The notes beneath the pieces are model-generated. The model saw only the letters and a program-made list of their open reading frames with translations, had not been told where the DNA came from and did not search any database. From the sequence record DRR378314_128: a stretch of 36,533 nucleotides of DNA; one strand, written 5' to 3'. The position numbers and the translations under genes are program-made. Below are positions 1 through 36,533 of this stretch, one piece after another. Numbering within the stretch: the first letter of the stretch is position 1; the number at the start of each line of letters is the position of its first letter.

Positions 1-1
1 A

Positions 2-2887
2 CAGGCGTGGGAATACGCCATGAACGCCCGCGGCGTGAAATGGGTTCTGGTGTCCAACTACATCGAACTGCGCCTCTACGGTTTTGGGGAAGGCACCTCG
101 GCGTATGAAGTCTTTCGCCTCGACAAGCTGACCGACCCGGATGAGTACGCCCGCTTTATGCTCCTGCTCTCGGCGGAAAATCTTCTGTCGGGTCGAACGC
201 TTGACCTGCTCAAGGAAAGCCGTCGCGAAGACAAGGACATCACAGACAAGCTGTACCAGGACTATAAGGACCTGCGGTTTAAACTGCTCCACGCCGTGCA
301 AGAGGCGGATAAGTCCATCGACGCGCTCGACGCGATTGCCCTTGCGCAGAAGATCCTCGACCGCGTGCTCTTCATCGCCTTTGCTGAAGACACCGGCCTT
401 CTGCCCGACAACACGCTCAGTGACGCGTTCTCGCACGTCGATCCGTACAACCCGCGCCCGGTTTGGGAGAATTTCAAGGGTCTCTTCCGCGCCATCGATG
501 CGGGCCGCAATGAGGTCAGGGATGCAGAAGGTAAGGTTCTGGTCCCAGCAATCCCGCGCTACAATGGCGGGCTGTTCCGCACGGACGAAACTATCGACGG
601 CCTCACCCTGCCAGACGCCATCTGCGAAGGCTTCAAGACGCTGGGCGAATATGACTTCGCCTCCGAAGTCTCTGTCACCGTTCTCGGCCACATCTTCGAA
701 CAATCCATCGCTGACGTAGAGCGCCTGCAAGCCATCGCGCGGGGCGAAGAGGAAGAGCCGGAAAAGACCAGCGGAACCAGTGGGCGGCGCAAACGCGACG
801 GGGTGGTCTACACGCCGGACTACATCGCGCGGTTCATTGTGGTCGAAACCCTTGGCGCGCACCTCAAGGAAGCCTTCGAAACCATCCTCCGCGATCACGC
901 CAAGAAGGGAGCGGACATCTCCAACTATGCCGCCATCCCGTGGCGCAGGAAATCGGCCGAGCTGGAAGCCTGGCGGGCCTACCGCGACCGGATCAAGACG
1001 CTGCGCATCGTCGATCCGGCGTGCGGCTCGGGCGTATTCCTCATCATGGCTTTCGACTTCCTCAAGGCCGAACTGTCTCGCGTGAATGACAAGATTGCCG
1101 AGCTGGAAGGCAAGGATCAGCATATCCAGGACCTTCTCGATCCGGATAGCGAAATCCTGTCGAACAACCTCTTCGGCGTTGATGTGAACGCGGAAAGCGT
1201 CGAGATAACCAAGCTGTCGCTTTGGATCAAGACAGCGCGGCGCGGCAAGGTGCTGGACAGCCTTTCGGGCAGTATCCGTGTGGGCGATAGCCTGATCGAG
1301 GACAGCAACTTCGCCTATCTCGATCATGCCTTCACCTGGGAAACAGCGTTCCCTGACGTCTTTGCCGAGGGCGGCTTTGACGTAGTGCTGGGCAACCCGC
1401 CCTATGTGCGCCAAGAGCTTATCTCAGACCTCAAGCCATATCTTCAAAGGCGCTTTGAAAGCTACCATGGTGTGGCCGACCTGTTTTGCTACTTCTACGA
1501 GCGGGGACTCCGTCTGCTAAAACCGGGCGGTCGTTTGGGCTACATTTCTTCGAACACCTTCTTCAAGACAGGTTCGGGCAAACCATTGCGTGAATACCTG
1601 TTGAAGGATGCGACGATTGAAGGCGCGGTCGATTTCGGTGACCTGCAGGTCTTTGAGGGTGTGACAACCTATCCCGCTATCCTTGTTCTGAAGAACCGGA
1701 CTGCCGCCAAGGACCATGAGTTGCGATTCTGGAAAGTTGACGCTCTGCCGGAAACAAACTTCATCGCTAGTTGGGAAGCGGCCCAGGGTCCTTACCCACA
1801 ATCAGCGCTTGAAGCCGGGTCTTGGGAGCTAGAAAATCCCGCTCTGCGCGCCTTGCGAGACAAGGTCAGGAATGGTCGCAAAACAATAAAAGAGGTTTAT
1901 GGATCGCCGCTCTATGGGATCAAAACGGGGCTGAATACAGCCTTCGTGATCGACACTGGTACCAAAGACCGCCTCTGTACCGAGGACCCCAATTCTGCCG
2001 AGCTGATTAAACCGTTCTTGGAAGGCAAAGACTTGAAGAGGTGGCGAGCCGAACCTCGCGATCTCTGGTTGATCTTCACAAGGCGAGGAACGGATATTGA
2101 AGCCTTTCCTGCGATCAAGGCCCACTTAGAAACTAAGCGGGACGCCCTTGAGCCAAAGCCGAAAGATTGGAAGCCACAGGACAGCAAAGACAAATGGCCG
2201 GGCCGTAAAGCAGGTAGCTACAAGTGGTTCGAAATTCAGGACACCGTGGATTATCACGAACAGTTCCCGAGGCCTAAGGTTCTATACCCTGAGTTTTGCG
2301 ATAAACCTCAATTCCAACTCAACGAGTCCCATTACTTCAACAACAAATGCTATTTTGTTCCCACATCAGACACTTGGCTTGCAGCCTACTTAAACTCTAG
2401 ACTCGGTTGGTTTGTGGTTACTGAACGGACTGTGCCCGTCCGTGGTGGCTTCCATCAAATGCACTCCCAGTTCATCGAACAGGTTGTGCTGCCGGATGTG
2501 TCTAATGCCGATCAGGACAAACTCGGAGAATTGGCCGCTGATTGTCAGCGCCTCGCGTCGAAACGCTTAAAGCTCCAAACCGCCCTCACCCGCCGCATTC
2601 CCGACCTCTGCCCGCCAGAGCGCGAGCCAAAGCTCAACACCAAGCTCAAGGAATGGTGGACCCTGTCAGACTTCGCCGCCTTCCGTGCTGAGGTGAAGAA
2701 GGCCTTCAAGGCCGATATCCCGCTTTCCGAACGCTCTGACTGGGAAGATTGGATCACCCGCGACCGCGCCGAAATCGCACGCCTCACCGCCGAAATCGCG
2801 CAAGCCGAAGCTAAGATCGACGGCATCGTCTACGACCTCTTCGACCTCACCCCCGACGAAATCGCCCTTCTGGAAAGCGTGGTGTGA
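2..2887 (+). CDS. Type IIG (Eco57I-like) restriction-modification fusion, N6-adenine methyltransferase with TaqI-C-like TRD; 5' truncated by the window edge
   Basis: The frame is open from base 2 (QAWEYAMNARGVKWVLVSN..LRLY, tail of the nuclease domain). It contains motif X (GVVYTP), motif I (IVDPACGSG), motif IV (FDVVLGNPPY) and a C-terminal TRD (GIKTG, PFLEGKDLKRW, WFEIQD). Confidence 0.92.
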   Translation, partial: QAWEYAMNARGVKWVLVSNYIELRLYGFGEGTSAYEVFRLDKLTDPDEYARFMLLLSAENLLSGRTLDLLKESRREDKDITDKLYQDYKDLRFKLLHAVQEADKSIDALDAIALAQKILDRVLFIAFAEDTGLLPDNTLSDAFSHVDPYNPRPVWENFKGLFRAIDAGRNEVRDAEGKVLVPAIPRYNGGLFRTDETIDGLTLPDAICEGFKTLGEYDFASEVSVTVLGHIFEQSIADVERLQAIARGEEEEPEKTSGTSGRRKRDGVVYTPDYIARFIVVETLGAHLKEAFETILRDHAKKGADISNYAAIPWRRKSAELEAWRAYRDRIKTLRIVDPACGSGVFLIMAFDFLKAELSRVNDKIAELEGKDQHIQDLLDPDSEILSNNLFGVDVNAESVEITKLSLWIKTARRGKVLDSLSGSIRVGDSLIEDSNFAYLDHAFTWETAFPDVFAEGGFDVVLGNPPYVRQELISDLKPYLQRRFESYHGVADLFCYFYERGLRLLKPGGRLGYISSNTFFKTGSGKPLREYLLKDATIEGAVDFGDLQVFEGVTTYPAILVLKNRTAAKDHELRFWKVDALPETNFIASWEAAQGPYPQSALEAGSWELENPALRALRDKVRNGRKTIKEVYGSPLYGIKTGLNTAFVIDTGTKDRLCTEDPNSAELIKPFLEGKDLKRWRAEPRDLWLIFTRRGTDIEAFPAIKAHLETKRDALEPKPKDWKPQDSKDKWPGRKAGSYKWFEIQDTVDYHEQFPRPKVLYPEFCDKPQFQLNESHYFNNKCYFVPTSDTWLAAYLNSRLGWFVVTERTVPVRGGFHQMHSQFIEQVVLPDVSNADQDKLGELAADCQRLASKRLKLQTALTRRIPDLCPPEREPKLNTKLKEWWTLSDFAAFRAEVKKAFKADIPLSERSDWEDWITRDRAEIARLTAEIAQAEAKIDGIVYDLFDLTPDEIALLESVV

Positions 2888-2888
2888 C

Positions 2889-3827
2889 ATGAGTGCGGGG
2901 CTGCCCAATGGGCGCAACATGTGGATACGCGCCTTTTATGGCTTCGATCCTGAACTGGACGGCTATGTCGGATGGACGAATGAAAGTGGTCAGACACGTG
3001 CCCTACGTGAACTGAACGACGGCGATCTGATGATGATTTACGGCGCAGCTTCAGGCAACACCAAGAAGTACATGCGGTCGCATATCCTCGGGTTTGTCGA
3101 GATCGAGGCACGCCCGATACGCGATCACGAAAAGGCGTCTAAAGCTTCGCTTGAGGCCAAAAGAGAAAGAGGCAACGGCGAAAAGTGGACCTATGGCCTT
3201 CCCGTGCGTCGCGCATGGCGTGCGCTCGACAAGATGTCGATCGAGCGCATCGCGCCCGACACTTACGACAAGGACGCGGGCCAAGGCATCGGCGTCTGGG
3301 GGCGCGCGCTGACGCCTGCAGAGATCGACACAGCGCTGAAGATCAAGGTGACCGAGGTCAACGTATTCAGCGAAGAGCCAGTCGGGGATAGCGGTCTGAC
3401 CGACACACCGTTTAAGGAAGAGTTCTTTCCGTCAAAGGCGTTTCCGGGGTCGAGTGGCCAGCGTACCTCCACCTACACAGATGGCGAGACGTTCCTTTAC
3501 CTCGCGAAATTCGATGGCGACGGTGCTGCGCTATTGGGGCGCGCCCAGTCTTTTGGCAGTAAGTCGGTCGCACTGAAGATCGGCGTCTCGAACGATCCGG
3601 CGTCGCGGTCTGACCAGTTAAACGCGGGAATTCCACCCGCTGCGAAGGGGCGGTGGCGGATCGAACTTCAGGCCCCGTTTGCTGATCGGAAAGCGGCTGA
3701 AGCGGCTGAGCAATTGTTCAAGGATAAATCCGGCAAGCTGAAAAGTCTGGGCGGGGAGTTCTTCTGGGGCGATAGTATGGACGCCGTCCTGTTGTTTTCA
3801 TCGATCCCAGGTGTGTCGCGGTTTTGA
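2889..3827 (+). CDS. Putative nuclease: N-terminal PUA/EVE-like domain plus C-terminal GIY-YIG (T5orf172/MUG113-like) domain
   Basis: C-terminal FLYL...LKIGVSNDPASRSDQLN...AEAAE...GGEFF matches the T5orf172-type GIY-YIG pattern. N-terminal W..GW..L.DGDLMMIY...ILGFVEI...LTPAE resembles the EVE/PUA pattern (by eye). Starts 1 bp after the RM stop. Confidence 0.7.
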   Translation: MSAGLPNGRNMWIRAFYGFDPELDGYVGWTNESGQTRALRELNDGDLMMIYGAASGNTKKYMRSHILGFVEIEARPIRDHEKASKASLEAKRERGNGEKWTYGLPVRRAWRALDKMSIERIAPDTYDKDAGQGIGVWGRALTPAEIDTALKIKVTEVNVFSEEPVGDSGLTDTPFKEEFFPSKAFPGSSGQRTSTYTDGETFLYLAKFDGDGAALLGRAQSFGSKSVALKIGVSNDPASRSDQLNAGIPPAAKGRWRIELQAPFADRKAAEAAEQLFKDKSGKLKSLGGEFFWGDSMDAVLLFSSIPGVSRF

Positions 3828-3840
3828 ATGAGGGATTTTG

Positions 3841-4746
3841 ATGAGACGATTTGAAATTGATGCAGAGACGCTCCCAGACCTTCCCGGAATGATGCTTGTC
3901 ACGGTCGAGGCGTTGAAAGACCTCGGCGGGTCCGCGACGATCCAGGAGCTCGATGAGAAGGTGATCGAGCTGGAAGGCGTGACAGAGGCCGAACAGGCTT
4001 TCACCATGCCGCGCGATGAGAATCGGACGCGGGTGAATTACTACTTGGCCTGGGCGCGAACCTATCTGAAGCGCGGAGATGCACTGAACAACTCCAAACG
4101 CGGGGTCTGGGCTTTGACGGAGACAGGGTCCGCGATCTCGGACCTTAGCGCGACACAAGCGATCTATGATCAGGTGACGCAGGAAGAGCGTGAGCGCGCG
4201 CGCCTGAAGCGTCTGGCCGCCAAGAAGGCTGATTCGGACAGGGGCGAAGAGATCGAGGTCATGGCTGACGATGGCCCGACTGATGAGGAAGACTGGAAAT
4301 CGGCACTGCTGGCTGTGTTGGGCAAGATGACCCCAGACGGGTTCGAACGCCTCGCGCAGCGACTCATGCGTGAGGCGGGTTTCACGAAAGTCGAAGTGCG
4401 CGGCAAGTCGGGCGACGGCGGGATCGACGGTGTCGGCGTGCTACGCGTGAACCTCGTGTCGTTCCAGGTCTACTTTCAGTGCAAGCGCTGGAAGGGCAGC
4501 GTTGGCTCCAAGGAAATCCGAGACTTTCGGGGAGCCCTGCAGGGCCGCGCTGACAAAGGGCTTTTCATCACCACTGGGCATTTCACTAGCCAAGCCTCGG
4601 ATGAAGCCACGCGCGACGGCGCGATTGCGATTGATCTCATCGACGGTGATCGGCTCTGCGAGTTGTTGAAGGAAAATCGGTTGGGTGTAGCAACTGAGAT
4701 GATTGAGAGGATTCAAATTCACCCAGATTGGTTTGAAGGAATTTAA
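3841..4746 (+). CDS. mrr: Mrr-family modification-dependent (type IV) restriction endonuclease
   Basis: Mrr_N wHTH (LAWARTYLKR...SKRGVWALT) and Mrr_cat (FERL...SGDGGIDG...FQCKRW...IRDFRGAL...GLFITT...IDLIDG). GAGGG RBS before the ATG at 3841. Confidence 0.93.
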   Translation: MRRFEIDAETLPDLPGMMLVTVEALKDLGGSATIQELDEKVIELEGVTEAEQAFTMPRDENRTRVNYYLAWARTYLKRGDALNNSKRGVWALTETGSAISDLSATQAIYDQVTQEERERARLKRLAAKKADSDRGEEIEVMADDGPTDEEDWKSALLAVLGKMTPDGFERLAQRLMREAGFTKVEVRGKSGDGGIDGVGVLRVNLVSFQVYFQCKRWKGSVGSKEIRDFRGALQGRADKGLFITTGHFTSQASDEATRDGAIAIDLIDGDRLCELLKENRLGVATEMIERIQIHPDWFEGI

Positions 4747-4980
4747 TGCGATTGATGCAGCGGCTTGAGATCATCCGAGCTTGGGCGCGAGATCATCGGC
4801 GTTTATGGCTCAGATTATTTGAATCTCAAAGTCGCCACACGCTCACAATAATTGCGATTGGCGCAGATTATCAGAGACAAGCACAACTCACCGAGACTGA
4901 GCATATCATATCGGGCTTGTGGTCCGAGAACGACTGTTCGTACACTCTGTGCTATCCCTTTGCCGTCCGGGAGAAACAAA

Positions 4981-5382
4981 ATGGCCGACCAGTTCTACCA
5001 GCCTCAACTCGTCGAATGCACCGCAGGATGTGGTCAAGTTGTCTCGGTAGATGCCAAATCATGCCCGAACTGCGGCGATCCTGACCCGGCAAGAATTGGT
5101 GGAATGACGGAAGCAGAGATAGCTTGGCAGAACACTCCTGCAGTTCAGGAAAAGCTAAGAGAAGATCGAGAACGCCGGGAAGCTGAATGGCGACGGTCCG
5201 AGGAAAAGAGGCTTTCCGACAAGAGATTCAATCGATGGTTTCAGATAGTTTGTGGCGGTGTTCTGGCAGGCTGTATCATTACCATTTATCGAGCTGAAAG
5301 CTTGGCCAGCGTTGCTATTTCATTGGTCGTCGGTTTTTTTATGATTCAAGGACTGCTAAACTCGAGTGATAACGACGACTAG
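4981..5382 (+). CDS. Hypothetical protein: zinc ribbon, charged coiled coil and two C-terminal transmembrane helices
   Basis: GGAGA RBS before the ATG at 4981. CTAGC...CPNC motif, E/R-rich helix, and two hydrophobic segments (WFQIVCGGVLAGCIITIY; LASVAISLVVGFFMIQGLL). Confidence 0.7.
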   Translation: MADQFYQPQLVECTAGCGQVVSVDAKSCPNCGDPDPARIGGMTEAEIAWQNTPAVQEKLREDRERREAEWRRSEEKRLSDKRFNRWFQIVCGGVLAGCIITIYRAESLASVAISLVVGFFMIQGLLNSSDNDD

Positions 5383-5415
5383 TTGATCGTGAACTTAGTT
5401 TTTTCGTAGTCTCGC

Positions 5416-5446
5416 AAAAAAGGAAGGAGCCAATTCAGCTCCCTCC
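5416..5446 (-). terminator. Intrinsic terminator, minus strand
   Basis: Minus strand reads GGAGGGAGC-TGAATTG-GCTCCTTCC-TTTTTT: a 9-bp stem with one G:U pair followed by a U-tract. Confidence 0.8.
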
Positions 5447-5545
5447 AAGTTCACGCAGCGTCACTCATTAAGCAAATCCTCAAACGTCCTGCGCTTTAGA
5501 CAAGGGCGCGTAGGTTTCATTGTGTGGAATCTTTGCAGTGCGAAA
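5416..5545 (-). ncRNA. Candidate ~130-nt ncRNA or structured 3' UTR downstream of the Abi-like gene
   Basis: Minus-strand TTGCAT-N16-CACAAT at 5578-5551, an internal hairpin (CCTACGCGCCCTT-GTCT-AAAGCGCAGG) and the terminator at 5446-5416. Confidence 0.35.
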
Positions 5546-5586
5546 TGCGGATTGTGAAACCGAACTACCGAAATGCAACGACATGA

Positions 5587-6360
5587 TCATGTCAGCGTGT
5601 GCCAAGCTTCCACGAAGCTTTCGTAGTCCATCCGCATCCTAAGATAGTGAACTCTGGAAAACCTCTTAAAACTAGTATCGTCTTCGCTTTTTCGAGCGCC
5701 CAATGAGTTTCGTATGAACTCAAGCGCTTGTATGGCCTCCGTTAGGCGCTGCCCATACACAGGCTCATGATGAGCAACTCGGTTGCGAACCGCATATATC
5801 ACTTCAAGTGATTTCGAAATATCACTTCTTTTCAGAGCTTTATTTGGAAAAACTTTCTTTATCGAAGGTTTCCAAAGTTCATCATCATAATCGCTGGAAT
5901 AGAGTCGTTTCCAGAATGAGAACGTTGTTTGTGAAATTATTTGCCCGTGCGATACGACGAACAATGCTTGACGTTTTTTTACTGCAGATTTGTGGCTTGT
6001 GCCTGAAGGTACGCCACCGGGGAATGCGAAAGCGTCGAGGTAGGATTTCTCCTTGTAACTCAATTTGGCATAGGCCGCTTTTTGCGCGTGGTTAATGGCG
6101 CTGCTGATAGCATTTCGTTCAAAAGGCTTTAGGGGCAATGTCGTGTGACCCGGCAGCAGCCAATCATCATCCCCAAAATCATCGATCAAGCGTTGGTTTG
6201 TGCTGTTGCGCAAGGAAAGTTCTAACAGCGCAATCATTGACATTAGTGATGAACCAAGCTGAAGGGTGTGATTGTGCAGTGCAATCGCCTTTTTCTGCCT
6301 ATCGGTATGATTTTCATACGTTTTAAGCCGTTCGGCAGAGATGAAGTCTACTACGTCCAT
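5587..6360 (-). CDS. Abi-like (AbiD/AbiF, Abi_2-type) HEPN ribonuclease
   Basis: IS.ERL..Y N-terminus, LELSLRN, TFSFW..L and the HEPN RxxxxH motif RNRVAHHEP. AT-richer than the element backbone. Confidence 0.82.
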   Translation of the reverse strand: MDVVDFISAERLKTYENHTDRQKKAIALHNHTLQLGSSLMSMIALLELSLRNSTNQRLIDDFGDDDWLLPGHTTLPLKPFERNAISSAINHAQKAAYAKLSYKEKSYLDAFAFPGGVPSGTSHKSAVKKRQALFVVSHGQIISQTTFSFWKRLYSSDYDDELWKPSIKKVFPNKALKRSDISKSLEVIYAVRNRVAHHEPVYGQRLTEAIQALEFIRNSLGARKSEDDTSFKRFSRVHYLRMRMDYESFVEAWHTLT

Positions 6361-6383
6361 AAAGTCACCAAATGAATATCCCC

Positions 6384-6412
6384 TTGAATATCGGTGGATG
6401 TCACGCTATGTC
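6384..6412 (+). promoter_or_regulatory. Putative sigma70 promoter divergent from the Abi-like gene
   Basis: TTGAAT-N17-TATGTC (GCTATG context). Overlaps a TGAATATC direct repeat (6373-6380, 6385-6392). Confidence 0.45.
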
Positions 6413-6417
6413 CAGAG

Positions 6418-6522
6418 TTGAAAGGCCGGGGATTAGGTCGGCAGCGCCGCGAAAGCAGTGACGGACCCCCCGCCTATTGAAGAGAGGTTCACTTACATAT
6501 GTAGGTGAACCTCTTTCTTTTT
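6418..6522 (+). ncRNA. Candidate ~105-nt structured ncRNA, possible RNA antitoxin of the HEPN protein
   Basis: Nested stem AGGC/GCCT, GGGG/CCCC, GGTC/GACC capped by a GC-GAAA-GC tetraloop, then the near-perfect 32-nt hairpin AGAGGTTCACTTACATATGTAGGTGAACCTCT and a U-rich tract. The GNRA loop and G:U pairs favour the plus strand. Confidence 0.55.
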
Positions 6523-6663
6523 CGTCACACGAGAACAATGATCTGGTGGCAGTCAGTGTGACATCTTCCTTCGTGGTTGCCTTACATGCTTCGCACAAGG
6601 TGCATAGAGTTCGACCAGGCGAGGTCGGATCATGAGCTATACAAACGGTAAGGTTTGAAACGG

Positions 6664-6954
6664 TCAAGCGTTGGTATTCACTATCTGTCCCACCTCGATC
6701 GCCTTCGCATCCACATCCAACTCCCTAATCAAAAAACCTTTGTCGCCCCATTTTTGGATGTAGCGCATGTAGCCGTTGCCTTCCGCATCCATAAACAGAC
6801 AGCGAATGTCGCTGTAGTCTCCCCAAACACCTGCAATGGCGATCAACGGGACGCCCTGTGGCAAGCAACACACTTTCTCGAAGTCGCGATAGTCGATCCC
6901 GAAGTCGAGAGCTTGGTGAAAACTCATGGTGAAGCATTGGTGTGGAAACAGCAT
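6664..6954 (-). CDS. Hypothetical protein (96 aa) downstream of the relaxase
   Basis: GAAGGA RBS before the ATG; follows the relaxase stop by 15 bp on the same strand. Confidence 0.6.
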   Translation of the reverse strand: MLFPHQCFTMSFHQALDFGIDYRDFEKVCCLPQGVPLIAIAGVWGDYSDIRCLFMDAEGNGYMRYIQKWGDKGFLIRELDVDAKAIEVGQIVNTNA

Positions 6955-6969
6955 TGTTTTTCCTTCAGA

Positions 6970-8544
6970 TTATAGATGGAAGCCGTATTCACGGTCTTGC
7001 TCAAGGCGCGGCTCATTCAGCTCTCGTTCAGCTGATTTTCGGCGGCTCTCGCTAGTCTCAAACTGGTCTGCAAGTTCTCTTCCAGCGTCGTGTAGCTCTG
7101 CTCTTCGGTCAGTAAGTCGGCCAATGTGGTGACTGACACGAGATGCGATTTCATGAGCAGCTCCACGCACTGTGCTAAGCCATTCAGTCTGGTTTCGATC
7201 CCAGTCGTCGAGCGTTCTTCCAAGCTGCGCAATTCCTTGGCTGAGGTCTCGCAAGCCGCCACCAACCGCTCGACGCACACGAACAAATCTCGCTCCAAGG
7301 CCGTCAGAGGTTGATCCATCTAGTTCGGCTCCACTCTGATGCATGAAACCAATCGGCTCGCCACCGAACAGGTGCGCATGCTTGAAGTCTCTGGCGGCAA
7401 GATCAAATACGTCGCTTGCTCGTGAAGCACCGTCTGAATACCCAACCTCTCTAAATGCGTCGTGGTCGCAATCGTTGAGAGTTTCCAACTCCACAGAAAG
7501 GTCAGCCCCAATGTTGCTAAGATCAGTACCAGACAGACAGTCGCCATCGCCCAGGGTGAAATCCGTAGCAATCGTTTGATTGTGTCGATGTGACTCTGCC
7601 AGGTCGTCCCGTTCCAATCCAGAAACATGCGGGTATCTGATTCGATTGTATTCCGCGCGTGTGTCACACACCCCTGAATATCGTTCCTGAAGCTCTGCAA
7701 TTGAGTTTCCATCAAGGCGGCGTGTTCCTTGCGGATCTCGTCCAGATCCGCGTTCAATTTCTCGCTCAGCCGAGTCGGCTTGCCAGTCGTCACGGAATAT
7801 TTCTCCTTTCAATCGCCAGCGTTCGCCGGTCTCGGGGTCTTTGGCGGTGATGTAATTCTTGCTGGCGCGGGGGATGTCGAAACCAACATCCGTCAAGGCA
7901 TCGATCATACTGGCACGGTCATTGATGGTGCCAATGCTGATCTGGTCGAGGACCCAGCTGTGCAGCTCTTCTCTGCCTTGCGCACGTGTCGGGGCCTCCA
8001 TGAAGGCCTGCACTTCTTGCGCCCGATCCAGATCCATCGGATCGGCCCAGCCGTGTGCCTTGTTCATCAGGTCACGTAGGCTGTCGTAGGCTGATTGATA
8101 GCCTGGAGGCGCGATGTTGAGGCTCTTGCCTGTGGTCAGCTCCAATCGTGGCGTGCAGAAGTGCAATTCAATGCGATCTTCGTGGCTGTGGCGGACCCAG
8201 AGCACATCATATTGCTCGCTATCCAATCCGGCAAAGGCCAGCTTCTCGAAGGCCAGCATGACTTCGGCTTGCTGAGCTTCTGTGGGCGCATCTTCTTCGG
8301 CAAAACTGATGACGCCTGAGCGGTAGGTCCATTGGTTATGGCTCGCGTCGATCAGTGCTTCGGTGCGACAGGGATCACCACGGAGAACTTCGGGTAGCGG
8401 ATCGCGCTTGACCATCACCGGGCGACCATCGGCATCACGGATCAAATCGCGATTGGCGTCATAGGCCAGCACCTCACGCGCAACAAGATAGCCGACCGGT
8501 CCAGCGCCCGGGCCCTTACCGTTGGGAAAAAACTTGATCAGCAT
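6970..8544 (-). CDS. mobA: Relaxase of the ColE1 MbeA/MOB-P5-like type
   Basis: MLIKFF..GKG.GAGPVGYL (catalytic Tyr motif), YRSGVISF.E, FEKLAFAGL..EQYDVLWVRH.....ELHF..P.LEL.TGK.L. Start overlaps the mobC stop. Confidence 0.9.
   Translation of the reverse strand: MLIKFFPNGKGPGAGPVGYLVAREVLAYDANRDLIRDADGRPVMVKRDPLPEVLRGDPCRTEALIDASHNQWTYRSGVISFAEEDAPTEAQQAEVMLAFEKLAFAGLDSEQYDVLWVRHSHEDRIELHFCTPRLELTTGKSLNIAPPGYQSAYDSLRDLMNKAHGWADPMDLDRAQEVQAFMEAPTRAQGREELHSWVLDQISIGTINDRASMIDALTDVGFDIPRASKNYITAKDPETGERWRLKGEIFRDDWQADSAEREIERGSGRDPQGTRRLDGNSIAELQERYSGVCDTRAEYNRIRYPHVSGLERDDLAESHRHNQTIATDFTLGDGDCLSGTDLSNIGADLSVELETLNDCDHDAFREVGYSDGASRASDVFDLAARDFKHAHLFGGEPIGFMHQSGAELDGSTSDGLGARFVRVRRAVGGGLRDLSQGIAQLGRTLDDWDRNQTEWLSTVRGAAHEIASRVSHHIGRLTDRRAELHDAGRELADQFETSESRRKSAERELNEPRLEQDREYGFHL
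7017..7319 (-). CDS. MbeD/MobD-like accessory mobilization protein nested in the relaxase gene (alternative frame)
   Basis: The ATG directly follows the stop of the 7320..7793 ORF and has a GGAG RBS. LTALERDL..CVERL coiled-coil start; same relative position as ColE1 mbeD. Confidence 0.6.
   Translation of the reverse strand: MDQPLTALERDLFVCVERLVAACETSAKELRSLEERSTTGIETRLNGLAQCVELLMKSHLVSVTTLADLLTEEQSYTTLEENLQTSLRLARAAENQLNES
7320..7793 (-). CDS. MbeB/MobB-like membrane-anchored mobilization protein nested in the relaxase gene (alternative frame)
   Basis: Strong AAGGAG RBS before the GTG at 7793. Coiled coil followed by one TM helix (WAMATVCLVLILATLGLTFLW); same relative position as ColE1 mbeB. 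Confidence 0.68.
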   Translation of the reverse strand: MTTGKPTRLSEKLNADLDEIRKEHAALMETQLQSFRNDIQGCVTHARNTIESDTRMFLDWNGTTWQSHIDTIKRLLRISPWAMATVCLVLILATLGLTFLWSWKLSTIATTTHLERLGIQTVLHEQATYLILPPETSSMRTCSVASRLVSCIRVEPN

Positions 8545-8873
8545 TGCCGTGCCTCATCGAGGAGCTGGGAAAGTTGGCGCTCGATCACCACGAGCTGGCG
8601 GGCCAAGGCCAGCGTCTCCAAGTCAATCCGACCAACCAGCAGCGCCCGGTTCACGAACCGCGCAATCTGGTTGAGATTTCCGCCGATGCGTCCGACTGCA
8701 AGAACCAACGCTGGATCAATGCGTGGTGCGGGCTTGCGACGACGAGCTTCGATCAGGCCAAGCGCCTCGCGTAAGAGCGTCGCGGCGGGGACGCCAGCGG
8801 TCTCGGCTTTGGCGCGAAGCTCAGCCTTCTCAGCAGCTGTGCACCGAAATACGAAGGTCTCGGTCAGCGGCAT
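8538..8873 (-). CDS. mobC: MobC relaxosome accessory protein (ribbon-helix-helix)
   Basis: FVFRCT.AEKAEL..KA..AG....LLRE RHH, plus the signature L..IGGNLNQIAR. Start taken as the ATG at 8873, not the longer ORF call. Confidence 0.9.
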   Translation of the reverse strand: MPLTETFVFRCTAAEKAELRAKAETAGVPAATLLREALGLIEARRRKPAPRIDPALVLAVGRIGGNLNQIARFVNRALLVGRIDLETLALARQLVVIERQLSQLLDEARQC

Positions 8874-8879
8874 TTTGGC

Positions 8880-8970
8880 GTGGGGCTTGCCCCCGCCGGG
8901 GGGGTTCGAAGGGGAGGCTTGCCACCCCTCGCAAGGTTCCGTGTCAGCAGCACCAGTGTATGACATGGGT
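8880..8970. promoter_or_regulatory. Putative origin of transfer (oriT) / mob promoter region
   Basis: Lies directly upstream of mobC. GC hairpin 8907-8931, GGCTTGCC present twice, TGTCA..TGACA inverted repeat (8942-8965) enclosing AGTGTAT, reminiscent of the ColE1 oriT core. Confidence 0.5.
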
Positions 8971-9054
8971 CGCCTTGCTCCTTGCTCAACTCGCATGGCG
9001 TACCTCCTGCTCAGATGGCTCGAAAACGGTCCAGCCCTCCTCGATGAGCCAATG

Positions 9055-9717
9055 CTACCAAGCGGGCCAGTTGTCTTTGTTAGTTGGCGGGAACCGGTCT
9101 GGAAGCCGGTATCCGCTAGAGCCGTTCTCCCAGACGACTGGCAGGGCTCTGTCGATCCAGGTTCCAAACATGCGTTCTGTGAACACTTCCCATTGGCGAC
9201 AACCGAATGATGATCGCGGAACGAATACAGCCTGTGGTCCACCCCCGCGCGGCGAGGCGGATGGCTCTCCACTCGTTAGATCCGGCTCAAGCGCGGTCTT
9301 TTGTTCTTTGGATTGTTCGATCTCTATATAGGAAAGATCACCTGTGAGCCTCTTTTCACCCACGGTTGACCCCTTTTCAGTATTCGAAAGGCTCATTGGT
9401 GCGCCCTTTTTCTTGGGACGAAATGGGATGATTTTGGAGGGCGCGCGAAGGTCATATTTGGTGCAGTTTCCGGCGCCACGTCCTTCGGTTCGAAAGAGCC
9501 AACCGAACTCAACAAGCTGTCGAAGGCATCGCTTGATGGTTGCTAATGACATACCCGCCAAAAACTCGTCCAATGTGTTCAGCGATGGATTGAGCTGGCC
9601 AGTTTTGTCGTTGGCGAACTGAACGGAAAGCGCCGATGCGACCGCTTTTGTAGATGAATTGAGGTCGGCACATTGCAGAACAGCTTTAAGCCATTCAAAA
9701 CGGTTAAGCTTAGTCAT
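9055..9717 (-). CDS. Winged helix-turn-helix protein, probable replication initiator of the element
   Basis: GGAGG RBS before the ATG at 9717. L..STKAVA..L...N...GQLNPS..TL....MS..TIKRCL..L...GWL pattern of HTH_36-type initiators; lies upstream of mob. Confidence 0.72.
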   Translation of the reverse strand: MTKLNRFEWLKAVLQCADLNSSTKAVASALSVQFANDKTGQLNPSLNTLDEFLAGMSLATIKRCLRQLVEFGWLFRTEGRGAGNCTKYDLRAPSKIIPFRPKKKGAPMSLSNTEKGSTVGEKRLTGDLSYIEIEQSKEQKTALEPDLTSGEPSASPRGGGPQAVFVPRSSFGCRQWEVFTERMFGTWIDRALPVVWENGSSGYRLPDRFPPTNKDNWPAW

Positions 9718-9732
9718 GTGCACCTCCCGCGA

Positions 9733-9761
9733 TTGCGGTCAGATGGTCTTTTTGATAAACT
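9733..9761 (+). promoter_or_regulatory. Sigma70 promoter with extended -10, antisense to the rep leader
   Basis: TTGCGG-N17-TAAACT preceded by TGn. Confidence 0.65.
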
Positions 9762-9767
9762 GTGTGT

Positions 9768-9825
9768 GCAGAAAGATTTGCATTGCCGTTGAGGTGGGTG
9801 GCCGCCCCCTCAACGGTTTTTCTTT
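9768..9825 (+). ncRNA. Counter-transcribed RNA (ctRNA)-like replication regulator, ~55-60 nt
   Basis: Lies between the promoter above and the hairpin CCGTTGAGG-TGGGTGGCCGCCC-CCTCAACGG-TTTTTCTTT, opposite the leader of the rep-like gene. Confidence 0.6.
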
Positions 9826-10368
9826 GAGTCGCACCGATTTTTTGGTTCGCCAGGCACTTAATTTCTCTAGTAGTTTCAATGCGCCATTTTTGGCGGTTCG
9901 TCAGTTTAAGTCGATGATTTCTTTGCGCAGTTCCACGCCTGCACGGCTCACCACTTTTTCCAAATGGAAGATGACACGAAGTTCGTCTCTTTTGACAAGA
10001 GTTTGTCGCTTTTATGGGAAACTCTTGGGCTTTGCATCATGCGTCTCATGGGTGCACTGTTAAGCTCGGTGCCGACATCTGGATTCAAATACAGAGCGCC
10101 TATGATGTAGCGCATGCTTCTTGCGATGTGGATGTGTCAGGTATTTCGACATTGAAGACTGCCAAGTGAATGCGGCCGGGCGTGTTCCCAAGCACATGTC
10201 AAGCGGAGGGTTGATAAAACCGCAGCTCCACGCCCCCATACTCAGTAGAAAAACCGCCTTGAAGGACCTGTCACCTGTCTGACAATCAGGCTATGCCTAG
10301 GGTTGTATTTAATAATTGGCTCGCACCAGCTCATTGTACGGTGCGGGCATAAAATTTGGCAGGTTGCG

Positions 10369-13300
10369 ATGAATAGTGGGTTCCATGAGATTCTAGGTTA
10401 CTGGCGCGCGTCGTTGGCGGATGGTGCATTGGGGCGGGGTCGCTTCAGGCAGCGGGATCGGAAGGATTTCATCGAACTGTCGAAAGACACGCTGCGCGAT
10501 GGAGTGCTGCCTAAGAAGCAGGTTCGCAATGTTTTTGAAGGACAGAAGCCGGATACCAAGGTAGTAGACGTACAAATCTGGCCGATGGTCATGGCTCGGA
10601 GAACTTCCCACGGTGCGACTATATCCAATGGTTCTCCAGAAATCGTCGCACCTGTAGTTACAGAGGCGACCGTCGATAGAGACGGTAACATTCGCCCATC
10701 CCGAAACGTCATTGCGAGAGACGTGCTGAAGCCACTCCCCAACGATGTTTTTTCGCTCGGCAAGGTTGAAGATTTCGACACCTTTCTTTCAGCATCGCCC
10801 TTCTCGCCTGACGAAAACTCCCCTGTTTGGGACCAATACCTAAAACACTGTCGTGCAATGCTCGATGCCGTTTCTCCCGGGTGGCCATCTGACGATGACA
10901 ATTATCTCTCTGCCGGCGTGGGATTTATGGAGGTTTCCGGTGAGGCTGCCGCAGCTATTGCGCAAGTTATCAGCCTCTATGACACGCTGCTTGGTGAAAA
11001 TCACAAAGCGCCGCTGTTAGAAAATCTGGCCGGATCGCCCTCAACCAAAAAGGAGCTTTCTCCTCAGACGGAAGCGAACTTCATAAATCGACTGGGACAT
11101 GCCAGCGATGAATTTCCGCTCGCAGATCATCAACGTCAGGTTCTTTCATATCTCTCAACCGGAAAACCCAGCGATGTGCTTGCCGTCAACGGGCCTCCTG
11201 GAACAGGCAAGACGACAATGCTCCTGTCGGCCATTGCAGATGCGTGGGTTCGCGCAGCGCTGGAAGAAAGTGCTCCACCGGTCATCGTCGCGGCGTCCAC
11301 CAATAACCAGGCTGTAACAAACATTATCGACGCGTTCGGCAAGGACTTCTCCGAAGGCGAAGGCCCATTCGCGGGTCGTTGGTTGCCTGGCCTCAAAAGC
11401 TACGGGTTGTTTCTTCCAGCAAAATCAAAAGAGGCCGAGGCTGCTCGCCGGTATCAAACTGAGCGGTACTTCAATGAACTAGAAAGCCATGACTATGTTC
11501 CCCGCGCCAGAGACGCTTTTCTGGAGGCAGGGAAATCGGCATTTCCGGGCCTTGAAAATCCAGATGTGAAAGAGATCGTATCTTCCTTACACAAGCGGAT
11601 TGCTGAAGAGGTTGCAAAACTGTCCGATGCGGACAAGTCACGGAAATGGGTTGAGGAGGCAACATCGAAAGTTGTTAACCTATTGGGCGACGATGCCGAG
11701 GCAACACTGCTGCAGGTGGAAAAAGCAATGCAGGATGGCGCAGCAGAACTTGAGCGCCACAAGACTTGGGAATCCGGGTGGACCAAACATCAGGCTGATG
11801 AATCTGTCTTTTTAGTAATGTTCAACTTTCTTCCATCTGTGGCTCAAAAAAGAGTGATGAAAGGGCGTGTCTCCCTGGAAACCATCGGCTGCACGCTGGA
11901 TTTCTCCGATGTCAGTTCGGTTGAAAGTTTGGGGAATAGCCTGCGAAATGCGGTTCGAATTGCACAGGAGGCTGCTAAAACCACCAAGTCCAGATATGAG
12001 GCAGCACGGTCAGCGTTAGAAAATCTGAATCAGGCGAAGAGAGCATGGGCGCGCGCAACGGAAAATCTTGGTGCGTCGGCCGTTCCAGCAACTGATGCAT
12101 TGGACGTCGATAGATTTGCCGATTGCCACGCCCGTTTTCTTCTTTTCCGATTGGCTTGCCACTATTGGGAGGGGCGGTGGCTTCTGGAAATGGAAGATAG
12201 CTTAGACGATATCGTGGCGTCGCATCGGAAAACCGGGCGGAAAACAATCGAACCACGCTGGCACCGTCGTATGATGCTGACACCCTGTGCTGTTTCCACG
12301 TTTGCGAGCTTGCCAGGCAAAATGAGCTTTGGTCTGAAGTCTGGCGGTGAATGGGGCACAGGCTATTTGTTCGACTTCATCGACTTGCTGATTGTTGACG
12401 AAGCCGGGCAAGTCTTGCCGGAGGTTGCGGCGCCCTCGTTTGCATTAGCGAAGTGCGCCTTGGTCATTGGGGACACCCAGCAGATTGAACCAATCTCATC
12501 TGTGTCTAAAGCAGTCGATATTGGCAATCTGCAAAGTGCCGGTTTTCTAAAAGAGACCTATGCCGAGGCCGATTTGGCGACACTGTCAGATACGGGCATG
12601 CGTAGTGTTGACGGTAGTGTAATGCGCCTCGCCCAGCAAGCGTGCGTCTATGAGCCTTACCCGGAATTAGAGCGAGGGCTTTACCTGTTCGAGCATCGGC
12701 GTTGCTATGACGAAATCATCAATTTCAGCAACAAACTCTGCTACAAAGGATCGCTCAAACCGATGCGAGGCAGTGCTTCCGAGGGTCGCGCTGTGCCGTC
12801 GATGGGGTACCTACATATTGATGGTATGGCTTTGAGTTTTGGCGGCAGCCGCGCAAATGCGACTGAAGCTGCAACAATTGCAGACTGGCTCGCGGAAAAT
12901 CGGCAGGATATTGAAGACCAATACAACAAAAAACTGGAAGATATAGTCGGTGTCGTCACCCCCTTCGGACGACAGGTGCAAGAAATCAAACGGGCTTGTG
13001 CCGAACGAGGCATTGACGCGAAAATGACCGTTGGCACGGTTCACTCGCTTCAAGGGGCTGAGCGACCAATCATCCTATTTTCACCGGTTTATTCCAAACA
13101 TGCCGACGGGCATTTCATCGACATGTCACCAAGTATGCTGAATGTGACCGTATCACGTGCAAAAGACAGCTTCCTTGTCTTCGGTGACATGGATGTATTT
13201 TCGTCGGCTGCGAAGGGTACGCCCAGATCGGTCTTGGCTGAATGTCTGTTCTCTCAGAGCGATGGCGTGCTTGAGTTTACTGCGCAGCCGCGCTCCGATC

Positions 13301-13785
13301 TTCAGGATTCAAGTCACCCGCTTTCGACATTGAGAGACGCAGAAGAACACGATCGGTTCTTGAAAAATGCCCTGTCCACAGCCCGTGAAATGACCATCGT
13401 CAGCCCGTGGATCATTGCCTCAACAATGAAACGTGCTGGGTTACTGGATGCTTTCCAAGGTGCGGTGGCGCGGGGTGCAGAAATCGATGTCATCGCAGAT
13501 CCTCTGTTGAACCAGTTGAAGTACGATGATGGCGTAACACAGCTAGAAGCAGCAACATCTGCACTGCAAGATGTAGGTGTACGAGTCCACGAAGTGCGTC
13601 AGCTGCACAGCAAGATTGTCATAGTGGATGTCAATTGGCTTTGCATCGGCTCCTACAATTGGCTGAGCGCTGACCGGAAGGGCCGATATGCGCGCCACGA
13701 AACGTCGATCGTGTACAATGGTTCGCACCTTCAAAGCGAGATTGACGTCATCAAGCAAAGCCTAGGTGCTCGCGAAAAGCGCTGA
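10369..13785 (+). CDS. SF1 (DNA2/NAM7/Upf1-like) helicase fused to a C-terminal PLD nuclease; Mokosh type II (MkoC)/YjhR-like defence protein
   Basis: Walker A NGPPGTGKTT, ASTNNQAVTNI, IVDEAGQ, IGDTQQIEPI, EHRRC, GVVTPF, GTVHSLQGAER, LNVTVSRAK. C-terminal single HKD motif LHSKIVIVD...GSYNW. Start taken as the ATG at 10369. Confidence 0.85.
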   Translation: MNSGFHEILGYWRASLADGALGRGRFRQRDRKDFIELSKDTLRDGVLPKKQVRNVFEGQKPDTKVVDVQIWPMVMARRTSHGATISNGSPEIVAPVVTEATVDRDGNIRPSRNVIARDVLKPLPNDVFSLGKVEDFDTFLSASPFSPDENSPVWDQYLKHCRAMLDAVSPGWPSDDDNYLSAGVGFMEVSGEAAAAIAQVISLYDTLLGENHKAPLLENLAGSPSTKKELSPQTEANFINRLGHASDEFPLADHQRQVLSYLSTGKPSDVLAVNGPPGTGKTTMLLSAIADAWVRAALEESAPPVIVAASTNNQAVTNIIDAFGKDFSEGEGPFAGRWLPGLKSYGLFLPAKSKEAEAARRYQTERYFNELESHDYVPRARDAFLEAGKSAFPGLENPDVKEIVSSLHKRIAEEVAKLSDADKSRKWVEEATSKVVNLLGDDAEATLLQVEKAMQDGAAELERHKTWESGWTKHQADESVFLVMFNFLPSVAQKRVMKGRVSLETIGCTLDFSDVSSVESLGNSLRNAVRIAQEAAKTTKSRYEAARSALENLNQAKRAWARATENLGASAVPATDALDVDRFADCHARFLLFRLACHYWEGRWLLEMEDSLDDIVASHRKTGRKTIEPRWHRRMMLTPCAVSTFASLPGKMSFGLKSGGEWGTGYLFDFIDLLIVDEAGQVLPEVAAPSFALAKCALVIGDTQQIEPISSVSKAVDIGNLQSAGFLKETYAEADLATLSDTGMRSVDGSVMRLAQQACVYEPYPELERGLYLFEHRRCYDEIINFSNKLCYKGSLKPMRGSASEGRAVPSMGYLHIDGMALSFGGSRANATEAATIADWLAENRQDIEDQYNKKLEDIVGVVTPFGRQVQEIKRACAERGIDAKMTVGTVHSLQGAERPIILFSPVYSKHADGHFIDMSPSMLNVTVSRAKDSFLVFGDMDVFSSAAKGTPRSVLAECLFSQSDGVLEFTAQPRSDLQDSSHPLSTLRDAEEHDRFLKNALSTAREMTIVSPWIIASTMKRAGLLDAFQGAVARGAEIDVIADPLLNQLKYDDGVTQLEAATSALQDVGVRVHEVRQLHSKIVIVDVNWLCIGSYNWLSADRKGRYARHETSIVYNGSHLQSEIDVIKQSLGAREKR

Positions 13786-13812
13786 CAGTCCCACGAAATC
13801 ACTCTTTTTATT

Positions 13813-13842
13813 CACCCTGCCGTGCGCTGGCAGGGTGGTTTC
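13813..13842 (+). terminator. Hairpin terminator after the helicase-PLD gene
   Basis: CACCCTGCC-GTGCGCT-GGCAGGGTG followed by GTTTC. Confidence 0.6.
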
Positions 13843-13985
13843 ACGCTTTCTGTGATCTTAGCGGATTGATCTGGGAAAGCGACATACTTTCTGTCGAAAA
13901 GCGTCAGTCTTTTGTCGACGTCTTGAGGTTAACCTTATGTAATATAAAGGTACTTTTAAGATTCAGGTGCCAAACTCCGTATCAT

Positions 13986-14086
13986 CTTACACCAAATATA
14001 AAATCAATACCTTACACCAAACAGGTGCGAAGTATCGCATCGTGCTAACGCTCTAACTTTAATCTCTGGGGGACATATGGGAGACA
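13986..14086. repeat. Short direct repeats near the presumed element boundary
   Basis: CTTACACCAAA at 13986 and 14011; TGGGGGACA/TGGGAGACA at 14067 and 14078. Confidence 0.55.
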
Positions 14087-14573
14087 CAAAGTGTGTTAGT
14101 GGTACTTTGTCGCTTTTCAGTCGCTCCACTCCACATCATCAGTTCAAGCGTTCCACCGGCAAGAAAAGGTCCAATAAGTTCCCTCGAACAGCGGCTTGTA
14201 TGCTTGGCCGTGCTGTTGCGATTTCTTCTGGGAATCGCGAAGCTGCAATCACGCCGATATATCGCAATGCCGCAGGATTATTGGTTCGTCATCAAGGAAT
14301 GGTTGAAGCGTTACGAAGTACCTGCGCCGCTAAATCTGCCTGTGTAGCCTGAGCAAACGAGGGCTATTGCTTGTTTCATAGGGGCCTGAAGGGGCGATCG
14401 AAGGAGTCTAGGCTAGCCCTCACAAAGGGATACACGGAGCTGTCAGTGTAATTGGCTCGGTAACTCAAAGGTAACCAAAAAGGTTTGGCCGCGATATTGG
14501 GGAGCACCCCTACTTCTGTATGGACTGCTCAAGGGCGGCGGGGCACGTTCGAAATGGCGATGACGTATTGTCA

Positions 14574-15074
14574 TCAGTTGGCTGGTTGGCTTCGTTTTTT
14601 CGCTTCTTTGAGGGCCGTCGAGATACCACGTGGAGAAAACGTGAAGCTGCGCCGCAGTGTTGGAGAGCCCGCGAAGAAATAGGATACCTCCACCTCTTCC
14701 CCTTTGTTGTACGCATTTAACATCTTCTGAGACAGCCCCATGTTAACTTGGCAATGTGTAGGGGCGCAAAACTGGAGATTATATTTTAGACTAGGTTGCC
14801 CATCAATCGATACAGTTACACCTTTCCCTAGATCCAAAGTTGTCTGCAATTGCAATGCCAGTCCGGCAACTGCTCCTTCTTGGTCCGCTGGAAAACCAAC
14901 TATGTTCGCAATGTTCGTACCCTGATAATTGATATTTTGACTTGCCACACATTTAGAGGTTTGCCTTTCGCAAAGAATGCTCCAATCAGCAACTCTGGCA
15001 ACCTTCTTAGGTTTTGCCTCGGCGGGCCCAATGGCAGCAAAGCAGACAGCGGCAATCAAAAAGGTCTGATACAT
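14574..15074 (-). CDS. Invasion-associated locus B (IalB) family exported protein
   Basis: Signal peptide (AEA|K), DWSILC......C...Q, L..GV.V.IDG, FC....C, L.A...G and FS.RG...A patterns. Start taken as the ATG at 15074. Confidence 0.78.
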   Translation of the reverse strand: MYQTFLIAAVCFAAIGPAEAKPKKVARVADWSILCERQTSKCVASQNINYQGTNIANIVGFPADQEGAVAGLALQLQTTLDLGKGVTVSIDGQPSLKYNLQFCAPTHCQVNMGLSQKMLNAYNKGEEVEVSYFFAGSPTLRRSFTFSPRGISTALKEAKKRSQPAN

Positions 15075-15478
15075 AATTAACTTTCGTTGAGACAACTGAA
15101 TTTTGCCATGTTTCGTATCAAGTATTTCATGGCTGGGCCAGAGCTGTCGGGACAGTATGGGCAGCGCTGAATTGTTCGATACAAAAAGTAACAAAATCAC
15201 AGGCGCGCGGGCAGATTTTGCGTCATCCACACCCTTCAATCAGATTTTTAACTCACGAGCCGCACTTACATGCTTACCTATAGCGTTCCTCAAGAGTTAG
15301 GATGCGCGACTTCGCATCTCGTGCTTGTTCGCTTGGTTCGCTTTGCTAGGGCGGTGGCCGCCACCCGTACCGTGCATCCGTGAGAAAAACCCATTCCTAT
15401 GTATCGAACTCCTCCAATTGGTCGGGATAACCTTTGAGACCCTTAATTTCAAAATCTTCAAACATTTCTCAAACGTGT

Positions 15479-15799
15479 CTGTCGTCAACGGGATTGAGAA
15501 ACTGGGCGGATGCGTTGGCAACACTTTCGGCCCTGCCGCAGGTTCATCGCAAACTCTCGGGCCTTGGAATGTTTGATCACGACTGGACCGCTGAAAGCGT
15601 CTCGCCCATCATTTCAACCTGCTTATCGCAGTTTGGCGCCGATCGCTGCATGTTCGGATCGAATTTTCCGGTCGATAGTCTGACTTCAACTTACGAAGAA
15701 GTTGTATCCCGATACCAAAACCTCCTCCCGGCTTCGTATCATGACAACGTGTTCCAGAATACGTCGAAACGATTCTATGATATTGAGAATAAAAACTAA
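15479..15799 (+). pseudogene. C-terminal remnant of an amidohydrolase (Amidohydro_2) gene
   Basis: W..AL..L.ALPQV..KLSGLGM...FGADRCMFGSNFPVD...VF..T..RFY. The N-terminal two-thirds and a credible start are missing. Confidence 0.75.
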
Positions 15800-15882
15800 T
15801 CTTTGCAAACTATCTGAGAACTTGGGTTGTCAGAATATTGGATGTTATGTCAGCGACCGACACCATACATCGGATTTGAATT

Positions 15883-15926
15883 TTGCAGAGGGGTTGGTGA
15901 GGGGGTAATGACTAACCCCTCTGCAA
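15883..15926. repeat. 16-bp inverted repeat with a 12-nt loop
   Basis: TTGCAGAGGGGTTGGT ... ACTAACCCCTCTGCAA (one mismatch); no U-tract follows it on either strand. Confidence 0.75.
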
Positions 15927-16156
15927 GGGGGATATTCGGATCGGCGAAACGATCCGTTGAAAGCAGACTATTCCAAGCCATCCGCCCCGTATATTGGGGG
16001 TTCCCCGTAGTAGGAAAAATTAATCTTCCAGACACATTCCGGACATCTGGTGCCGATACCAAGCAAACACGGCGCGCCTAGAAGACGTCTGATGATTTCT
16101 TGAGGGGGTACGAGTTCGGCGCGTCGTACCTTGATCCTGTTAGCCAGCCCAACACA

Positions 16157-17146
16157 TCAGGCGAGGCTGACAACTGTTCCCTGTTTCAGCGAAGTATCCG
16201 CCGCGTCTGCCAGAATCTGTGCGCGCAATCCGTCGATGATTCCAGGCGAAAGGGGCTCAGACCCGCTCATCGCTGTGATGAAATGAGCCATCTCGGCGCG
16301 ATAGGCGCTCTCATAGCGCTCCAGGAAGAAATGCTGGGCCGGGGCTTTGCGGAATCCCAGCGGGGTCGCAATTTCGACCGTATTTTCCAACATGTTTTCC
16401 GCGCGCAACAGACCTTTCTCACCATGCACCTCGATGCGTTGGTCATAGCCATAGCTGGCGCGACGCGAATTTGAGATCTGGCAAATCTTGCCGCTGGCTG
16501 TCGTCAAGGTAACGGCTGCTGTATCGACATCTCCGGCTTTGCCAATCTCGGGATCGACGAGCGATGACCCAACAGCATATACGCCGACCGGTTCTTCGCC
16601 CAGCAGAAAGCGAGCCATGTCGAGATCGTGGATCATCATATCGCGGAACAACCCGCCTGAACTTTTGATATAGCTGATCGGTGGTGGTGAGGGGTCGCGG
16701 GACAGGATGGTGACGATCTCGACGTTTCCGATTTCGCCGTTGGTTATGCGGGATTGGATGTTAGCAAAACTTGGGTCAAAGCGGCGGTTAAAGGCGGTCA
16801 TAAAGGGCACGCCTGTGGCCTCGACCACTTTGATACAGTCGCGGATACGGTCGGCAGACATATCGACCGGTTTTTCGCAGAAGATCGCTTTGCCTGCGTT
16901 CGCAGCTTGGTGAATCAGGTCGTAATGGGTGTCGGTCGGGGTTCCGATGACCACCGCATCGACATCCGTGCTTTCGATCAGGTCTTCCGCCGGCAGCACG
17001 TTTGCGCCGGTTTTGTCAGCCAGTATCTGGGCGGGTTCGGCAAATGCGTCGGCCACAGCCGTGACCCGCGCGCCATCAATCTGCCCGATCGAGCGCGCAT
17101 GCACCTGCCCGATACGCCCGCAACCAAGAAGCCCGATATTCAGCAT
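16157..17146 (-). CDS. iolG: myo-Inositol 2-dehydrogenase
   Basis: GCGRIG, CEKP, FNRRFDP, SRDP.PPP..Y...SGG.FRDMMIHD, YGYDQRIEVHG, FFLERY. Confidence 0.95.
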   Translation of the reverse strand: MLNIGLLGCGRIGQVHARSIGQIDGARVTAVADAFAEPAQILADKTGANVLPAEDLIESTDVDAVVIGTPTDTHYDLIHQAANAGKAIFCEKPVDMSADRIRDCIKVVEATGVPFMTAFNRRFDPSFANIQSRITNGEIGNVEIVTILSRDPSPPPISYIKSSGGLFRDMMIHDLDMARFLLGEEPVGVYAVGSSLVDPEIGKAGDVDTAAVTLTTASGKICQISNSRRASYGYDQRIEVHGEKGLLRAENMLENTVEIATPLGFRKAPAQHFFLERYESAYRAEMAHFITAMSGSEPLSPGIIDGLRAQILADAADTSLKQGTVVSLA

Positions 17147-17147
17147 G

Positions 17148-17978
17148 TCATGCCCCTTTGAATGCCTGCAGAACCCGGCGTGTCGCCTCGACCACCGGTT
17201 CGTGTGTCTCTTTCAGGATTTGAACGCGGTCGAACCTGTCTGGGTCGGTGTTCACAGCCGTGCGCAGGGCGTTCCCGAAGGCCATCCGCAGCTCGGTCCC
17301 GATGTTGAACTTGCAGACCTTAGACCCGCGCGCCAGCGCTGTGCGCTGCGCAACAGGGACGCCTGATCCACCGTGAATGACCAGTGGAACTTCGGTCACG
17401 GCTTCGATGGCACGAATGCGGGCCTTGTCCAGACCGCCTTCTTTGTTCTGTTGCAAATGGACGTTGCCGACCGAGATTGCCATTGCGTCTACGCCAGTCT
17501 CACGGGCGAACCGTGCTGCCTCATCCGGGTCGGTTCCGTCTGAATCTTCTCCGCCTGAATAGCCCACAAAGCCAATCTCTCCTTCGCAGGAGACCCCGGC
17601 GGCATGTGCCATCTCGGCTATCGCCGCAGTTTCTTCAATGTTCTGGGCCAATGGTTTGCGCGAGCCGTCGAACATGACTGAGGTGAAGCCACTATCGATA
17701 GCGACGCGGCACTCTTCATGGGTGTAACCGTGATCCAGATGCGCGACGACGGGAACACTCGCTCCTTCGGCCAGATGGCGGAACATCTTACCTAAGATCG
17801 GCAGCGGCGTATGTTCGCGACAGGACGGCCCGGCTTGCAGGATAATGGGCACATCTTCGGCCTCGGCTGCGGCCACATAGGCGCGCATGTCTTCCCAACC
17901 CAGCGTTACCAGACCCGCCACGGCGTAGCTGTCACGTAGCGCCGGTTGCAGCACATCCGATAATGTCACAAGGCTCAT
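17148..17978 (-). CDS. Class II fructose-bisphosphate aldolase family; probable 6-phospho-5-dehydro-2-deoxy-D-gluconate aldolase (IolJ role)
   Basis: AHLDHG, FTSVMFDGS, EGEIG, GNVH, LVIHGGSG, KFNIGTEL; located inside the iol operon. Confidence 0.9.
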   Translation of the reverse strand: MSLVTLSDVLQPALRDSYAVAGLVTLGWEDMRAYVAAAEAEDVPIILQAGPSCREHTPLPILGKMFRHLAEGASVPVVAHLDHGYTHEECRVAIDSGFTSVMFDGSRKPLAQNIEETAAIAEMAHAAGVSCEGEIGFVGYSGGEDSDGTDPDEAARFARETGVDAMAISVGNVHLQQNKEGGLDKARIRAIEAVTEVPLVIHGGSGVPVAQRTALARGSKVCKFNIGTELRMAFGNALRTAVNTDPDRFDRVQILKETHEPVVEATRRVLQAFKGA

Positions 17979-18832
17979 TTGAACTTAGCCACCATGTCCA
18001 TAATACCTGGGATAGTATGCAATTGGTCCGCATGGGTCGGCTGAAAATACTGCTTCAGCGAGCGTTGGCTGAGCCCGCCCAAGATCGTGAAATAATACAT
18101 TTCATAGCCCGGCAAAACAACGCATGGGTGGTACCCTTTGTCGATCATGATCGTTGAGCCATCCATGATGTGATAGGCATCGCCCGGCTTGTTATCTTCG
18201 CGCTGCAGCATCTGGACGCCTGAGCCATAGTTGGGCCGGAAGCGGAAGTTATAAGTCTCGTCATGGCGGGTCTCGATCATCTCGCCATCGTCACTGTGGC
18301 GATCCGTGTCGTGCTTGTGGCTGGGAAAACCGGACCAGCCGCCCTGACCCACGGTATAAAGCTCTGACACCAGCAGGCGGCCCACCTTGTCGTGGTGGTT
18401 TGCGCCAAGTATATGTTTGATCTTGCGATGGGTTTTGGTGTCGTCTGAACCATATTGCACAAGATCCAGCTCTGGCACGCGCACGTCGAAAGGTTCGAGC
18501 ACGCGGTCGTATTTTGCCCCGGCAATGAAAGTCTCAGTCTCGTCTGTCACGCAGGTAATGCGGACGTTGGCGCCGACAGGTACATAGACGCCTTCGGGCT
18601 CGCCATCCCAAACGTCGATGGTGCGGTTGCCCAAATTGGAATAGACCGCGCCGTCCACGTCGACATCGACGGTGCCAGTGGCGGGTACGATGCAGGTCTC
18701 ATATCCGGGCACGGCGTATTCGAATACCTCACCCTTTTTCAGTTTGACGATATTGAAATAGTTCAGCGGCACCAGATCACTGTCGGCATCGACAATGGGT
18801 TTGTTCTGGTTGTCATGGGGCGCAATATGCAT
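17975..18832 (-). CDS. iolB: 5-deoxy-glucuronate isomerase
   Basis: KduI/IolB cupin: LLVSE, G.WS.FP.HKHD, E.Y.FRF.P..G, GYHP....PGY.MYY. Confidence 0.92.
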   Translation of the reverse strand: MHIAPHDNQNKPIVDADSDLVPLNYFNIVKLKKGEVFEYAVPGYETCIVPATGTVDVDVDGAVYSNLGNRTIDVWDGEPEGVYVPVGANVRITCVTDETETFIAGAKYDRVLEPFDVRVPELDLVQYGSDDTKTHRKIKHILGANHHDKVGRLLVSELYTVGQGGWSGFPSHKHDTDRHSDDGEMIETRHDETYNFRFRPNYGSGVQMLQREDNKPGDAYHIMDGSTIMIDKGYHPCVVLPGYEMYYFTILGGLSQRSLKQYFQPTHADQLHTIPGIMDMVAKFK

Positions 18833-18844
18833 CTGCGTCTCCTT

Positions 18845-19822
18845 TCAGGTATCCGTGGGACCCGGGTGTTGGGCCAGAAAGTCGTCAAGCTGGGGCGTGG
18901 TCGGCATGGCCCCGGCGCAACCGGGCTTCGACACAACGATGGAGGCGCAGGCCGAGCCACGCAAAACCGCATCTCGAAGGTCGTGCCCCGCCGCGATCGA
19001 AGCCAGCAGCCCGGCCAGAAAGCTATCACCTGCGCCGTTCGGTTTTACGGCAGTGACCGGGTAGATGCCGGTGCGGACCTCTTGCCCGTCTGTCAGAGTG
19101 ATGGCCCCTTCGTGGCCCATCTTGTAGATCACCATCTTGCCGTTGGCGGCCAGTTCGCGGGCTTTGTCCAACCCTTTTTCGACGCCACCGGCCATAAAGC
19201 CGAACTCTTCGTCATTGCCAACGATCAGGTCACTTTCGTTGCCTGCGCGGGTCAGAACCTCTGAGGCGACTTCCGGGGACGGCCAGCTATAGGGGCGATA
19301 ATCGATGTCGAATATGACAGGCAGGCCAGCAGCGCGGGCGTTTTCAAACGCACGGAACGTGGCCGAGCGCGAGGGATCCGACGCAAACACCGTGCCCGCA
19401 GTGATCAGGGTCGAGAACGCGCCATAGTCCACTACGTCCATATCCGCTTCGGTCACCTGAAAATCGGCGGCACCGTTGCGATAGATGACGTTCTGGAAGT
19501 CCTCGATGCAGCTTTCGTAGACAGCCAGAGAGGTCCGCGCCTCACCGCCCACCGCGCGGATATACCGCGTTTCCACGCCATAGTCCTGCAGCCTGTTCAC
19601 ACAGAACCGCCCCACCGCGTCGTCCGAGACCGAGGTGATCAGCGCTGCCTGACTGCCCAACTTGACCAATCCAGCGCAGATATTGGCGCTCGATCCGCCC
19701 AAATCGGCGCGAAACATCCCAGCGTCTTCGCTTTTGGTTCCGGCGGGATCGGCATACATATCCATGCCAGCCCGCCCGAATACTGCAAAGCGATTGCCTT
19801 TTATGCCTTCGATCAGAGTCAC
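18845..19822 (-). CDS. iolC: 5-dehydro-2-deoxygluconokinase (PfkB family, short form without a fused C-terminal aldolase-like domain)
   Basis: GRAGMD.Y, LGGSSANI..GL.KLG, YRNGAAD, FDIDYRP, GNDEEF, GAGDSF. Confidence 0.92.
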   Translation of the reverse strand: MTLIEGIKGNRFAVFGRAGMDMYADPAGTKSEDAGMFRADLGGSSANICAGLVKLGSQAALITSVSDDAVGRFCVNRLQDYGVETRYIRAVGGEARTSLAVYESCIEDFQNVIYRNGAADFQVTEADMDVVDYGAFSTLITAGTVFASDPSRSATFRAFENARAAGLPVIFDIDYRPYSWPSPEVASEVLTRAGNESDLIVGNDEEFGFMAGGVEKGLDKARELAANGKMVIYKMGHEGAITLTDGQEVRTGIYPVTAVKPNGAGDSFLAGLLASIAAGHDLRDAVLRGSACASIVVSKPGCAGAMPTTPQLDDFLAQHPGPTDT

Positions 19823-20658
19823 TTGCGCCCCTCGGTATTTCCTGCCCGGGCAGCATCCAGCACCTCGGGGTAGGGGTAGTTGAGGCCCAGCAATTGCCGC
19901 AGATCAGGGCTCGCCTGATCGAGGAAGTCCTGTGGTAGTGCTGCGGGCATGTCCTCCATCGGTTTGACCCATTTGGGCAGGTACTGGATCAGGATCGCGC
20001 TGCGGTCGTGATTGGCGTTGTTGGGCATCGCGCAATGCCATGTGACACCGTAGAACAGAGCGACGTCACCGGGTTCACCGGTCATCTGCTCGCAGTTTTC
20101 ATAGAACTTATCTTCGGAGGTCGGATAGCGCAGTTCTTTCTGCGATCCGGGCACATAGCCGGTCGCGCCGCTTTCTACGGTGAACGGGTCCAGCAGGACC
20201 GAAACCTGCGCGTTCATCGGAAATGATCCGTTCAGGCCGACAGGATGTGTTTCGGGGCTGTGAAAGTCCCAATAGGGATAGTCCACATGCGGTTCCTGCC
20301 CAGGACCACCCGGCAGGATGCGGTTGGCCGCGATTGAGCCCATGATGAACTCGGTTCCCAGAAACTTACGGAGGATTTTCATCAGAACCGGATGCGCGGC
20401 CATGCGGGAAAACACGTCGCCCTTACCCAGCAGGTTCCAGACCCGGCGCTGCAGGTTCAGCTTGCCATCCTCTTCCGCAGCACCTTGAAAGTGGGTCACT
20501 TTTTCGGCCGCTGATTCAGAATGCTCCATGATGATGGCGCGCGCTTCGGCTATCTCCTCGGGCGTGAACAAGCCCGAGATGGCAACCGCCCCGCCGCCGT
20601 TCAGCAACTCTTCGACGATGGCGTCGGGATCGGCTGTTTCTGCTGTGAACCGTTTCAT
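19819..20658 (-). CDS. Phytanoyl-CoA dioxygenase (PhyH) family Fe(II)/2-oxoglutarate dioxygenase
   Basis: HxD (PHVD), LDPFT..SGAT..VPGS, PGDV, TWH...N....R. The ATG overlaps the iolD stop (TGATG) and its stop overlaps the iolC start. Confidence 0.88.
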   Translation of the reverse strand: MKRFTAETADPDAIVEELLNGGGAVAISGLFTPEEIAEARAIIMEHSESAAEKVTHFQGAAEEDGKLNLQRRVWNLLGKGDVFSRMAAHPVLMKILRKFLGTEFIMGSIAANRILPGGPGQEPHVDYPYWDFHSPETHPVGLNGSFPMNAQVSVLLDPFTVESGATGYVPGSQKELRYPTSEDKFYENCEQMTGEPGDVALFYGVTWHCAMPNNANHDRSAILIQYLPKWVKPMEDMPAALPQDFLDQASPDLRQLLGLNYPYPEVLDAARAGNTEGRK

Positions 20659-22526
20659 CAGATGCCCTTGCGTTGTTTTTCGCGGGTGGTTTCCCATTCG
20701 ACATGAGCGTTGCGGACCTTTTCGTCCGCCGAGGTGTGGGGCGTTCCGACCTCCCACCACGTATGACCTTCGGTGGTCCAGCCGTCATAGGCGTCCACAT
20801 CCATCACGATCACATAGGTCTTGTCGCTGGCTTTGGCGCGCTTGAATGCCTCAGCCAGTTCCGCAGGGTTTGCGACCTTTTCGCTGGTTGCCCCCATCGA
20901 GGCCGCGTGGGCTGTGAAATCAACGCCGAACGGTTCCGGGATGGTGGGGCAGTCTGCCAGCAAGTTGTTGAAACTTTCATTGCCGGTGTTGTTCTGAAGC
21001 TTGTTGATGACGGCAAAGCCGCCGTTGTCCAGCACCAGAACGATCAACTTCTTGCAGCTCAGGACTGATGAATAGATGTCCGAGTTTAACATCATGTAAG
21101 ATCCATCGCCGCAGAAGGTGATGGTGTCCTTATCGGGCTCGCGTTCGGATTGGGCGATACGTGCGCCCCAGGCACCTGCGATCTCATAGCCCATGCAGGA
21201 AAAGCCGAACTCGACATCAACCGTGCCGATATCAAGCGTGCGCCAGTTGGCGGTAACCTCTGCGGGTAGGCCTCCGGCGGCGGCGACCACTCGGTCGCGC
21301 GCGTCACAAAGCTCGTTCACAACGCCGATGGCTTGCGCGTAGGAGTTCGGACGATTGCCGTAGGCGACGTTCTCGGCGACATAGGCATCCCATTTGCGCC
21401 GCTCGTCTTGCGCCAGAGATACCCAATCGGTCGGCGCGGTATAGTCATTCGCCTGTGTTAGAGCCTGAAGAGAAAGTTTCGCATCCCCAACAACCGGCAA
21501 GGACATATGCTTGACCGCATCATGGCGCGCCGCGTTGATCGAGATGAACTGGGCGTCCTTGGCAAAGGCGGTCCATGATCCGGTCGTGAAGTCTTGAAGC
21601 CGCGTGCCCACGGCGACAATCACATCCGCCTGTTCCGCAATCGCGTTGGCACTGTCTGAGCCGGTCACACCAATCGGGCCGATGTTCAGCGGATGGGTCG
21701 CCAGCATGTTTGCACGGCCCGCGATGGTTTCGACCACTGGAATCTGATGTTTTTCCACAAATTCGGTCAGCTCGGTGACGGCCTTGGAATACTGTACTCC
21801 GCCACCGGCGATGATCATTGGGCGTTTCGCGCCCATTAAAGCCGCCGCAGCATCTTCGATTTCATCCGCATCAGGTGACTGGCGGCGAATGCGATGTACC
21901 TTCTTTTCAAAGAACTTCACCGGGTAGTTATAGGTCCACCCCTGCACGTCCTGCGGCAGCCCGAGGAAAGCGGGACCACAATCGCCCGGGTCCAACATGG
22001 TTGCGATGGCGGCGGGCAGAGATTGAATGACCTGCGCCGGATGCGTGATGCGATCCCAATAGCGGCTGACAGGTTTGAACGCGTCGTTCACGCCAAAGGT
22101 TGGATCGTTGTAGTTCTCCATCTGCTGCAGAACCGGGTCGGGCAGGCGAGTGATGAATGTATCTCCGCACAGCATCAGCATCGGTAAACGATTGGCATGG
22201 GCCAGTCCGGCAGCAGTCAGCAGATTCGCGGTGCCCGGCCCGGCGCTGGCGGTGCAGAACATGAATCGCTGACGCAACCACTGCTTGGCATAGCCTGATG
22301 CAGCGAATCCCATGCTCTGTTCGTTCTGTCCGCGATACAGGGGTAGTTCGTCCCGCATCGAATGAAGAGCTTCGCCCAGACATGTCACGTTGCCATGTCC
22401 GAAAATCCCGAAACCCCCGCCACATAGGCGATATTCCTGTCCGTCAATCTCGATGAACTGGTTCGATAACCAGCGAATGATCGCCTGCGCTGTTGTCAGG
22501 TAAACGGTGTCGTGTTGCGCGGACAT
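20658..22526 (-). CDS. iolD: 3D-(3,5/4)-trihydroxycyclohexane-1,2-dione acylhydrolase (ThDP-dependent)
   Basis: LTTAQA, IFGHGNV, NEQ.M, PDPVLQQ, VNDAFKPVSRYWDRI, E.GFSCMGYEIAG, GDGSYMM, WWEV. Confidence 0.96.
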   Translation of the reverse strand: MSAQHDTVYLTTAQAIIRWLSNQFIEIDGQEYRLCGGGFGIFGHGNVTCLGEALHSMRDELPLYRGQNEQSMGFAASGYAKQWLRQRFMFCTASAGPGTANLLTAAGLAHANRLPMLMLCGDTFITRLPDPVLQQMENYNDPTFGVNDAFKPVSRYWDRITHPAQVIQSLPAAIATMLDPGDCGPAFLGLPQDVQGWTYNYPVKFFEKKVHRIRRQSPDADEIEDAAAALMGAKRPMIIAGGGVQYSKAVTELTEFVEKHQIPVVETIAGRANMLATHPLNIGPIGVTGSDSANAIAEQADVIVAVGTRLQDFTTGSWTAFAKDAQFISINAARHDAVKHMSLPVVGDAKLSLQALTQANDYTAPTDWVSLAQDERRKWDAYVAENVAYGNRPNSYAQAIGVVNELCDARDRVVAAAGGLPAEVTANWRTLDIGTVDVEFGFSCMGYEIAGAWGARIAQSEREPDKDTITFCGDGSYMMLNSDIYSSVLSCKKLIVLVLDNGGFAVINKLQNNTGNESFNNLLADCPTIPEPFGVDFTAHAASMGATSEKVANPAELAEAFKRAKASDKTYVIVMDVDAYDGWTTEGHTWWEVGTPHTSADEKVRNAHVEWETTREKQRKGI

Positions 22527-22602
22527 GTCTGCGGGCTCCTTTGGAAAATTGCGGTGCAGTGCCGAATGCAGCTTGCGAGAGTCCTATTCTCACGATACAA
22601 GT

Positions 22603-22620
22603 TTTGCAACCGGTTGCAAA
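22603..22620. promoter_or_regulatory. LacI-family operator between divergent iol operons
   Basis: Perfect palindrome TTTGCAACCGGTTGCAAA with a central CG; an identical copy lies at 26903. Confidence 0.88.
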
Positions 22621-22654
22621 TGGTTTTCAAGAAAAAGCGAAGGAGGGCGTCAGA

Positions 22655-23758
22655 ATGGCAGAAATCGGCATTGGCATTCTGGGCGGCGGATATATGGGCA
22701 AGGCCCATGCGGTCGCCATGTCTTCGGTCGGGGCGGTGTTCAACACCGCGTTGCGGCCACGGTTAGAGATGGTGTGCGCGTCCTCGCCGGAAAGCGCTGA
22801 TCGATACCGTCAGGCCTATGGATTCGCGCGTGCAACCGATGATTGGCGTGTACTGGTGAATGACCCGAGAGTCGACGCCATCGTGATCGCCACGCCTCAG
22901 GAAACGCATCGCGAGATCGCACTGGCGGCCTTTGCGCTGGGCAAACCAGTTTTGTGCGAAAAGCCCTTGGGGGCGTCGATGGAAGATGGTGCCGCCATGG
23001 TGTTCGCAGCGGCGGAATCAGGTCTGCCAAATATGGTTGGTTTCAATTATATTCGCACGCCCGCCAGCCAACACGCCCGCCGGTTGATCGCCGATGGAGA
23101 GATCGGCGACATCACTTGGTTCCGGGGCGAACACACGGAAGACTTCTATGCTGATCCACAGGCCCCCGCGACTTGGCGCACGATGGGAATGTCCAACGGA
23201 ACAATGGGTGACCTCGCCCCGCACATGATCAATGCCGCGCTGGCGTTGATTGGGCCAATCTCACGCGTGATGGCAGAGGTTGAGACCGTACACAAAAGCC
23301 GCCCGGGTGGAGACGTGGACAATGACGACCACGCCCAGATGATGGTGCGGTTTGCAAACGGTGCGATGGGTTCGATGTATTTCAGCCGTATCGCGACGGG
23401 GCGCAAGATGGGTTACGCCTATGAGATCAGCGGCACCAAGGGTGCGATCCGTTTTGATCAGGAGGATCAGAATGCATTGTGGCTCTATCGTATGGACGGC
23501 CCCGAGGCCGAGCGCGGCTTTCGCAAGATCCTGACCGGCCCCGCCCATCCCGATTATGAACCGTTCTGTCAGGGGCCTGGCCATGGCACGGGTTATCAGG
23601 ATCAGATCATCATCGAAGCGCGCGACTTTCTGCACGCGATCGAGACAGGCAAACCGGTCTGGCCAACCTTCCGTGACGGGCATGAGGTCAACCGGATCGT
23701 CGCTGCGGCGCTGGCGTCGTCGGCGGATGAAAACTGGAAAAACATCGAAGATTTCTGA
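22655..23758 (+). CDS. Gfo/Idh/MocA-family oxidoreductase (inositol-isomer dehydrogenase-like)
   Basis: GGGYMG, CEKP, VGFNY, GDL..H. AGGAGG RBS before the ATG at 22655. Confidence 0.9.
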   Translation: MAEIGIGILGGGYMGKAHAVAMSSVGAVFNTALRPRLEMVCASSPESADRYRQAYGFARATDDWRVLVNDPRVDAIVIATPQETHREIALAAFALGKPVLCEKPLGASMEDGAAMVFAAAESGLPNMVGFNYIRTPASQHARRLIADGEIGDITWFRGEHTEDFYADPQAPATWRTMGMSNGTMGDLAPHMINAALALIGPISRVMAEVETVHKSRPGGDVDNDDHAQMMVRFANGAMGSMYFSRIATGRKMGYAYEISGTKGAIRFDQEDQNALWLYRMDGPEAERGFRKILTGPAHPDYEPFCQGPGHGTGYQDQIIIEARDFLHAIETGKPVWPTFRDGHEVNRIVAAALASSADENWKNIEDF

Positions 23759-23777
23759 GCATCGGAGACAAGACAAG

Positions 23778-24671
23778 ATGAGCATCAGAATTGGTAATGC
23801 GCCCTGTTCCTGGGGCGTAGAATTTGCGCAAGATCCGCGCAATCCGCATTGGAAAACCGTTCTCAGCGACTGTGCCGAGGCCGGGTACAAGGGCATCGAA
23901 TTGGGTCCGGTGGGCTTCATGCCCGAAGACCCAGCGGTTCTGGCCGATGCGCTAGCCGAGCATGACTTGGAACTGATCGGTGGTGTGGTATTTCGCAACT
24001 ATCACGACCCCGATGCGTGGGAGGACGTGCTTGACGCCACCCATCGCACCGCACGCGCGTTGAGAGCGCACGGGGCGCAGCACATGGTGCTGATCGATGC
24101 GATATCCCCCCGCCGTGCGCCGACCGCTGGTCGTGCCGATCAGGCTGAGCAGATGGACAAGGCGGAGTGGACGGCATATCGCGACCGGATTGCCGAAAGT
24201 GCGCGTATTGGGTCTGAGGAATACGGGCTGACCGTTGGTATGCACGCTCATGCGGCCGGCTTCATGGACTTTGAACCCGAACTCATCCGGCTGCTGGATG
24301 AGGTAGACGAAAACCTGCTGAAGATCTGCTTTGACACCGGGCACCATTCCTATGCCGGGTTTGATCCCGTGGATTTCATGACGCGTTACGTTGACCGGAT
24401 CTCATACATGCACTTCAAAGATATCTCGCCCAGCGTGAAGGCGGATGTGATTGCCAATCGAACCGGATTCTATGACGCTTGCGGGCAAGGGATATTCTGC
24501 AATCTGGGTGAGGGCGATGTTGAGTTTCCGTCGGTCCGTCAGGTGCTGCTGGACGCAGGTTTCGCAGGGTGGTGTACGGTAGAGCAAGATTGTGATCCGA
24601 CGCTTGATCCTGATCCGGTAGGTGACGCGCGGAAGAACCGCGAATATCTTGAATCCATTGGTTTCAGTTAA
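23778..24671 (+). CDS. iolE: Sugar-phosphate isomerase/epimerase TIM barrel; probable inosose dehydratase (IolE-like)
   Basis: IGNAPCSWG, GY.GIELGP, H.H, CFDTGH, HFKD, F..LG.GDV.F, W.TVEQD. It is the only candidate for this step in the cluster, so the exact function is inferred. Confidence 0.7.
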   Translation: MSIRIGNAPCSWGVEFAQDPRNPHWKTVLSDCAEAGYKGIELGPVGFMPEDPAVLADALAEHDLELIGGVVFRNYHDPDAWEDVLDATHRTARALRAHGAQHMVLIDAISPRRAPTAGRADQAEQMDKAEWTAYRDRIAESARIGSEEYGLTVGMHAHAAGFMDFEPELIRLLDEVDENLLKICFDTGHHSYAGFDPVDFMTRYVDRISYMHFKDISPSVKADVIANRTGFYDACGQGIFCNLGEGDVEFPSVRQVLLDAGFAGWCTVEQDCDPTLDPDPVGDARKNREYLESIGFS

Positions 24672-24684
24672 GGAGGTCCAGACA

Positions 24685-25818
24685 ATGACCAAGCTGAAAT
24701 GGGGCATGATCGGTGGCGGCGAAGGCAGTCAAATCGGCCCGGCACACAGGTTGGGCGCGTTGGCGGATGGGCACTTTGAACTCACCGCCGGAGCGCTGGA
24801 TCATCGGCCAGATGTTGGGCGCGAATATGCGCTGAGACTGGGCATCGCGGCAGAGCGGGCCTATGGCGACTGGACCGAGATGCTGGCCGGTGAGCGCGAC
24901 CGCGACGACAAGATCGATCTGGTCACAGTGGCAACGCCGAATGCGACGCATTTCGAGATTACCAAAGCCTTCCTCGAAGCTGGATTCAATGTGCTGTGCG
25001 AAAAGCCCATGACCATGACTGTGGAAGAGGGCGAAGAAATCGTCAAAGTTGCTGAGAAATCCGGGAAGATTTGTGCAGTAAACTACTGCTATTCCGCCTA
25101 TCCAATGGTGCGCCAAGCGCGCGCCATGGTGCGCGCAGGTGAGTTAGGCAAGGTTCGTCTGGTCGTCACTAACTTTAGCCACGGCCATCACGGCGATGCG
25201 ACAGATGCCGATAATCCGCGTGTACGCTGGCGTTATGATCCGGCGATGGCGGGGGTTTCCGGCCAGTTCGCTGATTGCGGTATCCACGCAATGCATATGG
25301 CCGGGTTCATTGCTGATGACGAAGTCGAAACCCTTTCTGCAGATTTTGCCTCAACCATTGGCAGCCGAGAGCTGGAAGATGACGCGATGGTCAACTTCCG
25401 CACGGCAAAAGGCGCGGTTGGCCGGCTGTGGACATCGTCGGTGGCCATCGGTCGTCAGCATGGGTTCGACATTCAGGTGTTCGGTGAGACCGGTGGCCTG
25501 CGCTGGGCGTCAGAGCAACCGAACCAGTTGATCTATACGCCCGTTGGTGGGCGCTTGCAGATTATCGAAAAGGGTGAAGGCGGCTTGCATGAAGAAGCGC
25601 AGCGCCTAAGCCGTGTGGCGATCGCGCATCCCGAAGGGTTCCCTCTGGCGGTTGCTAATATCTATTGCGATCTGGCAGATGCGATTGCCGGGGAAACCCG
25701 CGATGGACTGCCCAATGCGGCTGACGGCGTGCGGTCTATGGCGGCGGTGCACACTGCGGTCGAATCGGCAAAACAGGGCAGTGCGTGGATGGATGCGCGT
25801 CCTCCGATGTTCCGTTAA
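24685..25818 (+). CDS. Gfo/Idh/MocA-family oxidoreductase
   Basis: GMIGGG.GS.IG..HR, TPN..H, CEKP, WR.DP, DCGIHA, HPEGF..A.AN.Y. AAGGAGG RBS. Confidence 0.9.
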   Translation: MTKLKWGMIGGGEGSQIGPAHRLGALADGHFELTAGALDHRPDVGREYALRLGIAAERAYGDWTEMLAGERDRDDKIDLVTVATPNATHFEITKAFLEAGFNVLCEKPMTMTVEEGEEIVKVAEKSGKICAVNYCYSAYPMVRQARAMVRAGELGKVRLVVTNFSHGHHGDATDADNPRVRWRYDPAMAGVSGQFADCGIHAMHMAGFIADDEVETLSADFASTIGSRELEDDAMVNFRTAKGAVGRLWTSSVAIGRQHGFDIQVFGETGGLRWASEQPNQLIYTPVGGRLQIIEKGEGGLHEEAQRLSRVAIAHPEGFPLAVANIYCDLADAIAGETRDGLPNAADGVRSMAAVHTAVESAKQGSAWMDARPPMFR

Positions 25819-26819
25819 CCTTCAATAACGGGGCGCAGTGTGCCCCGTTCCACCACTGAGCAGGGGAAGATCCGTGCCTCTGGGTATCGGTCGGGCTCGT
25901 TCAGGGTCGCTACCATCAACTCGATCGACGAACTGACGATCTGACGGATTGGCTGATGGATGGTGGTGAGGTCGATATTCTCCCACCGTGCCATCTCCAT
26001 ATCATTCAAGCCAATAATGCCGATATCTTCAGGTACCTTTAGGTCACTATCCAAAATCGCCGACAGCACACCGATGGACAAAACGTCGTCACCGCAGAAA
26101 TACGCCTCGGCCCGTTCAGATTTCAAAAGGCGCAGCATTTCCTGACGACCTGCCTTGAACGAGTAGGCCTCGGCAAACGAACAGGACACACCAATCTTAG
26201 GATGCTGCGCCATTTCCGACATAAAGCCCGCATGGCGGTCCTGGGTCGAGGTAGCGGCCTCGGGCCCGCCTAGAAAGGCCACCTCTTTATACCCGCGCGC
26301 CACCAGTTCACGTGCGGCCATGCGCCCGCATTCCACGTTATCGATCCCGACAACATGGACTTGTGGCGAGGATGATGATCGGCCAAAGCTGTGCACCACT
26401 GGCACGCCCGCATCACGAAACGCCTTGGCAAAGCCGGGTGGTAAAGTCGAAGAAGCGACTACAACGCCGTCGACCGAATACTGCCGGAGCATTCGAACCG
26501 AATTCTCGGGTTCGACCTCATCGGTCAGGTTCACCAGTAGTGGGCGCAGGCCCCGGTCCTGCAAGCCACGGGTAAAGAGGTCGAAAACCTCAAGGAAGAT
26601 CGGGTTGTGAAAGTTGTTCGACACCAACCCGATTAGCTTGGTTCGCCCCGTCGTCAGTGACGAGGCCAGCGCGTTCGGGCTGTATCCCAGCTCTCGCGCG
26701 GCCTTCTCGACCTTGCGCCGCATCTTGTCGGAAACCGAGGCCCCATCCGTGAAAGTGCGCGACACGGCGGATCGGGATACACCCGCGCGTTCTGCAACCT
26801 CTTTCAATGTGACAGCCAT
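25815..26819 (-). CDS. LacI-family transcriptional regulator of the inositol cluster
   Basis: VTLKEVAERAGVSRSAVSR HTH, LGYSPNALA hinge, VPEDI.IIG..D, LTTI.QP. Confidence 0.95.
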   Translation of the reverse strand: MAVTLKEVAERAGVSRSAVSRTFTDGASVSDKMRRKVEKAARELGYSPNALASSLTTGRTKLIGLVSNNFHNPIFLEVFDLFTRGLQDRGLRPLLVNLTDEVEPENSVRMLRQYSVDGVVVASSTLPPGFAKAFRDAGVPVVHSFGRSSSSPQVHVVGIDNVECGRMAARELVARGYKEVAFLGGPEAATSTQDRHAGFMSEMAQHPKIGVSCSFAEAYSFKAGRQEMLRLLKSERAEAYFCGDDVLSIGVLSAILDSDLKVPEDIGIIGLNDMEMARWENIDLTTIHQPIRQIVSSSIELMVATLNEPDRYPEARIFPCSVVERGTLRPVIEG

Positions 26820-26901
26820 ATCCCGTTTGACCTTTCTAAGTTTTCAGCAGCCCTTTTACGCGTATTCCCTGGCAGATACAGTATGAAACACATCTAATAT
26901 G

Positions 26902-26921
26902 TTTTGCAACCGGTTGCAAAA
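26902..26921. promoter_or_regulatory. LacI-family operator between the regulator and the ABC transporter operon
   Basis: Perfect 20-bp palindrome TTTTGCAACCGGTTGCAAAA. Confidence 0.88.
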
Positions 26922-27006
26922 TGTGATCGGATATGCTCTAACTCGAGTCGGAGAGGTGCAGAGGGCAGCCTCAATCCGCGATAACATGAGTTTTTGGGAG
27001 GACATC

Positions 27007-27957
27007 ATGACTTCACTGACGAAGAAGCTGGCGCTGGCGGCGGTAGTCGCTGCGACGCCGCTGATCGCAGCCACGAGCGCTGCGGCGGAAGGTGAGAAAT
27101 ACATTCTGGTCAGCCACGCGCCAGACAGCGATAGCTGGTGGAACACGATCAAGAACGGTATCGCGCTTGCGGGCGATCAGATGGGTGTTGAGGTTGAATA
27201 CCGCAACCCGCCCACCGGCGATCTGGCCGACATGGCGCGGATCATCGATCAGGCTGCTGCTTCAGGGCCGAACGGAATCATCACAACTCTGGCCGATTAT
27301 GACGTGCTGAGCGGTCCGATTAAATCGGCCGTGGACGCGGGCGTCGATGTCATCATCATGAACACCGGCACCCCGGATCAGGCGCGCGAAGTTGGGGCGC
27401 TGATGTATGTGGGTCAGCCCGAATACGACGCCGGATTCGCTGCGGGGCAACGGGCCAAGGGCGACGGCATCGGATCGTTCCTTTGTGTGAACCACTATAT
27501 TGTTCAGCCCTCCAGCCAAGAACGCTGCCAGGGTTTTGCAGACGGTCTAGGGATCGAACTGGGCAATCAGATGATCGATGCCGGTCAGGACCCGGCCGAA
27601 ATCAAGAACCGCGTACTGGCTTATCTGTCGGCGAACCCCGATACCGATGCGGTACTGACGCTTGGCCCAGTCTCGGCTGATCCGACCATTCTGGCACTTG
27701 AAGAAAACGGCATGGCCGGTGACATCTATTTCGGAACCTTCGATCTGGGTGGTGAGATTGTCAAAGGCATCAAGTCTGGCGTGATCCAGTGGGGTATCGA
27801 CCAGCAGCCGTTCCTGCAGGCCTATCTGCCGGTTGTCGTCATGACCAACTATCACCGCTATGGCGTCCTGCCCGGCAACAACATCAACTCGGGCCCCGGT
27901 TTCGTAACCGCTGACGGTCTGACCAAAATCGAAGAATTCGCTGGCGAGTACCGCTAA
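27007..27957 (+). CDS. Inositol/sugar ABC transporter substrate-binding protein
   Basis: Signal peptide; SH...DSWW..IKNG, YVGQPEY.AG, IDQQP.LQ.Y. GGAGG RBS before the ATG at 27007. Confidence 0.93.
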   Translation: MTSLTKKLALAAVVAATPLIAATSAAAEGEKYILVSHAPDSDSWWNTIKNGIALAGDQMGVEVEYRNPPTGDLADMARIIDQAAASGPNGIITTLADYDVLSGPIKSAVDAGVDVIIMNTGTPDQAREVGALMYVGQPEYDAGFAAGQRAKGDGIGSFLCVNHYIVQPSSQERCQGFADGLGIELGNQMIDAGQDPAEIKNRVLAYLSANPDTDAVLTLGPVSADPTILALEENGMAGDIYFGTFDLGGEIVKGIKSGVIQWGIDQQPFLQAYLPVVVMTNYHRYGVLPGNNINSGPGFVTADGLTKIEEFAGEYR

Positions 27958-27967
27958 TTCTTACAGC

Positions 27968-27998
27968 GCGGGCACCCTGAGCATAGGGTGCCCGCTTT
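27968..27998 (+). terminator. Stem-loop after the SBP gene (terminator or mRNA-stabilising hairpin)
   Basis: GCGGGCACCCT-GAGCAT-AGGGTGCCCGC-TTT. Confidence 0.7.
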
Positions 27999-28043
27999 GA
28001 CTTTTAGACGTAAAATCACTGTTTTTATCGGAGGAGCGCTCTC

Positions 28044-29168
28044 ATGGGCGAGTCTGCTCAAAACGCGACTTTAAATGACGAACGGATCAAAGAGATCTCG
28101 CCGTTGCGCAAGGCCCTGATCCGGCCCGAGCTTGGCGGGATGGTTGGCACCGTCGCCGTGTTCACCTTCTTCCTGCTGTTCGCATTCGACAGCGGTATGT
28201 TCAACGCGCAGGGCATGATGAACTGGTCGGTCGTCTCGGCGCAATTCATGATTATTGCAGTGGGTGCCTGTCTTCTGATGATCGCGGGTGAGTTTGACCT
28301 GTCGGTCGGTTCGATGATCGGTTTCTCCGGAATGATGATCGCCATTTTCTCGGTCACGCTGGCGTGGCCGGTTTGGATGGCCATTATCGTGACCTTTGCC
28401 ATGGCAATGGCGATAGGTGCGCTCAATGGCTGGATTGTGATACGAACCGGTTTGCCCAGCTTTATCGTAACGCTGGCTTTCCTGTTCATTTTGCGCGGTT
28501 TCACCATTTTCCTGCCTCAGGTGATTGAACGTAAAACGATCATCGGTGGCGTTAAGGATGTGGCAGAAGGCGACTGGCTGGCCCCAATCTTTGGTGGCAA
28601 AATCCTGCAAGGATTGTTCCAATGGCTGGGCGACGCCGGGGTCATCGCGGTGTTTGAACGCGGCACGCGTCAGGGCCAACCGGTCGTTGATGGCATTCCG
28701 ATGTTGATCGTCTGGGCCATAGTTTTGATCATCTTTGGACATGTCCTGTTGACCAAAACCAAATTTGGCAACTGGATATTTGCCTCCGGTGGCGATGCCG
28801 AGGCTGCCCGTAACTCGGGTGTACCAGTCAACAAGGTCAAGATCCTGATGTTCATGCTCACGGCCTTCTGCGCCACAGTGTTTGCGGTCTGCCAGGTCAT
28901 GGAATTCGGGTCCGCCGGGGCTGATCGTGGCTTGTTGAAGGAATTCGAGGCGATCATCGCGGTTGTCATCGGTGGTGCGCTTTTGACCGGAGGTTATGGC
29001 TCGGTTCTGGGGGCGGCACTAGGTGCGCTGATTTTTGGGGTGGTACAGCAGGGTCTGTTTTTCGCCGGTGTTGAAAGCTCGCTTTTCCGGGTGTTCCTGG
29101 GCGTCATCCTTCTGGGGGCTGTGATCCTCAACACCTATATCCGCCGCATCATCACAGGGGAGCGTTGA
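28044..29168 (+). CDS. Sugar ABC transporter permease (RbsC-like)
   Basis: GEFDLSVGS, LPSFIVTL, FGNWIFA.GG..EAA...GV, E.EAI.AVVIGG..L.GG.GS. Confidence 0.94.
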   Translation: MGESAQNATLNDERIKEISPLRKALIRPELGGMVGTVAVFTFFLLFAFDSGMFNAQGMMNWSVVSAQFMIIAVGACLLMIAGEFDLSVGSMIGFSGMMIAIFSVTLAWPVWMAIIVTFAMAMAIGALNGWIVIRTGLPSFIVTLAFLFILRGFTIFLPQVIERKTIIGGVKDVAEGDWLAPIFGGKILQGLFQWLGDAGVIAVFERGTRQGQPVVDGIPMLIVWAIVLIIFGHVLLTKTKFGNWIFASGGDAEAARNSGVPVNKVKILMFMLTAFCATVFAVCQVMEFGSAGADRGLLKEFEAIIAVVIGGALLTGGYGSVLGAALGALIFGVVQQGLFFAGVESSLFRVFLGVILLGAVILNTYIRRIITGER

Positions 29169-29169
29169 T

Positions 29170-29958
29170 ATGAATCCCGAACATGCACCCATCATCCAGA
29201 TGAAAAACATCGAGAAGCACTTCGGCAGCGTGATCGCGCTGGCGGGTGTCTCGGTGGATGTGTTCCCCGGTGAATGTCACTGTCTTCTCGGCGATAACGG
29301 CGCGGGCAAGTCCACCTTCATCAAGACCATGTCCGGTGTGCACCAGCCCACCCATGGCGAAATCTTGTTCGAAGGCAAGCCAATGCACTTTAACGACCCG
29401 CGCGATGCCATCGAGGCGGGGATTGCTACGGTGCACCAGCATTTGGCGATGATCCCGTTGATGTCCGTTTCGCGTAACTTCTTCATGGGCAATGAGCCGG
29501 TGAAGAAAATTGGCCCGATCAACTTCTTCGATCATGAGTATGCAAACAACGTCACGATGGAAGAAATGAAGAAGATGGGGATCAACCTGCGTGGACCGGA
29601 TCAGGCGGTCGGCACGCTGTCCGGTGGTGAACGCCAGACGGTCGCCATCGCACGTGCGGTTCATTTCGGCGCCAAAGTTCTGATCCTTGATGAACCGACC
29701 TCGGCTCTTGGTGTGCGTCAGACGGCCAATGTGCTGGCAACCATCGACAAGGTGCGCAAGCAAGGTATCGCGGTGGTCTTCATCACACACAATGTCCGCC
29801 ATGCGCTGGCGGTAGGGGATCGGTTCACGGTTCTGAACCGGGGCAAGACCCTGGGTACGGCGCAGCGCGGACAGATCACCCCGGAAGAGCTGCAGGACCT
29901 GATGGCCGGCGGTCAGGAGATGGTCGCGCTTGAGGGCAGCCTTGGAGGCACCGTTTGA
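29170..29958 (+). CDS. Sugar ABC transporter ATP-binding protein
   Basis: GDNGAGKST, LSGGERQ, ILDEPT, ITHN. Confidence 0.95.
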   Translation: MNPEHAPIIQMKNIEKHFGSVIALAGVSVDVFPGECHCLLGDNGAGKSTFIKTMSGVHQPTHGEILFEGKPMHFNDPRDAIEAGIATVHQHLAMIPLMSVSRNFFMGNEPVKKIGPINFFDHEYANNVTMEEMKKMGINLRGPDQAVGTLSGGERQTVAIARAVHFGAKVLILDEPTSALGVRQTANVLATIDKVRKQGIAVVFITHNVRHALAVGDRFTVLNRGKTLGTAQRGQITPEELQDLMAGGQEMVALEGSLGGTV

Positions 29959-29964
29959 TAATTT

Positions 29965-29993
29965 TCACCCCGCTGGCAGTGACGGCGGGGTGA
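29965..29993. terminator. Hairpin between convergent operons
   Basis: TCACCCCGCTG-GCAGTGA-CGGCGGGGTGA. Confidence 0.65.
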
Positions 29994-30536
29994 CTACTTT
30001 TTCTCGAAGAATAGAATAACCTCACCCAGTCGTACGCCGAAACGCGAAACATAGGCTCTGTTCAGTAATCGGTCTTCGGACAAAAGCCACATCCAATCAT
30101 CGAAATTGACACGCATGGTGTCTTCTTTAACGGGCAGGTCGATCTTGTATTTCCAGTTGAAGGTATCACCCCGCTCAACGCCACTTGCAGTGCCCAAAAC
30201 GCCGGGTGCTGTACCGGTCCAAGTGTCCTCACCGGTTTTGGTCAGCGTCCAAATTCGCTGTTCGGTCGCGCCGTCGTCATAGATGAAATCCTCAACCAGC
30301 GTCAGCGTTTCACCATCCCAAGTACCATTAATGTCGACCGTGAAACGGCGCGGGACATTGCCCAGTACATCCTGAAACTGGCCGTAGGCGACAGTCTTGC
30401 CCTCAAAGAACTCTTCAAGGTTCAGTTGGCGATCTGACAGAAAGGACTTCGGGATGCGCGGCTTTGCCGAGCAGGCGGCGAGCATCGCCAGCCCCGCAAG
30501 GGCGACGACCACGATCAGTGTACGGCGGGCAATCAT
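29994..30536 (-). CDS. DUF3833 family lipoprotein
   Basis: Lipobox LAAC; FF.G...AYG.FQD, L.EDF.YDDG...R.W, FDDWMW, NRA...FG. Confidence 0.88.
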   Translation of the reverse strand: MIARRTLIVVVALAGLAMLAACSAKPRIPKSFLSDRQLNLEEFFEGKTVAYGQFQDVLGNVPRRFTVDINGTWDGETLTLVEDFIYDDGATEQRIWTLTKTGEDTWTGTAPGVLGTASGVERGDTFNWKYKIDLPVKEDTMRVNFDDWMWLLSEDRLLNRAYVSRFGVRLGEVILFFEKK

Positions 30537-31150
30537 TGTAAAAGCCTTTGTTCAGACTCTGAATTATGCCCGTTTGCTCTATGCAGATTGGCTGATTTCA
30601 CCTCGGGGGCTGGGCGCATCGTGGCGATCAATTCGGCAACCTTGATCCCGAATTTAAGCATCTCGGATCGGTTCATGATCGCCCCATTCTCGGTCAGGTA
30701 CATCCAATCGGTTACATCCAAAGAATGTCCCCCCGCGTCTTTGGGCAGAATGATCCGATAGGTTAGTTTCACAGTCGCTCCTGAGATCACGCCTTTGCCT
30801 TCGCCCACAATGTCATCTGCAGTTGCGGTAAACGTGTTCCCGGTGCCCAGCGTCAGATACCATTTCCGAGTCATCTTCTTGCCGTTGGAATAGGTGAAAT
30901 ATTCGGTCAGTGTCCCCGTGTTACCGTCCCATTCGCCGACCATACGCGCGACAAAGCTGTTCGACATCTTGCCATTTGGGCCGTAGATCAGCCCTTCTGA
31001 CAGGATCTCTCCGTTCAGGTTTTCTTTCAGTGAGAACTCAGGCCCGGTCCCGCTGTAGTCAGACGGGGATTGCGCGCGGAAGCTTAGGAAACGGTTCTTC
31101 AAAGCGATCAGCGTGAAAATTGCGAGCAGACAAATCAGGAGAGTTTTCAT
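30533..31150 (-). CDS. DUF3833 family protein (second, divergent paralog)
   Basis: L.G....EG.IYGP.G....F, G.L.E.F.YS.G....R.W, DWMY, NRS...KFG.KVAEL. Confidence 0.85.
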   Translation of the reverse strand: MKTLLICLLAIFTLIALKNRFLSFRAQSPSDYSGTGPEFSLKENLNGEILSEGLIYGPNGKMSNSFVARMVGEWDGNTGTLTEYFTYSNGKKMTRKWYLTLGTGNTFTATADDIVGEGKGVISGATVKLTYRIILPKDAGGHSLDVTDWMYLTENGAIMNRSEMLKFGIKVAELIATMRPAPEVKSANLHRANGHNSESEQRLLQ

Positions 31151-32370
31151 TTGGCAGCGCCCTCTGTCGGGAGCGTCAGGACCATGCCAAACGCTCCGAG
31201 TTTGAGAATGCAGGGCAGTACCGCATAGGCGATGGTGAGCGTGTTCAAAGCCTCAGCCGAATTAGCCTGTCCTGGAATAAAGCCACTGCGTTCCAGCAGC
31301 GGCAGAGTGAAAAATGCAGCCAGAGCGAGCCCCAGCTTGCCCGCGAAGGACCAGATGCCGAATGCGGCGGAGGCGTTCAGCCCAGCCCGTGTCAGAACAA
31401 CCGAGAACATGGCTGGCAGGACGACCATATCCGCCCCAAGCGCTGCGCCTGAAGAAAGGCAAATGACAGCAAACCCGGCTAGATTTCCAGGTGCCAGAAG
31501 CGCTGCGCCGACAAAGCCAAGTATGGCCAGTGGCATCGCGATTATCAGAGTCTGTTTCGGGCCAATCCGGTTGCTGAGCCGTGCCCAGAATGGAACGCTC
31601 AACCCGGCGCTGAGGAAAAACAGGATCAGCAGTGGCCCAGCTATGCCGGGCAGTTGCAGGCGGTCTTCGACAAAGAACAAAAACAAGGTCGAGGTGATCG
31701 CAACTGGAAGGCTGTTTACCAGCGCCAGCGCGAGCAGGCGCAGCGCCCCGGCTTGTCCTAGCCCGTGGAAAGACAAACCCTGCCCGGTGATCGGTGGACG
31801 TCGCCATATCGGTAAGGTGACGATCAATGTGATCACGGCCAGAACTCCAAGGAACAGCCCAAAGGCCGGGTATCCCTGCGCCCCTGCGCCCAGTGCCACG
31901 AACAGCGCGGGCGCGGCTGCCGCGATAATGACGCCGGTCAGTTGCCCGCCTTCGCGGAAGGCTGCAAGCGTCATCAGCTCTTTTGGGCTGGTCTGCTTGG
32001 CCAGCGTCGCGCTTCGACCATAAAGCAGGATTGTCCCGAGGCTATAGGCCGAGAACAACAGGATCAAAACAGACACTAACGCGTAGATACTCGCACCTTT
32101 CGACAGGCCGAAGAGCAATGGAAATCCGATCGCCAGACCCAACGCGGCGGCAGCGGCGAACAACATCTGCCCACCAGGCCAGCGGTCAATTGCCCAGCCG
32201 ATCAGCGGGTCTTGCACCAGATCGACCAACCGGATGACCAACAGCACTGCGCCAATCATCCCCAGCCCGATGCCCAGATTTACGGCAGCAAAGCGCGGCA
32301 GATGGATGTAAAGCGGGATACCCGCCGCAGCAAGCATCAGCGCATAGAGGCTGACACGCGGATACAGCAT
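31147..32370 (-). CDS. MFS transporter (MFS_2/GPH-like)
   Basis: About 12 hydrophobic segments; R..D.VQDPLIGW..D, P.W..LS.R.G, FG.WSF..K, Y..LPC.LKL. Confidence 0.9.
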   Translation of the reverse strand: MLYPRVSLYALMLAAAGIPLYIHLPRFAAVNLGIGLGMIGAVLLVIRLVDLVQDPLIGWAIDRWPGGQMLFAAAAALGLAIGFPLLFGLSKGASIYALVSVLILLFSAYSLGTILLYGRSATLAKQTSPKELMTLAAFREGGQLTGVIIAAAAPALFVALGAGAQGYPAFGLFLGVLAVITLIVTLPIWRRPPITGQGLSFHGLGQAGALRLLALALVNSLPVAITSTLFLFFVEDRLQLPGIAGPLLILFFLSAGLSVPFWARLSNRIGPKQTLIIAMPLAILGFVGAALLAPGNLAGFAVICLSSGAALGADMVVLPAMFSVVLTRAGLNASAAFGIWSFAGKLGLALAAFFTLPLLERSGFIPGQANSAEALNTLTIAYAVLPCILKLGAFGMVLTLPTEGAAK

Positions 32371-32906
32371 CAGTTCCCTCGCAAAGCCTGCGTGAATGCC
32401 GCCGACCGGGTGTTCTCACCCAGAAAGATCGACATGAAACTGCGTTTGATGCCTGGATAGGACATGGTGCAGACCTTCTGCCCGTTTAGCCAAAACCCGA
32501 CCTTGTTCGGCCCCCGCGAAATTGCGACATAGCGGTCGCCCTTGCTGACCGCGTCGAAACAGACCTCGAGCTGCGCGCGCACAGGGGCCGCACGTCCGAT
32601 CCGCCTCATTTCGTCCAATGTCGAGTTCACCAGAGCCTTCTTGGACAGATTTCGACGATAGCGAAGTTCGAGGCCGAAATCCTGATTCCAATTCAGAGGC
32701 GCTGCGCCTTGTGTGAATAGCTGTGCGTCGTAAATCGGGAACCCCAGATATCGGAACGTCGCCGTGCCGCGTAATTCAGCATTGTTGAGGACACCCAAAA
32801 CAGGTGACGCCGCTAACCCACCGGGGAGCAGCAGCAGCAGCGACGCAAGTGCTGCATAGACACTAGGCCGAGGCGGGAACGGCGGGTTCATTCTTTGATA
32901 TGCCAT
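32370..32906 (-). CDS. Chalcone-isomerase-like (Chalcone_3) fold protein
   Basis: G...FRYLGF.IYDA.L, L.L.Y.R, V..GD, F..IFLGENT. GGAG RBS before the ATG at 32906. Confidence 0.75.
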   Translation of the reverse strand: MAYQRMNPPFPPRPSVYAALASLLLLLPGGLAASPVLGVLNNAELRGTATFRYLGFPIYDAQLFTQGAAPLNWNQDFGLELRYRRNLSKKALVNSTLDEMRRIGRAAPVRAQLEVCFDAVSKGDRYVAISRGPNKVGFWLNGQKVCTMSYPGIKRSFMSIFLGENTRSAAFTQALRGN

Positions 32907-34191
32907 TGTCAGCTCCGATGATCTGCGGGATGCCTGTGAGGCGCTCGACGACATGCATCGCGCTGGCAATCCCGTCTTCGTGAAAGCCGTGCCTGTTATA
33001 GGCGCCGGCAAACCAGGTTCGGTTTTGTCCCTGCATCTCGCGGATTTGGCCTTGCGCACGCAGGGCCGCTTTGTCGAATACCGGATGGGCAAATTCGACC
33101 TCGTCATAGATCTTGTCAGCGGGAATGTCTGATGCGGCATTCAGTGTCACAAAAAGCGGGTCGCTGTCGGGGATGTTCTGAAGCCGGTTCATCCAATATG
33201 TGACCCCAACATTGCCTTTTTGTGACCTGTACGTCCAACTGGACCAACAGGCGCGCCGCCGGGGCATCTGGCCGGGATCGCAATGAAGAATGGCTTTGTT
33301 CGGTTGATATTGGATCGCACCGAGTGCGGCTTTTTCGGCCTCAGTCGCTGCATCGCCCAAAATGGCGAGGGATTGATCAGAATGGGTGGCCAGAATGATC
33401 TCGTCAAACAGATCGATTTCACCGACTGCGTGAACGGTAACGCCCAGATCATGTCGTTCGATACGCTGCACGGGCGATGCCAGACGGATGTCGGAACCAC
33501 GCGTGCGCAGTGCAGCCTCAATCCGGCGCACATATTCGATGCTGCCACCCTTCACCGTGTACCATTGATGCTGATTGGCGCGGCCAGTGGCCAACAGCGC
33601 ATGATTGTGGAAGAATTGCACCAGCGAACGGGCGGGGAACTGATCGACAAACTCAACAGGCGTTGACCAGATCGCGCCGCACATGGGCATCAGGTAATTG
33701 TGCCGGAACCAATGGCCGAGGCGGAGCTGATCCACCAGCTCTCCGATCGTGGTGTCATCGTCCTGCGCAGCTTCGGGGGCCTCTTTGCCAAAGCGCAGGA
33801 TGTCGGCGATCATCTTGTAATATGCCGGGCGAGCCAGATTGCGTTTCTGCGCCGTCAACGTGCGCAGGTTGTTCAAACCGTATTCGATGCGGCCGTTGTC
33901 AATCGTGGCACCAAAGCTCATCTCGCTTTTGGTCACTGGCACATTCAGCTCGTCGAATAGGCGGGTCAGATACGGATATGTGGCATAGTTGAAGACGATG
34001 AATCCGGTGTCGACCGGCTGATCGCCATTGCGCCCCGCCATCACTGTTCGCGCGTGACCGCCCAACCGAGGCTCCGCCTCAAACACGGTTACATCGTGGT
34101 TTTCAGAAAGGTAATAAGCTGCGGAAAGACCTGAAATGCCTGCGCCTATGACTGCGATTTTCTTGCGTACGCCCCGGGTTTCGTCGAACAT
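32863..34191 (-). CDS. FAD-dependent oxidoreductase (COG2907-type; UfaD-like fatty-acyl desaturase)
   Basis: IGAGISGLSAA, RLGGHA.T, VDTGFIVFN..TYP, AIWS, FF.NH.LL, SWTY, TYWMNRLQ, HPVF, GFHEDG. Confidence 0.9.
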   Translation of the reverse strand: MFDETRGVRKKIAVIGAGISGLSAAYYLSENHDVTVFEAEPRLGGHARTVMAGRNGDQPVDTGFIVFNYATYPYLTRLFDELNVPVTKSEMSFGATIDNGRIEYGLNNLRTLTAQKRNLARPAYYKMIADILRFGKEAPEAAQDDDTTIGELVDQLRLGHWFRHNYLMPMCGAIWSTPVEFVDQFPARSLVQFFHNHALLATGRANQHQWYTVKGGSIEYVRRIEAALRTRGSDIRLASPVQRIERHDLGVTVHAVGEIDLFDEIILATHSDQSLAILGDAATEAEKAALGAIQYQPNKAILHCDPGQMPRRRACWSSWTYRSQKGNVGVTYWMNRLQNIPDSDPLFVTLNAASDIPADKIYDEVEFAHPVFDKAALRAQGQIREMQGQNRTWFAGAYNRHGFHEDGIASAMHVVERLTGIPQIIGADNGISKNEPAVPASA

Positions 34192-34221
34192 TCCATCCTC
34201 GTTATTCGGCTTTTACAATAG

Positions 34222-34249
34222 GATACGCAGGGGAGGCTTCTATGGATCA
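34222..34249 (-). promoter_or_regulatory. RpoE (ECF11, ChrR-controlled) promoter for the oxidoreductase operon
   Basis: Minus strand reads TGATCC-N16-CGTATC. Confidence 0.75.
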
Positions 34250-34318
34250 ACCGGATTAGAAGTTTTTTTCGAACGCACTATGATGTGGTGCCTGGTCGTT
34301 TGTTCGATGGATCAGGCG

Positions 34319-34346
34319 TGATCCAATGCAGGCATCGGGCCGTAAT
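34319..34346 (+). promoter_or_regulatory. RpoE (ECF11) promoter for the SDR gene
   Basis: TGATCC-N16-CGTAAT. Confidence 0.75.
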
Positions 34347-34375
34347 GATCTCAGCAACACCAAAAAGGCCCAGGC

Positions 34376-35101
34376 ATGCACGGATTTGAAGGAAATACTT
34401 ATTGGATCATCGGTGCCAGCGAAGGGCTGGGCCGGGCGCTTGCCGAAGCATTGAGCCATAAGGGTGCGCATCTGGTCCTGTCGGCACGGAATGTTCCCCG
34501 ACTGGAAGAGATCTGTGAAAACCTGCCCAATGCACGCGCAGTCCCGTTTGATGTGACCGATCTGGACGCTGTCAGCCGCGCGGTTGACGAGGTCGGCACA
34601 TTCGACGGTCTTGTTTACAATGCGGGTACATACGACCCGATCAACACGGCGGATTGGAATACCAAATCTGCTTTGGCAATCAGCGATGTAAACTACTCTG
34701 GCGCGCTTCGTGTGCTGGGTGAAACGGTGCCCGGTCTCATTCAGAAGGGACGCGGAGATATCACGTTGATCGGTTCATTGGCCGGATATCACGGCTTGCC
34801 CAACGCGATTTCATATGGGTCAAGCAAGGCCGCTCTGATTTCGTTGGCCGAGACCATGCGACATGATCTGGCGAGCACAGGCGTCACGATACGGATCGTA
34901 AACCCCGGTTTCATCGAGACACGCCTGACCGACAAAAACAGCTTTAAGATGCCGATGCTGATGACACCCGAGGATGCTGCTGACCGTGTGGTCCGGGCGA
35001 TGTCCCGACGCCGTTTTCGCACCGATTTCCCAGCGCCATTTTCATGGCTGATGCGCCTGATAGACTATCTACCAGATATTCTTGTTTACCGTGGAAAGTG
35101 A
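34376..35101 (+). CDS. Short-chain dehydrogenase/reductase
   Basis: WIIGASEGLG, YNAG, GS.AG, YGSSK (YxxxK), NPGFI.T.LTDKN.F.MP. Confidence 0.93.
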   Translation: MHGFEGNTYWIIGASEGLGRALAEALSHKGAHLVLSARNVPRLEEICENLPNARAVPFDVTDLDAVSRAVDEVGTFDGLVYNAGTYDPINTADWNTKSALAISDVNYSGALRVLGETVPGLIQKGRGDITLIGSLAGYHGLPNAISYGSSKAALISLAETMRHDLASTGVTIRIVNPGFIETRLTDKNSFKMPMLMTPEDAADRVVRAMSRRRFRTDFPAPFSWLMRLIDYLPDILVYRGK

Positions 35102-35103
35102 TC

Positions 35104-35391
35104 TTATCCGCAGGTCAATCGCTGAATGATCCCAGAACCGTTCACATACACGTTCAGCCGATCTATGCGATAGTCCTGAGTGGCAATATCATCCGGGCCG
35201 AGAACGCGCGACCGCTCGGGAAGCTCGGCTTGAATTGTTGAGACCGGCTGGCCAATTGTATCGGCAAACGGTTGCCCCTGACAGAAAGCCAGATCGACCG
35301 ACGCATCTTCTGCTTCAGATGCTGCATCTTGGGGGGGCGAGTTCTCGGAACATGCGGTCAAAAGGATCAGGATCGGAAATAGGCGGTACAT
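35104..35391 (-). CDS. Peptidase inhibitor I78 family lipoprotein
   Basis: Lipobox LTAC; RVLGP...ATQDYR.DRLNV.V...G.I....CG. Confidence 0.88.
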   Translation of the reverse strand: MYRLFPILILLTACSENSPPQDAASEAEDASVDLAFCQGQPFADTIGQPVSTIQAELPERSRVLGPDDIATQDYRIDRLNVYVNGSGIIQRLTCG

Positions 35392-35519
35392 TGGCGCAAG
35401 GCTTTCTGTTGATGTCGTTTCTGAAATATCAAAGATTTAGCCAACCTGTCATGAAAGTGCAGTTGAAAAAACCCTGCAATTGACGCAGGGTCGGGCGAAA
35501 CTGTCAGGGAGAAAGTTAG

Positions 35520-36533
35520 ATGCGTACCCGTGCAGCCGTGGCCGTCCAGGCAGGCAAACCTTTAGAAGTAATGGACGTGAACCTTGAAGGCCCCAAGGCG
35601 GGTGAGGTTCTGGTCGAGATCAAGGCCACCGGTATCTGCCATACTGACGAATTCACCCTGTCTGGTGCGGACCCCGAGGGGTTGTTCCCCGCCATTTTGG
35701 GCCACGAAGGTGCGGGCGTGGTGGTTGAGGTCGGCCCGGGTGTCACCAGCCTGAAGCCCGGCGATCACGTGATCCCGCTTTACACGCCTGAATGTCGCGA
35801 GTGCGAATATTGTCTGCATCCCAAGACCAACCTGTGTCAGGCAATCCGCGAAACCCAAGGTCAGGGGCTGATGCCGGATGGCACTTCGCGCTTTTCGACG
35901 TTGGATGGTGATCCGATCCTGCATTACATGGGCTGCTCGACGTTCTCAAACCATACTGTTCTGCCCGAGATTGCGCTGGCCAAGGTGCGTGAGGACGCGC
36001 CGTTCGACAAAATCTGCTATATCGGCTGTGGTGTAACAACTGGCATCGGGGCAGTGATCAATACCGCCAAGGTCGAGATTGGCAGCCGTGCAATCGTGTT
36101 TGGTCTGGGTGGTATTGGTCTGAACGTGATCCAGGGCCTGCGTCTGGCCGGGGCCGATCAGATCGTCGGTGTTGACCTGAACCCCTCCAAAGTTGAGATG
36201 GCAACCAAGTTCGGCATGACTGATTTCGTCAATCCGTCCGAGGTTGAGGGCGATCTGGTACCCTATCTGGTCAATCTGACCAAGGGCGGTGCAGACTATA
36301 CCTTTGATGCCACCGGTAATGTCGGCGTGATGCGCGCGGCGCTTGAATCTGCTCACAAGGGCTGGGGTGAATCGATCATCATCGGCGTGGCACCTGCGGG
36401 CGCTGAGATTTCGACCCGCCCCTTCCAACTGGTCACCGGCCGTTCATGGCGCGGCACGGCATTCGGCGGCGCACGTGGCCGGACCGACGTGCCCAAGATC
36501 GTCGATTGGTACATGGACGGCAAGATCGAGATC
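35520..36533 (+). CDS. frmA: S-(hydroxymethyl)glutathione dehydrogenase / class III alcohol dehydrogenase; 3' truncated by the window edge
   Basis: Not in the ORF track because there is no stop in the window. The ATG at 35520 gives MRTRAAVA...[31 protein letters not shown]...[13 protein letters not shown]...GLGGIG. Confidence 0.95.

Follow-up and report, generated by a model that had tools for sequence, protein, structure and literature searches.

The 36,533-nucleotide stretch of sequence record DRR378314_128 analysed here, hereafter the window, holds a gene for a 312-residue protein between a type IIG restriction–modification (RM) gene and an mrr-type gene (Table 1). The open reading frame starts with ATG, and its product contains the motifs quoted in the initial annotation, DGDLMMIY (aa 44–51) and ILGFVEI (aa 66–72), in the N-terminal part, as well as the GIY-YIG motif set TFLYLAKF (aa 201–208), LKIGVSNDPASRSDQLN (aa 229–245), AEAAEQLFK (aa 270–278) and GGEFFWG (aa 288–294) in the C-terminal part. 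There are 274 homologues at E ≤ 1e-3 (90% clusters), mostly of 311–318 aa, and a profile search returns 577 representatives at E ≤ 1e-3, 103 of them at E ≤ 1e-30. Mean column identity across 41 aligned members is 67%; this value and the homologue counts rule out a chance frame. The sequence is a genuine ORF and a real two-domain gene. Its carriers are marine and soil alphaproteobacteria (roseobacter-group and rhizobial). Some relatives bear N-terminal extensions of 80–330 aa, in which Pfam finds no family and for which cluster look-ups return only the name "hypothetical protein", from Phenylobacterium and Hoeflea. No PADLOC family, including any for PD-T4-3, matches the 312-residue protein, and none matches the relative L016; a PDB sequence search with the single protein gives chance-level rows only (best E 0.59). 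The AF2 model (pLDDT 81.4) contains two domains, and structure comparison of each agrees with the two-domain architecture originally proposed.

Table 1 Features of the locus, with positions in the window and the evidence used
Feature	Position	Strand	Evidence
Type IIG RM gene (Eco57I/MmeI-like N6-adenine methylase, NPPY motif), 5' end cut by the window edge	20..2887	+	PADLOC, Pfam
Whole gene, 312 aa: predicted EVE-like reader, linker and GIY-YIG nuclease	2889..3827	+	ORF, homologues, AF2 model
Predicted PUA-like (EVE/ASCH/YTH-like) domain, about aa 9–165	2913..3383	+	VIA-align, Foldseek, sub-threshold Pfam EVE
Inter-domain linker, aa 166–199	3384..3485	+	pLDDT, column identity, hhalign
Predicted GIY-YIG domain, T5orf172/MUG113 type, aa 200–312 and stop codon	3486..3827	+	VIA-align, A1 profile, Pfam on relatives
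mrr-type type IV restriction gene (likely start ATG 3841)	3838..4746	+	Pfam, PADLOC

Both flanking genes are recognised by PADLOC and Pfam, which bears out the location given in the initial annotation. The upstream gene matches the PADLOC model REase_MTase_IIG (E 1.1e-130) and Pfam Eco57I (E 8.1e-45), with further matches to MmeI_Mtase and TaqI_C. About 120 N-terminal residues of this enzyme lie outside the window, because profile positions 124–1063 of 1066 are matched from residue 2. The downstream gene matches Mrr_N (E 2.5e-15) and Mrr_cat (E 5e-33) in Pfam and mREase_IV in PADLOC (E 7.7e-27), and a GAGGGA ribosome-binding site precedes its ATG. The junction between the type IIG gene and the 312-residue ORF reads TGA-C-ATG (2885–2891), and from this arrangement the two genes appear to be translationally coupled. 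A consensus scan of the plus strand between the RM gene, this gene and mrr finds no promoter-like or terminator-like site.

Predicted fold of the N-terminal domain

AF2 gives a pLDDT of 83–91 across most of aa 11–130. In VIA-align the domain matches PH1033 (1wmm) at Z 9.3 (131 aligned, rmsd 3.3), 5guq at Z 8.9, 6n0s and VcaM4I (6yex) both at Z 8.2, and 6syz at Z 8.1. Among the best 25 rows, 22 cover the N-terminal domain and all 22 are EVE, YTH, ASCH, McrB-N, VcaM4I or DrmA N-terminal chains; several of these reader-type matches are structures solved with 5mC or m6A ligands. Foldseek ranks the EVE proteins 2hd9 (E 1.1e-3), 1wmm and 2p5d first and then YTHDF2, with probability 1.00. The model thus points to a PUA-like pseudo-barrel of the EVE/ASCH/YTH reader clade, which we leave undivided because the EVE, ASCH and YTH matches tie within one Z unit. 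Residues invariant in the 41 sequences include Y17, F19, E22, Y26, W29, Y51, F69, W100, W110 and Y126.

At the sequence level, the Pfam EVE family (PF01878) matches aa 32–100 of the 312-residue protein with 17.1 bits (E 0.0055), under the 23-bit cut-off. It reaches E ≤ 0.01 in 13 of 41 relatives (best 3.3e-4), and the relative L056, with 22.7 bits, is not over the cut-off either. We also compared the A1 profile by hhalign with A4, a set of four canonical alphaproteobacterial EVE proteins from carrier genomes that match 1zce at E 3.5e-66. The two profiles, both shallow (Neff 2.3 and 1.8), align with a probability of 0.08% and E 0.63, and only over the GD..(I/F)Y and (L/V)G(F/I)VE(I/V) strands. 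Since the EVE signal in the sequence is below threshold, the domain is assigned as a reader on its predicted fold. The EVE/YTH/PUA-like nature first suggested for this half therefore stands as far as structure goes, with EVE proteins as the top matches in the Foldseek comparison that had been proposed as a check, but the Pfam EVE signal does not reach its cut-off.

Predicted GIY-YIG fold of the C-terminal domain

The C-terminal part (aa 193–312) matches GIY-YIG structures in VIA-align: At-HIGLE (7wme) at Z 7.0 (88 aligned, rmsd 2.9), Slx1 at Z 6.5 (6seh) and 6.4 (7cq2), 9u75 and 1ywl at Z 4.1 each, I-TevI (1ln0) at Z 4.0 and UvrC (1ycz) at Z 3.4. The A1 profile aligns with the GIY-YIG protein 1ywl at E 0.052, with G232, R240 and E274 at the corresponding positions. 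By these comparisons the modelled domain has the GIY-YIG alpha/beta fold. Its key residues are Y204, the tyrosine of GIY, K230-I231-G232, the YIG motif, and R240, N245, E274 and E290. The 41 sequences are invariant at Y204, G232, E274 and E290, and conservation of R240 is 90% or more. In the YIG motif a lysine (K230) takes the place of the tyrosine; K-I-G is usual in T5orf172/MUG113-type domains.

Pfam T5orf172 (PF10544) gives 12.3 bits (E 0.26) on the 312-residue protein and does not reach its cut-off of 20 bits. In the relatives, at E ≤ 0.01, T5orf172 is found in 24 of 41 (best 2.1e-5), MUG113 in seven and GIY-YIG in four; P0239 scores 22.5 bits and P0129 20.0 bits against T5orf172, and a precomputed PF10544 annotation exists for 4 of the 120 homologues listed. 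Judged by these sequence matches, the family as a whole is a divergent T5orf172/MUG113-like branch. The T5orf172-type GIY-YIG assignment of the initial annotation is supported by the fold, the conserved Tyr, Arg and Glu and the matches in relatives, but the 312-residue protein itself scores under the T5orf172 cut-off.

Linker, module exchange and predicted dimer

The linker consists of a variable hinge (aa 166–174; mean column identity 0.31) and a conserved F..F.PS.AFPGS.G.R....DG motif (aa 175–199; 0.76), with pLDDT below 50 at aa 181–197. An hhalign comparison of A1 with P0239 aligns aa 175–307 only, with a probability of 99.7%, and the same linker and GIY-YIG module occur joined to an unrelated N-terminal domain that matches the PADLOC model UzuA (E 1.4e-26). 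The linker motif is thus inherited jointly with the nuclease module. A literature search on the Uzume/UzuA defence system returned nothing pertinent.

The N-terminal domain is exchanged as well. At about 43% identity it recurs with a different, 374-aa C-terminal module in proteins of 554–586 aa, whose N-terminal domain matches 1wmm at Z 9.0 and VcaM4I at Z 8.5, and a variant with this other module sits in the identical slot behind hsdS. Pfam finds weak EVE matches and nothing else in these variants, and the AF2 model of one has an overall pLDDT of 68.8, which drops under 50 over long stretches of residues 488–540. Read by eye, the C terminus of the variant holds a D-R-I-D...N-L-Q...C...N...K stretch, at most a candidate HNH nuclease given the low confidence of the AF2 model. 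Neighbours of the variant in the ESM Atlas with HNH families score 0.85, which we take as a lead only. The weak match of its middle part to HhH-GPD glycosylases (3n0u, Z 5.0) is under the trust level for a helical domain.

The homodimer prediction scores 0.37, against 0.00 for the best of three controls, a pass that may in part be memory because related GIY-YIG assemblies have already been solved. Among proteins of solved structure, 21 of 30 same-chain pairs attain this mark, and none of 23 single chains does. Contact agreement between runs is at least 43% and partner pLDDT at least 72. The predicted interface lies in the GIY-YIG domain (aa 210–218, 228–230, 243–256 and 286–293) and takes in the family-invariant GIPPAA and SLGGEFF motifs.

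A slot behind restriction–modification genes

In 35 of the 52 places examined, the three ORFs upstream include an RM gene on the same strand (31 of the 48 handled by the ORF picker and all four loci that the picker lost); the three ORFs that follow the gene include one in 0 of 48 scored places. Of 269 ORFs lying more than six genes off in these loci, 1 is RM-like (Fisher p 5.5e-30). The upstream systems are type I hsdRMS in 22 places, type IIG in 10 and Eco57I-type methylase or ResIII genes in three. In the other 17 of 52 places the models used recognise no RM gene within three ORFs upstream; some unclassified loci have an N6_N4 methylase and a UvrD helicase, a GmrSD-like gene or a ResIII gene there. 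The distance from the stop of the preceding gene to the start of this one is often −4, −1 or +1. The gene is the last or second-last of RM operons, in a defence context that is better supported than the initial annotation supposed.

The upstream type IIG enzymes belong to at least two unrelated lineages, with 78–82% and 20–24% identity to the enzyme in the window. Within the close clade the gene (80–96% identity) and mrr (88–99%) stay paired while the upstream RM system is swapped. Of 47 related loci scored, 12 have an Mrr homologue downstream, as the next gene (+1) in 11 of them and as the third (+3) in the other. Mrr is missing from most loci. The window also holds MkoC and a PD-T4-5-like gene, and mobilisation genes lie nearby (a relaxase, a NikA-like gene and an HTH_36 gene, 6970..9723); among the related copies, L041 is interrupted. 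In an RNA-library run, 7% of the sampled words were present, giving three short contigs. One spans the junction of the type IIG gene and the present gene (2738–2964) with 21 differences and comes from a relative, and one lies inside mrr (4060–4291); such contigs are no proof of transcription.

Distribution and methylases of carrier genomes

A tblastn search of 50,697 phage records gives no match, and only four plasmid records match. For a survey of methylases we used the genomes of the related loci as carrier genomes. A C5 DNA methyltransferase is encoded in 35 of 43 of them; in a sample of 151 genomes from one related family, 81 encode such an enzyme (odds ratio 3.8, p 0.0013, for groups that are not taxonomically matched). 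No avoidance of 5mC-making enzymes by the carrier genomes is seen, and this argues against plain, context-free 5mC as the target. Alphaproteobacteria generally also carry CcrM. With this enzyme general in the class and N6-adenine methylases adjoining the gene, a context-free reader of 6mA is unlikely too. Of the targets suggested at the outset, the plain forms of 5mC and 6mA therefore look improbable.

Discussion

We put the probability at roughly 60% that the 312-residue protein is a dimeric type IV modification-dependent endonuclease, with a predicted role against phages. In doing so we infer nuclease activity, base flipping, modification dependence and dimeric cutting alike. As in type IV systems, sensor and nuclease domains occur together in one system among defence genes, on the evidence of the two-domain model and of the RM and Mrr neighbours. 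The EVE-like PUA-fold domain would bind DNA and probe a flipped non-canonical base, which could be held in a pocket lined with the family-invariant aromatic residues. The variable hinge and the conserved linker motif would couple this sensor to the GIY-YIG nuclease, and the nuclease domains would pair, so that two single active sites could together break both strands close to the base that is read. The gene is presumed to be co-expressed in the RM operon, here in the order type IIG RM, this gene and mrr; the RM enzyme would attack unmodified DNA, and this enzyme and Mrr would attack modified phage DNA. With plain 5mC and plain 6mA unlikely, our best guess for the target is a phage hypermodification (5hmC and its derivatives are examples) or some other bulky base. 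Against the reading as a whole stand the sub-threshold EVE signal, the lysine in the YIG motif and the lack of a matching PADLOC family.

VcaM4I, an EVE-HNH modification-dependent enzyme that flips 5mC and 5hmC (PDB 6YEX; PMC7897488), resembles the present protein in its order of N-terminal EVE-type reader, linker and C-terminal nuclease and in its length (309 aa against 312 aa). It dimerises via its nuclease domains, and the dimer predicted here likewise lies in the nuclease domain. The N-terminal domain matches VcaM4I at Z 8.2 over 139 aligned residues (rmsd 4.3), with an identity of only 10%. VcaM4I, however, has an HNH nuclease instead of GIY-YIG, and a helical linker occludes its active site; the conserved linker motif of the present protein is predicted to be unstructured. 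It targets 5mC and 5hmC, whereas most carrier genomes of the present family encode C5 methylases. EVE-type readers such as VcaM4I and THYN1 hold a flipped base in a conserved hydrophobic or aromatic pocket, formed in VcaM4I by P24, W82 and Y130 (PMC7897488).

Fusions of EVE and GIY-YIG domains have been catalogued computationally and predicted to be type IV restriction enzymes (PMC7641849). They share the domain pairing and the predicted role with the present family, so that, going by that catalogue, the pairing is not new as an architecture and its role has already been predicted. They form a class defined by architecture, not a characterised enzyme, and the family here, with its sub-threshold Pfam EVE signal, may be among them. 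The passages of PMC7641849 concerned with them mention neither an operon-terminal position behind RM genes nor a pairing with mrr, both of which are seen here. The initial annotation knew of no characterised enzyme with this exact pairing, and our literature search found no characterised EVE and GIY-YIG member either; what falls away is the novelty of the architecture.

Two further groups of GIY-YIG enzymes sense modified bases. CMoRE (PD-T4-3) is a type IV enzyme specific for 5hmC and glucosyl-5hmC (PDB 9U75; PMC12923530), with an N-terminal GIY-YIG domain bearing a GIYxY-YIG motif and a C-terminal sensor. Like the present protein it joins GIY-YIG and a modification-sensing domain in a single chain through a flexible linker, and it acts as an oligomer. 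In contrast to CMoRE, the nuclease is C-terminal here, the nuclease domains match weakly (Z 4.1) and no PD-T4-3 model of PADLOC is matched; around Y204 the sequence reads F-L-Y-L-A-K-F, which lacks the second tyrosine two residues on and so departs from GIYxY-YIG. The wH-GIY-YIG enzymes Ahi29725I and Apa233I, which depend on 6mA and cut at a distance from the sensed base (PMC11037411), share the order of N-terminal modification sensor and C-terminal GIY-YIG. They sense G6mATC through a winged helix and do not flip the base, whereas a PUA-fold domain is predicted here.

It is unlikely that the protein is a defence or repair nuclease whose N-terminal domain does not read modifications. On that account the domain would respond to DNA structure, a damaged base or ssDNA, or would serve auto-inhibition or oligomerisation, with some other infection cue activating the enzyme. 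This would suit the best nuclease-domain matches, the structure-specific HIGLE and Slx1 (Z 7.0 and 6.5), as well as the EVE signals under threshold and the lack of avoidance of C5 methylases by the carriers, and the conserved low-pLDDT linker could be a regulatory element. However, all 22 N-domain rows among the best 25 are reader-type PUA-fold domains, and the domain is conserved, with many invariant aromatics, and recurs at an equivalent place in the locus fused to a different C-terminal module. The type IV enzyme Mrr downstream, in 12 of 47 related loci and in the window, also speaks for a reader.

We rate it as quite unlikely that the protein is an accessory effector coupled to the RM system, either a backup nuclease freed when a phage blocks RM or a reader that directs or limits the RM complex. 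The mixture of upstream partners (type I, at least two type IIG lineages, a methylase with ResIII, and an N6_N4 methylase with a helicase) makes a specific protein–protein partnership hard to reconcile with the data. Moreover, 17 of 52 places have no recognised RM gene within three ORFs upstream, and the protein appears to have its own sensor and its own nuclease in one chain. Set against these points are the strictly operon-terminal position (RM genes precede it in 35 of 52 places and follow it in 0 of 48), start and stop codons that overlap or abut those of the upstream RM gene, and the variant with the same N-terminal domain and another C-terminal module behind hsdS. Type I RM systems with standalone EVE proteins are also predicted to target modified DNA (PMC7641849).

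An RNA-directed toxin, in which the EVE-like domain would bind modified RNA such as tRNA and the GIY-YIG domain would cut RNA as an abortive infection or toxin module, is very improbable. GIY-YIG enzymes are known as DNA nucleases; in addition, the recurring neighbours are DNA restriction systems, and no consistent antitoxin-like small gene lies alongside. In favour of a toxin are the long-held view of EVE and PUA domains as RNA-binding (PMC6765204) and the many structural matches to YTH domains solved with m6A RNA. Least credible of all is descent from a homing endonuclease, whether the gene is still selfish or has been domesticated as a catalytically dead DNA-binding regulator, for which T5orf172 signals in 24 of 41 members, the nearby mobilisation genes and the interrupted copy might speak: the homing version is rejected because none of 50,697 phage records matches (only four plasmid records do) and because of the fixed operon slot behind RM genes, the copies are not inserted within other genes, and full or nearly full conservation is seen at the Tyr, Arg and Glu of the motifs. 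Phage T5orf172 genes are known as domesticated DNA-binding regulators, and the domesticated endonuclease of one phage satellite may carry a T5orf172 domain. This satellite is described as tuning gene expression with the endonuclease (PMC8096241), a precedent that counts against the main reading.

The reading as a modification-dependent endonuclease can be taken further, as a tentative proposal that we think doubtful in its entirety. The gene and mrr would form a portable two-gene type IV cassette at the 3' end of unrelated adenine-methylating RM operons, the divergent EVE-like reader would recognise a phage hypermodification other than 5mC and 6mA, for instance a 5hmC derivative, a modified thymidine or a 7-deazaguanine, and the linker motif would be a switch that releases the nuclease dimer. 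If this were true, the specificity would be one so far undescribed for a GIY-YIG restriction enzyme. In the immigration control region of E. coli K-12, hsd (type I RM) clusters with type IV genes such as mrr. There, as here, type IV genes directly adjoin an RM operon, type I in that case. In contrast to that region, the type IV-like gene here has the same orientation as the RM genes, with a frequent overlap at their stop codon, and it is found jointly with mrr behind RM systems that are unrelated.

Should it depend on modification, the enzyme would be the first EVE and GIY-YIG reader-nuclease to be characterised. It would also contribute a restriction activity of marine roseobacter-group and rhizobial bacteria, in which phage defence has been little studied experimentally. 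Most hosts have C5 and N6 methylases; the enzyme could therefore be specific for a bulkier phage base, and it would then be a useful mapping reagent. The regular slot behind type I, type IIG and other RM genes, together with the swaps of sensor and nuclease modules, provides a clear natural example of how RM operons are extended to modified DNA.

Results

A conserved gene within an apparent operon

The protein under study is the product of an ORF with an ATG start. It contains both strings that had pointed the initial annotation to a PUA/EVE-like reader (DGDLMMIY, aa 44–51; ILGFVEI, aa 66–72), followed by the C-terminal motif set TFLYLAKF, LKIGVSNDPASRSDQLN, AEAAEQLFK and GGEFFWG. A word-indexed search yields 274 homologues at E ≤ 1e-3. 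Among the 120 homologues listed, nearly all are 311–318 aa long with 54–92% identity, the named sources are alphaproteobacteria, and annotation, where present, reads "GIY-YIG nuclease family protein", "EVE domain-containing protein", "T5orf172 domain-containing protein" or "hypothetical protein". A profile built on A1, an alignment of 41 family members with a mean column identity of 67%, retrieves 577 representatives of 50% clusters at E ≤ 1e-3, of which 103 reach E ≤ 1e-30. Given the matches from both searches, this is a real, well-conserved gene. Y204, G232, E274 and E290 are invariant across A1 and R240 is nearly so, and a lysine replaces the tyrosine of YIG in the C domain. Seven relatives (P0129, P0132, P0144, P0179, P0192, P0220 and P0245) carry N-terminal extensions of 80–330 aa, in which Pfam detects no family. 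At one related locus the homologue is in two pieces of 165 and 106 aa, with a 449-aa ORF between them that is probably an insertion.

PADLOC and Pfam confirm the flanking genes, a type IIG restriction–modification (RM) enzyme, whose first ~120 residues lie beyond the window edge, and mrr. A single base separates the type IIG stop from the ATG of our gene (TGA-C-ATG), a GAGGGA site precedes the mrr ATG at 3841, and a consensus scan of the + strand between the three genes finds no promoter-like or terminator-like site. From their sequence, the three genes look like one transcription unit. The gene directly after mrr encodes a protein that combines a zinc-ribbon motif with a hydrophobic stretch at the C terminus; PADLOC and Pfam assign it to no family above threshold.

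Features of the window and of related genomic loci (L numbers)
Feature	Position	Strand	Basis or remark
Type IIG RM enzyme	20..2887	+	PADLOC E 1.1e-130; Pfam Eco57I, MmeI_Mtase, TaqI_C; NPPY motif in translation
EVE-like/GIY-YIG gene, 312 aa	2889..3827	+	
Linker motif, aa 175–199	3411..3485	+	F..F.PS.AFPGS.G.R....DG
mrr (Mrr_N + Mrr_cat)	3838..4746	+	Pfam
176-aa protein	4852..5382	+	
Abi_2/HEPN-like protein, 257 aa	5587..6360	-	PADLOC PD-T4-5 E 4.5e-17, AbiD E 3e-6
Mobilisation module: MobA/VirD2-type relaxase, NikA-like protein, HTH_36 protein	6970..9723	-	adjoins defence genes
MkoC (Mokosh), 1160-aa helicase (AAA_11/AAA_12) + PLD	10303..13785	+	PADLOC full-length, E 0, 1270 bits
Sugar/inositol catabolism-type run: GFO/IDH/MocA oxidoreductase, class II aldolase, KduI/IolB, PfkB kinase, PhyH, TPP enzyme	16157..22526	-	
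DUF6998 gene, 155–186 aa, between hsdS and homologue	L015:6445-6915		likewise L013, L014, L016, L024, L036, L045, L050
Split homologue	L041:10001-10498 and downstream		
359-aa gene between hsdM and hsdS	L044:7187-8266		same slot in L020, L036, L047
N-domain variant, 554–586 aa	L044:9977-11653		
N-domain variant, 554–586 aa	L046:9703-11463		
N-domain variant, 554–586 aa	L047:8662-10341		
N-domain variant, 554–586 aa	L048:9983-11647		
N-domain variant, 554–586 aa	L049:9977-11665		

Two domains at the fold level

Sequence scans of the single protein give EVE at E 0.0055 (17.1 bits against a cut-off of 23, aa 32–100) and T5orf172 at E 0.26 in Pfam, and no PADLOC model matches it. Across A1, Pfam at E ≤ 0.01 detects T5orf172 in 24 of 41 members, EVE in 13, MUG113 in 7 and GIY-YIG in 4. 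An AlphaFold2 model built on A1 (mean pLDDT 81.4) has two compact domains, aa 9–165 and aa 200–312, and the segment that connects them drops to pLDDT values under 50 at aa 181–197. We compared the model exhaustively with 48,161 PDB representatives. The N domain matches PH1033 (1wmm; Z 9.3, 131 aligned, rmsd 3.3), Zymomonas ASCH (Z 8.9), the YTH-like N domain of Staphylothermus McrB (Z 8.2), the EVE–HNH restriction enzyme VcaM4I (Z 8.2) and YTHDC1 (Z 8.1); 22 of the best 25 rows cover this domain, and all 22 are reader domains of the EVE/ASCH/YTH clade. Foldseek ranks 2hd9, 1wmm, 2p5d and then YTHDF2 for the same domain, each with probability 1.00 and E 1e-3 to 3e-3. The C domain matches the GIY-YIG nucleases At-HIGLE (Z 7.0) and Slx1 (Z 6.5 and 6.4), and further CMoRE/PD-T4-3, EF2693, I-TevI and UvrC (Z 4.1–3.4). 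By sequence, the A1 profile reaches the GIY-YIG protein 1ywl at E 0.052, with G232, R240 and E274 on its motif positions. Because both domains find structural matches and key GIY-YIG motif residues are conserved, the proposed division into a PUA/EVE-like N domain and a GIY-YIG C domain holds at the level of the predicted fold. The Z values of the modelled N domain do not distinguish EVE from ASCH or YTH, and a profile–profile comparison of A1 with canonical EVE proteins of carrier genomes, those encoding a relative of our protein, is not significant (probability 0.08%).

Since a GIY-YIG domain has a single active site, cutting both strands takes two such domains. Homodimer prediction scores 0.37, and the best of three controls 0.00; the predicted dimer may lean on solved GIY-YIG assemblies. 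Among proteins solved as pairs of one chain, 21 of 30 reach the 0.37 mark; among those solved as single chains, none of 23 does. Agreement between runs covers at least 43% of contacts, with partner pLDDT of at least 72. The predicted interface is symmetric and lies in the nuclease domain (aa 210–218, 228–230, 243–256 and 286–293), including the family-invariant GIPPAA and SLGGEFF stretches. This prediction supports pairing of the nuclease domains.

Linker and exchange of modules

Between the domains, a variable hinge (aa 166–174, mean column identity 0.31) precedes a linker motif whose mean column identity of 0.76 is on par with that of the folded domains. Despite this conservation the motif is modelled as unstructured (pLDDT <50), and it may have a regulatory role or contact DNA.

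The reader and nuclease halves are separable modules, because two kinds of relative share only one half each. Five loci encode proteins of 554–586 aa that share only the N domain (~43% identity, aa 10–180; modelled domain 1wmm Z 9.0, VcaM4I Z 8.5) and end in a 374-aa module different from GIY-YIG. Conversely, the metagenomic protein P0239 (327 aa) shares only aa 175–307, that is, the linker motif and nuclease (hhalign probability 99.7%), and for its N domain (aa 3–155) PADLOC reports the model UzuA at E 1.4e-26. The 374-aa module has 779 homologues, as stand-alone proteins of ~380 aa, ~490-aa forms and EVE-like fusions of ~555 aa; the stand-alone form also occurs beside DUF6998 and the GIY-YIG form. 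In the model, the middle of the module bears a weak resemblance to HhH-GPD glycosylases (3n0u, Z 5.0), and a putative HNH-like motif, noted by eye, lies at the end of the module. The module putatively recalls the inactive EndoIII sensors described for END nucleases (bioRxiv 10.1101/2025.03.31.646159).

Recurrent association with RM systems

We surveyed 51 loci, one genome per species, 50 of them with alphaproteobacterial record titles; ORFs came from a custom script, and neighbours were clustered and the clusters named with Pfam. The script scored 48 places (47 loci and the window), and L019, L020, L022 and L050 were examined separately. In 31 of the 48 places, the nearest three ORFs upstream include an RM gene on the same strand, and hsd genes lie upstream in all four others, giving 35 of 52, counts that represent non-independent events since the loci are related. 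The defence setting suggested initially is thereby borne out. Of the upstream systems, 22 are type I hsdR-hsdM-hsdS and 10 type IIG, and 3 have genes for an Eco57I-type methylase or ResIII. Among the loci left unclassified, some show upstream either an N6_N4 methylase paired with a UvrD helicase, or a GmrSD-like gene, a ResIII gene or helicase–nuclease genes. No RM gene occurs in the three downstream ORFs at any of the 48 places, and among the 269 ORFs of the same loci that are farther off than six genes, 1 is RM-like (Fisher p 5.5e-30). The variety of upstream systems shows that the family has come to lie beside RM systems repeatedly. The distance from the stop codon of the upstream gene to the start codon is frequently -4, -1 or +1.

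Of the 47 related loci scored, 12 have an Mrr homologue downstream, in position +1 at 11 of them and +3 at the other; the 12 include two distant copies, set in a type I context. Within the closest clade, the gene (80–96% identity) and mrr (88–99%) are kept together, and the upstream enzyme is 78–82% identical, only 20–24% identical or exchanged for a two-gene system. Other genes recur in type I operons: a DUF6998 representative (Pfam E 8.2e-47) weakly matches a PADLOC model of a methyl-directed type II enzyme (E 0.0022), and the 359-aa protein has a NucS_C-like nuclease domain (PADLOC PDC-S02, E 1.8e-42).

Within the window, MkoC is a second defence system. G+C is down to 46–49% across 5–7 kb, and a 1.4-kb part of the mobilisation region shares 90% identity with a Ruegeria plasmid. 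Since mobilisation genes adjoin the defence genes, the island lies on or beside a mobilisable element; the catabolism-type run is ordinary housekeeping DNA beside it. With our protein as tblastn query, none of 50,697 phage records gives a match, and 4 plasmid records do.

Discussion

An enzyme cutting any 5mC DNA should be found in hosts that lack C5 methylases, but the carrier genomes do not lack them: PF00145 matches in 35 of 43, compared with 81 of the 151 genomes sampled from one related family (odds ratio 3.8, p 0.0013; groups unmatched for taxonomy and assembly quality). The family also adjoins N6-adenine methylases of changing specificity, and alphaproteobacteria generally carry CcrM. 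Context-free recognition of 5mC or 6mA is therefore unlikely, and the protein may recognise its base in a restricted context or recognise phage hypermodified bases. In VcaM4I, the base pocket is formed by P24, W82 and Y130 (PMC7897488); the N domain of our family has aromatic residues that are invariant.

The predicted architecture and the defence context fit the predicted class of type IV, modification-dependent restriction enzymes. EVE domains fused to GIY-YIG and PLD nucleases are already catalogued in large numbers as putative type IV enzymes (PMC7641849), and a screen for PUA-type fusions, in the passages cited here, covered HNH or PD-(D/E)XK domains only (PMC6765204). Characterised relatives by design are VcaM4I (EVE–HNH; PMC7897488), CMoRE/PD-T4-3, in which GIY-YIG precedes the sensor (PMC12923530), and the wH–GIY-YIG enzymes (PMC11037411). 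The EVE–GIY-YIG class is thus already predicted, and as far as we found, a full-text search, with most subscription journals outside it, holds no characterised member. To this our analysis adds the operon-terminal coupling of this family to diverse RM systems, its recurrent pairing with mrr, the natural swapping of modules in the same operon slot, and the finding that carrier genomes do not avoid C5 methylases.

Follow-up and report, generated by a model that had tools for sequence, protein, structure and literature searches.

An Abi-like HEPN gene that stands without a protein antitoxin raises the question of what partner, if any, controls its product. One such gene lies in DRR378314_128, a stretch of 36,533 nt that we call the window; together with the RNA element beside it, the gene makes up the cassette under study (5587-6522). 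The original prediction was that a structured RNA transcribed divergently from the gene is the antitoxin or ligand of the protein, within a type III-like toxin-antitoxin or abortive-infection system. We compared the cassette with its relatives in other genomes, with models of known RNA and protein families and with the RNA-controlled systems described to date.

AbiF-type HEPN toxins with RNA antitoxins were characterized only in 2025, and they are proposed ancestors of Cas13. The tie between such toxins and cis-encoded ncRNA, which the original prediction gave as background, is supported by extracts of three papers in which AbiF toxins are neutralized by a cis-encoded ncRNA (PMC12373285; PMC12737573; PMC13064643). 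The PbAbiF/AbiFr pair is reviewed in extracts of two of these as a type III system and Cas13 ancestor (PMC12737573; PMC13064643). According to extracts of the third, the C. difficile RNA RCd22 is encoded upstream of abiF, on its strand and in one transcript with it; RCd22 contains two abiF motifs (RF03085) and neutralizes the AbiFCd toxin by direct binding (PMC12373285).

The HEPN gene and its product

The stand-alone HEPN gene with an RNRVAHHEP motif on which the original prediction was built is present as an open reading frame (Table 1; abi below). Its product carries the motifs E47-x2-L-R51-N52 and R192-N-R-V-A-H197-H-E-P (Rx4H), and in an alignment of 31 sequences residues E47, R51, N52 and R192-N-R-V-A-H197-H198 were invariant or nearly so. 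The protein fell short of the gathering score of Pfam Abi_2 (PF07751; 24.0 bits against a cut-off of 25.6, E 5.5e-5), matched Pfam HEPN_RiboL-PSP weakly (E 4e-4) and had no name in NCBIfam. Its best match was the PADLOC profile PD-T4-5 (PDLC04038; E 4.5e-17, 60.3 bits), of which positions 9-222 of 309 aligned with residues 2-218, and the PADLOC AbiD profile matched at E 3e-6. A prototype-like E. coli plasmid protein (locus L086) scored 435 bits with the PD-T4-5 profile as against 60 bits for the window protein, which is a distant member.

Given an AF2 model of the protein (pLDDT 94.4, pTM 0.87), Foldseek returned as its top PDB match 8vz6_A, described as 'PbAbiF dimer bound to ncRNA' (probability 1.00, E 3.6e-3), with TM 0.55/0.49 and ~11% identity. 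This was the only meaningful fold match in the PDB, the next ones having E >= 0.29, and a sequence-profile search of the PDB gave no match for the protein. As modeled, the protein has an AbiF-like HEPN fold, and this fold match together with the PD-T4-5 and AbiD profiles bears out its description as an Abi-like HEPN protein. From the invariant Rx4H motif and the fold match to PbAbiF, we predict that the protein is a HEPN endoribonuclease.

An RNA gene linked to the HEPN gene and divergent from it

A clustered protein set yielded 567 candidate homologues, 249 of which were relatives at E <= 1e-10, the top one being 88% identical. All named homologues among the matches listed were called 'hypothetical protein', and a precomputed PF07751 match was attached to 4 of the 120 homologues listed. 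In a scan of species-representative genomes the 600 pattern matches included 516 confirmed relatives, and the 79 best loci were retained. When the 330 nt upstream of the gene were examined in 17 of the closest loci, the same element was found in all 17. Model R1, built from 18 sequences, matched the window at 6418-6521 (100.9 bits, E 4.9e-25) and detected the RNA, again directly upstream of the gene and divergent from it, in another 13 loci, including Paraburkholderia, Pigmentiphaga and Rhizobiales, with proteins that were 38-46% identical in the genome-scan table and 33-40% identical in the alignment. Model R2, built from 29 sequences, added locus L023 and plasmid loci of Cupriavidus, Methylobacterium (pMNOD05), Agrobacterium and Xanthomonas citri; in each of these four plasmid loci the spot taken by the RNA carried no annotation.

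The set used below comprises 38 loci (the window, L001-L033 and plasmid loci L080-L083) with protein identities of 33-88%; it spans alpha-, beta- and gamma-proteobacteria, and four of its loci are on plasmids. An RNA match with E < 1e-3 lay immediately upstream on the opposite strand in 36 of the 38, half of these (18) being outside the seed alignment. Locus L024 has a diverged RNA copy (E 0.007-0.06) with a larger P3, and L032 is a remnant: a single deletion took the core of the RNA together with the 5' portion of the gene, which by comparison with its relative L016 lacks its first ~116 codons. Elsewhere in the ~0.5 Mb of these loci only two matches had E < 1e-3, one in L032 (832-926) and one in L002 (6617-6686), the latter being rejected as a second RNA copy because it is a terminator-driven match after rplP.

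Comparison of the window with the other loci by blastn gave similarity only from 5587/5591 to 6487/6526, and both flanks were unrelated. The similarity ends exactly at the stop codon of the gene and at the terminator of the RNA, and hence gene and RNA form one cassette. A terminator-like hairpin downstream of the gene (Table 1) lies outside the conserved cassette, at whose 5587-5591 border the similarity to other loci stops. In an all-against-all ORF comparison of 37 loci, the only protein common to all was the Abi-like protein, in agreement with the original statement that the gene has no protein antitoxin. A protein cluster shared by 11 loci was rejected as a partner, since it mostly reflects synteny among Paraburkholderia genomes. 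The RNA is strictly linked to the Abi-like gene, and the two constitute a single self-contained cassette.

Table 1 Features of the cassette and its immediate surroundings, in window coordinates
Feature	Position	Strand	Details or basis
Terminator-like hairpin and T-run, downstream of the Abi-like gene	5422..5446	(-)	Terminator scan
Abi-like HEPN gene, 257 aa	5587..6360	(-)	ORF; HEPN motif residues
Predicted small-RNA promoter	6384..6412	(+)	-35 TTGAAT 6384-6389, 17-nt spacer, -10 TATGTC 6407-6412
Candidate abi promoter, overlapping the RNA promoter back to back	6385..6414	(-)	-35 TGGACA 6414-6409, -10 GATATT/TATTCA 6392-6385
Small structured RNA 'type A', ~103 nt	6420..6522	(+)	Model R1, covariation, strand tests
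RNA core (P1-P2-P3)	6423..6475	(+)	Covariation structure, pair counts, per-column conservation
P1	6423-6431 with 6468-6475	(+)	C6426 bulged
Junction AUUA	6432-6435	(+)	
P2	6436-6439 with 6464-6467	(+)	GGUC with GACC
Invariant internal loop	6440-6444 opposite 6461-6463	(+)	G6440 G6441 C6442 A6443 G6444 opposite A6461 C6462 G6463
P3, variable	6445-6450 with 6455-6460	(+)	GAAA cap 6451-6454
Linker, core to terminator	6476-6480	(+)	
Intrinsic terminator	6481..6522	(+)	16-bp hairpin 6481-6516 and U-rich tail; terminator scan, inverted repeat

The ends of the RNA were placed by the -10 box (5' end) and the U-tract (3' end). The segment 6415-6525, read on the (+) strand, folds at -48.8 kcal/mol (z = -5.47), and none of 200 shuffles was equally stable. 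The multi-segment stem with a GAAA tetraloop that had been described originally is the core of the RNA. The palindromic hairpin placed at 6483-6514 proved to be a 16/16-nt inverted repeat (6483-6498/6499-6514, 94% complementary), and the U-tract said to follow it was recovered as a (+) terminator call at 6481-6516 plus CTTTTTCGTC. No tandem repeats were found in 5300-7000, and the RNA is single-copy.

The structure was derived by RNAalifold from a MAFFT alignment of 18 sequences, which gave 31 pairs; compensatory changes occurred in 18 of these. In an alignment of 29 sequences that was fitted to the model, a setting in which kin sequences can outdo shuffles without any structure, 97.2% of the 892 pair cells held standard pairs as against 35-49% in slid controls (partners shifted by 1-3 columns), changes occurred on both sides in 23 of the 31 pairs, and 0 of 500 shuffles matched any observed measure. 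The worry over model fitting is lessened by the slid controls and by the independent MAFFT alignment, which gives the same pairs. All 12 terminator pairs had compensatory changes in the 29 sequences. P2 covaries from GUC/GAC to GUG/CAC, with its outer G-C pair replaced by A-U, C-G or U-A, and P3 of the window contains one C-A mismatch (6448/6457). The unpaired GGCAG / RCG bases are invariant across the alignment, which suggests that this loop is a putative binding site.

Three features report on the strand of the RNA. Seventy-seven pair cells are G-U, and on the other strand 89.6% of cells would pair as against 97.2% on this one; the P3 caps read as GAAA, GCAA, GAGA, UUCG or YNCG only on the (+) strand of the window; and the U-tract follows the terminator hairpin on that strand. 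The RNA strand is therefore fixed and is divergent from the gene, the arrangement originally proposed. The covariation test upstream of homologs that accompanied the proposal thus found a structure that is conserved and covaries on the divergent strand in 36/38 relatives.

Rfam 15 contained no family that matched at gathering score anywhere in the window. The abiF motif (RF03085) was absent from the window at gathering score and from 5300-6750 at E <= 10; it had no match in 29 related loci, and Rfam scans of related loci gave no family. A positive control, phage phiC2, did yield RF03085, at 37.6 bits and upstream of abiF. Hits to ctRNA_p42d, mir-329 and SSRC38 (E 0.14-0.24) were set aside as chance, as they cover terminator hairpins only. 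The suggestion of a new RNA family thus agrees with the Rfam check. The cassette had no match in plasmids by blastn; three matches of the RNA core to plasmids (E 0.4) were rejected as chance, since the two that were taken further (loci L084 and L085) had no model match. Among the literature matches listed, no paper combined HEPN with 'divergently transcribed', and the words 'divergent', 'opposite' and 'antisense' were not found in PMC12373285. The RNA family is real, conserved and previously unannotated, although the Cell 2025 paper on AbiF and Cas13 (PMID 39970912) may describe the class.

The element could also be an unrelated sRNA that hitch-hikes with the gene, or a mere terminator or insulator for the neighboring genes. 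The terminator-like nature of the weak Rfam matches accords with this, as does an A-run 5' of the hairpin, owing to which weak termination in both directions is possible. However, the most conserved portion of the RNA is the 55-nt core that lies upstream of the terminator, and the RNA stays with the gene across 33-88% protein identity and three proteobacterial classes while the flanking genes vary. Hence, we regard a hitch-hiking or insulating element as very improbable.

Predicted promoters between gene and RNA

Both hexamers of the promoter that had been predicted for the RNA, TTGAAT-N17-TATGTC, are present on the (+) strand (Table 1). A consensus promoter scan did not call this promoter, since it requires a second hexamer that ends in T. 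By eye, and uncounted, most alpha-clade counterparts have TTGCAT/TTGAAT and TATGTC/TATATC/TAAATA boxes upstream of the RNA, and the boxes of the beta clade are TTGACC-N17-TAAAAT. Such conservation of both boxes ahead of the RNA among related loci is what supports the RNA promoter.

On the (-) strand the scan of the window gave a promoter-like site that overlaps the RNA -10 box, and TnGACA-N18-TATGCA recurs at the candidate abi promoter across alpha-clade loci; this site may be the promoter of abi. The spacing is tight, with the RNA -35 box 24 nt from the abi start codon in the window. The RNA 5' end lies 39-59 nt from the abi ATG in the alpha clade and 33 nt from it in the beta clade, where the -35 box TTGACC overlaps the start codon. 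Given the overlapping geometry, mutual promoter interference is plausible, and the back-to-back overlap probably couples the expression of toxin and RNA.

The same short distances and overlapping sites would be expected if the RNA gene served to control abi expression, either by promoter occlusion or interference or by pairing of the RNA with abi mRNA in the manner of type I systems. However, the compensatory pairs, tetraloops and invariant loops show selection on the RNA product, and promoter interference alone is insufficient because selection on the RNA fold needs another cause. Type I RNAs base-pair with the mRNA of a small peptide toxin, and the type I pairs tisB/istR-1 and zor/orz have a divergent sRNA. 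The window pair resembles these in having a divergent small RNA gene near the 5' end of the toxin gene. It differs from them in that duplexes between the RNA and the abi start region had no better energy than those of shuffles (mean z -0.54 over 23 loci, a crude test) and in that the toxin, a soluble HEPN protein of 257 aa, is no small membrane peptide. Thus, control of abi expression is quite unlikely to be the role of the RNA.

Proposed function and wider distribution

We prefer, with a probability of about 0.6, a reading in which the RNA is transcribed independently and acts in trans as an antitoxin or ligand of the HEPN protein; that it binds and neutralizes the protein is inferred from the analogy with AbiF/AbiFr and RCd22. 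The cassette would then pair an AbiF-like HEPN ribonuclease gene with a back-to-back RNA of ~103 nt that is transcribed on its own, folds into a P1-P2-P3 three-helix stack whose internal loop is invariant, and ends in a terminator of its own. In this scheme, which follows type III logic, the RNA would be an antitoxin that binds the HEPN protein and blocks the RNase active site. Upon phage infection or loss of the cassette, the RNA would run short or be displaced, and the freed RNase would bring about growth arrest or abortive infection. We counted against the antitoxin reading that the RNA has no detectable similarity to the abiF motif, that the Abi_2 score is below cut-off, that the RNA promoter was not called, that the RNA is single-copy and divergent and that P3 of the window has a C-A mismatch.

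In four loci (L020, L031, L033 and L083) the gene is frameshifted but the RNA is kept, and none of the 38 loci has an intact gene without the RNA. This asymmetry fits an antitoxin, albeit on small numbers and with frameshifts in draft assemblies that may be sequencing errors.

The RNA might instead, or in addition, be needed for the activity of the protein, as a scaffold, a sensor or a guide-like co-factor of a defense complex. The evidence of linkage and structure is equally compatible with such a role. According to extracts of the respective sources, AbiF and AbiV cannot exert their antiphage effect without the upstream RNA region (PMC13064643; bioRxiv 10.1101/2024.05.05.592566) and the family has been connected with how Cas13 arose (PMC12737573). 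However, no variable spacer-like segment was seen, the only variable part being the short P3 hairpin, which covaries as a stem, and the four frameshifted genes that keep the RNA, small as their number is, fit an antitoxin better. We therefore hold a co-factor to be an unlikely explanation.

Classical type III antitoxins are tandem repeats that lie upstream on the toxin's strand and are processed by the toxin, with a terminator before the toxin gene. To our knowledge, every characterized type III antitoxin is unlike the single-copy, divergent RNA of the window. The cassette would share with the type III systems (ToxIN/AbiQ, CptIN and TenpIN) a logic of RNA-bound endoRNase, mobile elements and abortive infection, but its RNA is single-copy, non-repeated and divergent, and its toxin has a HEPN fold rather than that of ToxN/AbiQ. 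The term 'type III-like' in the original prediction may thus be kept for the proposed logic, by analogy, but does not hold for the defining layout of tandem repeats upstream on the same strand.

AbiF/AbiFr (8VZ6) and AbiFCd/RCd22 resemble the cassette in the size and fold of their HEPN Abi_2-type protein and in having a small structured RNA immediately upstream without a protein antitoxin. Extracts of PMC12373285 place the known AbiF RNAs on the gene strand, co-transcribed and with one or two abiF hairpins of 36-37 nt, whereas the window RNA runs opposite to the gene between a promoter and a terminator of its own, is single-copy and has a different, three-helix fold. PD-T4-5, a distant AbiF/D relative borne on an E. 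coli plasmid, gives Abi defense (Vassallo et al. 2022, PMC9519451, in extract). It is represented by one protein model in PADLOC and, in the same extracts, is presented without mention of an RNA partner, in contrast to the window cassette, which has an RNA.

The cassette extends the RNA-protein principle to a large unannotated proteobacterial clade, with another RNA fold and another gene layout. A divergent RNA partner is missed by annotation pipelines and by catalogs of single-gene defense systems. The covariance model can be used to annotate hundreds of loci, and the invariant loop bases are clear targets for mutagenesis. There is also reason to look again for a hidden RNA partner in Abi_2 and PD-T4-5 systems that are listed as 'single-gene'.

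Another 46 loci are more distant (23-31% protein identity); Actinobacteria and Acidobacteria account for most of them and other phyla for the rest. Their RNA, which we call type B, lies 57-98 nt upstream on the opposite strand and forms a different hairpin, with the consensus CCCCGG-NN-P2-CYCUG-[hairpin with UUCG/GAAA loop]-CAYG-P2'-CCGGGG-U-tract. Of the 46 loci, 35 had a match to model R3 where one was expected, 7 of these 35 being outside the seed alignment, and type B had no match in Rfam. The 5' half of type B resembles the abiF consensus CCCGCC-A-AGC-CUCU, the two having a P1-bulge-P2-CUCU signature in common. This shared signature suggests that the RNA partner goes back to the ancestry of the AbiD/F-Cas13 lineage, with variation in its genomic arrangement and not in its existence. 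A second RNA-plus-gene pair is present in locus L073.

Enterobacterial plasmid genes of the PD-T4-5 type also appear to have an opposite-strand promoter followed by ~95 nt and a terminator, as seen in only 5 sequences, in which a conserved upstream gene could share the terminator. A blastn search with the region upstream of PD-T4-5 returned only 4 full-length copies, which are near-identical and therefore uninformative on covariation. It is conceivable, and we offer it tentatively at somewhat short of even odds, that the whole RNRxAHHEP branch, PD-T4-5 included, consists of RNA-protein pairs in which the RNA gene is flipped and has its own promoter and terminator. The RNRxAHHEP branch ranges over Proteobacteria, Actinobacteria and Acidobacteria.

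A second conserved RNA in the distant loci

The more distant loci (L034-L079) carry a second conserved hairpin RNA motif, called type B, on the strand opposite the gene match. The RNA has the layout CCCCGG-NN-P2-CYCUG-variable hairpin-CAYG-P2'-CCGGGG followed by a U-tract, with covariation in P2 and in the outermost pair, and R3, its covariance model, matched 35 of the 46 loci (28 seeds and 7 new). Comparison of type B with Rfam gave no match; its 5' half is similar to the consensus of the abiF motif. Two distant loci have extra copies. In L073 the extra RNA and a second Abi-like gene, the product of which contains …LRSRIAHHEPI…, are 28 nt apart; the extra RNA of L071 adjoins no Abi-like ORF and may be an orphan.

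Coordinates of the features discussed
Feature	Position	Strand	Remark
Type B RNA	L046 2863-2919; L067 2865-2921	opposite to gene	examples; ~57-98 nt upstream of gene match
Extra type B RNA	L073 4544-4602	-	
Second Abi-like ORF	L073 4630-5340	+	
Extra type B RNA	L071 176-234	-	
BcKCsr7	L016 2510-2662	-	
Opposite-strand unit	L086 about 1290-1425	-	upstream of PD-T4-5-type gene
MmeI/Eco57I-type restriction-modification fusion	window 20-2887		
EVE-like protein	window 2889-3827		weak
Mrr	window 3838-4746		
Zinc-ribbon membrane protein	window 4852-5382		
MbeA-like relaxase	window 6970-8544		
NikA-like protein	within window 8538-9272		
SF1 helicase-PLD nuclease	window 10303-13785		
Inositol-catabolism-like and sugar ABC transporter genes	window 16157-29958		after island

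Predicted promoters and decay of the cassette

The predicted promoters of the RNA and of the HEPN gene (abi) overlap back-to-back, at 6384-6414 in the window and around 2934-2970 in nine relatives (L016-L022, L028 and L031). In the Paraburkholderia clade the start codon of abi and the putative -35 element of the RNA (TTGACC) overlap; the near-palindromic TTTTAAAA occupies the expected site of both -10 boxes. The P. haematera locus L016 also encodes the Burkholderia sRNA BcKCsr7 (RF02884, 146 bits), about 170 nt from its type A RNA.

Four loci (L020, L031, L033 and L083) have a frameshifted Abi-like gene but an intact RNA. A single deletion in L032 took the RNA core together with about 116 codons at the 5' end of the gene, so that of the RNA only the terminator is left.

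Plasmid genes and the window neighbourhood

On enterobacterial plasmids, genes of the PD-T4-5 type are preceded by an opposite-strand unit (only five sequences compared). In L086, the protein of which scored 435 bits with the PD-T4-5 profile, the unit reads TTGACG-N17-TATTGT, ~95 nt and a terminator; the other intergenic regions concerned, in L087, L088 and L091-L093, lie upstream of an 'Abi family protein'. Read on the strand of the unit, the terminator loops are UUCG/CUCG. The unit and a conserved upstream gene of ~190 aa could have this hairpin in common.

The window cassette is housed in a defence and mobility island (20-13785). Within the cassette, 6097-6107 and 6438-6448 form an 11-nt inverted repeat (10/11 complementary), and hence the abi mRNA has a same-sense near-copy of the invariant loop region of the RNA, probably a chance occurrence in GC-rich DNA.
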